Shown: positions 1 to 50,001 of the stretch, one piece after another
How the letters are laid out: each line of letters opens with the position of its first letter
Numbering within the stretch: the stretch's first letter is position 1
Program-made: the position numbers and the translations under genes
Notes under the pieces: generated by a model
Databases searched by the model: none
What the model was told of the DNA's origin: nothing
Seen by the model: only the letters and a program-made list of their open reading frames with translations
Assembly (NCBI GenBank): GCA_018649885.1
Contig: JABIHA010000079.1
Coordinates: 1 to 50,001 of the forward strand
Reading direction: 5' to 3'
DNA from: Bacteriovoracaceae bacterium
GTDB lineage: Bacteria > Bdellovibrionota > Bacteriovoracia > Bacteriovoracales > Bacteriovoracaceae
Length of the DNA stretch: 50,001 bases

Positions 1-211
1 ATATAGAATATAAATTCACATCGGGAGAAAGCCCCTTTAACTTCCGAGTAGTTAAGAAAAACACATAGTGTAAAGTATGTGTCGCTAATAAATAGTAAAG
101 TATGTCTCGGAAAGTTCAGAATGGACCCCGGAAAGTTCAAAATTAACAAATTCCTGGCTGGCGAGGGCGACGGCGAGGTATAAGGGCAAGGTCAAAAGAA
201 AAGAAACAAAA

Positions 212-1855
212 TTATCTAAATCTCTTAGGAACTACAAAACCAAACCCAAAAAGAAGTAGCGCCATCAAAACAGTCGAAAACACCCCAAACTTCTCATAAA
301 CCGTTCTCTCATTTTGCGCTTTGAAAATAGTAAAATCGAGCACATCTTCAAGTCCGTACTCCAATCTTTTCGATTCACTTCCGTCTGGCCAAAAAATAGA
401 AGTGATTCCAGTATTGGTTGAACGGATAACAGGCAGGTTAAACTCTACTGCTCTCCATTTGCTTAAAAATAGATGTTGATATGGTTCTGAGGTTTTACCG
501 TACCAAGAATCATTGGTGACATTGATGATAAAGTCAGGTTTCTTTTCAGTATTTGAAAGATAATCTCTTAAAAAATCCGGAAAAAGAATTTCATAACAAA
601 TAAGTGTGACAAAAGAGAAGTCATTTTTGGTTTTAAAAAGAGTGTATTTGTCTCCTGCAGAAAAGTAAGAAATATTTCGAATAACTTTTGCCAGTATTTT
701 TCTTATGATAAGAGGGAAGGGGAGAGTTTCTCCAAAGGGAATAAGCTTCCACTTGTTATAAGAATCAACAAACTTTTTATTTTGATCCAAAAGGATTGTA
801 CTATTATAGGTATTTTCAAAATACAACTCACTTCTGCTTGCCAGACTTCCTAAACCCAAAGGATTTACTTTTTGAGGCTGATCATAGCCCCCAAACAATA
901 TTTGAGCGCCAGTTTTATCAATGATATCCATAAAAATTCCAGGTACTAACTGATCATTTTCCTTCATATCCTTGGTGTCAATATCAACGGGGTATGCTGT
1001 CTCTGGCCAAATGATGAGATCAAGTTCTTTCTCACTGGGGACGGTAGAATATTTAAAGTAATTTCTAAGAACCATATTGATCGCTTTATAGTGACCTTTT
1101 TCTGACTGCAGTTTTACAATATTTCCAATATTGGCCTGAACGGCCCGTACATTGATTGGCTTTTTATTTTTATCAACCTGGTAAGTAAGAGGGGAGATGA
1201 TATTGCCCCCTATAAATACTGCTGAAACAACTAGGGGGAAAACGACTGAGCTTCGATGCTTTAAATAGGAGATGGTGCTAAATACCAACCAAAAGGTGAT
1301 AAAAGAAAATCCGGGCACACCAAAGATTTTTGTCAGTCCAATATAGGGAGCCGCAACTAACCAAGGGTGTCCTGCATGGGTGGGAAATTGTTGAGGCGTA
1401 TAGACCTCAATCAAAGTATAAGATATCGACAGCAGTATTAACCTTGAATGTGTTCCTATTTTAAATTTTGGAAGTTTTGAGCTGGGGATATTGAGGGCGA
1501 TCTTTTTAATGATAAAGTACATCCATATCTGTGGAAAAATGATCAGACTAAAAACTGCAGAAAGTGCATAGTTTAGCGGAAAAGGAATATCGCCAAAAAC
1601 TTTGATTGTTTCAGCAATCCAGGCGTATCCAAAGAAGTTGGCACTCACAGAGAATGCCAAGAATAGTAGAATCTCTTGTTTGAGAGAAGGGGCACTTAGC
1701 TCCTTAAAATTAACGAAGAGACACAGAAGGCCCAAGTAAGTCCCAAGTGGAAATGAAAAGTCTGAAGAGTTAGGAAAGCCCAAGGCATAGAAACAACCAC
1801 CGAGTGCGGCAAATATATATTTATAACGACTAGTAAAAGTGATAATTTGATTCAA
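212..1855 (-). CDS. lnt: Apolipoprotein N-acyltransferase
   Basis: Multi-TM N-terminus plus nitrilase domain with Lnt motifs VQANI, WPET, YNKWKLIPFGE, ICYEI, NVTNDSWYG, RAVE and RSTNTG. Confidence 0.95.
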   Translation of the reverse strand: MNQIITFTSRYKYIFAALGGCFYALGFPNSSDFSFPLGTYLGLLCLFVNFKELSAPSLKQEILLFLAFSVSANFFGYAWIAETIKVFGDIPFPLNYALSAVFSLIIFPQIWMYFIIKKIALNIPSSKLPKFKIGTHSRLILLSISYTLIEVYTPQQFPTHAGHPWLVAAPYIGLTKIFGVPGFSFITFWLVFSTISYLKHRSSVVFPLVVSAVFIGGNIISPLTYQVDKNKKPINVRAVQANIGNIVKLQSEKGHYKAINMVLRNYFKYSTVPSEKELDLIIWPETAYPVDIDTKDMKENDQLVPGIFMDIIDKTGAQILFGGYDQPQKVNPLGLGSLASRSELYFENTYNSTILLDQNKKFVDSYNKWKLIPFGETLPFPLIIRKILAKVIRNISYFSAGDKYTLFKTKNDFSFVTLICYEILFPDFLRDYLSNTEKKPDFIINVTNDSWYGKTSEPYQHLFLSKWRAVEFNLPVIRSTNTGITSIFWPDGSESKRLEYGLEDVLDFTIFKAQNERTVYEKFGVFSTVLMALLLFGFGFVVPKRFR

Positions 1856-1934
1856 AGTTAGCCTCTTAAAAGCTTATTGTACTTTTTGAGACTAGGTCCT
1901 TGAAGTAAAAAAAGAATGATTATGGATAAATTAT

Positions 1935-1962
1935 TGATCGAAGCTTGAATAAGCTTCGATCA
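1935..1962 (-). terminator. Perfect 12-bp inverted repeat, probable terminator of the S8 protease gene
   Basis: TGATCGAAGCTT-gaat-AAGCTTCGATCA, 28 nt past the protease stop codon; the U-tract is weak. Confidence 0.55.
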
Positions 1963-1990
1963 CATCACCAGATATAATTTAAAATGTGAT

Positions 1991-3175
1991 CTATTTTGCG
2001 TAAGCTTCCACAAACTTTACATCTGAGTCACTATTAGCAAGCTTTCTCTTAGACTTATTTCTGTTAGCAACTCTTCCAGCAAGCTTTAGAGCTCTTCCAG
2101 CATTTAGGTATCCTCCAGAAGAACATTTATCGATGAGTTTTGAGTTCTTTCCAGCTGATCTTATGATAATGGCCTTGATTTGCTTACTTGATAGTTTAGG
2201 GTGCTGAGACTTAATTAGTGCAGCGACACCAGTTGCAAAAGCTGTTGCTTGACTAGTACCTGTCATTCTCCCCGATCTTCCATGTGGAAGGGCCGAGGTA
2301 ATTCTGAGTCCAGGAGCTGAAATATCAACAGTCTTTCTTCCCCAGTTTGATGTGCTTAGGATATTGAGATCCTGATCATGAGCAGTAACGGTAATGATAT
2401 TTTTTAGACCGTAACTTGCTGGGTAATAGGCCTTATTTCTTTGGTCGATATTACTTTCTTCATTTCCAGCAGCTGCTATTACAAGTATTCCCTTTTGATT
2501 GGCCTTCTTAAGGATGCTCAACTCTTGTGCTGATGGCTCTGGACCTCCACCTGAATAGTTGATGATATCTACATTCATATCAACAGCGTATTTTAAGGCC
2601 TTGATTGAAGCCTTTAGATTGTCATTATTAGTGGCCTCTGGATTATAATATTTAAGGGCCAATATTTTAACTTCTGGAAAAACACTTTTGACAATGCCAG
2701 CCACATGGGTGCCATGCCCGTGTTTATCAAAAGGAGCAGGTTTGGCCTTCTTTCCAATTGAAAAATCCATACCATAATTTGCTGAGTTAACTTTCCCAGA
2801 AAGTGAGTGAATATTTTTCTTAAGAAAAGGGTGCTTATAATCAATACCTGTATCTACAACGGCTACAACGATATCTTTCTTCTTTTTAAATACCCTCCAG
2901 GCTTCACCTAGATGAATATTTGATTTTTTTACATTTGGATGAATTCCCCAGCTAGTATATTGAGAAGTTAACTTCTTCAGGGGGTAGAATGTGTTCTTTC
3001 TATTTATAATAGATTTTTTAGATTTACTAACAGGTTGGCTATTACCGTATAACTGATCGTGGGTAATAAGTTTTACCTTCTTTGGCTTTTTGGCCAAAGC
3101 GCTGACACCAGTAAAAATAAGACTAGTTACAACAGTGCTTCTTAGTAAATGTTTTGATAATTGCCCCAGTTCCAT
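1991..3175 (-). CDS. Secreted subtilisin-like (S8) serine protease
   Basis: Catalytic triad motifs VAVVDTGID, HGHGTHVAG and GTSQATA; oxyanion AAAGNE; N-terminal signal peptide (..GVSALA). Confidence 0.93.
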   Translation of the reverse strand: MELGQLSKHLLRSTVVTSLIFTGVSALAKKPKKVKLITHDQLYGNSQPVSKSKKSIINRKNTFYPLKKLTSQYTSWGIHPNVKKSNIHLGEAWRVFKKKKDIVVAVVDTGIDYKHPFLKKNIHSLSGKVNSANYGMDFSIGKKAKPAPFDKHGHGTHVAGIVKSVFPEVKILALKYYNPEATNNDNLKASIKALKYAVDMNVDIINYSGGGPEPSAQELSILKKANQKGILVIAAAGNEESNIDQRNKAYYPASYGLKNIITVTAHDQDLNILSTSNWGRKTVDISAPGLRITSALPHGRSGRMTGTSQATAFATGVAALIKSQHPKLSSKQIKAIIIRSAGKNSKLIDKCSSGGYLNAGRALKLAGRVANRNKSKRKLANSDSDVKFVEAYAK

Positions 3176-3267
3176 TCAATCCTCATTTTAGTTAAAAACC
3201 ATCAGATTATAAATAATTTTTTTTGGGCCATGGTATTTATTAATCCATAACCCACGCTCCGTTAAAG

Positions 3268-3284
3268 AGCAAAGCAGGTGCCAA
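3268..3284 (-). promoter_or_regulatory. Sigma54 -24/-12 promoter of the S8 protease
   Basis: Minus strand reads TTGGCACCTGCTTTGCT (GG-N10-GC), about 90 nt upstream of the start. Confidence 0.75.
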
Positions 3285-3571
3285 GATTTGGAACCAGATT
3301 CAGCTAACTTAGGGAGGATGGTGAAATAATCGACGTAGAGTTATTTCAGAATTGTTCAAAAAGTATACACTTTTTGGGGGAGGAATTCCTGCAATATTAT
3401 ATATTTAGTCAAATTTACACGAGCGTTTAATCACAGTAGTGGGGCCATTTGATCAGAATTTAATCACTACATGTGTAGAAATGAACTACCCGCCTGCCTA
3501 GGGCCAAGCACTATTTTATACCAGTGATAATCTGGGACCGATCCAAGCTACTTAAACTAAATAAATTTTAG

Positions 3572-3587
3572 TGGCACATACCTTGCA
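3572..3587 (+). promoter_or_regulatory. Sigma54 -24/-12 promoter
   Basis: TGGCACATACCTTGCA (GG-N10-GC), about 80 nt upstream of the 76-aa ORF. Confidence 0.75.
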
Positions 3588-3665
3588 CCTTAAGTCAGGA
3601 ATTATGGAGTGCCCAGGAAGGCCTCCCAAGTGCGAGACATTTAAAATAGACCAAGGAGGGTTACC

Positions 3666-3896
3666 GTGAAAAAGTTATTAAACATCGAGATTATTTTTAT
3701 TGTATCAATTGTATCTATTTCAGTTTTTGGGCTTGCTCTTATGAAGAGAGGACACCGAAACGGGCATACTTTTACCAAGGCCCATGGTGAGCACATCAGA
3801 ATGATTCAAAAAATTGTCATAAAATCACTGAACACTCAAAAAGTATCCATGAGAAAAGTAGAGATTGAATTACCAAAAGTAGGAAGTGGGAGCTAG
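3666..3896 (+). CDS. Small membrane-anchored hypothetical protein
   Basis: Strong RBS AAGGAGG before GTG, N-terminal TM helix, upstream sigma54 site and downstream hairpin. Confidence 0.65.
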   Translation: MKKLLNIEIIFIVSIVSISVFGLALMKRGHRNGHTFTKAHGEHIRMIQKIVIKSLNTQKVSMRKVEIELPKVGSGS

Positions 3897-3909
3897 TGAA
3901 TTAGCTCCC
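3888..3909. terminator. Hairpin between convergent genes
   Basis: GGGAGCTA-gtgaat-TAGCTCCC. Confidence 0.5.
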
Positions 3910-3921
3910 CGAGCTTAGTTT

Positions 3922-4293
3922 TTAGTAGCCGCCTATAAACCTACTTCTTTCTCTTTCTCTCTCTTCAGCATGAACAATGCAGAGGAAGGCCCAAGGCTGG
4001 TTCTTTAGCCTCTTTTCTCCAATAAACTCCCCACACTCTTCACAAGAACCATAGGAGCCATCTTCAACACGATAGAGAGCTTCTTCAATGGCCCTTAGCT
4101 TGTCCATCTCCCTCTTTCTCATGTTAAATGTAACCTGCTGATTGATCACGCTTGTGGCGAGGTCAGTTTCGTCTGCCAAATCTTCTGCCGAGATGTGCAA
4201 ATCTTCCTTACTCGTTAAGATGCCGTGGTTTAAGATTTTATTCTTTGCATCGAGTAGGAGTTTTTTGTAACCAGAAATATTAACTTCACCCAT
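3922..4293 (-). CDS. dksA: TraR/DksA family transcriptional regulator
   Basis: Coiled-coil tip DETDLA, then YGSCEECGE.I...RL...PWA.LCIVH zinc finger. Start placed at ATG 4293 after GGAGG; the ORF track starts at 4317. Confidence 0.88.
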   Translation of the reverse strand: MGEVNISGYKKLLLDAKNKILNHGILTSKEDLHISAEDLADETDLATSVINQQVTFNMRKREMDKLRAIEEALYRVEDGSYGSCEECGEFIGEKRLKNQPWAFLCIVHAEERERERSRFIGGY

Positions 4294-4429
4294 ATATCCC
4301 TCCTTGAATATACCCAACCCAACAAAGGATGGTTAGGTGGTATCACGCATAGAAGTAATTCTATACAAAGATCCAGGGCGACATCAAGTGAAATCTTACA
4401 CTGACAGCTTTTTTAATGCCGATACCTTA

Positions 4430-4996
4430 CTACTTCCCTCTGACATGGGCCTTTAACCTTATGGTTTTACCGAGTAACCAAGTGTCTCCCTCTAGCAATT
4501 TATTCCATTTCACCCCGTATAGTATGCGGTCAATATCTGCCTCTGCTGAAAAGTAGATACTCTCTTTTTTCCAGGATTTTTTTTCCGCTCCCAGGTAGGT
4601 TAGCTTAACCTTCTGTTCTCTTGATCTATTTCTAATAGTTAAAATTCCAAGAACATCAAACTGTTTTTTTCCTACGGGTGAAATTTTTGTGGATTTAAAT
4701 GTAATCACGGGATATTTACTTACTTCAAAAAAATCTCTACTCCTAAGATGTTTGTCTCTTTTGGAATCATTTGTATAAATAGAGGGAGCACTTATTTCTA
4801 GAGAGATTGTGTTTAAAATGCCAGTTGAAACATCAAAGTCAAAATGGCCTCGAAATTTTTGAAACAGACCTTTGACTTCAGAAATTGTCATATAGGGGAC
4901 AGTAAAACTTATCTCACTTTGATTTAGATTTATATGGTATTTCTTTCCAAAACAATTGGAAGTGATGAAAAGGCTTAGAAGGAAAAAGATTTTCAT
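4430..4996 (-). CDS. YceI family polyisoprenoid-binding periplasmic protein
   Basis: Signal peptide; SI.T....RDKHLRS.DFF.V.KYP.ITFKST and G.LTIR motifs. Confidence 0.9.
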   Translation of the reverse strand: MKIFFLLSLFITSNCFGKKYHINLNQSEISFTVPYMTISEVKGLFQKFRGHFDFDVSTGILNTISLEISAPSIYTNDSKRDKHLRSRDFFEVSKYPVITFKSTKISPVGKKQFDVLGILTIRNRSREQKVKLTYLGAEKKSWKKESIYFSAEADIDRILYGVKWNKLLEGDTWLLGKTIRLKAHVRGK

Positions 4997-4999
4997 GAA

Positions 5000-6055
5000 T
5001 TACTTCTTTCGTTTTCTGTGCTTCATGTCTAACTGACGCCAAGACTTACCTTTTCTGTGCCTTCGTTTTATTTGGTATTTATCAACTGCCTTGAGGTGTT
5101 CTTTATAAGTTTTAGAAAACTTGTGAGTGCCATCATTATAGCTGACAAAATAAAGAAAGTTGTGTTTTTCAGGCTTTAGTACTGCCTCAATGGCATCAAT
5201 TCCAGGGTTAGCGATAGGCCCCTTCGGGAGTCCACTAATTTTATAAGTGTTATAGGGCGTTTTTTTGAGAAGATCTCTTTTTCGAAGATTTCCATCAAAG
5301 TTTTCATAAATCCCATAAATCGTTGTGGGATCACTTTGTAGCCTCATTCGTTTTTTTAGCCTGTTGTGAAAAACTCCAGCTATAATAGGTCTTTCAAATC
5401 CAGCTCCAGTTTCTTTTTCCACAATAGAGGCCAAGATTATGACTTGGTGGGGAGTGAGCTCTGAGTGTGCATAATCAAGCGCTGAGGTTTTCTTCCAGAA
5501 CTCTTTGATCATCATGGTGAGAACTTCTTTGGCATCTAGATCTGGAGAAAACATATAAGTATTTGGATAGAGGTATCCCTCAACAATTTCCGCAGGTATT
5601 CCATGGTCATCGGTAAAGCTTTTATTCTTCATCAGCTTAATAAGACTTTTTTTATTAGAAACACCTTTACCCGCTAGGATCTCAGCAACTTCATAAATAT
5701 TTTTTCCCTCTGGAATGGTGACTGAAATAATAATCCCCTTCCCATCCACAAACATCTGGGAAATTTCGATTAAGCTCATCCCTTTTTTTATTGGGTATGT
5801 ACCAGATTTATAGGCGGTAAGACGATCATAGTATTTTGAGTAATAGTGGAAAACTCTGGAGCTTTTTATATATCCATTTTTATGAAGCCTATAGTTAATG
5901 CTAGAAAACCCTTCACCTTTTTTTATTTCAAATCTTTTCTCAACCCCAGCATAGGGTGAGTTTAAAATTGAATAAACTTTGAAGCCTACAGGGATAATTG
6001 ATAGGAGCGGACCTAGAAGTGTAACGGCTAAAATAAGTTTCGTCTGATTTTTCAT
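5000..6055 (-). CDS. mltG: Endolytic transglycosylase MltG
   Basis: TIPEG, EGYLYPNTY, ASIVEKET, LQSDPT, PYNTY..GLP.GPI.NPG and FLYFV motifs. Confidence 0.95.
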   Translation of the reverse strand: MKNQTKLILAVTLLGPLLSIIPVGFKVYSILNSPYAGVEKRFEIKKGEGFSSINYRLHKNGYIKSSRVFHYYSKYYDRLTAYKSGTYPIKKGMSLIEISQMFVDGKGIIISVTIPEGKNIYEVAEILAGKGVSNKKSLIKLMKNKSFTDDHGIPAEIVEGYLYPNTYMFSPDLDAKEVLTMMIKEFWKKTSALDYAHSELTPHQVIILASIVEKETGAGFERPIIAGVFHNRLKKRMRLQSDPTTIYGIYENFDGNLRKRDLLKKTPYNTYKISGLPKGPIANPGIDAIEAVLKPEKHNFLYFVSYNDGTHKFSKTYKEHLKAVDKYQIKRRHRKGKSWRQLDMKHRKRKK

Positions 6056-6113
6056 ATTTCTTCTATTTTACATGAAATTGGTTTATTGCTGTTTAAAAAA
6101 GTGATCAATCTAT

Positions 6114-6566
6114 TTATTTTTGAATAAATTCCTCAAGAATAATGGCTGCTGCAAGTGCGTCTATTTGATTGGGGTCCACTTTGAAGTTGTATCTGGCTCC
6201 AGATTTCATTCGTTCCTCAGCCTCATAGCTGGACAGTGATTCATCTTGGTCGTAAAGCTGAACGCCCTCAGGGAGTTTGGATTGGAGCTTTTTCTGGAAT
6301 TTCTTCACTCTTTTGGTCATATCTGATTCCTTACCGTCGGTGTAGTAAGGAATTCCGAGAACCACCACTTCAAAGTATTCTCTTTTAATAATTTCTAGGA
6401 GCTGATCAATAAGTGTGTCGTCATTTTTATAAGCAAGTTTTCCCCACGGCATAGGAAATGGGGTATTACCTGGGCAAAAGCTTCCGAGGCCTACAATTTT
6501 CGTGCCGTAGTCGATAGCGAGTATCTCAAGGCCTTTGAATTTTACATAATTAGCGCTGTTTTTCAT
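6114..6566 (-). CDS. ruvX: RuvX/YqgF pre-16S rRNA nuclease
   Basis: LAIDYG.K..G, VVLGIP, DE.LSS.EA and ID..AA.IILE motifs; usual position upstream of mltG. Confidence 0.9.
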   Translation of the reverse strand: MKNSANYVKFKGLEILAIDYGTKIVGLGSFCPGNTPFPMPWGKLAYKNDDTLIDQLLEIIKREYFEVVVLGIPYYTDGKESDMTKRVKKFQKKLQSKLPEGVQLYDQDESLSSYEAEERMKSGARYNFKVDPNQIDALAAAIILEEFIQK

Positions 6567-6628
6567 GATAACTATTGTGCTTTTAGTACGTTAGCGACCA
6601 CTTTGCAAGAAATCAGGCCAAAATTATG

Positions 6629-6656
6629 TTGACATAAAATAGATAAAGAATAATAT
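6629..6656 (+). promoter_or_regulatory. Probable sigma70 promoter of the rho operon
   Basis: TTGACA (6629-6634), 16-nt spacer, TAATAT. Confidence 0.5.
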
Positions 6657-6803
6657 AGTCATGAATACGCTCTTCATAATGATAATCCCTGCATTGAATA
6701 ATTTAAGATTGTTAATTGGGATTATTTAAAAGTTAGAGCTGGAGAATAATCAAATACCAAATTTTATCCCGCGAGAATTCCAGATAAAAAATCAGAAGGA
6801 GTA

Positions 6804-8057
6804 GTGCAAGTGCATCTCAACGACTTAAGACTCATGGACATTAAAGATTTAGCTCAAAAGGCAGAGGGCCTAAAAATTGAAAATGCCCAAAATCTAAAAC
6901 GACACGAGTTAATTTTTTCAATCCTTACAAAACACGCCAAAGATTCAAAAGATATTTTTGGCGAGGGTGTATTAGAAACATTGCCAGATGGCTTTGGATT
7001 TTTAAGGTCCCCGCAATACAATTACCTACCCGGTGCCGATGATATTTACGTTAGCCCCAGCCAAATTAGACGATTTGGACTAAGAACAGGTGACACTGTC
7101 TCTGGCCAAATTAGACCGCCAAAAGACGGTGAAAGATATTTTGCTCTTTTAAAAGTTAATTTAATTAATTTTAGAGAACATGAGGCTCACAGAAGGGCCG
7201 TTCTTTTTGACAACTTAACACCCGTTTATCCTGATGGAAAAATGAATTTAGAGGGAAAGCCTACAGCTTATTCTACTCGAATTATCGATTTATTTGTGCC
7301 TCAGGGCTTTGGTCAAAGATGTCTTATTGTCGCCCCACCAAAAGCTGGTAAAACAGTCCTACTGCAAGATATAGCCAATGCTATTACGCAAAACCATCCT
7401 GAATCAAAATTAATTGTACTTCTGATCGATGAAAGACCTGAAGAAGTAACGGATATGAAAAGAAATGTGAACGCAGAAGTTGTTTCTTCAACTTTTGATG
7501 AGCCGGCTAATCGTCACGTGCAAGTTGCCGAGATGGTTATTGAAAAGGCAAAACGTTTGGTTGAAGCTCAACAAGATGTGGTCATTCTTCTCGATTCGAT
7601 TACCAGACTTGCAAGGGCCTACAACACTGTTGTTCCGCCGTCTGGAAAAATCCTCTCTGGTGGTGTTGACTCAAATGCTCTCCACAAGCCAAAGAGATTC
7701 TTTGGTTCAGCCAGAAATATTGAACACGGTGGATCACTTACAATTATTGCTACTGCTCTAATTGATACTGGTTCAAGAATGGACGAAGTTATTTTTGAAG
7801 AATTTAAAGGAACAGGTAACTCTGAAATTCAATTAGATAGAAAACTTATGGAAAAAAGAATCTTTCCATGTCTTGATATTAATAAATCAAGTACTAGAAA
7901 AGAAGAACTTCTTATGGATAATCTCGCACTTCAAAGACTTTATTTACTAAGAAAAGTTCTTCATCCCATGAATACATTGGATGCCATGGAGTTTATCCTC
8001 AGTAGGGTTAACAAGACTAAGACAAACCACGAGTTCCTAGAGACAATGAATTCCTAA
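6804..8057 (+). CDS. rho: Transcription termination factor Rho
   Basis: [39 protein letters not shown] and FEEFKGTGN motifs. Confidence 0.99.
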
Positions 8058-9193
8058 TGATAAATATTGCACGTAATGTAAAACACAAGTTGATACTTCT
8101 GCTTAAACAGCAATACACCAGTATTGGGGGGCAAGCAGTTATTGAGGGTGTGATGATGAGATCACCCAATGCCTTTGTTGTGGCCGTGAGAAAAAATGAC
8201 GGATCAATCAGACTCAGGCGTGATCAATGGTATGGTCTTTCAAAGAAATTCCCACTCATGAAAAAACCTCTACTAAGAGGAGTACTTATGTTAGTGGAGA
8301 GTATGGCCAACGGTCTTGTTAGCTTAAACTACTCTGCCGATGTCGTGATGCATGAAGAGCTCAAAGAAGAGGCCTTGAAAAAAGGGAAATCTCTTGAAGA
8401 GTTTGAAAAAGAGCAGGCTTCAAAACAAAAGATATCAATTGCCACATTTTTAACTATTGCCGCTTCCTTTGCATTTGGAATTGGCCTTTTTATTTTCCTT
8501 CCTCACTTTCTAGCAGCACTTGTGTCTAATTATTTTGAAAAAGGTTGGGATTTAGATAGTTTTGAGTTTCATGCAATTGATGGTCTCATAAAAGGAACTA
8601 TCTTTTTGACCTATATTGGTGGAATTGGGCTGATTCCAGATATTAGAAGGGTATTTCAATATCACGGAGCTGAACATAAATCCATTTCAACATTTGAAGC
8701 TGAACAAGAACTGAAAGTTGAGAATGCTGAAAAATTCACAACTCTTCATCCAAGATGCGGAACATCTTTTTTGTTCTTCCTACTTTTCATTTCAATTGTT
8801 TTATTTTCTGGAGTATTTGCAGTAGTTCCTATTGGAAAAGGTCTGCCTCTAATTCCAAGACATATAGTCGCTGTTCTTTTTAAAATAGTATTGGTCTTTC
8901 CCATTGCAGGGATCTCTTATGAGTTGATAAAGCTTGCTGGGAAATATTCGTCAAACCCATTATCTAAATTGATTAGCCTCCCTGGGATGATGCTACAAAA
9001 GCTTACGACTCGTGAACCAGATAGGGAGCAGCTTGAAGTGGCTTTGGCCTCAATTAAAGCTGTTCTTCAGTTAGAAAAACAATATAATCTTGAGCAGGCA
9101 GACAAAAAAATCTTAACGCTTGAAGAAATTGATATAAAAGATTTAAGTGAAATTGCAGATACTAATGCTAACTTTAAAGAATTCTTAGAGTAA
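8057..9193 (+). CDS. DUF1385 family membrane protein
   Basis: IGGQAVIEGVMMR, FQYHGAEHK, HPRCGTSF and LTTREP motifs; conserved rho-prfA neighbourhood. Confidence 0.9.
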   Translation: MINIARNVKHKLILLLKQQYTSIGGQAVIEGVMMRSPNAFVVAVRKNDGSIRLRRDQWYGLSKKFPLMKKPLLRGVLMLVESMANGLVSLNYSADVVMHEELKEEALKKGKSLEEFEKEQASKQKISIATFLTIAASFAFGIGLFIFLPHFLAALVSNYFEKGWDLDSFEFHAIDGLIKGTIFLTYIGGIGLIPDIRRVFQYHGAEHKSISTFEAEQELKVENAEKFTTLHPRCGTSFLFFLLFISIVLFSGVFAVVPIGKGLPLIPRHIVAVLFKIVLVFPIAGISYELIKLAGKYSSNPLSKLISLPGMMLQKLTTREPDREQLEVALASIKAVLQLEKQYNLEQADKKILTLEEIDIKDLSEIADTNANFKEFLE

Positions 9194-9196
9194 ACT

Positions 9197-10264
9197 ATGT
9201 TTAATAAATTAGAGGGAGCTGTTAGAAGGTTTGAAGTCTTAACTGAAAGGCTTGCAGATCCTACTCTTTACGACAGGCCCGCAGAATTCAAGAAAATCAA
9301 TGAAGAAAGGTCTCATCTTGAGCCGATTGTTTTGGCTTTTCAAGAGTACCAAAAAACAAAAAATGACATTGATGAAGCAAAAGAGATTTTAAAAGAAGAA
9401 TCTGACGCTGAACTGCGAGAGATGGCCAAAGCAGAGCTGAGAGATAAAGAAAAAGAAATCGATGGTATGGAAGACCACTTAAAACTTCTTCTTATCCCAA
9501 AAGATCCACTTGATGGAAAAGATGTAATCGTTGAAATTAGGGCCGGTGCAGGTGGAGACGAAGCCTCTATTTTTGTGGGTGATGTTAATAGAATGTACCA
9601 AAACTACTTCAAAACCTTGGGCTTTAGAACAGAATTAATTTCTATAAGTGAAGGTGATGAGGGGATCAAAGAGATTATTTATAGTGTCGCTGGTGAAAAT
9701 GTATATTCCAAATTAAAGTTTGAGTCTGGGGTCCATAGAGTTCAAAGGGTTCCAAAAACAGAGTCACAGGGACGAGTGCATACATCTACCATTACTGTGG
9801 CCGTGTTAGCTGAACCCGATGAAGTTGAGTTTGAATTAGATATGAATGATGTGAGAATTGATGTTTATCGGGCCGGTGGTCACGGTGGTCAATCAGTTAA
9901 CACAACTGACTCAGCTGTAAGGGTTACATATCTGCCAACGGGACAGCAAGTTGCTATTCAAGATGAAAAATCTCAAATTAAAAATAAGGCCAAGGCCTTG
10001 AAAATTTTAAGATCGAGAATTTATGACCGCCTTGTTGAAGAGGCCCATCAAGAAGAGGCAGCAGAGAGGAGATCTCAAGTAGGTAGGGGGGATCGTTCAG
10101 AGAGAATCCGTACTTATAATTTTCCTCAAGGAAGACTCACAGATCACAGAATAGGGCTTACTCTTTATAGCCTAGACAAAATTATTGAGGGAGATCTGCA
10201 ACCAGTTGTTGATGCTCTGATTGCTCATAATCAAGCAGAGCTTCTCAAGGGCGAGCAAGATTAG
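9197..10264 (+). CDS. prfA: Peptide chain release factor 1
   Basis: EIRAGAGGDEA, PKT (PxT) motif, GGQ and RTYNFPQGRLTDHRI. Confidence 0.98.
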   Translation: MFNKLEGAVRRFEVLTERLADPTLYDRPAEFKKINEERSHLEPIVLAFQEYQKTKNDIDEAKEILKEESDAELREMAKAELRDKEKEIDGMEDHLKLLLIPKDPLDGKDVIVEIRAGAGGDEASIFVGDVNRMYQNYFKTLGFRTELISISEGDEGIKEIIYSVAGENVYSKLKFESGVHRVQRVPKTESQGRVHTSTITVAVLAEPDEVEFELDMNDVRIDVYRAGGHGGQSVNTTDSAVRVTYLPTGQQVAIQDEKSQIKNKAKALKILRSRIYDRLVEEAHQEEAAERRSQVGRGDRSERIRTYNFPQGRLTDHRIGLTLYSLDKIIEGDLQPVVDALIAHNQAELLKGEQD

Positions 10265-10270
10265 ATTAAA

Positions 10271-11155
10271 GTGAATTCAATCCAAAATCTATGTGATCAA
10301 TTTTTTGAAAGACACAAAAGTTTTCTAGTAGAAAACTATCCTGGCATTCGAAAAGAAGTTTTAATCCGAGAACTCGAAGGCCTTTGTGATTTTCGTTATT
10401 CTCGGGAAGATTTTAAAAAAACTCCTGTATACTCAATACCTGAAAATCAAATGGATCAGTTTTTTTCTAAGTTACTTACTGGCATGCCACTGGAATATAT
10501 TACTGGGTACTCTCATTTTTATGGTTTAGAGTTTGAAGTTAATGATCATGTTCTAATTCCTAGAAGTGAAACTGAATTTCTGGTAGAAAAGTCCCTCGAA
10601 ATTTGTCATAAAATGAAAAAAGACCAGCTTGATATTTTTGAAGTTGGAACTGGTAGTGGTGCCATCGCCATTTCGTTAGCTGCAAATTTAAATGAAAAAA
10701 ACTCCATCACTGCAGGTGATATCTCCACTGAAGCCTTGGGTGTGGCAAAGAGCAATTATTCAAAATTACTCTACCAAATTCCAGAGCATTCTCAGATCAA
10801 ATTTATTGAAAGTGATAGGCTCACAAAGTTTGAAGGCCAGTGTGATTTTCTAGTTTCAAATCCTCCCTATATCAAAAGCTCACAAAGAAGTGGGGTTCAC
10901 AAAGCAGTGGACTCTTATGAGCCGCACCTAGCTCTTTACTTAGATGATGAGCAGTATCGCCAGTGGTATATTCATTTTTTTGAGCAGATTTTCAAGGTGT
11001 TAAAGAGTACTGGACAATTTTTAATTGAAGGCCACGAAAATAATTTAGAACAGCTAGCAAATTGGTCAAAAGATGCTGGGCTAGGTAATATTAGTATTGA
11101 AAAAGATCTTTGTGGAAAAGATCGATTTTTAAAAGGATCACACCCCAATGGATAG
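10271..11155 (+). CDS. prmC: Release factor glutamine methyltransferase
   Basis: PLEYI.G, VLIPR.ETE, EVGTGSGAI and SNPPYI motifs; directly after prfA. Confidence 0.93.
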   Translation: MNSIQNLCDQFFERHKSFLVENYPGIRKEVLIRELEGLCDFRYSREDFKKTPVYSIPENQMDQFFSKLLTGMPLEYITGYSHFYGLEFEVNDHVLIPRSETEFLVEKSLEICHKMKKDQLDIFEVGTGSGAIAISLAANLNEKNSITAGDISTEALGVAKSNYSKLLYQIPEHSQIKFIESDRLTKFEGQCDFLVSNPPYIKSSQRSGVHKAVDSYEPHLALYLDDEQYRQWYIHFFEQIFKVLKSTGQFLIEGHENNLEQLANWSKDAGLGNISIEKDLCGKDRFLKGSHPNG

Positions 11156-12407
11156 ACTGGTAATTAATGGCCCCGCGAAACTATCAGGTAGTGTTTGTGT
11201 TTCTCCTGCAAAAAATGCATGCCTTCCAATTATGACGGCCTGCCTTTTGAATCCCAATCCTATCACTTTAAAAGATATGCCTACTCTCAAAGATGTTGAA
11301 ACACTACGCAACTTACTCGAGAGTTTAGGAGTCAAATCAGAGGTAGACCAAAAAGATATTCGCTTTGATGCTGGGACTATTGAATCAACTGATGCAGAGT
11401 ACGAGCTAGTTAGAAAAATGAGGGCCTCAATTTTGGTATTAGGGCCACTGCTCGCCAGAGAAAGGTGCGCCAAGGTTTCCCTGCCCGGAGGTTGCGCTAT
11501 CGGCACAAGACCAATCGATATACATCTTGAAGGTCTAAAGAAGATGGGTGCAGTTATTGACATTAATAGTGGGTATGTTTTTGCTAAGACAGGCACAGAA
11601 GGTCTTGTTGGTGCACAAATTGTTCTTCCCTTTCCCTCTGTTGGTGCCACTGAAAACCTTATGATGGCAGCGGTGCTAGCTAAAGGTGAGACCACTATTA
11701 CCAATGCTGCTAGAGAACCCGAGATAGAAGACCTCGGTAATTTCTTAAATGCCATGGGCGCTATTGTCGAGGGGGCTGGCGAATCAATCATAAAGATACA
11801 AGGTGTCCACATTGATAAGCTTAAGTCTGTGTCCTATAGGGCCATAGGCGATAGAATTGAAGCGGCCACATATTTAATTGCTGGAATCATAACAAATTCA
11901 GAAATTGAAGTTAAAGGCTTTAGAACTAAAGATATAGCATCTGTCTGTGATGAACTGCAGTCAATGGGTGCAGTCTTTGAAGTGGCCGAGGATCAAATCG
12001 TTGTCAAAAAGCACGACGAAATAAAAGGCTGTAATGTTGATACAGCACCATTCCCAGGATTTCCCACTGATGTCCAGGCCCAGATGATGGTTCTTGCTAC
12101 CAAAGCAATCACCTCCTCTGTCATACGAGAGAAAATTTTCGAAAATAGATTTATGCATGTGCCAGAATTAAAAAGAATGGGTGCCAATATTATTAAAAAG
12201 GGAAACCTTGCTATGATTGAAGGAAGTGCCTCTCTTTCAGCAGCACCTGTAATGTGCACCGACTTAAGGGCCAGTGCTGCACTTGTACTAGCTGCTCTTG
12301 CAGCAGAGGGTGAAACGGTAATAAGTAGAGTCTATCACTTGGACCGTGGCTACGAAAATCTTGCTGATAAATTAAGTGGTCTAGGTGTCGATATAAAAAG
12401 GATTTAG
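11148..12407 (+). CDS. murA: UDP-N-acetylglucosamine 1-carboxyvinyltransferase
   Basis: AKNA, MRASILVLGPL, LPGGCAIGTRP, SVGATEN, PGFPTD and TDLRA motifs. Confidence 0.98.
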   Translation: MDRLVINGPAKLSGSVCVSPAKNACLPIMTACLLNPNPITLKDMPTLKDVETLRNLLESLGVKSEVDQKDIRFDAGTIESTDAEYELVRKMRASILVLGPLLARERCAKVSLPGGCAIGTRPIDIHLEGLKKMGAVIDINSGYVFAKTGTEGLVGAQIVLPFPSVGATENLMMAAVLAKGETTITNAAREPEIEDLGNFLNAMGAIVEGAGESIIKIQGVHIDKLKSVSYRAIGDRIEAATYLIAGIITNSEIEVKGFRTKDIASVCDELQSMGAVFEVAEDQIVVKKHDEIKGCNVDTAPFPGFPTDVQAQMMVLATKAITSSVIREKIFENRFMHVPELKRMGANIIKKGNLAMIEGSASLSAAPVMCTDLRASAALVLAALAAEGETVISRVYHLDRGYENLADKLSGLGVDIKRI

Positions 12408-12409
12408 AG

Positions 12410-12748
12410 ATGAGTATTTTTCAAAAAATTATTGATCGTGAAATTCCAGCTACAATTGTTTTTGAAAATGAAAATATTTTGGCCTTTGAGGACATCAATG
12501 CTCAAGCGGCCATTCACATTATTTTTATCCATAAAAAACAAACAAAAAATATAAATGAGCTCAGCTCTGAGCACCCCGAACAATTATCCCAGGTTTTTAG
12601 CGCCATAAGTGAATACACAAGAAGTGAAGGCCTTGAAAAAAAAGGATTTAGAGTTGTGACAAATCTCGGGGAAAATGCGGGACAAACAGTTTTTCACACT
12701 CATTTTCATCTTCTCTCAGGCGAGAGACTAGGCCGCTTTGGTTCTTAA
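12410..12748 (+). CDS. HIT (histidine triad) family nucleotide-binding protein
   Basis: IFQKII.REIPA, AF.DI and AGQTVFHTHFH motifs. Confidence 0.93.
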   Translation: MSIFQKIIDREIPATIVFENENILAFEDINAQAAIHIIFIHKKQTKNINELSSEHPEQLSQVFSAISEYTRSEGLEKKGFRVVTNLGENAGQTVFHTHFHLLSGERLGRFGS

Positions 12749-12872
12749 TACCAATTGGTATAAGAGTGCCAATAAAATAAGTCGTGCAAAATTCAATAAA
12801 TTTCATTTCTCCAAATAGAGGAAACTTCTAAATACCTTAAATAAAAGAAGTTTTTCGCACTCAAAAAAGTAC

Positions 12873-12900
12873 TCAATAAAACTGCTCAGGTATCCGAAAC
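12873..12900 (+). promoter_or_regulatory. Possible sigma28 (FliA) promoter
   Basis: TCAA-N16-TCCGAAAC upstream of the 1217-aa ORF. Confidence 0.4.
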
Positions 12901-12934
12901 GAAGTAGTAAGATCTAAATAATATAGATCATTTA

Positions 12935-15900
12935 TTGGTAGGTTTGAACGCAATGTTTGGAAATTTTTTAACAAAATTCTTAGCAGTGTTACTTTTGTTT
13001 CATGCAATTGATTCAAATGCTGGTAGTCGTATTGCCTCTGAGAGGTTGGTCAAGGAAATTGAGCTCTATCAAGCATTACAACAAAGTTTAGAGTCACCAA
13101 ATGACTCTGAATATCAAAGTTTTAGAGACATACTCTCAGGTAGAAAGGCTTACAAGGCGCTTGAAAAAATGTCCGTGTGTACAACTGACATTTTTCAACT
13201 TGATCCTGCCATTGCTGCAACATCAGTATTTAGCTCGCTATATTGTGAAGAGCTGATAAAAGATGGAATCCAAAATGTAGATCCAGAAGTACTAGCAAGA
13301 TCTCTGAGAGTTGATGATTTAGAAGCTCTTAATATAATGATTCATAGCCTCTGCCAAAATAAAAGTGAAGTTGATCCAGATCAATTTCGAGAAATGTTTG
13401 GAGAGGAAATCGATGGATACGACTGTGATAATTCTTACGAATTAGAGGAAAAAAGATACAAAGAAATTACAGAACATACTGATTATTTTTCGCAGGCAGA
13501 TGCACTTATAAGTGGAAGAGATCTCAAAATGAGAAAGAGGAAGTATTGTGAGTGCGCCAATCGGAGTTCTGTTATTAGTTATAATTGGCCTCACCAGAAA
13601 GAAAAGGCTTCAAAGGAGTATGTAAAAAAGGCTCATCAGAGAATGGTTAGAGAGAAAACAAAAATTTGGAATAAGAAATTTGAAAAGATACAAGATGAAA
13701 TACTGCAAGTAAAAGTACTTAAGGATTTATATCCAGACAGAAATTTTGATGAATTCAATTGTATAAAAGATCAAGCAGATATTTCAGCACATTTGAAAAA
13801 CAATGGTGCCTGTGGGCAATATTTTGCGAGTCACAAGAAAGAATTGGGCTATAAAGATGTAGAAGCTTTACTAGATGATGGCATGAGAAGTTTTCTAGGA
13901 CGTGGATCACGAGGAAAAGTGAATTTAGAAGATGCTATTGCTGAAAGAATAAAAAAGAGGTGGGAAAAATATTATCTCTATATGATAAATACTTCTGCTA
14001 TCTTTGATTTGGATACATCCCACTTGAGTGATGAAGATGGTGGATTATGTATGAGCCCAAATGCTTATATGAGATCAAAGGTTAATGCTCCTTTTGCAGG
14101 TTTTTTGACCAATGAAGGTAAGTTGATGGAAGTGCTTCCAGGTTTGGTAAATGATTTTGACCAAATAAAGGCACTATCCGATAGTTTTGATCGAGCTGGT
14201 CACAAGACTCCTTTTCTTGAAGTGGCTAGGCTATTTTATGATGGTCAAGGGTCTGACCCCATATCCCAAATTGAATTTCTACTAAAAGATAGCCCGCGAA
14301 TGGAGTTTATCTTAAATGATGCTGAAAGCTTTCATCGATACATTACTGCTCTTAGTCCTTTTATGGTTGATGAAATGCTCCATGGTCGTTCTCAGAAAAG
14401 AATAGGGGACACATATCAAAGTGCATCCCAAACTTCTCTTTCGGTGATTTTTGGAAATAATCCAGAAGGCTATAGAGACAATCCATACGAGGCCATTACT
14501 GATTATGCTGATATGGTGATGCCTGCTTATAGAGATTCAGTTTTTGGAGAAAGTGTTAACTCCAAATATATTAAGGATCTTGAAAGTCGCTGTGAAAGTT
14601 TATTTACTGAGCAGCTATCAGATGTCTTTTGCCCAAAAGACCTGGATCAGCCAAAAAGTGAATTAGAAGTTCAAAAAGCTATTTCAAGTGCATTATCACA
14701 AAGTAAGGATAACTTTGGTAGCGATGGAGAAAAGTCCTTTGATAACTTTAGAGAGCTTTCCAACTATTACTGCTATCCTGGAAATAATGGTCCATATAAT
14801 ATCGCTCTTCCATCATCTGAATATGACGAAAACGATGATCTTCTGAGTTACACAAACTCACAAGATCAACTGAGGGAAGATACTAAAAATATGGATGTTG
14901 AAGATACCGCACATTTGGTTGACGATTTTAATGCTTGCTCATTTTATAGAACTTCCGACGAGGGGCATGGTCCTGACGTAATGTTTCAGTCTCTTGAAGT
15001 TGACTCTGGCAGAGTCAATTGCTGCAGAAGAGATGTCACTTCAAGTGATGAGTTACACGATAGATGTAATACAAGAGACGAAGCTCTTGTTGCAAGAGCA
15101 GTATCGGAAAATAAGAAGTATAAAACTGAAGAATATCGTAAAAATGATATAGGGTACAAAGGTGGCCAAGATTATCCAAATTATTATCTTGATATGGAAG
15201 GTTTGTTTTGTGAGAGAATTATATTTTCGCCGTTTATGGGGATTAATGTATTCGAGCATGAAGTAAATGCTGGTGATGCTGAACAACTTTCTCGATCTCA
15301 AAGGGCATATAGGCTTATTGTTAATGCTGCTGCTCCCGCAGGTGAGCAAGTAGGAGATCTCGCAAAAGCAGTTGAGGCTCAGCATGAAGCTGAGAGCGGA
15401 GATGACTCCTGGTCATACAGTGACTTGCTTGAAGGTGATGAAGATTTAATGAATCAAATGAATGACTATGTGGTAGCGGCCTTAGAGGGCGGCGGTTCTG
15501 ATTCTATTTGGGAATTTGGAGAAGAAGAAAGTGACGATATAGTTGCCGACAATATAAATGCTGATAGCCTGGATGATACATATATCCCACCAGCTGATGA
15601 CTTAGTTTCAGATTATGTAAGTGACGATTCTGGAAGTTCAGGAAGTTCTGGAAGTGATTATCCTGGATCTCATGTGGCTCCAGCACCGGCTGCTGATATT
15701 GGTAGTTACGCTGACCCAGTATCTGGAATTGATTCTGGTTCAACAGGGTCTGGATCAGTACAGGAAGCTATAAGAGATGAAGGTGCTGCCGAGGCAATTG
15801 CGGCGCTAGAGCAAGAAGTTGCAGGTTTAAAGGATCAGCTAGAGAGTCAAGGTCAAGCTGTGAGCGCAGATGATAGAGATGGAGATGGAGATGTTGCTGA

Positions 15901-16588
15901 AGCCAGTGGTGAAGGTGACTCTGATGTTGATGCTGTTGCACCGGCTACAGAAATTGGTGACGTTGCAGTTGCTGATACGGGAAGTGGTGGCTCTACTGAA
16001 CTGGGTGATGATGAAGGCGCTTTTGGAGCAGCTGATGCTTTTGGAGCTGCAGGCGTTTCTGATGCGGCAATAGCTCCAGCAAGTGCAAGAGATAATTATG
16101 TAGATGCTCCAGATTATGGTTTTGATAGTGGGGAAAGTGGTAGCTCTAATGGGCAACAAGGCTGGTATGTAGATCCAACTGAAGATGGACATTGGACTGA
16201 AAGTTATGTGCGACTTGGCGATGAAGTAAAAGTTGATGAGTTAAGCCACGAGATAACTTTTAGTGACGAAAGTTTAGAGATTATGCTGACTAATGGTAGT
16301 GAAGATCCTGATGCACTAATCGAGGTTGGAGAGGCCTTAAGAGAAAAAGGTGGGCTATCACCAGATACTTATTATTTTTCTAAAAATAATATCCGTTACA
16401 AACTTACAGTTTTGGCCGGTAGTGCTACAAAGCTTGAGATTGTTGGAGAAGCCGAGATGATTGCGTCTGGCAAAAAAGAAGAAAGTGTTAGGGCTCCAGC
16501 AAGTGTTCCAGCAGCTGAGGTGGATGTTGATGAAGAGGGAGCTAAGTGGGAAGAAGCTCTCAAAGAGCTAGAGACAGGTAGAGACTAG
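12935..16588 (+). CDS. Large secreted Cys-rich hypothetical protein with an acidic low-complexity C-terminal region
   Basis: Long ORF; signal peptide from probable ATG 12953; many Cys; D/G/S/A-rich tail with a short coiled coil; C-terminal RAPAS. Confidence 0.85.
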   Translation: MVGLNAMFGNFLTKFLAVLLLFHAIDSNAGSRIASERLVKEIELYQALQQSLESPNDSEYQSFRDILSGRKAYKALEKMSVCTTDIFQLDPAIAATSVFSSLYCEELIKDGIQNVDPEVLARSLRVDDLEALNIMIHSLCQNKSEVDPDQFREMFGEEIDGYDCDNSYELEEKRYKEITEHTDYFSQADALISGRDLKMRKRKYCECANRSSVISYNWPHQKEKASKEYVKKAHQRMVREKTKIWNKKFEKIQDEILQVKVLKDLYPDRNFDEFNCIKDQADISAHLKNNGACGQYFASHKKELGYKDVEALLDDGMRSFLGRGSRGKVNLEDAIAERIKKRWEKYYLYMINTSAIFDLDTSHLSDEDGGLCMSPNAYMRSKVNAPFAGFLTNEGKLMEVLPGLVNDFDQIKALSDSFDRAGHKTPFLEVARLFYDGQGSDPISQIEFLLKDSPRMEFILNDAESFHRYITALSPFMVDEMLHGRSQKRIGDTYQSASQTSLSVIFGNNPEGYRDNPYEAITDYADMVMPAYRDSVFGESVNSKYIKDLESRCESLFTEQLSDVFCPKDLDQPKSELEVQKAISSALSQSKDNFGSDGEKSFDNFRELSNYYCYPGNNGPYNIALPSSEYDENDDLLSYTNSQDQLREDTKNMDVEDTAHLVDDFNACSFYRTSDEGHGPDVMFQSLEVDSGRVNCCRRDVTSSDELHDRCNTRDEALVARAVSENKKYKTEEYRKNDIGYKGGQDYPNYYLDMEGLFCERIIFSPFMGINVFEHEVNAGDAEQLSRSQRAYRLIVNAAAPAGEQVGDLAKAVEAQHEAESGDDSWSYSDLLEGDEDLMNQMNDYVVAALEGGGSDSIWEFGEEESDDIVADNINADSLDDTYIPPADDLVSDYVSDDSGSSGSSGSDYPGSHVAPAPAADIGSYADPVSGIDSGSTGSGSVQEAIRDEGAAEAIAALEQEVAGLKDQLESQGQAVSADDRDGDGDVAEASGEGDSDVDAVAPATEIGDVAVADTGSGGSTELGDDEGAFGAADAFGAAGVSDAAIAPASARDNYVDAPDYGFDSGESGSSNGQQGWYVDPTEDGHWTESYVRLGDEVKVDELSHEITFSDESLEIMLTNGSEDPDALIEVGEALREKGGLSPDTYYFSKNNIRYKLTVLAGSATKLEIVGEAEMIASGKKEESVRAPASVPAAEVDVDEEGAKWEEALKELETGRD

Positions 16589-17350
16589 TTATTGCAGTCC
16601 CTGAAAAATTGCCCTTAGAAGTGAAAGTTGTAGTGGGCTCATTTCAAGCACATTTCCCATAATAAGAATTGGACTTTTTTCAATACAGCTTGCTAATACA
16701 ATTTCGTATTTTTCTGGATGATATTCTAGGATTTCAATTGAGGCACCAAAAGAATTTTTATAATGCTCCATCAAAGTGGTTTCCGCTTCGCTGCAAGTTT
16801 TAATATCTGCACGTCTGCCATCTGTCGTTTCTTTAAGTAAAGCGAATACAAGTTTATCTTTTTGGCCTTCTTCTTCACTTCTTAATACGTCGTGAAAAAT
16901 GATAGTGATATTTTTAAGTCCCATATTTGATTTCAAAAAGAACCACAGCTCTTCAAAAAAGCTGGTGCGATCTGATGACCAAAGTGTTTTTAGATGTTGT
17001 GTCAGAGTAAAAATCTGTTCAATGGAAATGAGATTATTTCTCATAGTCCACGAGTTTAGTGTGGAGTTAACTATGGATTCAAGCTCTTCAGGCATCATAT
17101 TTTTAAGTGCGCTTGGATCAGCTGGTAGTTTGCTATCTACAATGGGGAACAAGTTGCGTGTGTCCTCCAGTTTTTGCACTGCTTCATTTCTGCAATCTTT
17201 TTCAATGTAGAGCACATCAAGACTCTGGTCTTCAAGATCCATTATATCGATAATCTTCTCACGTGGGCCCTGGTCTTCACCGCCAAGTAGGCTACAATTC
17301 CAAATGCTTACCCGGGAGTCTGATTTTAAATGACCTATTTGAATGTCCAC
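16589..17350 (-). CDS. Hypothetical cytoplasmic protein
   Basis: 253-aa ORF with GAGGA RBS upstream; its stop abuts the stop of the convergent gene. Confidence 0.8.
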   Translation of the reverse strand: MDIQIGHLKSDSRVSIWNCSLLGGEDQGPREKIIDIMDLEDQSLDVLYIEKDCRNEAVQKLEDTRNLFPIVDSKLPADPSALKNMMPEELESIVNSTLNSWTMRNNLISIEQIFTLTQHLKTLWSSDRTSFFEELWFFLKSNMGLKNITIIFHDVLRSEEEGQKDKLVFALLKETTDGRRADIKTCSEAETTLMEHYKNSFGASIEILEYHPEKYEIVLASCIEKSPILIMGNVLEMSPLQLSLLRAIFQGLQ

Positions 17351-17466
17351 CGTCTACTTCCTCTTGAAAAAAATCTATTTTTAAAAACTACATGTAGGGG
17401 ACCTTCATAGTCAATAATTGAAGATGGAGCTTTGTGTTAACTAGGGTTGTCCCTTATAATTGAGAA

Positions 17467-18117
17467 GTGAATTATCTACTTACCATTTTCTTCTTTCTTA
17501 TGTGCAGCTCAGCAAATGCGCAAGATGAGAGATATATAAAAAAACTGCTACTGGGAAAGCTGGGAGCAAAAAAAGGCAAAGCTCAGAGGCCTTCTCCCCC
17601 TAAGTGGGCAGCTTACTCATCTATCTATCGATTTGATCTCAATGGAGATGGACACAAAGAAATGTTTTTTCACTCCAAAAGTGATTCTGTGGATTACTTT
17701 CATTTCTATGACCATAATGAAAGGCCCCTTTTAAAAGTAAAGCTTGAACCCATGGGCGCCAAGTCAGCTCCTTATAAAATGAGAATTGTTGATCTAGATA
17801 AAACGAAAAGACTTTTTATGATTTATTTCTATGAAGGTTTTACAAAGTTTTATGGACTCGATGCTACCGTACGTCTTTACCTCGTGACCATGGACCATGC
17901 TGATTTAAACTCTCTAAGTGTTAAAAAAGGACCTGTGCTTTGGATGGAGCGTGAAAGACGTGGCAATCGTTATGTTAAAAGAGAAAATTTCACAGAGATC
18001 TTTGACTATAATAAAGATGGAATTAAGGACTTGAGAGTATTTCATGGTAAGCTCTCAAGAGTTTATTTTTATCAAGGGGCGGGTAAGTGGAGAGCTCTTG
18101 GAGACAAGATCTTTTAA
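17467..18117 (+). CDS. Secreted hypothetical protein with two DxN/DxDG calcium-binding-like loops
   Basis: Signal peptide (SSANA-Q); DLNGDG.KE and DYNKDGIKD loops. Confidence 0.8.
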   Translation: MNYLLTIFFFLMCSSANAQDERYIKKLLLGKLGAKKGKAQRPSPPKWAAYSSIYRFDLNGDGHKEMFFHSKSDSVDYFHFYDHNERPLLKVKLEPMGAKSAPYKMRIVDLDKTKRLFMIYFYEGFTKFYGLDATVRLYLVTMDHADLNSLSVKKGPVLWMERERRGNRYVKRENFTEIFDYNKDGIKDLRVFHGKLSRVYFYQGAGKWRALGDKIF

Positions 18118-18530
18118 GAAGCCTTTGAAATGCCACCACCGGTGGTATCATCATCTTTGTGATGGTCTTTTTTCTTCAATACGACTATATTTTCTTTGCT
18201 CCAGTCATCCCATTCAGAAAATTGATTTGCGACCCACTTGCTTTGAAAGTAGGTAGCGAGTCCGCTTGGGATGGAGACTAAAAGTAAAAGTGATAAAAGA
18301 AGTGTCATTGAAAATGTTTCGATACTTTTTTCTTGTGGAGCATCTACTGATGTAGGTTTTTCACCTCTATTTTGCATAGGGTTTTTAAAATTAAACTTCT
18401 TATGCATAGCTGGGTTTTTAACATCTTTTTGTAATGGTATTAATTCAACAAATGGCAGTACTGCAGGCTTCCTCCCAAAAGCGGGGAGTAAGGATGATAG
18501 AAATAAGAGTGTCAAAATAGTGGTTTTCAT
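18114..18530 (-). CDS. Hypothetical protein with signal peptide and a C-terminal TM helix
   Basis: Probable start MKTTIL at 18530 after AAGGAAGG; the ORF track starts at 18551. Confidence 0.7.
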   Translation of the reverse strand: MKTTILTLLFLSSLLPAFGRKPAVLPFVELIPLQKDVKNPAMHKKFNFKNPMQNRGEKPTSVDAPQEKSIETFSMTLLLSLLLLVSIPSGLATYFQSKWVANQFSEWDDWSKENIVVLKKKDHHKDDDTTGGGISKAS

Positions 18531-18649
18531 ATGCCTTCCTTGTGCTTGCACTTTGCCTTCAACCTCTATTCGATATCAACGGGTTAAAAGCTTAGCTAAA
18601 TACCTATTATTTGAGAAAAGGGGCAAAATGTACTTATGCCTAAACAGAT

Positions 18650-18676
18650 TCAAGTTTTTTCTATCGTTGCCGAAGA
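18650..18676 (+). promoter_or_regulatory. Sigma28 (FliA)-like promoter
   Basis: TCAA-N15-GCCGAAGA, 31 nt upstream of the ATG at 18708. Confidence 0.65.
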
Positions 18677-18707
18677 ATACTCGAGGACTTTGGTTTAGGA
18701 ACCCTCA

Positions 18708-19445
18708 ATGACTGGGTCAATAATTATGTTGAAACGATTATTACATTTAAGTTCGATTTTGGTACTAGCAGTTGCAACGACTAGTTGTGACCTACTTAGG
18801 CAAGTTGAAAACAAAGCAAGAACTGTCAATAACTATGAGAGAACGGCTTTGAATCTAGCGAAGGAAAATAGGCTTTTAAAAGTCAAAGTTTCAGAGCTTG
18901 AGTTTCGCCTAAAAGAAATAGAATCAAAGAGAAATTATTTAAAGCTGAAGCTTGAGCAAAAGAAAAATGTAAAGAGAACGCTTGCTAGTGTTTCCACTAG
19001 TCCTATTATTAATGTTAAGAATGATTTAGTTAGAGACCATATATACAAATGGAATCCAGCTCAAATGCTTGCCATATCAGAAACTGAGTTTTCAAAGAAA
19101 AATTTTGAAAAATCGGCTCAGTTCTACACCGCATTCTTAAAGAAATATCCCAAGTCAAAAGGGGTTAATGATCAGGTTCTACTTCAAGCCGGCATTGCCG
19201 CCTTTGAGTCAGGCAATCATTACGACTGGAGTATTTATCATCTATCGAAGCTTATTGGTAGCAATCCAACTTCTCCTTATTTTAGAGGAGCAAAACTGTA
19301 CCGGGCACTAGCGCACCTTAAGTTGAATCACCGCGATGAGTTTTTTAAAACAGTAGAAGAGTTTAGATTAAAATATAGAAATACTCCAGAATGGAGAATC
19401 TTAAGTGGTCATTATGAGGAATTTGCTAAGCGCTATAAGAAATAG
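18708..19445 (+). CDS. Lipoprotein with coiled coil and TPR-like domain (CpoB/YbgF-like architecture)
   Basis: Lipobox TTSC, heptad coiled coil, and F..KYP.S TPR-type helices. Confidence 0.8.
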   Translation: MTGSIIMLKRLLHLSSILVLAVATTSCDLLRQVENKARTVNNYERTALNLAKENRLLKVKVSELEFRLKEIESKRNYLKLKLEQKKNVKRTLASVSTSPIINVKNDLVRDHIYKWNPAQMLAISETEFSKKNFEKSAQFYTAFLKKYPKSKGVNDQVLLQAGIAAFESGNHYDWSIYHLSKLIGSNPTSPYFRGAKLYRALAHLKLNHRDEFFKTVEEFRLKYRNTPEWRILSGHYEEFAKRYKK

Positions 19446-20583
19446 TGCTTTAATCATTTTATTACTACTCCCTACCACCCTAAGTGCAAAAGTAATTGGT
19501 GTTGTGGTTGCGATTAAGGGAAATGTATTTGCAATGGAATCGGGAAAAGCGATTCAATTGTCGCTTGGTGATGAGATCAAAGATTTCTATGATATTTTAA
19601 CTGAAGACGGTTCCGAAATTACAATTCGAGACTACCACGACCATGAATTTCATATGACGGGTGGAGCACATATTAAGTGGCTTAATAAAATGATTGAGCT
19701 CAAAAGAGGTTACGTCTGGGTACAATCACTTAATAAAAGTGAGAAATACGTCGTTCAGACATCAAATAGTGAAAGTAGCTTTTACCATGGTGAATTCATT
19801 CTATCTTTTGACCATGTCAGTGGTAAATCTCAAATTTTGGGTCTTGGAGGTCAGATTACATTTAGTAACCTTCTAGAAAAGCATCTTCACTATAAACTTA
19901 TTTCAGGACAATTTAGCTTTATAGATGATCATTACGAAGAAGGGATCCCACGGAAGCCTACTCAAGTCGGATTTTCATCATTTCAAAAAATAAGAGCTCT
20001 TTTTTCAGATGTTAAACCATTAACAAAATTAAATAAGAACACAATTGCAAGAAATGGACATGCTCTGCCTATGACTCCCCCTGTTGCCTCAAAAAAATCG
20101 CATGAGGCAAAGAGAATGCCTGCAAGTGTAGCTAGTGGTGGAGAAATCATCTTCGTAGAAAAAGAGCCACTTCCAGAGAAAAAGCCGGGTAACTTCAATT
20201 TGAATAAGTTTTACAAATCCAAATTGGTAGAAATTAGAAAGAAAAGATTGGCCAAGGATCCAAGGGAGTACAGAAAAAAGTCTGGTGTTCCTGTGAGAGT
20301 TTTCGGATCAGTTCCTTATGCCAAAAATATAGAGGATAAATATTCCAAAAAGACAGTTCGAAAATTTATTAGCCGTAGGCATAACAAGGCAAGATCACGT
20401 AGAGCTCCGGCAAGTGTGATGAAGAGCAGAGTTCAACCGCAGACATTTCAAAATGGGAATACATCAGACTTTGAGGCTTCATATCTAGATCACTATAAAA
20501 AGCAAATGAGACACTCTACAGACACCAATGGCTTGATCGACGAACTTCAAAATTTTAAAAACAACTATCAGAAATCTTGGTAA
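19405..20583 (+). CDS. Secreted FecR-like domain protein
   Basis: Signal peptide; V..IKG.V...L..GD.I....I.T..GS FecR-type pattern; basic tail with RMPAS and RAPAS. Confidence 0.75.
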   Translation: MVIMRNLLSAIRNSALIILLLLPTTLSAKVIGVVVAIKGNVFAMESGKAIQLSLGDEIKDFYDILTEDGSEITIRDYHDHEFHMTGGAHIKWLNKMIELKRGYVWVQSLNKSEKYVVQTSNSESSFYHGEFILSFDHVSGKSQILGLGGQITFSNLLEKHLHYKLISGQFSFIDDHYEEGIPRKPTQVGFSSFQKIRALFSDVKPLTKLNKNTIARNGHALPMTPPVASKKSHEAKRMPASVASGGEIIFVEKEPLPEKKPGNFNLNKFYKSKLVEIRKKRLAKDPREYRKKSGVPVRVFGSVPYAKNIEDKYSKKTVRKFISRRHNKARSRRAPASVMKSRVQPQTFQNGNTSDFEASYLDHYKKQMRHSTDTNGLIDELQNFKNNYQKSW

Positions 20584-20625
20584 TTAAAATCAAATTAAAC
20601 TCACCATTTACGGTACTTGACTAAT

Positions 20626-20653
20626 TAAGTTTAATTTTGTGGTTTCCCGATAA
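20626..20653 (+). promoter_or_regulatory. Sigma28-like promoter
   Basis: TAAG-N16-CCCGATAA immediately upstream of the AGGAGG RBS of ORF 20671. Confidence 0.55.
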
Positions 20654-20670
20654 TTTTAGGAGGAGTTGAG

Positions 20671-21204
20671 GTGGCCAAGATTATTTTGTCTTTATTATTT
20701 ATAGTATCTGCTGCACATGGAAGGTTGTCTGTGCAGGGTAATAAAATCGAGTTCGAAAATACTGGTTATAGCGCTAGATTTTCAAATCCTTGGAAGCTAA
20801 GTAGGTCCAGAAGAATATTGCAAGGACTTGTAGAGATAAGAAATCCTGAAGAAAACTTCAGCATTTATCTCAATGAAAGTTTGAGAACTCACAAGGGGCT
20901 CTCTAAAATAAAAATTGGAAACTTTGTAAAAGACGAGTGCAACCAGATAGCAAAAAGGCTGAAATTACAAAAGAAAACAGTGAGGTTTAAGAGTTCAAAA
21001 AATACTTGCGAAATCAAATATAGTCTAGGCTCTACAAAGTATTATCAAAAGCTTTTTTACGTAAAGAAAACAAGAGGAAAGGTTCCCGATGGAGTGTTTA
21101 TATATGCTCTCAGTAAAAACTATAAAATGAAAAGTGCAACTGAAGATAATAAGACCATGAGGCTAATTAAAGAAGTTTCAAAACGCTTAAGGGGTTTGAA
21201 ATGA
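20671..21204 (+). CDS. Secreted basic hypothetical protein
   Basis: Strong RBS, signal peptide, ATGA overlap with the next gene. Confidence 0.8.
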   Translation: MAKIILSLLFIVSAAHGRLSVQGNKIEFENTGYSARFSNPWKLSRSRRILQGLVEIRNPEENFSIYLNESLRTHKGLSKIKIGNFVKDECNQIAKRLKLQKKTVRFKSSKNTCEIKYSLGSTKYYQKLFYVKKTRGKVPDGVFIYALSKNYKMKSATEDNKTMRLIKEVSKRLRGLK

Positions 21205-23336
21205 AATTGATAGCTTTATTTATTGTCATGATGGTCCCAGTTTATGGATATACTCAAATTGATGATTTTGGAGAGCCTCTTTTTGCTTTAGGTGAACCAA
21301 TCGTAGATGCCACTTATAGACCAGATCGAGCCTGCCCTTTTAAGAGCCAGGGGTATTTATCTGAAAGAATTAAACAAGGGGTTGGCAACTTAGCACAAAA
21401 TGTGGATTCAGTTCTAAAAGGGTGTGACCTAGAGGGTCTTGGAGAAGGGGGAGATGAGATATTATTTCAATATACAGAATATCTAACGGCCCTAGAAAGC
21501 GTTGTATTTGATCCTTTTGCTGAGGCGGGAGTATTAAGCGGTGATGAAGCAGTAGATGATTTTGAGCTTTCGGGAACACAGCAATACAATTGTCTGACCT
21601 ATAAAGAGGAAATAAATAAGCAGTTTGAACTTGCCAGGGAATATTCCATTGAAAATGAAGATGGTATAAAATATACTATTTTTTCAAGTTGTATAGGAGT
21701 TAAGTCCTCCTTGGGAGCCTGTATTCTCGGTACCTATCAAGATTTGATGGCCGCCTCTGAAATTAAATGTTCTGCTGCTGCAGAAGCCTTAAAAACTTCA
21801 ACAAACGAACGAATTCCTGTAGATATTGCTGTCAAGGCCCAAGAGCTTCTTGAGAGAGTGTCTCTTCAAGTGGAAACAGCGAGATCAAGTGAGTGTATAA
21901 ACAATAGTGTTGCTCTTGATGTGACATCTAATTTACTTGATGTATCTTCATTTGTTGGCTCTGTATCTAGTGCATTTGCTAGTCCAGCAGGTTTACTTGT
22001 AGGAGCGGGAACATCTCTTATTTCTACTCTTGTAAATTTAATTGCAAAAATCCCAATTGAAAAAATAAAAGAACTTGGGACAAAACATGAGCAAACAAAA
22101 GAGTTTGTTAACTATGCATGCTTTTACAATGATCTTGAAAGTGAATATTTTAAGTGTCCTGAAAGGCTAAATTCTGAAAAACCAGTTCCAAAAAGTACTA
22201 AGCATATTTGTTTTGAACAATTTTATTACAATGCTGAAGAGGAAACCGGGTTTAAAGCGATTATAGATACCTTTGAAAATATTGATGAGTTTCAAGATAG
22301 AGAGTTTGCTAGGAAATTATCTATTCAAGAACATAAAAAGATACCAGTGCCCGTTTTTAATCCTGGGTCAAAAGAAATTATGCATACTAATATGAGCCCT
22401 GGTGAATTTATGAGTCATATGCAAAAAGAGATTCGCTCTCTTGAAGACAAAGACATAGAGGGTAGCGGACTGGCCCCATTTGATATTGCTTTAGCTGCGG
22501 GTGATCCTTCGGATGAAGACCAAAAGGCGTCCTTTTTAGGAGCGATGTCTTACGCTTATGAAAAATCAAGTGGAAGAAAATTGCCAGATGCTTTTATAGA
22601 GGGGATTAAACCAGGTCTTGAAAGTAGTAATTTTGATACCGCAATGAAGCTTTACTCTATTGCATTAGAAAAAAAGAGAGGTGAAAGCGATAAAAAATCA
22701 GTGGTAGAGATATTTGCAGAGGTCGAAGATAATTTTAAAGTTAACGACGACTTGATGAAAAAATACGATTTACTACAAAGTAAAAAAGGAGGTAGTTTAA
22801 ACTCTATTGATAAAACGGCTTATACGTTTGTTAGATCACTTTTAAAAGGAAAGTATACATCTCAAATTGCAGATAGATTTGGTGATACTCAAAACTTTTT
22901 TGGAGAAACTGAGAATTTTAAAAAATTCGCGAAAGGCATAAGAGAGAAGAAACCTATTAGTAAAACTCTATATGATTCTGTGGGCGCTGCATTTGATCAA
23001 AGCTTTGGCGAGCTTTATCGAAATTGTCATCTCGGTTATTCAATGCTTAATAATATTGATTATATTGGTGATAACTCCATTAGCTCAAATGCTGATTACA
23101 ATAAAAAATGCGGTCGCATTATTAACTGTTCACCCGCTACACATGCATCTCCTAAAGATAAGTCTGAAGACGAAATCATGCAGTTTCAGTGTCTCAGAAA
23201 ACAAAACTTTGAAAAAGATTTAGCAAAGATTAAAGCTAGATTTTTAAAGAATCCTACTGCTCCAGTTTGCAAGGATAAAGAAGATCAGTCCTTTTCACGT
23301 AATCAGCTTGTCTACAGCGGAACTATAGCCGATTAA
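21201..23336 (+). CDS. Secreted Cys-rich hypothetical protein with an internal hydrophobic helical segment
   Basis: Signal peptide, many Cys, segment FVGSVSSAFASPAGLLVGAGTSLISTLVNLI. Confidence 0.85.
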   Translation: MKLIALFIVMMVPVYGYTQIDDFGEPLFALGEPIVDATYRPDRACPFKSQGYLSERIKQGVGNLAQNVDSVLKGCDLEGLGEGGDEILFQYTEYLTALESVVFDPFAEAGVLSGDEAVDDFELSGTQQYNCLTYKEEINKQFELAREYSIENEDGIKYTIFSSCIGVKSSLGACILGTYQDLMAASEIKCSAAAEALKTSTNERIPVDIAVKAQELLERVSLQVETARSSECINNSVALDVTSNLLDVSSFVGSVSSAFASPAGLLVGAGTSLISTLVNLIAKIPIEKIKELGTKHEQTKEFVNYACFYNDLESEYFKCPERLNSEKPVPKSTKHICFEQFYYNAEEETGFKAIIDTFENIDEFQDREFARKLSIQEHKKIPVPVFNPGSKEIMHTNMSPGEFMSHMQKEIRSLEDKDIEGSGLAPFDIALAAGDPSDEDQKASFLGAMSYAYEKSSGRKLPDAFIEGIKPGLESSNFDTAMKLYSIALEKKRGESDKKSVVEIFAEVEDNFKVNDDLMKKYDLLQSKKGGSLNSIDKTAYTFVRSLLKGKYTSQIADRFGDTQNFFGETENFKKFAKGIREKKPISKTLYDSVGAAFDQSFGELYRNCHLGYSMLNNIDYIGDNSISSNADYNKKCGRIINCSPATHASPKDKSEDEIMQFQCLRKQNFEKDLAKIKARFLKNPTAPVCKDKEDQSFSRNQLVYSGTIAD

Positions 23337-23806
23337 TTTCTTTGGCACTCCCTAACAAGTGGCATCAAACTAGGATCAAATTCATCAATAAGTGGCCTTA
23401 CTTGATTAACAATTGATTTCTTTCTTCTTAAAATATGAACAAGACGGCAAAGGTTATCAACTCCTGTACCTGTATTAACGATTGAAAAACCAGTGACATT
23501 ATATTTAGTATCAAAAAATAGTGGGTATAGAAGCTCTTGATACTCTAGTCTTACAATTTGTCCGGAATATTTCTCAAGGCTGTCACCTAATTTTCCATCA
23601 CGAATAGAAAATTGCCATGTCAGCAGATCCCCACTTCCTAAATCTAAGATTCCTTCATGAGTTTTAAGTATCATACCTTTCTTAGATAATTTAACTAACC
23701 GTCCCGTTCTAGAACCTTTAGAGTAGCTGTAATTAAGAAGTCCGTAGATTACCGCTGCTACGATCAAACCAATAATCAGTACTGCAAATACAATCTTTTT
23801 TTTCAT
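23333..23806 (-). CDS. Membrane-anchored hypothetical protein
   Basis: N-terminal TM helix followed by YS.G.R.G.LVK.S.KG...KT.EG.L. Confidence 0.8.
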   Translation of the reverse strand: MKKKIVFAVLIIGLIVAAVIYGLLNYSYSKGSRTGRLVKLSKKGMILKTHEGILDLGSGDLLTWQFSIRDGKLGDSLEKYSGQIVRLEYQELLYPLFFDTKYNVTGFSIVNTGTGVDNLCRLVHILRRKKSIVNQVRPLIDEFDPSLMPLVRECQRN

Positions 23807-23810
23807 AGTT

Positions 23811-24425
23811 TCACTTTTTCTTTTTACTTTGGTTTAGAAAATTATCAATTATCTCTGAGGCTTTTGCCACTGTTATGTGAAAATCATTGTAGACAACTTC
23901 TCTACTGGGAGAAATTATCACTGCCCATGGAGTTCCGCCACTTTTATAATCGTACATACTCATGGATTTCTTTGCCCCTTCAAGGGAGCCGTCGTCATGG
24001 GCCATGGGGATATTTAATTTAAATCTATTTTTGATGCTGAGGACCTTCTGCTTTGAATTAACTTGAAGCCCTTCAAACACAGTTTGTATGGCATAAAACT
24101 CAACTGACTTATTGTCTTTGTATTTCTCACTCAAGGCCTTGATGGTGGGAAGCCCATGAGACAAGCACCCTGGGCACCAGCTTTGGAAGAAGTGTAAGTA
24201 AATTATTTTTCCATCTTGATCACTTAATTTATATGGCACTGTGGGCTTCCCCACAGGACTATACCAGAGCATTTTTCTGAATTCAGGGGCCAGTTTACCT
24301 AGAATTCCAAGCTTTCTTTTAGCTGGTAGCGGTCCAGAATTCAAAATACTGATAAAAAAAACAAGCGTGTAAATAAATTTTATTGAAGACACATCTAGCT
24401 CACAAAATATTGAATTAAATTTCAA
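23811..24425 (-). CDS. TlpA/redoxin family thioredoxin-fold protein
   Basis: APEF, FQSWCPGC, TVFEG and GTP motifs. Confidence 0.85.
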   Translation of the reverse strand: MKFNSIFCELDVSSIKFIYTLVFFISILNSGPLPAKRKLGILGKLAPEFRKMLWYSPVGKPTVPYKLSDQDGKIIYLHFFQSWCPGCLSHGLPTIKALSEKYKDNKSVEFYAIQTVFEGLQVNSKQKVLSIKNRFKLNIPMAHDDGSLEGAKKSMSMYDYKSGGTPWAVIISPSREVVYNDFHITVAKASEIIDNFLNQSKKKK

Positions 24426-24488
24426 TTAGTTAACATTATAACTGTCCTTATGCCAAAGGTCCTTAAAAGTTCACAACCTGAAAAATAT

Positions 24489-24515
24489 TAAGGTGTTAGC
24501 ATTGATAACCGATAG
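24489..24515 (+). promoter_or_regulatory. Sigma28-like promoter
   Basis: TAAG-N15-ACCGATAG, 27 nt upstream of ATG 24543. Confidence 0.55.
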
Positions 24516-24542
24516 GAATAGTAGGATTTTAAATAGAAGGTT

Positions 24543-25703
24543 ATGAAAAAATTTAAGATAATTTTATTTTTATTCAGCTTTGTTCTAAGCGCTTCCTCTT
24601 TTGCAAAAAAGAAAGGGGAAGTTTTCTATACAGTCGTTGAGGGTGATCAACTGGGAACTATTTTGTACTCACTTGGGTCTATTGGACTTTGGGGTCCGAA
24701 AGGAAGTGTCACCAAATTCGTAAATTCAGGCAAACCAGACGCCATGGTGCTTGAACCTGGAGATAAAGTATTCATAGAGGCCCAAATTATAAAATACGAA
24801 TGCAATATTCAATTTATCGGAACAAGAGAATTCATAATTCTTAGAAAAATGAGAAAGACAAAACAAAAAGAGCACTATTTAAAAACCTCTCATGATAAAT
24901 GCCTCGATTTTAGAATGATTTCTTCTATCTTTAAAGATGAAGATGAAGATGAAGATGAAGATAAAGATAAAATTGAAATTGAAGAAGAAAGCAAAGTTGA
25001 AGTTCAAAGAAAGGGAAGAAAATCGAGGATTACATTTGTTCCAAGAATTGGATATGGAAAAATTGATCTGGTTCAAAAAAATAATGGGGCAACGGGGCGG
25101 GCCATCTCAAAACTCAACACTGGCGGAAAGCTATCATGGGCCCAGCTTTGGAATGAAAGGCTTGAGACCTCTTTAATTTTCGATGTTGAGAAAAAACAAT
25201 TTGAGAAGGTCAATAACAGAACAGTCACAGGTCTAGGCCACACGCTATATAACTTTGGAATTGGAGGAAAGTTAAATTTACTTCGCTGGCTTGCTCTCGA
25301 AAGTGAGATCACTTATGGTAATGACATCATCGCAAGAGTTCCAAGCACCACCTCTATGACCATAGACCGAGGAAGTAATTATAAATTTAAAGGTGGAACT
25401 GAGATTACATTCGCCGATTTAAACCCATTTAAAATAGGTATGAATGCAGGCGCTATTTTAAAAACAGGAGTAGACACTGGAACCTATAAGTCGGATCTAG
25501 GTTGGGGGGGGGACTCTTCTATCTTTATTGAGCAACAATTTTCTGATGGAGTTACTGGAAGAGGAGGGTTGGGTTACCTTTATGAAAAAAGAAACACAGA
25601 CCTTGTAAGAGAAACCTTTACTGAAATGATATTCTTTTTTGGAGTTGGTGTTAACTTTGGAAGCGAAGATAAAAAATCCTCAAAAGAAGAAGGCCAGCAC
25701 TAG
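24543..25703 (+). CDS. Secreted protein with a LysM-like N-terminal domain and probable C-terminal outer-membrane beta-barrel
   Basis: Signal peptide SSFA; YTVVEGDQL..I ... L.PGD; alternating amphipathic strands ending FFGVGVNF. Confidence 0.75.
   Translation: MKKFKIILFLFSFVLSASSFAKKKGEVFYTVVEGDQLGTILYSLGSIGLWGPKGSVTKFVNSGKPDAMVLEPGDKVFIEAQIIKYECNIQFIGTREFIILRKMRKTKQKEHYLKTSHDKCLDFRMISSIFKDEDEDEDEDKDKIEIEEESKVEVQRKGRKSRITFVPRIGYGKIDLVQKNNGATGRAISKLNTGGKLSWAQLWNERLETSLIFDVEKKQFEKVNNRTVTGLGHTLYNFGIGGKLNLLRWLALESEITYGNDIIARVPSTTSMTIDRGSNYKFKGGTEITFADLNPFKIGMNAGAILKTGVDTGTYKSDLGWGGDSSIFIEQQFSDGVTGRGGLGYLYEKRNTDLVRETFTEMIFFFGVGVNFGSEDKKSSKEEGQH
24936..24983 (+). repeat. In-frame hexamer microsatellite
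   Basis: (GATGAA)4(GATAAA)2(ATTGAA)2 encoding DEDEDEDEDKDKIEIE. Confidence 0.85.
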
Positions 25704-25731
25704 GCTGACCCTTAATTATTAGTTTAACTTA

Positions 25732-28218
25732 TTAAAGAAATTCACCTTCTATGATCTTGATTAAAACTCCAGTGGGCATCTCTCCCATGGTAGGCTGGAT
25801 GAAATCAGGGATATCATCGAGACTTAGAGACTCATCTATCTCAACTTGGCACACTTCTTCCTCATCTATCTCGTCTAGTACACGAAAACCATACTTGGGC
25901 TTAACTTTATAAGAAACATTTGGATTAATGAGATCTGGATAATCGCCTTCAGGAATATTCACGATGTGGTCTTTTTCATAGTCGGGAAGGGCGCCGTCAT
26001 TTTCTCTAATCATCTGGTAGTAATCTGGGAGTCCAATGATGTGGCCATCAAAACCAAAAAATCCGTGTTCAATCCCTTTAGCATCAACAACTTGATTAAA
26101 GTAAACTGGCTCATCTAAAATTTCATACTCACCCGTCGATACAGATCTTAAATAGTGGACATAAGTATGTGAGTCTTCATCTTGATCATAATTCCAGGAA
26201 AAATATCTATCAAGTTCCTCTGAATAGAGTTTATTTTTGTGTGTCTGGACAAGGACTTCTGTTTGGTCATCAATAATTTCAACAAGTGCTTGAAGTGTAA
26301 AATTAAAGCGGTAGGTTCCTAAAAGCTCACCACCATTTTCATTTCTTTGAAAAATAATACCATCTAAAAGAGGCTCGTCGAGAGGTGTGACAGCATACTC
26401 CATAATTCTTGTAACTTCAGTAATTTCATTTTGTGAAGCATCGCCGACAAAAACCTTGTATTCAAATTGACCTGCATAGAGGCTATATTCTTTATTACTC
26501 TTTGGAAAATTAAATGGGTGAGGATTTGTTAGTACTGGATCCCAGTCATTTTGATTTTCTGGATTAAAGTAGGAATCAAACTGTACCCAGTCGGTACCAT
26601 CAAATTCCACAAAATAGGGCCTCCAGGTATAGATCTCTATTCTTGCGCCTGATTCAACAATAAGGGGAATCCTAGGGGACACACCATCAATTTCTTGGCC
26701 CAATAAATAAAATCCATCATTTGTGTCATTTACAAAAACCTGCCCGCCATTTGGTTGGTGAACAATAATCGCTGAGTGGTTTCTTTGTTCTTCATTGTTT
26801 TTATACTGGTACACATTGACGGCATCTGCTTCAAATTGATCACACACATTCCACTCATTGTAACCGGTGCAATTTCTAAAGCCCACTTCCGAGTCATAAT
26901 AGTAAATGAAGTGCTCACTTATCCATGAGGTAACCATACCATTTTTTAATTCTTCGATATTAGCGCTTGCAGATGAACTTTTAGACAAGTAGCCTTTGTA
27001 TTTTCCTGCATAGAAATACTCGCGAGTCACACCGTCATCACCACCATCGTGATGAGTTTCTTTAAATATAGTTCCAATCTCAATTTCTTCATCTTCATGG
27101 ATTCCATAAATCCCATGTCTTCCCCTCCAGGCACCATACCAAAAATACCTATCATGGCCTTCTTCTGAAGGGAGAACTAGTGAGTATCCATATTTTTTCT
27201 CTTTTTCAATATTTGATCCATCACTTTTGTAAACATTGTAGTCAACATAGACATCAGTAAATGAATGTCTACTTTTGCACACAGGGACATCACCCGTTTT
27301 CATTTTTACGTGATTGGGGTTGTAAGCGTATGATGCATTGACGACTTCAAAAGTATCTTCAAAACCTGGGTTATGGATTCTTTTGGGATAGGTAATGACT
27401 CCTTTTCCAGAGCTATCTGTTAAAATGAGTTTACCAACTGTTTGATGCTCATGATTATCAAAACCTTCTTCTTTAACAATGATAACTGATTTTCCTTCTG
27501 CATTAAGAGACGCGCTTGCAGAAAACTGTCCATTTGTGCTTAGGTCAGTTCTATCAATAGCAGCATTTAGTGTCCAAATACCATAGCGATTGGTAGCAGT
27601 TGCTGGAGCATAAATATGAAATTGGGCCTTGACCACTTCCTCTTCATCGCTAATCCAAACATCCACAATATTCACATTTTGTCCGTCAATAAGCTCCATC
27701 TTTGAATCGACGATCCATTTTTCCATTTCGGTCTCATGCTTATCTTCCCATTTTATAAGAGCAGCATAGGGGCCACTATTTATATTTAAAGGATCTTCAT
27801 ATTTAGTTTGTTTAAGTGCCTTTAAAATATGGTCTACGATATCAAATTGTTCGATAGATTTTTCGCTGACTTTTATATAGAGCTTGTCCTTATCAAAGTC
27901 TGTTGGTAGCTCATCCAGTGCACTAAGTACAAATTGTCCAGACTCTAGAGCATCAGCACTACTTACACTGTAGCTATCAATATTACTTTCTGGAGGAATA
28001 ACCTCAAGGCCATCTGGCAGTGAAAAACCAGAGACATCTGCCTGGACAGGAACTTGTACACCTCCACCGCCAGTTGCTGGGGGAGCAGCACTAACAGTAG
28101 TATCTGCAGAACTGGACGATTTCTTTGTGGCAGTGTCGAAACAGCCTTGATTTAAAATTAGTACTGGTAAAAAAAGAAGTGACCATGTTAGTTTTTCGAA
28201 ATTCCATTTTCGACTCAT
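25732..28218 (-). CDS. Large acidic lipoprotein of unknown function
   Basis: 828-aa ORF; hydrophobic signal ending in Cys (LILNQGC), S/A/P/G-rich linker, beta-rich aromatic body. Confidence 0.85.
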   Translation of the reverse strand: MSRKWNFEKLTWSLLFLPVLILNQGCFDTATKKSSSSADTTVSAAPPATGGGGVQVPVQADVSGFSLPDGLEVIPPESNIDSYSVSSADALESGQFVLSALDELPTDFDKDKLYIKVSEKSIEQFDIVDHILKALKQTKYEDPLNINSGPYAALIKWEDKHETEMEKWIVDSKMELIDGQNVNIVDVWISDEEEVVKAQFHIYAPATATNRYGIWTLNAAIDRTDLSTNGQFSASASLNAEGKSVIIVKEEGFDNHEHQTVGKLILTDSSGKGVITYPKRIHNPGFEDTFEVVNASYAYNPNHVKMKTGDVPVCKSRHSFTDVYVDYNVYKSDGSNIEKEKKYGYSLVLPSEEGHDRYFWYGAWRGRHGIYGIHEDEEIEIGTIFKETHHDGGDDGVTREYFYAGKYKGYLSKSSSASANIEELKNGMVTSWISEHFIYYYDSEVGFRNCTGYNEWNVCDQFEADAVNVYQYKNNEEQRNHSAIIVHQPNGGQVFVNDTNDGFYLLGQEIDGVSPRIPLIVESGARIEIYTWRPYFVEFDGTDWVQFDSYFNPENQNDWDPVLTNPHPFNFPKSNKEYSLYAGQFEYKVFVGDASQNEITEVTRIMEYAVTPLDEPLLDGIIFQRNENGGELLGTYRFNFTLQALVEIIDDQTEVLVQTHKNKLYSEELDRYFSWNYDQDEDSHTYVHYLRSVSTGEYEILDEPVYFNQVVDAKGIEHGFFGFDGHIIGLPDYYQMIRENDGALPDYEKDHIVNIPEGDYPDLINPNVSYKVKPKYGFRVLDEIDEEEVCQVEIDESLSLDDIPDFIQPTMGEMPTGVLIKIIEGEFL

Positions 28219-28287
28219 CTTGCCCCCAAAAGGTATAAAGAAGATTTATTTAACTTCCGCGTCCATCATGGACATGGGTTTAAATAG

Positions 28288-28304
28288 TGCAGGCCATCTG
28301 CCAA
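28288..28304 (-). promoter_or_regulatory. Sigma54-like promoter of the 828-aa lipoprotein
   Basis: Minus strand reads TTGGCAGATGGCCTGCA (GG-N10-GC), about 70 nt upstream of the start. Confidence 0.55.
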
Positions 28305-28491
28305 TTGGATACACCAGAAATTCAACGCCTAGGTACGGTGATTAATGATAAATATTTGGCCAGTGCTATTTTGGCCGTGTCTTTTAGTCAATTACCAATA
28401 ACATTTATTTAGGTACTTAGAGCGAGTATCACAGGGCTTCGGCCATTTTTTCATTCTATTAAAAAACGCAGCAAAAAGTTAGAATACTTAA

Positions 28492-28857
28492 ATGGATGAA
28501 TCAATCGCGGACATGGATGGAATTGACATTGAACAACCCGAACAAAGTAGTGAGGGGGACAGTGCCGAGGAGTATAACGAAGAAGCAGCAGCTTTACTGC
28601 AACAAGAATTTGAGAACTTTGAGTTTATACTCGATGTTCCACTTCCGGTCAGGGCCGAGTTAGGACAGTGTGATCTCAACTTGCGCGAGCTGATGCAGGT
28701 AGGTCAGGGTACAGTTCTTGAGCTTAATAAGCTCGCTGGTGAGCCCATGGAAGTCTATGTAAACGATAGGCTTATTGCAAAGGGCGAAGTTTTAATGGTT
28801 GGTGAAAAGTTCGGTGTTAGGCTAACTGATATCAACAGTCCCCTAGAAAAAGAATAA
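28492..28857 (+). CDS. fliN: Flagellar motor switch protein FliN (FliN/SpoA domain), orphan copy
   Basis: ILDVPL.V.AELG...L.....G.V.EL.KLAGEP..V.VN..LIA.GEV......FGVR.TDI. Confidence 0.9.
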   Translation: MDESIADMDGIDIEQPEQSSEGDSAEEYNEEAAALLQQEFENFEFILDVPLPVRAELGQCDLNLRELMQVGQGTVLELNKLAGEPMEVYVNDRLIAKGEVLMVGEKFGVRLTDINSPLEKE

Positions 28858-28859
28858 TA

Positions 28860-29474
28860 CTAAACACAAATTTCTAATGATCTATTAGGCTTTCTTCTTG
28901 AAATCCCAATATCTTCTGCTGTTAGCGCATAGACTCTGTGATCATGCCACTTCCCTTCAAAGAAGACTGCCCATTTCTTTAAACCTTCATAGCGAAACCC
29001 TAAAGATTTAATCAGTTTGATAGAGGCCTTATTATGAGGTTGAATCTCAGCTTCTAGTCTATGTATTTTAAGAGACTTAATAGCAAATTCTGCAGATTTT
29101 TTTACTAGTTCTCTGCCAAACCCTTTTCTCCAGTAGTTGTTAATGACAACGTAGCTTAAGTAGGCCCGCTGGACGTTATACCTTTGTATTAAAGTGAACC
29201 CAACTCGGGCGATCATTTTCCCAGACTTTCTTTCAAAAGCACTCATAAAGTAGATTTGACCACGCTCTCTTAGAGTTTTTTCGTGTGCTAGAGTCCCTAG
29301 AAAAGTTTTGTAGTTGAGATCTTTTTTTGCCACTAAATCATCATCAAATTCATTTTGGGAGGGAAGTGCCTCTAAGTAGCATTGTTTCCAAGTGCGGTAA
29401 TCACCTCGGTTTGATACCCTTATGTGTAATCGCCTAGTCTTGTACTCAAGTAAAATTGTTTTTTTATTGCTCAT
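28860..29474 (-). CDS. GNAT N-acetyltransferase (RimJ/RimL type)
   Basis: YWRKGFG, IHRLEA.I.P.N.AS..L...LGFR.EG and W.DH motifs. Confidence 0.9.
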   Translation of the reverse strand: MSNKKTILLEYKTRRLHIRVSNRGDYRTWKQCYLEALPSQNEFDDDLVAKKDLNYKTFLGTLAHEKTLRERGQIYFMSAFERKSGKMIARVGFTLIQRYNVQRAYLSYVVINNYWRKGFGRELVKKSAEFAIKSLKIHRLEAEIQPHNKASIKLIKSLGFRYEGLKKWAVFFEGKWHDHRVYALTAEDIGISRRKPNRSLEICV

Positions 29475-29515
29475 ACTTTTTTGCCAAATGTCGAAGGGCT
29501 ATATAGGAGTAGCTC

Positions 29516-30106
29516 ATGAAACTAGTCATCTTGATGATGCCACTATTACTTATCTTTACCAGTTGTTCATCTTTTTTAGTGACGCGCGATGATACTGTAC
29601 TTCCACCTGAAAGAAAAGTGGCTCGCAGAAAGGCCATGGCCCACTCCATGTATGTTCGCTCTGTTTACAAGGGAAGAGGAATAAGTGCTAATTCTCAAGA
29701 TGAGTTATTTTTGAGATTAGACCAAAATTGCTCATATCTTTATGAGGGCAAACTTTTGAAGAGGACTATGAAAACCTTTAAGAAAAAAGGTGTGGCCCAC
29801 GCAATTGGGGTTTGTATGTCGGATAAGATTGAAGACGAACCAACTGGGCAGCAAAAGAAAATCAATATTTACTCTAAATTTAGAATTACAACTGATGATG
29901 AGTTTGGGCCACTTTATGAGTCCAAGATGAAAGAGATTTTGAAGCGAAAATGCTCTATAAGATATAACGGTAGAATGAATAGGGCATCTTATATGATTAA
30001 ACAGCATAGTAAGTACGAATTCTATCTATTAGGAAGTTGTCAGCTTCCAAGTCAAAGTCGCCAAGTATCTAGCTTTGATACCCCTTTTGCCGACCAACCT
30101 CTTTAA
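29516..30106 (+). CDS. Hypothetical lipoprotein
   Basis: AGGAG RBS and lipobox FTSC. Confidence 0.8.
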   Translation: MKLVILMMPLLLIFTSCSSFLVTRDDTVLPPERKVARRKAMAHSMYVRSVYKGRGISANSQDELFLRLDQNCSYLYEGKLLKRTMKTFKKKGVAHAIGVCMSDKIEDEPTGQQKKINIYSKFRITTDDEFGPLYESKMKEILKRKCSIRYNGRMNRASYMIKQHSKYEFYLLGSCQLPSQSRQVSSFDTPFADQPL

Positions 30107-30159
30107 ATAATCAAATAAACCATGTAGTATGAAAGCACTAAATTTGCTGAGGTTCTACA

Positions 30160-31284
30160 ATGCCCTTTGTTATCATTCTTGCAGTTTATTCTGTGATAAT
30201 GCAAATTACTGACACTAAGACTCCCGTTTTTCGGCTTTCAGTTCTTCTGATCGTTGGGGTGTATTGGTATTTTAAAGATAGAATCGATAATAGTCTGCTC
30301 AGTTATGTTAACTCCGAAAAAACTAAAAAAATATTAATGATCCTTGTGATACTTCTATCTGTTGCTCGAGTAGCTCAAACAATCTACCGAATTGGAAAAC
30401 CTCGCGGCTTTATGGAAGATCAAGCCGCCCTTATGAAAAATTCCACAGAGGCCTTAGTGAAAAGAGGTGAAAATTTTTACACAGTCTACGTGGACCCATA
30501 CGGGGTTACCATGAATGATGGCACTGAAAAAAGATTTGATGGCCATAAATATACACCCCTTCAAAATCTTATCTACGGCCCCTGGACTCTTTTATTTGAT
30601 TTGAAGGGAATGTACGTAGGCAATATATTTTCTTACGTTGGAATTGCCACAACAATTTTTCTAATACTCAAATCCCTTTCATTGGTTCACGGACTTTTTG
30701 GGCTTTTAATTTTTCTCACAACAGACTTTGTCTATGTATTGGCATTTAATAACGGAACCACTGATTTTTACCCCACCCTATTTTCTCTCCTATCTCTTGC
30801 TAGCTTGCAGCGTGGAAAAGAAAATAGAGCGGGGATACTTCTGGGCCTCAGCATTGCATGCAAGCAAGTTCCTGGAGCTATTTTCGCTCTGTATGCATTG
30901 ATTCAAAAAAAATATAGGGTCTTTTTATTGGCCTCAGCCGTATTTTGGGTAGTGTGCCTGCCCTTTGTCATTTGGGATCCCCAGTCATTTTTTAGACAAA
31001 TTTTTGAATTTCCTATGGTCAGACCTCCAGGCCCTCTTGCAATGATGTATTATTTGCCCGAGTGGGGAAAATTGATCTTTAAAATTGTAGGCCCTTTAAC
31101 AATTTCTTTAGCTTTTCTTAATAGAAAGGACAGTACCTGGTTACTCCAGAAAGGATGGGCCCTCGCTGCATGGGGAGTCTATATATTTATTCTCTTCATG
31201 AAAATGTCCCCAACCCATTACTTCGTATGGACTTGTCCTTTCATCATTTTATGGTTTCTTACTCCCAGGAAAAAAGCTGTTTGA
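30160..31284 (+). CDS. Polytopic membrane glycosyltransferase, GT-C/GT87 (DUF2029)-like
   Basis: Many TM helices; Y.P, NGT.D, GILLGLS.A.KQ.P and PF..W.P..F patterns. Confidence 0.7.
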   Translation: MPFVIILAVYSVIMQITDTKTPVFRLSVLLIVGVYWYFKDRIDNSLLSYVNSEKTKKILMILVILLSVARVAQTIYRIGKPRGFMEDQAALMKNSTEALVKRGENFYTVYVDPYGVTMNDGTEKRFDGHKYTPLQNLIYGPWTLLFDLKGMYVGNIFSYVGIATTIFLILKSLSLVHGLFGLLIFLTTDFVYVLAFNNGTTDFYPTLFSLLSLASLQRGKENRAGILLGLSIACKQVPGAIFALYALIQKKYRVFLLASAVFWVVCLPFVIWDPQSFFRQIFEFPMVRPPGPLAMMYYLPEWGKLIFKIVGPLTISLAFLNRKDSTWLLQKGWALAAWGVYIFILFMKMSPTHYFVWTCPFIILWFLTPRKKAV

Positions 31285-31351
31285 AACTGTGCATTTCTCG
31301 TCATACAATCCTCTAGTTAATTTTTACAATTTTCTTACATGGAGGATGAAA

Positions 31352-32665
31352 TTGAAAAAGTTCCTTTTCTTGGCGCTTGTACTGCAAAGTTTATCAGGCT
31401 TTGCACAGTTTAAAAGCGTTGATTATAACAACTATTCAGCAGCTCTAAAAGTTTGGTACGGAGTCGCTAGTCCCAACAAAGTGGGCACAGTTTACAAATC
31501 TAATATCCTCTCAAACTCTTTTGCAATTTACTTTGATGATTACTTTAAAAAACAAAGTAAGTGGGTTCTTGCAAAAAAGATTCTCTACAGTGGTAGCAAT
31601 CCTAGCTTTAAACGGATAGAGAGAGTTCAAATGTCCCAAGCCCCTTATAACGATAAGGTGATTGGAACATATAACCACTTGTGGATATATCAAAAGGCAG
31701 ACCCTGCTAAGAGGCTTCTTCTTATCCAAAGTGGGACTAGTCTAGGCGCCTACTATAATAGGTCTGATGGTAAGTCATTGAAAATGGCCAATACCTATCT
31801 AGAAGAAATAGAAAAAGACCTCCTTTCAACGACTCCCTATAGAGGAAGAGTTCTTGAGTTTGCAAAAAATAAAATTTCATTTTGGCAGGGAGTAGACTCA
31901 CTCAATGTGGATTGGAATAAGTTTATTTTTAATAGTGATGAAAAAATCCAAATGCAGCAAACTATTGATGGTTTTTTAAATAACTATGGAAGCGCTGATT
32001 GGGAGAAATACAAACTTCCTAAAAATAGAGGTGTTCTTCTCTATGGGCCTCCCGGAACTGGAAAGAGTTTTGTGGCGAAAATTTTGGCCTCAAATGTTAT
32101 GAAAAATCGCTATAAAAATAAAGTGACTTATATTCATGTACAGGCCAGACATTTGAGCTACTCTGTCTATGTTCGTCAGCTCTATGATGCCGCAAGAATA
32201 CTATCACCCTCTGTTGTATTCATTGAAGACGTGGATTTGATAGCAGGAACTGATCGAACAGATCGGGCCGATGTTAAAAATGAGCTGATGCAACAACTTA
32301 GTGGGGTAGAGAGCTTAAAAGGTGTTATCACTATTGCTACTACCAATCTCGCTGAAAAAATTGACCCAGCTCTTAAAAGAAGTAAAAGACTTGGCTTCCA
32401 TCATCTTGTAGGCCTTCCTAGCTACGACTCTAGAGTGGATCTATTTAAACTCTATACTAAAAAATACCTTGTTCAAGATTTAGACTACGGTCGTCTCTCT
32501 TCTAAAACTGAAGGAAAAACGGGAGCTGATATTAAAGAAATTGTTCAGCTTGCTGTAGAGAAATCTATTTATGACGGGGAAGTAGATCGGGGCACAAAAA
32601 ATGTATTGCTCTATCAACGCAATATGGAGTTGGCCTTAAAAGGTAAGAATAAGTGGAAAAACTAA
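31352..32665 (+). CDS. AAA+ ATPase with N-terminal signal peptide (paralog 1)
   Basis: Walker A GPPGTGKS, Walker B VFIEDVD, sensor/SRH ATTN..IDPAL.RS.RL. Probable start TTG 31352 (or ATG 31346) after GGAGG; the ORF track starts at 31289. Confidence 0.9.
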   Translation: MKKFLFLALVLQSLSGFAQFKSVDYNNYSAALKVWYGVASPNKVGTVYKSNILSNSFAIYFDDYFKKQSKWVLAKKILYSGSNPSFKRIERVQMSQAPYNDKVIGTYNHLWIYQKADPAKRLLLIQSGTSLGAYYNRSDGKSLKMANTYLEEIEKDLLSTTPYRGRVLEFAKNKISFWQGVDSLNVDWNKFIFNSDEKIQMQQTIDGFLNNYGSADWEKYKLPKNRGVLLYGPPGTGKSFVAKILASNVMKNRYKNKVTYIHVQARHLSYSVYVRQLYDAARILSPSVVFIEDVDLIAGTDRTDRADVKNELMQQLSGVESLKGVITIATTNLAEKIDPALKRSKRLGFHHLVGLPSYDSRVDLFKLYTKKYLVQDLDYGRLSSKTEGKTGADIKEIVQLAVEKSIYDGEVDRGTKNVLLYQRNMELALKGKNKWKN

Positions 32666-32682
32666 TCGTAAGGAAGAATGTC

Positions 32683-34089
32683 ATGAAACAAATATATAAA
32701 ATTTTATTACTCACTGGCCTTTTGGCCTTTGGGAGCGCATCTTTTGCAAAAGATGCGGATGATCCGAATTTCAACAATTGGCCAAACGCTGCTTATAGCT
32801 GGCTCAATGTTACATCTCTTGGAGATACACACTCACTAACTACAACAGTTTTAAGTGATTTTGTTAATCTCCATTACGTAGCAACTTCTAGGTATTTAAA
32901 TGATCCAGCAAGCAACTATACAATTTACGATAGAGCTGCTTATGTGTGGGGACAAAGAGTTCCAATTAGCACTGATTATGTCCAGGTAAACAACCACGGT
33001 GGTTCTGAGCTGATGATGGTGGGAGGTGGCTACTACTTTGTTCATATAGGAAAGGATAAGAGCACTGCTAAGCGGGCGATTATTGCAGTGAGAACTGACT
33101 ATTACAGAAATTATGTAACAATTTATACAAATGATTCCAACATTGATTTGACCAAGAGTATTTTGAAAAATATCGAAAGCTACCTAGATAAGAAAAATAT
33201 TTATAAAAATGGTGTGGTTGAATTTAAAGAATATAAAATTGGCTTCATGCAAAACACTAATAATTACCAATACAAGTGGGATGATCTCATCATTGATAAG
33301 ACTATCAAGGATGTGACCTATCTCAATACCCATGAGTTTTTGAATAAGTTTCCTACTTATAAAACTTACGGCGTAAAACCCAAAAAAGGGATTTTACTTC
33401 AAGGTCCTCCAGGCACTGGTAAGTCTTTTCTGGGACAGATTATGATTTCAAATGTCTTACATGGGAATTTGAAAAATAAATCATCATTTTTCTACCTCTC
33501 AGCAAGGCATTTAAATGGCAGTAAGAGAATTAAAAGACTATTTGATGCTGCTAAATTGATTTCACCCACCACACTTTTTATGGAAGACATAGATCTTGTT
33601 GGTGTAAGCAGTAGAGGCGGTAGTAAAAAGCCTGTTTACAATCAAATTGTATTAAACGAGTTTTTAAATGGTCTAGATGGACTGGTTGAAAGTGAAGGAA
33701 TCCTCACAGTTGCTACAACTAATAGAGGCGACGCTCTTGATCCTGCTCTTTTACGCTCAGGTAGGCTTGGACTTCATATTACATTTGATCTCCCCAAGTT
33801 TTCTGTAAGAAAAGAGTTCTTTATTAAGTACGGAAAAAGAAAAGCTGTTTGGGACGTTGATGTTGACGTTGAATGGCTAGCTTCTGAATCAGAGAAATTT
33901 TCTGGTGCAGATATTATTGAGGCCATAGACCTTGCAAAGCAGATGGCCTTTCAGCAAAACTCTAAAACTAAAGACGGAGAAAATCTGCTACTTACTAAAG
34001 CACACTTCGCAAAAGCATTTTCCATTATCAGTGTAAACCAAGATGGGAAATCATTTATTCAAGCATTAGACGTTAGCTCACTTAGATAA
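32683..34089 (+). CDS. AAA+ ATPase with N-terminal signal peptide (paralog 2)
   Basis: GILLQGPPGTGKS, LFMEDID, ATTNR..LDPALLRSGRL. Probable start ATG 32683 after AAGGA; the ORF track starts at 32653. Confidence 0.9.
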   Translation: MKQIYKILLLTGLLAFGSASFAKDADDPNFNNWPNAAYSWLNVTSLGDTHSLTTTVLSDFVNLHYVATSRYLNDPASNYTIYDRAAYVWGQRVPISTDYVQVNNHGGSELMMVGGGYYFVHIGKDKSTAKRAIIAVRTDYYRNYVTIYTNDSNIDLTKSILKNIESYLDKKNIYKNGVVEFKEYKIGFMQNTNNYQYKWDDLIIDKTIKDVTYLNTHEFLNKFPTYKTYGVKPKKGILLQGPPGTGKSFLGQIMISNVLHGNLKNKSSFFYLSARHLNGSKRIKRLFDAAKLISPTTLFMEDIDLVGVSSRGGSKKPVYNQIVLNEFLNGLDGLVESEGILTVATTNRGDALDPALLRSGRLGLHITFDLPKFSVRKEFFIKYGKRKAVWDVDVDVEWLASESEKFSGADIIEAIDLAKQMAFQQNSKTKDGENLLLTKAHFAKAFSIISVNQDGKSFIQALDVSSLR

Positions 34090-34122
34090 AAAAAAGGGCC
34101 CATTTAAAAATGGGCCCCTTTT
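34088..34122. terminator. Bidirectional intrinsic terminator
   Basis: A-tract, GGGCCCATTT-aa-AAATGGGCCC, then CTTTT; lies between the convergent AAA and sodB genes. Confidence 0.85.
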
Positions 34123-34147
34123 ATTTCACAAAAAATTCTTTTAAGTT

Positions 34148-34729
34148 CTATGCTAGGTTTTTGTTAGCAAAATCCCAATTAACAAGATTCCAGAAAGCTT
34201 CTACATATTTAGGTCGAGCATTTCTGTAGTCGATGTAATAGGCGTGTTCCCAAACATCACAAGTTAAAACAGGAGTATGTCCATCTCTAAGAGGACAGTC
34301 TGCATTTGTTGTTTGTACGATATCAAGGCTTCCGTCAGCAGTCTTAACTAGCCAACACCATCCTGAACCAAAAAGAGTTCCAGCTTTTGCAGTAAACTCT
34401 TCTTTAAATTTATCAAAAGATCCCCACTTAGCATTAATCGCATCAGCTACTGCTCCAGCAGGAGTACCGCCGCCATTTGGCTTAAGTGAGTTCCAGTAAA
34501 ATGTGTGGTTCCAGATTTGGGCGCCATTATTAAAAATTCCACCTGTGGCTCCTCGAACGATATCTTCAAGGGATTTTCCTTCCCATTCAGTACCTGGGAC
34601 AGCCGCATTTAACTTTGCAATATAGCCAGCGTGGTGCTTGCCGTAATGAAACTCTAAAGTCTCTGGTGAAATATGTGGTGTCAAAGCGTCATTAGAGTAG
34701 GGTAGTTCTGGTAATTTATGCTCCATCAT
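34148..34729 (-). CDS. sodB: Superoxide dismutase [Fe]
   Basis: [21 protein letters not shown] and [11 protein letters not shown] motifs. Confidence 0.95.
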
Positions 34730-34881
34730 AGTCTCCTTATTTGGTTGGTCTTATAAAATAATCTCTTAGCGAAATTCGTGAATTACCTAAGAAATATCAT
34801 ATATTCAAATTTTATTCACCCTCCACCATGTCATTCATGATGGATTTTTTCATCCACTAGGTTTAGGATGTAAAGACCATT

Positions 34882-35853
34882 TTGGGACAAAGGAAACCTA
34901 GAGTGAAATTGATTTATTTAATGGTGCTATTAACATCTACTATCGCTCTGGCGCAAAGGCCCGCGTGGATCAACAATCCCGGCGAGGGCTGTACCCCATT
35001 AGAATTGTGTGGTGTCGGTGAGGGCTCAGGGCTGATGTCAGCTGAAGCAGCTGCTAGAAGGGCCCTAGCGCTCATATTCAAGGCACAAATCAAATCTGAG
35101 AGCACATCCACCAAGAGCGTATCTCAAACTGGGGGCGATGAACTCTTAAGTTCAGATATCACAGAAGAGACTCAATTTTTTGTCACTGAGATCACTGATA
35201 AGGTGATTGAGGGATCAGTTGTTAAGAAAAGATTTGAAAAAGAAGGCAGAGTCTTTGTTTTAGTTGCACTCAAAAAGAGGAAAGCTGCAGCGAGACTGAA
35301 AAGTGAAATGGATTTGATGGATCAAAAAATGAAGTCTCTTTTAAAAGAGGGAAAAAGATCATCACTCCATAGAATACTCAAAATGTACGATATTAGGGAA
35401 ACTCTCAATAGGGACTACGAGTTTCTCACTAATTTCAAAAATCCCGCCGTCATCTCCCTTGCCGAGGTTCAAAGAAAGAGACTTAAGTATGTTGATCGAA
35501 AGACAACATTAAAGGTTCAGATATTTGGTGATGATACTTTAAAGAGTGTAGAGAGCACTTTAGTACAAGCGTTGCTGGATAGCGGCTTTAGAATAGTGCC
35601 AGAAGCAAATTCTTCTAGCTTTGCCATTAAAGGCGAATTTAAGTCTGACCGTTTATTTTTGAACGTGAAAGGTTTCGAGAAGCATCAGTTTCATCTGACG
35701 CTCTATACTCAGAACAAGTTGGGGTCTAAAATTGGGGCCCTCAATTACTCCACCGTGAAACTTGCTAGAAGTGGAAAGCAGGCCATGGAAAAAGCGATGC
35801 TGGAGATGAAGTCATTTATTAAAGAAAATCTTGATGAGCTAAATATTGATTGA
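34882..35853 (+). CDS. LPP20-like secreted protein
   Basis: P.WI..P...CGVG.G....A...A...LA..F...I pattern; probable start GTG 34903; first gene of the lipoprotein operon. Confidence 0.75.
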   Translation: MGQRKPRVKLIYLMVLLTSTIALAQRPAWINNPGEGCTPLELCGVGEGSGLMSAEAAARRALALIFKAQIKSESTSTKSVSQTGGDELLSSDITEETQFFVTEITDKVIEGSVVKKRFEKEGRVFVLVALKKRKAAARLKSEMDLMDQKMKSLLKEGKRSSLHRILKMYDIRETLNRDYEFLTNFKNPAVISLAEVQRKRLKYVDRKTTLKVQIFGDDTLKSVESTLVQALLDSGFRIVPEANSSSFAIKGEFKSDRLFLNVKGFEKHQFHLTLYTQNKLGSKIGALNYSTVKLARSGKQAMEKAMLEMKSFIKENLDELNID

Positions 35854-35876
35854 GTGATCCTTTTTGGAGGTATGAA

Positions 35877-36566
35877 ATGAAATTCATAGCAGTTTTAACA
35901 ATGGCGTCCCTGTTTATTCTTGGAGGTTGTTCAAGTTCTAAGCACAAAGAAAAACTTGAAGTTCAAGACAACACGGAGACGATTAAAAAAGATTATGAAG
36001 TAAGAGATGCAAGTCATACTATGCGACCAGCATGGGTGCAAAATGCAATTTTATGGGCAGATGAAGTTGGCAAAGATGGCGCTAAATTTAGATACCACTC
36101 CTATCAAACGGGTGTAAAGGTTGATAGAGAAACGGCGTGCTCTCTTGCTAAAACTTATGCAAGAGCAGATGTGGCTTCAGAGATTTCTAGTTTTATCCAA
36201 AAGACTATGGCCGCCTCAAAAGAAGGACAGGCAAGTATCGATGATACCAATCCTGTAACAGCACCTCTTCGTGAGTATATTGAAGACACCTTGGCCGAAA
36301 GAGTTCAAGCCTTTCTTCACGGTGCAAGCCTCAGGGGAACCTACTGGGAAAAAAGATTCTATCTTCAAGACATGGGCGCTAGTAGAAATTACACGGGCTA
36401 CACCTGTGCAGCTCTTATTAGAATTGAAAACAAATTCATAAAAGAGGCAATTGGCAGGGCCATCGCTCAACTTGTGAACAAAACTGATTCAAATCTAAAA
36501 AGCAATGTTAAGCAGGCGCTTGATAATGTGGCTGACTCTTATTTAAAAGAAACTGGTAAAATGTAA
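35877..36566 (+). CDS. Lipoprotein (LPP20-like)
   Basis: GGAGG RBS, lipobox LGGC, RP.WV, A...ARA.VA..I and YWEK. Confidence 0.75.
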   Translation: MKFIAVLTMASLFILGGCSSSKHKEKLEVQDNTETIKKDYEVRDASHTMRPAWVQNAILWADEVGKDGAKFRYHSYQTGVKVDRETACSLAKTYARADVASEISSFIQKTMAASKEGQASIDDTNPVTAPLREYIEDTLAERVQAFLHGASLRGTYWEKRFYLQDMGASRNYTGYTCAALIRIENKFIKEAIGRAIAQLVNKTDSNLKSNVKQALDNVADSYLKETGKM

Positions 36567-36584
36567 TAATATTTGGAGATAAAA

Positions 36585-37205
36585 ATGAAAAAATTCCTGC
36601 CTCTAATAACTCTTTTAACACTAACATCTCTTTTTTCTGTTAGCTGTGGAAGTTTTAAGGCCAAAAGAGTGGATTCAAAAGAATCAGATGAAAAGGCCCT
36701 TGAGATTACCGATGAATGGGTTAATGCGGACACAGAAAGAATTGTTCGTGATCTAATGAAGCAAGTGAGTGCTCACAGAGGTTGGAAGAGATTTCTTACA
36801 ACTTACAGAGGGACTCCAAAAGTTTTTATTGGAGAGGTTCAAAATCTTACTAGTGAGCCCTACTTTCCAATCTCTGATCTAAATGACGAGCTTTTAAATG
36901 AACTCTCAGCGAGTGGAGACTTTGTTCTTGTGGACGCATCTGCCAGAGAAGCCATCTTAAAAGAGATTACTTATCAAAATGACGGAATGGTTGATCCAAG
37001 TACCGCCAAGTCTATTGGAAAACAAACAGGCGCTGATTTGATTATCTTTGGAAATGTTCACATGAAGCCAAAAGCACGCGCCGGCAAAACCATTAAGGAA
37101 TACTCAGTTAACGTAAGAATGACCAATATTGAAAAGGCCGTTGAAGTTCTTAGAACAAGGGCCAAGCTGTTTAAGTACTCAGACCAAGCTGCATCTGGCT
37201 GGTAG
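36585..37205 (+). CDS. Penicillin-binding protein activator LpoB/CsgG-like lipoprotein
   Basis: Lipobox SVSC; V.NLTSE, SG.F..VD...R, YQ..G.VD..TA..IG.Q.GAD patterns. Confidence 0.85.
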   Translation: MKKFLPLITLLTLTSLFSVSCGSFKAKRVDSKESDEKALEITDEWVNADTERIVRDLMKQVSAHRGWKRFLTTYRGTPKVFIGEVQNLTSEPYFPISDLNDELLNELSASGDFVLVDASAREAILKEITYQNDGMVDPSTAKSIGKQTGADLIIFGNVHMKPKARAGKTIKEYSVNVRMTNIEKAVEVLRTRAKLFKYSDQAASGW

Positions 37206-37210
37206 AGTAG

Positions 37211-38947
37211 GTGCTAAAAACAAATAGGGGCAGAAAGTATTCACTATTTTCTGCCTTACTACTTTCAATTCTTCTTCTTTCTTCCTGCTCTAGCACTCAA
37301 CATAAAGAGCAGTCAGCTTTTAGAGATCTCTACAAAAGTGGCCAATACGATGAGGCGCTATCGCTTTTAAAAGACTCAGAAGTAGGAAAAGACCAGGACA
37401 ACCAACTTTTATATTATTTTGAAAAAGCTCTGATTCATCATTCAAAAAAAGAATACTACCAATCAGTTTTAACTTTCAACAAGGCCATTAAAAAGGCCCG
37501 TCAGCTTTATACTGAAAGTATCTCAAAAAAGATTTTAAAAGGCCTTGTTAACGATAAGGTAGATAAATACTACGGGCTTCCCTATGAAGTCTCTCTTGCC
37601 TACTTCTACGCAAGTTTAGGGCACTATCTCATTGCTCAGCAGGGATTTTATGAGAGATATACCCCCGCTACTCCCGATGCCAAGCCCATTAAAAGGGTCG
37701 ATTTGAGCAAAGGCCAGCGCAGGAAAGAACTACTTAGTGCTCGTGCCACAGTAGTAGCGTGGGATAGCTTTTTAAAAACTCTTCGGGCCCAAAAATTGGG
37801 GAAGAGTGTTTTTAAAGATGATCTACTTGCAAAAACTTGGGGAGCTTTTATTCACGAGGCGATTGCCACTAGTCAGGATCTTCAAACTGCTCTTTTACTT
37901 TATAGAAAGGCCCGTGAGTTAGTGTTCAAAAATTATAATTCTTACAAGGCCTACAATACACTTTCAAAAAAATTCAGAGGGGATTTTGAAAGGCTTCCCT
38001 CTCTACCGAAGAGTAAAGTCAAAAGTGACTACATTGCTAGAACTCCACATCAAGCACAGCTGTCTGATTTCCTAGACAGAAAAATTATTTCTCTCACAAA
38101 AAAATTCAGACCCAGAAGAGTCAAGAATCTAAAAACTCAGTTGGGTATTGATCCCAAATTGATCAAAGAAGTTCCAAGTTATTCAAAAAATGCCACCAAT
38201 ATTACAGTTGTTCTTCAAAATGGAATGGTTCCTCACAAGAAACCCAAGAGATACGATATTGGAATCGAAGGGGCGCTGAAGGCCACTAAAAATCGCACAG
38301 CAAGAAGGATTATCACCCAAGTGGGAGTTCCTCTTCTTGGAGCATTTGCTGCCAATCAGTTGGGATTGATTCCTAAAAGAGCAAGCTATCCTGGAGCGAT
38401 GATTGGACTCTATGGTGCCCAAGCGGCAGTGGCCATTGCCACCATTGGATTTGAACTCCCTATTATGAGATCACCTTACGATGGTAGAGCAGGGGTACTC
38501 GAAATTACCGATGAGTCCGGAGCTCCAGTTAAATCTCTTAAGATTCCTATTGCTTCACCTCTTGGTGATATTGCAGAAGAGTCCGTAGTTGAAAATACAT
38601 CTGCACTTTATTTGAGAACTGGATTAAGGGTTGCTGGAAAACATGTTGCGGCCATCGCAACAGCTTATATGACTTACAAGAGTTTAAAGAAAACCCTCCC
38701 GGCAAAGTGGGCCGCCGTTGCTGGTTACTCACTTGCCTCAAGAGGAATTTCAGAAACTGAAAAAGCAGACGTTCGTTACTGGAGTACACTGCCTTTTGAT
38801 GTGAAGCTTAGAAGCTTTCACCTAGGACCTGGAAAGTATCATCTAAAGTACAATTTCGCGGGAAAGGTAATCGACTTGGGAGTTCACCATGTTAAAAATA
38901 ATGGTATTCCACTTCTAATTAATAGGCGCTTAGCAAATCTGTACTGA
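37211..38947 (+). CDS. COG3014 family TPR lipoprotein
   Basis: Lipobox LSSC; D.LLY..E, Y.G..YE and AD.R.W.TLP motifs; adjacent to the LpoB-like gene. Confidence 0.85.
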   Translation: MLKTNRGRKYSLFSALLLSILLLSSCSSTQHKEQSAFRDLYKSGQYDEALSLLKDSEVGKDQDNQLLYYFEKALIHHSKKEYYQSVLTFNKAIKKARQLYTESISKKILKGLVNDKVDKYYGLPYEVSLAYFYASLGHYLIAQQGFYERYTPATPDAKPIKRVDLSKGQRRKELLSARATVVAWDSFLKTLRAQKLGKSVFKDDLLAKTWGAFIHEAIATSQDLQTALLLYRKARELVFKNYNSYKAYNTLSKKFRGDFERLPSLPKSKVKSDYIARTPHQAQLSDFLDRKIISLTKKFRPRRVKNLKTQLGIDPKLIKEVPSYSKNATNITVVLQNGMVPHKKPKRYDIGIEGALKATKNRTARRIITQVGVPLLGAFAANQLGLIPKRASYPGAMIGLYGAQAAVAIATIGFELPIMRSPYDGRAGVLEITDESGAPVKSLKIPIASPLGDIAEESVVENTSALYLRTGLRVAGKHVAAIATAYMTYKSLKKTLPAKWAAVAGYSLASRGISETEKADVRYWSTLPFDVKLRSFHLGPGKYHLKYNFAGKVIDLGVHHVKNNGIPLLINRRLANLY

Positions 38948-39028
38948 TACCCTCGGGTAATTTGTTCCTCAAGCGTATTTCAAAAATTAAGAAATTGAGA
39001 ATTGTAATTCTATTACCGATTCTTAGGT

Positions 39029-39946
39029 ATGAAATGGACCACTCTCGTCTTAATATTCACGATTTTACTCACTCCTCAGCTGTGCCTGGCCAAGAGAAGC
39101 GCTAAGACAATCTTTGCAGACCAGTCAAAGCTCAATAGAAAGTGGAGTAGGTTATTTAGAAGAAGTGATCGAAACTTGAAGTACCTATTCAATCTTTTAA
39201 GCGACTCATCTACTGGAAGAAAGCTTTTAAAAAAGGCCAAAATTAGGGCCCGCGCCATGGGAAAAACTCTACTTGAAGTAGTGATACCGGGCAGTGGTTC
39301 TCTCACAGATAGCACTCTTTACAGAAGATTTTCAGCATCCAACCCAGAGCAAGTTATTTTCGAAAGTAACTCTCTTGTTTATATTAACTCTGATCTACCA
39401 GTCATTGATGCTGTACTAGATCTCTCACACGAGTTAACTCATTTTGTTTATAGAAAAGCATTTAACCCATACAAAGACTCTTTCAATGTAAAAGAATTTA
39501 TCACTGCAACCATTGAAGGAAGTGGGGGAGAAGTAGATGCTTTTTTAAATGAATGCCGAGTTTTAAAAGAGCTTTTTAGAAAATCAAATTCAAGTCGCTA
39601 TCACTGCCATTTGATTAAAGATCATGACGGGGACCTTTCAAGAAGGCTTGCGAAATTTCATTTCTATAAAGTGGGACAAGGCCATCACTACCTAACAGAA
39701 AACCTTCATAAAAAAGGCCACGAGATTCAATATCTCTCAGACGAAAATCCAGTATTCATCTCATCGACCTATGGTGATTCATATCCTATGGCGGCTTACA
39801 AAGAGTATATAACCGTAAAAGAGAAGGCCTGCAAAAATGAGGGAAGAAGAGTTTCCTATATTAAACAGGCAAGCGGCAGAAGTCCTGCCTATGTTAAAAA
39901 ATCCTACCAAAAAATTATCAATAGTTACGAGTCTAGATGCCTTTAG
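39029..39946 (+). CDS. Secreted putative zincin metallopeptidase-like protein
   Basis: Signal peptide; HELTH (HExxH) with downstream EVDAF. Confidence 0.7.
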   Translation: MKWTTLVLIFTILLTPQLCLAKRSAKTIFADQSKLNRKWSRLFRRSDRNLKYLFNLLSDSSTGRKLLKKAKIRARAMGKTLLEVVIPGSGSLTDSTLYRRFSASNPEQVIFESNSLVYINSDLPVIDAVLDLSHELTHFVYRKAFNPYKDSFNVKEFITATIEGSGGEVDAFLNECRVLKELFRKSNSSRYHCHLIKDHDGDLSRRLAKFHFYKVGQGHHYLTENLHKKGHEIQYLSDENPVFISSTYGDSYPMAAYKEYITVKEKACKNEGRRVSYIKQASGRSPAYVKKSYQKIINSYESRCL

Positions 39947-40179
39947 CTCTCTGGCTGAATAATGGCGAAAATAGCAGAACAAACCCCAACACTAAGAAGA
40001 AAGTAAAATGCAGGAAGCCTAAATTTTTTAAGTTTCCTAGAGCGCACGGGGCCTACAATAATCAATATATTTATGTGAAGTGGAGCCTTCTCTTTATAAA
40101 AGGATATAGCAAGGCAGGAAACCGATAAACTAATAGAGACAACGTGAAAATTTTTTAAAAGATCGTAATTTACCGGCAT
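39943..40179 (-). CDS. Small two-TM membrane protein (SirB2-like N-terminus), possibly internally deleted
   Basis: Y.LLK.FH at the N-terminus; two hydrophobic helices; short length. Confidence 0.45.
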   Translation of the reverse strand: MPVNYDLLKNFHVVSISLSVSCLAISFYKEKAPLHINILIIVGPVRSRKLKKFRLPAFYFLLSVGVCSAIFAIIQPES

Positions 40180-40272
40180 AGGTCAATTATAAAAGAAGTT
40201 TGGATCTGCTTCAATAGACCGAAATAAGGTAAAACTAAATATTTTTTTTTTAGCTAATATCGAATATATCAT

Positions 40273-40299
40273 TCAATCGAGTTTGTTGATTGCCGATAA
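40273..40299 (+). promoter_or_regulatory. Sigma28 (FliA) promoter
   Basis: TCAA-N15-GCCGATAA with a consensus -10 box, 20 nt upstream of ATG 40320. Confidence 0.75.
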
Positions 40300-40319
40300 G
40301 AAGGTGAAGTGAGGTAAGT

Positions 40320-40787
40320 ATGGACCAGTTTAATTCCTATACAAGTAACAGCGTAAGTGAGCAAACCCATTATTCAAAAAAAAGATCGTCGATCTTTATT
40401 AACAAATATTTTCAGGTGAGCTTCTTATTTCACTTTCTGGCCATTGTAGGATGCTCTGTGGGAAGTTTCTATTTTTTAGGAAGTGTTCTGCACTGGGGAA
40501 TCACTGCATCTGCTCTCATTTCAGGAACACTTTTAACAGTTGGAGGACTCTACCTTTCTTTTAGAATCGCGGGCCCTTTGTCTAGACTAAATAGTTACCT
40601 TTTGCGTTCATCAAATGGAGAGTCAATAGGGGAGTTACATTTTAGAAGTGATGACTACTTTGAAAACCTCTCACATTCTTTCAACCTACAGCAAAGCTAT
40701 ATCTCTAAAATTCAAGATCAAAACCAGCCTATGCATGAAATAGGGCAAAATGCTGAAGTTACTCCAATCCATAAAAAAGCTGCCTAA
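40320..40787 (+). CDS. Two-TM membrane protein with a HAMP-like segment
   Basis: Two TM helices followed by S.RIAGPL.RL ... R.DDYF..L...FN. Confidence 0.75.
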   Translation: MDQFNSYTSNSVSEQTHYSKKRSSIFINKYFQVSFLFHFLAIVGCSVGSFYFLGSVLHWGITASALISGTLLTVGGLYLSFRIAGPLSRLNSYLLRSSNGESIGELHFRSDDYFENLSHSFNLQQSYISKIQDQNQPMHEIGQNAEVTPIHKKAA

Positions 40788-40869
40788 AAAACCATTGTAG
40801 TAAGCAAATTTGTTCAGCAGCTTGCTCTAAATATTGAAAAATTCACGATTTTTTTAAACTACTCGATGA

Positions 40870-41973
40870 GTGTTTATGAGGTTGTTACAAATTTTATTTT
40901 TTTATCTGAGTGTATCCGTTGCCTTTTCAACTTCAGTTACAAAAGATATGACTTTAAAGGTCGCAACGTGCGAGATGCTACAAGCTGAAATCTCTTCACT
41001 ACAAGCGTGGTCCAGGAAAATGGGATCAACCTACTCAGTAGGGGAAATCGATTGTCAGGACCATTGCAGCGCTAGTGGTTGCGAAATCAATGTTATGCCA
41101 TTTGCTCCAGAATTGGCGTTTGATCTTCATGGCAGGTATTCAAAACAAAGGGCCCCAAATTGCTGGAATCTGTCCTTATTCGGAGCAGGATTAGTTCAGT
41201 CACTAAGATACAGTACACCACAGGAATTTGATTTCTATCTGAATTCTCCACTATGTCGCTTAAAAGATCTCACTCAAGAGGAACCAAGTCCAGGTGATAT
41301 TGTCGCAATTATGGAACCAATTATATATATGGGAAGAAAGTATATGACCCATGTTCACGGCTACATTTATTTATCTGATGAATTGATATTTTCTAAAAAT
41401 GGATCGGCAAATGAATCTCCCTATGCGATTCAACCTAGAAGCAATTTAAATGAACCTTATTTAAAAGACAAAGACCCAAGATGCTCTGAATTAATTTCTC
41501 CAAAGGAGTGTCATTTCAAACAATTTGTCTATGAATGTATAAGCCTTGATGACTACCTACTCCTTACACCTATGACTAGTGAGGAGGAGAGTATAGAAGA
41601 TGATTTAGCAGAAGTAAGATGTTTGCTCGAAAAAGCCATTAAAGAAACAGGGGTGCTCGACTTTTCCGCTGAACACATGGAGCTAATCGAATCAGTTGGA
41701 CAAATTGCTCAAGCTAGGTATACCAGGGCCGTGGCCCTTAAGAAAAAATATGATCCAATGTCTTTTCAAGAATGTAAAACTGGTGAAGACCAAGGACTAC
41801 CAACTGATTACTCTGATCTCGACCGCGAGATCGTTCTTTACTCTAGCTTTTTGGCAGAGACCGAAGTACTTTACAAGACTTTAAGGCAAGAGCCATTACT
41901 ACCTCCAGGGCACCATGACCTCGATCAAGAAGGTGTCAAATTATTTGAAAGAAGTATGGATTGGACTCCTTAA
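40870..41973 (+). CDS. Secreted Cys-rich protein with a putative papain/NlpC-P60-like Cys-His dyad
   Basis: Signal peptide; PNCWN, PGDIV and HVHGYIY....FSKNG. Confidence 0.7.
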   Translation: MFMRLLQILFFYLSVSVAFSTSVTKDMTLKVATCEMLQAEISSLQAWSRKMGSTYSVGEIDCQDHCSASGCEINVMPFAPELAFDLHGRYSKQRAPNCWNLSLFGAGLVQSLRYSTPQEFDFYLNSPLCRLKDLTQEEPSPGDIVAIMEPIIYMGRKYMTHVHGYIYLSDELIFSKNGSANESPYAIQPRSNLNEPYLKDKDPRCSELISPKECHFKQFVYECISLDDYLLLTPMTSEEESIEDDLAEVRCLLEKAIKETGVLDFSAEHMELIESVGQIAQARYTRAVALKKKYDPMSFQECKTGEDQGLPTDYSDLDREIVLYSSFLAETEVLYKTLRQEPLLPPGHHDLDQEGVKLFERSMDWTP

Positions 41974-42004
41974 TTTTTTTTCAGGTAATTTCTAAGCATT
42001 GCCG

Positions 42005-43462
42005 TTAAGTTATTGCTTTATGTAACTCGACTGCACACCTCTCACCCGAACGAACAGCTCCATCCATATACCCACACCAAACAGGGGAGGTTTCAGTGCC
42101 GGCCCAATGAATTCTTCCACTTGCTTTTCTAAGTGTATGTCCTACACGGTGTAATACATCGGGTTTAAGTGGAAGCACACAACCTGTACTCCATAGATCC
42201 CTTGCCCAATCTTTTTCAGTATAATAGATAGGACGAGCTCCCTCGGGACCAAGCCTTTTTGCAAGTCCTGTGATGATCGCCTTCTTTCTCACCTTTTTAT
42301 CTGTTAGGCCCTTTGCCTCAATTAAAGATAAGAAAAGGGAGATCACCCCTACTTCACCACTTTTAGGGGAGTTATCAAAAGTGAGCTGAACTGGAGGTGT
42401 GTCTCCCATAATATGGCCGCTCAATCCTTTTTTGCGCCAAAAGGGACTTTTGTAAACAACGGCCACTTTTAAAGCAGGAAGTTTGGGTGTGTTTGCCCAG
42501 CTGGCCATAAGCTCTTTTCTCTCCGGCTCAAGACAATCTGTGAAATCAATACGATTTGCATCTGCTGGAGACATTGCAACTACGACTCGTTCACACAATA
42601 TATTTGCCGAAGAAGTTTTCACAATCACCGGGCTTCCTGGCCGGTCAATAATTTCTTTTGTTGGTTCACCAAACATCACATTCGCCTTAAGCGCATTTGC
42701 CATACGTATTGAAATCTCTTGCGAGCCTCCATCAAAACGACTGTCCTGCGCTCCACCTTCCATTCGCATTAAAGACCAAAGTCCACCACAAGAATTCATA
42801 TAAAATAGATACCAAAGAAGCGATATATGGTGAGGATAAGATGTAAAAACCGCCCGAGTGAAGCGACTAAATATTCCATGTACGGCGCGATTAGGAACAT
42901 TGGCAATAAGCCAATCTGCAAGGGTTTGTTGATCTAAAAGTTTTGCATTATGTGCTAGCCATGCATTTTCCACAGGAACACTTTTTCCAAGATGATGTAA
43001 ACGTAGAGCTGCCGAGATAAAATCCTTACTATCGCCGAGCCCCACCCTGGGCACTAGGCCTTTATGAGTTGTATTACCCAATTCAAATATTGCATCCCCT
43101 TTGTAGTAACAAGGAAATTGTGAAATCCCTAGCTCAGTAGCCAAGGCCTGAACCCTGTCCTGACCAGGACCAGTCCACTCCCCGCCACTTTCTAGGTGAT
43201 GCCCCTGCGGAGATCTTAAGTTGAGAGTTCTTCCTCCCACCCTTGATCTGGCTTCGAGTATCACCACATCTGTTATGCCAAGACGCTCTAAGTTTCTGGC
43301 AGTGGTTAAACCCGCTAGACCTCCACCAATGATTGCCACACGGGTCTTGATAGTTTTTTTAGCTGTCAGTAATTTCGCCGCTTGCAAGGGGAGTGCACAT
43401 GCGGAGATTCCTGCAGCTGTGGTTGTGATGAAATTCCTACGAGTAATTATTTTATTTTTCAC
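42005..43462 (-). CDS. Tat-exported flavin amine oxidoreductase (monoamine oxidase family)
   Basis: Twin-arginine TRRNFI; GGGLAG, EAR.RVGGR, GGEW.GP.Q and IHWAGTET...GYMDGAV.SGER.A. Confidence 0.93.
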   Translation of the reverse strand: MKNKIITRRNFITTTAAGISACALPLQAAKLLTAKKTIKTRVAIIGGGLAGLTTARNLERLGITDVVILEARSRVGGRTLNLRSPQGHHLESGGEWTGPGQDRVQALATELGISQFPCYYKGDAIFELGNTTHKGLVPRVGLGDSKDFISAALRLHHLGKSVPVENAWLAHNAKLLDQQTLADWLIANVPNRAVHGIFSRFTRAVFTSYPHHISLLWYLFYMNSCGGLWSLMRMEGGAQDSRFDGGSQEISIRMANALKANVMFGEPTKEIIDRPGSPVIVKTSSANILCERVVVAMSPADANRIDFTDCLEPERKELMASWANTPKLPALKVAVVYKSPFWRKKGLSGHIMGDTPPVQLTFDNSPKSGEVGVISLFLSLIEAKGLTDKKVRKKAIITGLAKRLGPEGARPIYYTEKDWARDLWSTGCVLPLKPDVLHRVGHTLRKASGRIHWAGTETSPVWCGYMDGAVRSGERCAVELHKAIT

Positions 43463-44124
43463 TTTTCACTCCCTTTAGGACTTTTCTGTGCAGACAAGTA
43501 ACTGGCCACCTCAGTAATCTCTTTTTCCGAGAGCTCCTTGGCGATTGTGATCATAGGGGAGAGCTCTTCAGGCATTGTTTTAAATTCTCGAATTTTTCTT
43601 TGAATATACCTAAAGTGCTGTCCCGTTATTTGCGGCATTTCATCAAGCAGGTGACAGTCTATGCATAGATTTAAATAAATCTTTTGACCCAGGCTCGGAT
43701 CTTTAATTGGTCCTTGTCCTATATTTTTTGGAGGCTCAAGTGTAGACAGATAAAAGGCAATAAGTTCAATCTGATTCGAGCTCAACGCTTTGGCAAAAGG
43801 CGCCATGACCGGAAGCCACTTTTCACTCATCTTAATTTGAGTAAGCTTTCCACTTAGAATCGTTTTTTTCCTACCGGCCAAATTGGGAATAGTCCCGTCA
43901 ACACGTCCCGACCCATTTGGCATATGGCAAGAGGCACAGGAAGTGAAAAGGGCCTTACCTTGATTTTGAGTGTCTATTCCACCAACACCTGCATATGGAA
44001 AATTTGATAAGGCCTCATGAACCTTATTGTCTGAACAAGAAGTGAGTCCCAAAATAAAAAGCAATATGACTATAGGTGATTGAACAAATTTCGACATTTG
44101 TATTCCTCTAGTTTTAGATTCCAA
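43459..44124 (-). CDS. Di-heme c-type cytochrome (c4/c553-like) lipoprotein
   Basis: Lipobox LTSC; CASCH and CIDCH; P.LAG and M...A..LS distal Met motifs. Confidence 0.88.
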   Translation of the reverse strand: MESKTRGIQMSKFVQSPIVILLFILGLTSCSDNKVHEALSNFPYAGVGGIDTQNQGKALFTSCASCHMPNGSGRVDGTIPNLAGRKKTILSGKLTQIKMSEKWLPVMAPFAKALSSNQIELIAFYLSTLEPPKNIGQGPIKDPSLGQKIYLNLCIDCHLLDEMPQITGQHFRYIQRKIREFKTMPEELSPMITIAKELSEKEITEVASYLSAQKSPKGSEK

Positions 44125-45586
44125 TTAAAGCTCTACCGTCGCCTTTATCCGTTGCCTGAAAAACCTTTCGTATAGGTTTTCCAACCCCTGGACCTGCCTC
44201 TCTACTCCACCCAACTACACAAGCCTTTCCATTCACAACTTCAACCCCCCAAATTAAATTCTGAAACCGACCAGCGGCCCCCGAGTTAATATACCAATCC
44301 ACCTGATCCTTCTTATGGCTGGTGGATAGGTGCCTAACTTCATGGGTGTGTCCAAGAATAAGAGTTGGCGGAGTTGTAAAGCGCTCTTTTAATCCCGCGC
44401 AAAGTAAAATCTCATTAAGGTGTCTAAATTTCACTCCTTGCTTTCCACTCAAAATTTGAGTCAAAGTTGCCATGAGAGGACCTCGCCCCCCATAGTACTC
44501 CCAAGCAATACTTGGTATATTTGCTTCAATTCCTATTGTGCTCAGTAGCTTTCTTATAAAAGTCATGGGTGCCTGATCAGAAACCAATTCATTGTTAAAT
44601 CCTTTGATCCCCATAGCGTGCATCCCGTGTGGATCCCAATCCCAAAATCGATCGGGACCAGTAAAGGCCCAACCAAGGGATTCTGTAACCGCCTCTCCTC
44701 CTATTCCGGCAAAAGGCGACATATTCCAAGTATCGAATTGATGGCCATGAGCAATGGCAATTTCAGGCCTCTTCTCAGCATCTCCCAGCAGAAAATAGTC
44801 ACACGGTGGAATAAAGCTATCTCCCAAATGCTCCCGCATCTTTTCTAGGCACCCCCCACCTTGAAGTGGGTAATCGTGGTTCCCTGCAGTCCTAACCAAG
44901 CGAGCGTCATCTTGAAACTTTCTAAGCATGCGGTAAAGCGGCTGATTATTTTCATCTTCTAAAATCTTCGTGAGTTGCCAGTGCCTCCTCTGCTCACGCC
45001 AACTTTGATGAGACTCCCAACATGAAAATTTAAAATTGGGCCCATCACTTTCTGTCATGGGATGATCTGGATCGTGAACAACTAAATCTTCAACATCTCC
45101 ATTTTCAACAAGCGTGAATCCATCATCATAGTATTTTTCAATGATTTCCAAATAGAGTTGCTGGTTACCACTTTCTCGAAACAAATCCTGCCTGTGCCCC
45201 GAGTACTGAATATGTTGATCCGAAAAAATTATATATGAACTACCTATATCTCCTCTTGTAATAATTTGGTGACCAATGGGTAGCTCTGGATGCATGTTAA
45301 CATGTGGGGAGTCTATGATTTGTTTATAAGCATCTAACGCTTCTTCAAAACCATTCGATAAAAGCCCTGATTTTTTTAGCCTCAGTATTTCACGTTGCCC
45401 AGATTGATACATGGACCAATACTGTTTGCGAAAGTTTTTCTTCTCGCTTTTTGCTAAAGAATATTTACTCGCAACCCAAGAAGCAAGCAGAGCAATCAAC
45501 CACTGCATAGGGGAGCCAGAAAAGACTCCAGGTGGATTCTGATTTTGAAGGGGATTTTGTTTTTTCGAGTCTTGTTTCATGCACAC
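44114..45586 (-). CDS. Calcineurin-like metallophosphoesterase
   Basis: SDQH, NGDVED, GNHD, HGH and GHTH motifs. Confidence 0.88.
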   Translation of the reverse strand: MCMKQDSKKQNPLQNQNPPGVFSGSPMQWLIALLASWVASKYSLAKSEKKNFRKQYWSMYQSGQREILRLKKSGLLSNGFEEALDAYKQIIDSPHVNMHPELPIGHQIITRGDIGSSYIIFSDQHIQYSGHRQDLFRESGNQQLYLEIIEKYYDDGFTLVENGDVEDLVVHDPDHPMTESDGPNFKFSCWESHQSWREQRRHWQLTKILEDENNQPLYRMLRKFQDDARLVRTAGNHDYPLQGGGCLEKMREHLGDSFIPPCDYFLLGDAEKRPEIAIAHGHQFDTWNMSPFAGIGGEAVTESLGWAFTGPDRFWDWDPHGMHAMGIKGFNNELVSDQAPMTFIRKLLSTIGIEANIPSIAWEYYGGRGPLMATLTQILSGKQGVKFRHLNEILLCAGLKERFTTPPTLILGHTHEVRHLSTSHKKDQVDWYINSGAAGRFQNLIWGVEVVNGKACVVGWSREAGPGVGKPIRKVFQATDKGDGRALIGI

Positions 45587-45604
45587 TCACTTATACCTAG
45601 GACT

Positions 45605-45624
45605 TGACATTGGTGAGTATGTCA
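45605..45624. promoter_or_regulatory. Palindromic operator, probably TetR-bound
   Basis: TGACAT-N8-ATGTCA just upstream of the phosphoesterase start. Confidence 0.55.
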
Positions 45625-45751
45625 TTACTATTAAAATATTCAAGGAAATATGCCCGGATCTGTAAAAACAACAAATGTAACAAGATATCAAATAGTTAGG
45701 GCATTCGTTGAGTTTTCTGGGAATCTAAGAGTATCTATATTACTGCCAATA

Positions 45752-46333
45752 TTAAGAAATAATTTTCTCTACCATCTCTTTAATTGCCAGTGTGGTCTGC
45801 TCTTTGCTGAGGCCATGAACTCTTCTAAGTACATGCCAGGAGTGTGAGCCAGAAACGCTCATCAAGGAGATCACCTTTCGCTCTTTATCGACTTCATTAA
45901 GTCGGCTCAATTGAGATGAAAATAGTGTTTCGATGCGATGTTTCTGAGCACTTCTATTGAGCTCAGCAAATACCTTAATCGCCGGAATTCGATCTTCCTG
46001 AGACAAAATCCGAAGCATCCTATCTCCCCAACTTTCGTAGAGATCCATAAGAAACTCAAGCCCCTCAACAAAATCATCATCAGGAATATCTTTCGTCCTT
46101 TCAATTATACTAAAAAAGGCCCTCTCGGCCCCAGCCGTAAAAAGCTTTTCCTTAGACTCACCAATCCTCACAACAGTCTGCAACCCAACTTTAGCAAGCT
46201 TCGCAATATCCTTAAGCGAAACACAATCATAAGCAGATGTCGTAAAACACTCAGCCGCCGCATCCAAAACCGACTGCCTCGTCCTCTCAGTCGACTCCGC
46301 CCTAGAATTCATTTTATATTTTCTCTTATCCAT
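45752..46333 (-). CDS. TetR/AcrR family transcriptional regulator
   Basis: TR..VLDAA.ECF....Y..VSLKDIAKLAKVGLQTV HTH. Probable start ATG 46333; the ORF track starts at 46387. Confidence 0.88.
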   Translation of the reverse strand: MDKRKYKMNSRAESTERTRQSVLDAAAECFTTSAYDCVSLKDIAKLAKVGLQTVVRIGESKEKLFTAGAERAFFSIIERTKDIPDDDFVEGLEFLMDLYESWGDRMLRILSQEDRIPAIKVFAELNRSAQKHRIETLFSSQLSRLNEVDKERKVISLMSVSGSHSWHVLRRVHGLSKEQTTLAIKEMVEKIIS

Positions 46334-46419
46334 CACAACCCAATTGTAATAGAAAACCCCCCAAAGAGCACCCGATGAATAAACCAAGCTACCAAATCAT
46401 TATACTCAACCTTTTAAAC

Positions 46420-46464
46420 CGAAAACAGCCCACCGCTAACAAGCTAACTGCTAACGGTGGACTG
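46420..46464 (-). terminator. Hairpin/terminator after the four-helix-bundle gene, containing GTTAGC repeats
   Basis: Minus strand: CAGTCCACCG-TTAGCAGTTAGCTTGTTAG-CGGTGGGCTG-TTTTC. Confidence 0.6.
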
Positions 46465-46482
46465 CAAGCTGCTACCAAAACC

Positions 46483-46797
46483 TCACTCATTCACCTCCAC
46501 ACTTTGAAGCAATCTCCAAACCATCCCCGCTACCTTGTCAGCCTTCACAAACAACTCCACCTCAGTCCCAAAATAAATTGCAAGCAGTGTCCTACACTCC
46601 CGAATCGACCCATAAGCAATTCTATAAAACCTCCTTTTCTCTTTACGAGTAAATCTCCCGGCCCCCTCAGATAAATTCAGCGAAACCGAAACCGCAGCCC
46701 GATGCAATTGATCCTTCGCCGAATAAGCCAAATCAACCTTTAAGCACTTCCTAGAAAATTCAATCGATTCTTTCAATGTCCGAAAATTAGTCTCCAT
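46483..46797 (-). CDS. Four helix bundle protein (TIGR02436 / 23S rRNA IVS protein-like)
   Basis: DQL.RAA.SV.LNL.EG.GR...KEK.RFY.IA.GS..EC signature. Probable start ATG 46797; the ORF track starts at 46851. Confidence 0.9.
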   Translation of the reverse strand: METNFRTLKESIEFSRKCLKVDLAYSAKDQLHRAAVSVSLNLSEGAGRFTRKEKRRFYRIAYGSIRECRTLLAIYFGTEVELFVKADKVAGMVWRLLQSVEVNE

Positions 46798-47139
46798 CAC
46801 TTCTCCAATTTTAAAATTATAAAAAAGTCCAAAGGACTTCTCCTCCCTCAAATCACGAAAGGCGACTCAGTCAAGGCCTTGAGCGAAGCGTGCCTTTACT
46901 TAGTCAACTGGAGTGATATCTCTCCCAGTCGCTAATTAACTAAAATCAGAAGCTAAGTTTTAATTGGTAAATTGCTTCGGGAGCAGAAGGAGTTTCATAT
47001 AAAGAAATTATTGTTTGGTGGAGGTGGTGCAGATGCTATAACTCTGCAAAATTAAAGACTCTCATTTTGAAAAGTACTACAAGTTACGACAACTGCTCTA
47101 CTGCACAGGCTCGCCATTTATATCTAGCCCATTGATATA

Positions 47140-47448
47140 TTACTCAAGAATTTGTAAATTTAGGCTTTCGATCTCACGAATTAATTCACAAATAGCATTT
47201 TCAAATTCTGGGTGTTTGGATTCTGTTATTTCTGTTGATAAATCTCTCCATTCAATACCATTATGAAAGGACGTTTGGCATGAGCCTTCTTCACCACTCC
47301 AGTAAAGCTTTAGCCTTAACTTATCTTTAGAAAACTCCGTTAAAATTGATCCGAAATGATCTATCGAAGAGTCTGAGTTTATTTTCTCAAATCCCTTCTC
47401 ACGAAGATATTTTTCAACACTTGTTTCGATTTTATAAAATTCATGCAT
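47140..47448 (-). CDS. Small hypothetical protein
   Basis: 102-aa ORF with globular composition, co-oriented with its neighbours. Confidence 0.65.
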   Translation of the reverse strand: MHEFYKIETSVEKYLREKGFEKINSDSSIDHFGSILTEFSKDKLRLKLYWSGEEGSCQTSFHNGIEWRDLSTEITESKHPEFENAICELIREIESLNLQILE

Positions 47449-47521
47449 TCTTTTTATATCCCCACAGACTAAACATCTCTATTTTTCGGATGATCTTCGC
47501 AAAGCTGCTGAAACTCTCTAA

Positions 47522-48463
47522 CTAAGGACAAGAAGGACAGAGTTGGCCTCCATCATCAGATACAACAAACCGATTATTGCAATAACTGCAGTTGTCTATT
47601 TGATTACTTTCAACTTCTAAGTTACAGCTCAAACACACATATTTTTTATAACTCATGTCCTCGGGAATAAGCGCTAATCGCGCTTCGCACTCTGGACAAT
47701 CGAAATTAGGATACTCTCCTCCATACTTCACTATTTCATATTCACTTATACCCAGCACCTGTTCTAAGTGACAGTCTATTATTTCCTCTAAATCAAATCC
47801 ACCTTCCTGGCATAAGTGGCACTTGTACTCTCCATCTTCTGAAATTACAGCAGGGCTAAAGCAAGAAGGGCATGTGCACGGAAGCTTATCATTTTTTAAT
47901 GCATATTCTTTCAGGATGCCCAGCCTCTCCTCGCAGAAATGATCAAAGTTCCTAGCTGTCAATAATATTTCCTGAAAAAGCTCTTCCTCCCGCTCATCGA
48001 ACTCGCTCTTTAAATCCTCATTTTCAATAAACTTAATTGCCAGATTTAACGCATTACTCGAAAGGACCTTTACTAGATCTACTGTCACTTCAAACTGGAA
48101 ATGCTCCATTTTATTTCTAAGGTTGCGCAGCTCATTCAGCTTAACTAGACGGCTTCGAGATAATTTCACGCCACATATGTTTTTAATAATAGATATAGTA
48201 CTATTGTAATTAATTCCCTCAAAATCTCCAGATGCATATTTCACCTTCGTAGCCTGTGAAGGATCCTTAAACAAAAGAGACCAACTCTCTTGTAAAATTT
48301 TTTGTTTAAATAAAAGTATAGTTCCAGAAAAAATATGGAGTACGGCATACTTTAAACTGCTAGGATTTATGCCATTTATTTCTTCTATCCCATGCTCAAG
48401 GTAATCTAGTGCATTAGATAATAGAGTGTGTTCAAATTCTTCAGTTTTTTCCATTTTTCCCAT
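47522..48463 (-). CDS. Putative HEPN-domain RNase with three C-terminal zinc ribbons
   Basis: Helical N-domain with RNKMEH (R-X4-H); six CxxC motifs (CPSC, CHLC, CPEC, CLSC, CSYC, CPSC). Confidence 0.7.
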   Translation of the reverse strand: MGKMEKTEEFEHTLLSNALDYLEHGIEEINGINPSSLKYAVLHIFSGTILLFKQKILQESWSLLFKDPSQATKVKYASGDFEGINYNSTISIIKNICGVKLSRSRLVKLNELRNLRNKMEHFQFEVTVDLVKVLSSNALNLAIKFIENEDLKSEFDEREEELFQEILLTARNFDHFCEERLGILKEYALKNDKLPCTCPSCFSPAVISEDGEYKCHLCQEGGFDLEEIIDCHLEQVLGISEYEIVKYGGEYPNFDCPECEARLALIPEDMSYKKYVCLSCNLEVESNQIDNCSYCNNRFVVSDDGGQLCPSCP

Positions 48464-48477
48464 ATTCAGAAGTTCAA

Positions 48478-49038
48478 CTAAGCTGCTTTGTTTTGAAATA
48501 CTCTTTCAATTTCTTTTTTGGAAGGAATGATCTTTGAAACATCAATCACTCGGTCCGTGGGCATCTCATGCAACTTTGACATATCATCAAGCTTCAGGAG
48601 CTTAGCAAGATGAAACTTCAGTCGAAATTGTTTGTCAGCAGACATGTGGTCGTCATATTTACTATTTTCCATTTTCGAGATTTGTTCTTTCCTCAGTCCT
48701 ATTCGATGCCCCAGCTCTTCTTGCGAAAAATCAAAGTCTAATCTCAAAAATTTAATCTGGTTCTTACTTAGTAGCCCTTTAGAAAGAATTAATCTCTTTG
48801 CTATCTCTCTTTCTAACCAGTTTGAAAAACCTGGAGCTAAGTACTCTGCTTCACACTTCTTGCAAGACACCGTTGGCGCAACACCAAGCTTAACTGGCCC
48901 AAGGTTAGAGCCAGTATATATATAGTCCTTTATAAAAATAAGCTCAAATCGACCATCACAGTTCAAATCTGTGTGGTACGACTTGTTGTAGTCATCTAAA
49001 ATCACATTCACTCTTACATTATTTTTTTTACCAAACAT
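48478..49038 (-). CDS. MqsA/YgiT-like antitoxin (zinc finger + XRE HTH)
   Basis: H...NC ... C.KC.AEY zinc knuckle; L....IKFLR....SQEEL...IG.....ISK.EN HTH. Probable start ATG 49038; the ORF track starts at 49074. Confidence 0.8.
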   Translation of the reverse strand: MFGKKNNVRVNVILDDYNKSYHTDLNCDGRFELIFIKDYIYTGSNLGPVKLGVAPTVSCKKCEAEYLAPGFSNWLEREIAKRLILSKGLLSKNQIKFLRLDFDFSQEELGHRIGLRKEQISKMENSKYDDHMSADKQFRLKFHLAKLLKLDDMSKLHEMPTDRVIDVSKIIPSKKEIERVFQNKAA

Positions 49039-49474
49039 TTCTATCAATCTCCGGTACGTCAATACTTCGATCAACCTTCCAAGCGTATATTGTAATGATA
49101 ATATCTTTTTTACTTGCTTCTTTAATAACTATTCTTGCGTGAACCGCATCTTCAGTAACCAATGGTGAGCCTTTCTCTGTCCAATTTATCCATTCAAAAT
49201 CCAAGAACTTTCCTTCAATGGCAATCTCCATTGGAGGACCCTCACTGGAATTAGCCAGATTTAGGCATCCCATACTAATAATTGCAGCCATATCTTCATG
49301 ATTAAAACTAGACCTCATAGGATCCTTGATAATTCCCTTGTTTATGTGTCTACCCGCAACTTCGAAACCGTTTCTAAACAATTTTTTTGTCATACTTTTA
49401 GCACGGCACTTTTTTAAAAATTTTTCGAGTCTCTTCCTTTGGGCTGTTGCACCACTCATTATTAACCTTATCAT
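49028..49474 (-). CDS. Putative type II toxin (DUF4258/RelE-fold-like)
   Basis: Basic 148-aa protein overlapping the antitoxin start; C-terminal IVI......IIITIY strand pattern. Confidence 0.5.
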   Translation of the reverse strand: MIRLIMSGATAQRKRLEKFLKKCRAKSMTKKLFRNGFEVAGRHINKGIIKDPMRSSFNHEDMAAIISMGCLNLANSSEGPPMEIAIEGKFLDFEWINWTEKGSPLVTEDAVHARIVIKEASKKDIIITIYAWKVDRSIDVPEIDRNVW

Positions 49475-49479
49475 AAATA

Positions 49480-49496
49480 GTTGTCAAATTAACAAC
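49480..49496. promoter_or_regulatory. Imperfect palindrome overlapping a TTGACA box, candidate TA autoregulatory operator
   Basis: GTTGTCAA-A-TTAACAAC (7 of 8 pairs); TTGACA on the minus strand at 49482-49487. Confidence 0.5.
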
Positions 49497-49802
49497 ATTG
49501 GTATTTATTTCACTTCAGCTGATAAGCCCATGAAGTCCTCACCTAGAATTTTAACTGAGGTGGTGATTGTAATTTAACTATATGATTTTGTTCAGTTAAT
49601 TTTCAGAAAGAATACAATCAACTACATGATGTTTCTTACCCAAGTAAATTCAGATAGTTGTACTGGTTTTTTGACTTCAGTTACACACTTTTGGGATCTA
49701 ACGCATTCAACGCATATGGTCCCAAGAGTATGTACGTACTGTCTACTTTATAAGTTTTGTCCAAATATAGCCGACCTGAGCCTAAGCTTGCACATATTTT
49801 TT

Positions 49803-50001
49803 CTATGAATTGAGCTTTGGAATAATTTTTTTGCTACTAAAAACCTTGTCATTCTTCTTGCTACGACTTTTCACCCAGATAAGAACACAATATAAAGCTG
49901 AAAGAGCAATTGTGACTGTCCCTCTACTAGTATTACCCATCCCAAAATCCCAAATTAATGAAATAGGAACGATTGAACTCATAAACAATGCAGAGAGCGA
50001 T
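49803..50001 (-). CDS. Partial small membrane protein running off the window edge
   Basis: The reading frame stays open beyond 49988 to the window end; two hydrophobic segments. Confidence 0.5.
   Translation of the reverse strand, partial: SLSALFMSSIVPISLIWDFGMGNTSRGTVTIALSALYCVLIWVKSRSKKNDKVFSSKKIIPKLNS

Follow-up and report, generated by a model that had tools for sequence, protein, structure and literature searches.

Two adjacent genes in the genome of a marine bacterium of the Bacteriovoracaceae raise the question of whether a bacterium might place AAA ATPases outside its cytoplasm and, if so, what such proteins would do there. The periplasm is generally held to be without ATP, and it is a premise of envelope biology that folding, quality control and transport in this compartment are therefore either ATP-independent or powered from the cytoplasm. 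A conserved AAA family with export signals and selected catalytic residues challenges this premise. The two genes, termed A and B, lie in a window of 50,001 nucleotides (contig JABIHA010000079.1) and were first picked out as a candidate exported ATPase system of which no description was known; the literature searched likewise yielded no published description of such an exported AAA pair. The explanation towards which we lean, with reserve and with the operon and the export judged jointly, is that A and B form one operon encoding two paralogous ATPases of the Bcs1/YjoB type, which have acquired Sec-type, signal-peptidase-I-like peptides and would act outside the cytoplasm.

Both genes are on the forward strand and stand in tandem with an intergenic gap of 17 nt, as originally predicted, the coordinates having been confirmed in the sequence. 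The open frame of gene A runs from 31289 to 32665, and its likely start is either ATG 31346, giving a product of 439 aa, or TTG 31352, giving one of 437 aa; a GGAGG ribosome-binding site (31341..31345) abuts the former codon and lies 6 nt before the latter, and a public sequence collection holds the product in its 437-aa form. A longer start at GTG 31289 is disfavoured because of the position, relative to that codon, of a weak promoter-like site on the same strand (TTGAAA-17-TACAAT, 31281..31309; 10 of 12 matches). Gene B (32683..34089, 468 aa) has an AAGGAA ribosome-binding site (32669..32674) 8 nt before its ATG at 32683. A terminator-like hairpin (34096..34117, forward strand; nine pairs, six of them G-C, followed by a T run) is common to gene B and to a superoxide dismutase gene that is convergent with the pair (34148..34729, reverse strand). 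The shared terminator claimed at the outset is thus present as a hairpin, but the scan was equally productive on shuffled sequence, and promoter and terminator scans of this kind, which return equal numbers of sites there, are weak evidence. Each product is a signal-peptide-bearing ED-Walker-B AAA ATPase, one of A type and one of B type, and the two are 33% identical from aa 140 to the end. In A, a putative signal peptide (MKLKKFLFLALVLQSLSGFA, with Q as the next residue; aa 1-20, 31346..31405), preserved with either start as M(KL)KKFLFLALVLQSLSGFA before the same Q, is followed by an N-domain (~aa 21-200, 31406..31945) of helices and antiparallel beta-sheet, YjoB/Bcs1-NTD-like in the model, and by the AAA module and lid (32018..32662; Walker A at 32045-32068, Walker B E-D at 32225-32230). 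B is laid out in the same way, with a putative signal peptide (MKQIYKILLLTGLLAFGSASFA before KDADDPNF; aa 1-22, 32683..32748), an N-domain of the same architecture (~aa 23-205, 32749..33297) and an AAA module with lid (33370..34032; Walker A at 33403-33426, Walker B E-D at 33583-33588); it ends in a C-terminal tail (34033..34086), the length of which varies in the family and in which a K-S-(Y/F)-x-x-A-L-x-x-L-like stretch recurs.

The signal-peptide-like N-termini read initially in A and B recur in each of this genome's six paralogues, which form three A–B pairs and so make a chance occurrence improbable, and in all 37 family members examined, and they have been kept in both paralogues through divergence down to ~33% identity. 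The assessment used rules of thumb and composition (n-region charge, h-region and the residues at -3/-1) across the 37 family rows. It was found that the n-region is K/R-rich, 2-8 residues long and net positive in 34 of the 37, that the uncharged stretch behind it spans 11-25 residues, mostly 13-19, and contains Gly, Ser, Thr or Pro, and that the C-flank is acidic or neutral, with a net charge of zero or below over the 15 residues past the hydrophobic stretch in 31/37. The strict -3/-1 rule is satisfied by 32 rows, the remaining five having small residues at these positions and a charged residue in the c-region. By rule of thumb these are the features of Sec and signal peptidase I substrates: a positive n-region, a short h-region, small uncharged -3/-1 residues and no Cys at +1. 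In the AlphaFold model of A, residues 17-21, at the junction of helix and mature domain, have pLDDT values below 50. No second hydrophobic segment was found in any of the 37 rows, in keeping with the single N-terminal segment first described, since beyond residue 40 the Kyte-Doolittle mean reaches at most 1.41 (19-residue window, threshold 1.6). The same window detected both membrane helices of FtsH and flagged the N-terminus in just two of the six genome paralogues, which argues that the N-terminal segments are short and signal-peptide-like. A lipoprotein was dropped on reading the family sequences, which have no lipobox Cys, and a Tat substrate because a twin-arginine motif is not consistently present. 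True starts downstream of the hydrophobic segment, a possibility raised with the original prediction, were excluded, as the conserved A33 and W37 follow directly upon that segment. From these N-termini we infer export of A and B out of the cytoplasm: the precursors would cross the inner membrane and then be cleaved.

The hydrophobic segment might instead stay in place as an uncleaved type II signal anchor, with the N-terminus inside and the AAA module tethered to the inner membrane and facing the periplasm. The charge distribution fits such an anchor as well as it fits a cleaved peptide, and in five of the 37 members the strict rule finds no clean -3/-1 site; the 11-25-residue span of the uncharged stretches is also compatible with it. 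Yet most of these stretches are 13-19 residues long with Gly, Ser, Thr or Pro among them, the hydrophobicity of a membrane helix, which FtsH reaches, is attained by only two of the six genome proteins, and family members as a rule have small -3/-1 residues ahead of an acidic mature N-terminus. We consider a permanent tether unlikely, and favour cleaved export.

The AAA modules themselves are recognised by Pfam PF00004 (82.4 bits for A and 71.3 for B; cut-off 21.2), as are those of all 22 B-type members, and both A and B also match AAA_lid_3. Walker A (GPPGTGKS), Walker B (hhhhED, here FIEDVD or FMEDID), sensor-1 TTN and R-S-x-R-L are invariant in the six genome paralogues; across 22 B-type and 12 A-type sequences the ED is invariant, and the Walker A Lys, Walker B E-D, sensor-1 Asn and both arginines are (near-)invariant at 33-46% identity, a degree of conservation not expected without selection for nucleotide handling. 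In gene A the Walker B E-D leads into an invariant stretch, DLIAGTDRxDRxxVKNELMQQLSG, and in the A/B family a Lys-rich insert follows the Walker A helix. The modules had been described as complete and classic, which holds for the catalytic motifs but not for pore loop 1: the aromatic-hydrophobic-Gly loop is absent, with a six-residue deletion relative to the 'EMFVGV' stretch of FtsH, an invariant A-R-H-(L/V) precedes the shortened loop, and the family R-H-L lies opposite M-W-Y of Cdc48 D2 in a HMMER alignment. No protease domain was found in A or B by Pfam and NCBIfam scans, as had been stated. FtsH, likewise a classical AAA module of the bacterial envelope, is similar in the AAA part (NCBIfam FtsH_fam, 88-116 bits against a cut-off of 600), but its two membrane helices, cytoplasmic ATPase, DE Walker B, MFVG pore loop and C-terminal M41 zinc protease have no counterpart in A/B, which have one N-terminal hydrophobic segment. 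PHROGs and PADLOC returned generic or partial AAA matches only; for the anti-phage ATPases IetA/IteA and TRIP13 (PADLOC, NCBIfam) there was no full-length family match and the AAA part alone was matched (IetA in PADLOC, 73 and 61 bits; IteA in NCBIfam, 75 and 59 bits, where 510 are required), and Pfam Torsin scored 20.3 and 15.8 bits, under its cut-off of 27.

An ED in place of DE in Walker B is a property of YjoB and Bcs1, and proteins of this kind are active ATPases, according to the YjoB study (PMC9565160); judged on its sequence motifs, the A/B family falls, within the classical AAA ATPases, into this Bcs1/YjoB branch with its ED Walker B. In the same study, YjoB of Bacillus subtilis is presented as an active ATPase whose hexamers enclose a chamber, with a proposed role as a substrate-specific chaperone (PMC9565160; PDB 7W42/7W46); as there described, it has, like A and B, one classical AAA module, an ED Walker B and an N-domain of ~160 aa, which in YjoB consists of an antiparallel sheet and helices. 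The N-domains of A and B are ~165 aa long and rich in Tyr and Asn, as the original prediction held (A, Y 7.9% and N 7.9%; B, Y 10.1% and N 10.7%). Structure models and searches were of full-length A and B, with mean AlphaFold pLDDT of 88.7 and 86.6, respectively, and low values at residues 451-468 of B. VIA-align matched model A to YjoB (7w42_B) over 351 residues (model residues 6-436; Z 21.3, with a high rmsd of 9.1), and among the best 50 matches listed YjoB alone spans both domains, the other 49 covering 272 residues or fewer; for model B, neither YjoB nor Bcs1 was among the best 50 matches listed. Foldseek gave TMq values to YjoB of 0.54-0.56 for A and 0.48-0.49 for B, and aligned full-length model B with YjoB over 439 columns and with Bcs1 (9gsn_A) over 468. 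Taking VIA-align and Foldseek together, YjoB is the best full-length structural match of the family. At the sequence level, no significant match was found between the A/B and YjoB N-domains, Pfam BCS1_N matched none of the 22 B-type members, and hhalign, run with the only BCS1_N protein that the phylum yielded (genome G151), aligned the AAA part only, the N-domains alone giving E = 0.25; look-alikes from a protein language model include BCS1_N clusters (scores 0.75-0.81) and serve as leads only.

Given the ED Walker B, the missing pore loop 1 and YjoB as the best full-length structural match, a chamber-type chaperone is more likely than a threading unfoldase, and the unfoldase module proposed initially gives way to a member of the Bcs1/YjoB branch. 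By analogy with YjoB and Bcs1, A and B may form a mixed ring in which the N-domains cap a chamber, and this ring would spend ATP on holding, remodelling or passing folded clients outside the cytoplasm, with no threading or unfolding. YjoB differs in being cytoplasmic, without a hydrophobic N-terminus, encoded by a single gene and conserved in Bacillales; the A/B family has a signal peptide, a conserved gene pair, the A-R-H motif and, behind the Walker A helix, the Lys-rich insert.

The closest sequence relatives outside the A/B family (38-52% identity from Walker B to sensor 1) are a sister family of ED-Walker-B AAA proteins of 445-470 aa encoded beside HTH-WYL-WCX regulators, plus one phage-context homologue. 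These share the ED motif, the shortened pore loop 1 and, at least partly, the N-domain, the protein from genome G007 aligning with profile positions 50-461 and phrog_7485 covering residues 107-380 of B. They differ in having no signal peptide, acidic N-termini, single genes and 3-12 cysteines, tenfold the Cys of the A/B family; the neighbour is a divergent WYL regulator (4/4 neighbours scanned) or, as read from the sequence, a terminase-like gene. Close homologues without signal peptides, which could have spoken against export, do exist, but in a separate clade: in a tree of AAA modules the A/B family forms one clade (SH-aLRT 99) with sub-clades A (99) and B (93), and the sister proteins fall outside it. 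Mature family proteins contain 0.15 Cys per 100 aa, with none at all in 20 of 37, against 1.57 in 42 distinct sister proteins (3-12 each), although kinship among the sequences inflates the cysteine statistics, as it does those on pairing. The long ORFs of this genome average 1.26 Cys per 100, and its crudely signal-peptide-like ORFs 0.99 versus 1.25 (Cys-free, 22% versus 5%).

The cysteine figures bear on a second possibility, namely that the segment is a membrane anchor of the Bcs1 kind, its N-terminus outside; the ATPase would then lie on the cytoplasmic side with access to ATP, and the ATP problem disappears. The family lies in the same branch as Bcs1, which an N-terminal helix fixes in the membrane, most of the protein being on the matrix side (PMC7994207, PMC9565160), and which forms homo-heptamers whose ATPase is in this equivalent of the cytoplasm (PMC7994207). 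The likeness extends to the ED Walker B, a hydrophobic N-terminal segment, a specific N-domain, a single AAA module and pore-loop residues that are not conserved (PMC7994207; PDB 9gsn). As a point against export, the ATPase of the known relatives in the branch sits in the matrix in Bcs1 and in the cytoplasm in YjoB (PMC9565160). The BCS1_N protein of G151, for which a word-indexed search returned itself only, also has an ED Walker B and an N-terminal hydrophobic helix, but its flanks, net negative on the N-side and positive on the C-side, are the reverse of those in the A/B family. The charge pattern of A/B predicts the opposite orientation to Bcs1 plus cleavage, rather than an ATPase on the cytoplasmic or matrix side, and neither the strong Cys depletion relative to the cytoplasmic sisters nor the -3/-1 sites would be expected of such an anchor. 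We regard an inward-facing ATPase as rather improbable, and outward export remains the preferred reading.

With respect to distribution, this genome contains three A–B pairs, and the tandem pairing has proved to be conserved, with A preceding B in 8/8 assessable loci; A–A and B–B identities co-vary (r = 0.86; 14/5040 permutations as high), a value that kinship inflates. Among five genomic loci compared, there were no conserved neighbour genes. All members found are from Bdellovibrionota genomes or from unlabelled metagenome contigs, which agrees with the restriction to this phylum named as a check at the outset, and for one member at least the source is a metagenome-assembled genome with the label Bacteriovoracia. 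The pair is present in 3/401 genomes of the phylum; it is therefore rare and not a core predation function. A query with the N-domain matched 0/24 same-family genomes, a single-sequence search of 40 relatives with the N-domain of B gave no match beyond this genome, and when the N-domain of A was used in a word-indexed search, the gene A product itself was the only match. An N-domain HMM run over this genome recovered the six paralogues and nothing further, and a profile scan of genome contigs with the B-type alignment, using patterns derived from Walker A, found generic AAA genes and no family member.

The reading first put forward, as a hypothesis, was that the pair is secreted into the prey or bdelloplast as an unfoldase or ATP-draining effector. 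The catalytic sites are intact, the prey cytoplasm would supply ATP, and the Bacteriovoracia-labelled member would suit a role of this sort, as would an ATP transport system that was reportedly described for Bdellovibrio in a 1986 paper. Against this, the aromatic pore loop 1 required for threading is missing, domain scans revealed nothing that would direct the proteins across the outer membrane or the membranes of the prey, the pair is rare in the phylum and unmatched by the N-domain query in the same-family genomes, and the organism is itself only a presumed predator; delivery into prey therefore seems improbable. That the motifs are mere relics and the exported proteins ATP-independent scaffolds or binding proteins, as a periplasm held to be ATP-free might suggest, is very hard to credit in the face of the (near-)invariant catalytic residues of the 22 B-type and 12 A-type sequences.

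An exported A–B ring could draw its ATP from the nucleotides of prey, from an NTP/NDP exchanger working outwards, or from both, and a candidate exchanger lies elsewhere in the genome. Three further AAA+ proteins, all Clp-like, have signal peptides, which brings the total of signal-peptide-bearing AAA+ proteins to nine together with the three ED-type A–B pairs; two of the Clp-like proteins are clustered with a VWA protein, a trypsin-like protease and an NTP/NDP-exchanger-like transporter, and the third is a CUB-Clp fusion. The sole family matches of this transporter are to TLC/NTT (PF03219, 58 bits against a cut-off of 21; TIGR00769, 53 bits, below the cut-off of 387). The core of the Clp-like cluster recurs in genomes G298 and G183, and the transporter adjoins the Clp-type cluster in 2/4 loci; its relative in G298 was not recognised by Pfam at 1e-4, the transporter being a distant NTT family member, and PF03219 was not found in five other genomes searched, including G183 and G381, both of which have an ED pair. 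Protein-level matches to the transporter occurred in 60/401 genomes of the phylum at E <= 1e-10, most of them weak and probably generic MFS proteins, and of six stronger loci only G298:C11 has AAA+ neighbours. An exchanger-like transporter beside other signal-peptide-bearing AAA+ genes makes the supposed lack of periplasmic ATP a weaker objection, but does not dispose of it. A wider and more doubtful proposal is that this bacterium routinely runs ATP-driven machines outside its cytoplasm, nine AAA+ proteins among them, with the exchanger exporting ATP for ADP and so energising the periplasm or the predator–prey compartment, and with A–B serving there as a chamber chaperone or translocase for folded proteins.

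Nucleotide-dependent proteins of organelles offer a parallel in being targeted, some by a signal peptide, to places topologically outside the cytosol, but their compartments have a known ATP supply and none of them is a Sec-exported bacterial AAA ATPase. If export is true, bacteria would have a counterpart of those organellar compartments, such as the ER lumen or the intermembrane space of mitochondria, in which nucleotide carriers supply AAA+ proteins, and bacterial predation would gain a new kind of tool; if it is false, the family would show that N-termini with the textbook features of a signal peptide can be deceptive, and would make a useful benchmark for predictors. With signal-peptide-bearing AAA+ genes beside a nucleotide-exchanger-like transporter, the premise of an ATP-free periplasm becomes directly testable in one lineage. 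As to traces of the locus in environmental data, RNA from one metatranscriptome included a single exact contig of 151 nt inside gene A at a depth of 2, possibly DNA carry-over, and the same DNA was detected in marine metagenomes from several studies.

Gene A, which starts at an ATG (31346) or a TTG (31352), both 3' of a GGAGG sequence (31341–31345, +), and ends at 32665, is followed after 17 nt and in the same direction by gene B (ATG 32683 to 34089, +). Motif scans place a promoter-like site before the pair (31281–31309, +) and, behind it, a hairpin plus T run (34096–34117, +); shuffled sequence yields an equal number of such sites, so the scans can be read only as consistent with a two-gene operon. 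A (82 bits) and B (71 bits) each match Pfam AAA and also AAA_lid_3, they share 33% identity from residue 140 onward, and their AAA part gives sub-threshold NCBIfam matches to CDC48, PAN and FtsH. No protease domain was found in either protein using Pfam and NCBIfam. The original prediction of a tandem AAA pair with signal-peptide-like starts and no protease domain is thereby confirmed and, with the family data, strengthened. The neighbours are ordinary chromosomal genes (rho, prfA, murA, ruvX, lnt, fliN and sodB) amid many orphan genes with signal-peptide-like starts, and the locus is therefore no obvious island. Immediately 5' of A lies a gene resembling a GT87-family membrane glycosyltransferase (30160–31284, 33 bits), a neighbour that the other pairs do not have. 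Elsewhere in the window, about eleven successive ORFs without a Pfam match at 1e-5 occupy 12935–28218, the majority with signal-peptide-like or lipoprotein-like starts and including products of 1217, 711 and 828 aa. Downstream of the convergent sodB, four successive genes with lipoprotein-like starts (34882–38947) encode, in order, an LPP20-like protein, one of no assigned kind, an LpoB-like protein and another of no assigned kind (578 aa).

The signal-peptide-like start is a trait of the family of A-type and B-type proteins as a whole. The source genome (5.45 Mb in 151 contigs; completeness 92%, contamination 3.9%) has three A–B pairs, on contigs C5, C7 and C83, and in all six proteins a K/R-rich n-region leads into a short hydrophobic stretch, with small residues at −3/−1. 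An exhaustive HMMER search with B as query against 1.84 billion representatives returned about 21 B-type and about 9 A-type full-length clusters; the remaining matches listed were generic or multi-domain AAA proteins. Of 37 family rows, 34 have an n-region of net positive charge, and in 31 the net charge is zero or below over the 15 residues that follow the hydrophobic stretch. The strict −3/−1 rule was applied to a set of 37 sequences for which two fragments were left out, two over-long gene calls were trimmed to an internal Met and two metagenome members were added; 32 of these satisfy it, and the other five combine small −3/−1 residues with a nearby charged one. In none of the 37 family rows does a later stretch reach the hydrophobicity of a membrane helix, and the window setting that detects the two FtsH helices picks out the N-terminus of only two of the six source-genome proteins. 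A true start downstream of the hydrophobic segment is ruled out, since the conserved A33 and W37 come directly after it. Export of A and B from the cytoplasm is a well supported prediction from sequence. At the other end of the protein, B-type sequences carry a variable tail of 3–57 residues past the point 45 residues after the lid SGADI motif (34033–34086 in the window), with a recurrent amphipathic stretch like K-S-(Y/F)-x-x-A-L-x-x-L; the A-type tail is short and basic.

A quick tree of the AAA module by maximum likelihood (62 rows, with every second sister sequence, 21 of 42) groups the family as one clade (SH-aLRT 99) with sub-clades A (99) and B (93), and the sister proteins fall outside. 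The simplest reading of these sequences is that the signal peptide was probably gained once, before the A/B duplication. The pairs on C5 and C7 are recent co-duplicates on the A and B sides of the tree alike. Tandem pairing proved to be conserved: A precedes B in 8/8 loci with downstream DNA present (C5, C7, C83, G183, G381, L110, L111 and L112), L109 being left out as it ends too early. Pairwise identities within a group of seven A proteins correlate with those of the seven B proteins paired with them (r = 0.86, with 14 of 5040 permutations as high), a value that owes much to the C5/C7 pair; the correlation indicates that A and B are inherited as a unit, and we infer that the two proteins may associate physically. 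The pair is rare: a survey of 401 genomes sampled from the phylum, which scored at most four candidates per genome, detected it in three (the source genome G000, G183 and G381), and an N-domain query matched 0/24 same-family genomes. Public-collection clusters of the family have 1–3 members each, the B protein of G183 is named ‘AAA family ATPase [Bacteriovoracia bacterium]’ at NCBI, and marine metagenomes from several studies contain the DNA with no differences.

Of 80 loci recovered from metagenomes with a motif specific to A, seven belong to the family (three of the seven being the source organism's own). The others encode the sister family, proteins of 445–470 aa with the same ED motif and strongly acidic N-termini, lacking both a hydrophobic segment and a paralogous partner gene (loci L113–L185, e.g. 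L142:2685–4025 and L118:2676–4043). Close homologues without signal peptides, which would speak against export, do therefore exist, but they lie outside the family clade. Mature family proteins contain 0.15 Cys per 100 residues, with none at all in 20 of 37, whereas sister proteins contain 1.57 (n = 42 distinct; 3–12 each) and long ORFs of the source genome 1.26; crudely signal-peptide-like ORFs of that genome likewise contain less Cys than the rest (0.99 vs 1.25). The sequences compared are related rather than independent, which overstates significance; even so, a tenfold difference in Cys between sister clades is as predicted for proteins residing in an oxidising compartment, and offers independent support for an extracytoplasmic location. 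A divergent HTH-WYL-WCX regulator lies beside sister-family genes in 4/4 neighbours scanned, and PADLOC gave partial AAA matches only, with no known defence system, for the sister family. In genome G007, a homologue without signal peptide (L095:1492–2865, −) carries the ED motif together with the same N-domain, and adjoins an apparent gene for the large subunit of a phage terminase.

The original prediction envisaged an exported heterohexameric unfoldase, or an ATP-draining effector, acting in the prey or bdelloplast. That reading is weakened by the type of AAA module and by the fold. Walker B is E-D rather than D-E in all family members, a feature for which YjoB and Bcs1, both active ATPases, are described as exceptional (PMC9565160). 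In FtsH, six residues bear the aromatic pore loop 1; these residues are absent from the family, and likewise from its sister proteins, from the phage homologue and from a BCS1_N protein encoded by genome G151. Three features are confined to the family: an invariant A-R-H ahead of the pore-loop gap, a Lys-rich insertion that follows the Walker A helix, and the motif R-S-(K/G)-R-L-G. AlphaFold models (pLDDT 86.6 for B, 88.7 for A) have confident N-domains, at about residues 21–200 of A and 23–205 of B, composed of helices and a six- to seven-stranded sheet. In searches run with the full-length models, Foldseek aligned A with YjoB near full length over 418–419 columns (TMq 0.54–0.56, the highest among matches listed) and B with YjoB over 435–439 and with Bcs1 over 468 columns, whilst VIA-align matched A to YjoB over 351 residues (Z 21.3, rmsd 9.1; the other 49 rows listed reached at most 272). 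Sequence methods tie no family N-domain to BCS1_N; on the models, the N-domain fold is likely of the YjoB/Bcs1 type. YjoB and Bcs1 share an N-domain fold and form a ring with an internal chamber (PMC9565160), and Bcs1 moves folded protein across a membrane (PMC7994207). A chamber-type chaperone or translocase thus fits better than a threading unfoldase. Among 201 genomes of the phylum, no Pfam BCS1_N protein was found other than the one in G151 (L105:1414–2622, 402 aa, 63 bits), which has an N-terminal hydrophobic helix, a Bcs1-like charge pattern and the Walker B sequence VVLIEDID; the gene 3' of it looks like one for a helix-turn-helix regulator.

The literature searched, coverage of which leaves out most subscription journals, yielded no account of the A–B pair, nor of any bacterial AAA ATPase with a signal peptide; among the nearest items are a table entry for SCO1434, ‘Secreted AAA ATPase’ (PMC4255298), the periplasm-targeted ATP-dependent ligase Lig E, and human CLPB, which sits in the mitochondrial intermembrane space. 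Screening the source genome for P-loop proteins with signal peptides revealed three further AAA+ proteins, all of Clp type. One, of 732 aa (C1:35337–37535; L188:1001–3196), begins with a sequence like a signal peptide (MKFLCILMLTLSFSLMAAAP...) and contains a CUB domain (residues 273–370), a ClpA/B D2-like AAA+ module and a D2-small domain. The other two belong to a cluster on C140 (~16467–26660; L208:4468–7191 and L189:2212–9664) whose first gene encodes an AAA+ protein of 907 aa in which both Walker B motifs are DD. It is followed, in this order, by genes for a VWA protein, a ClpA/B-like AAA+ protein of 792 aa with two modules, a trypsin-like peptidase, a small membrane protein (213 aa), an RCC1-repeat protein and, at C140:25308–26660, a TLC/NTT-like transporter; all except the membrane protein and the transporter have signal-peptide-like starts. 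The sole family matches of the transporter are to TLC/NTT, with 58 bits for PF03219 (cut-off 21) and 53 bits for TIGR00769, ‘NTP/NDP exchange transporter’, under the cut-off of 387. An NTT homologue is reported in the marine predator Halobacteriovorax marinus (PMC5381601). Such a carrier, if running outward, might feed exported ATPases with ATP. The cluster core recurs in G298 (C11, L207; C30, L214) and G183 (C10, L213), a homologous transporter adjoining it in two of the four loci, G000 and G298:C11; neither G183 nor G381 gave a match to PF03219. The A–B pair and the Clp-type cluster occur together in both G000 and G183.
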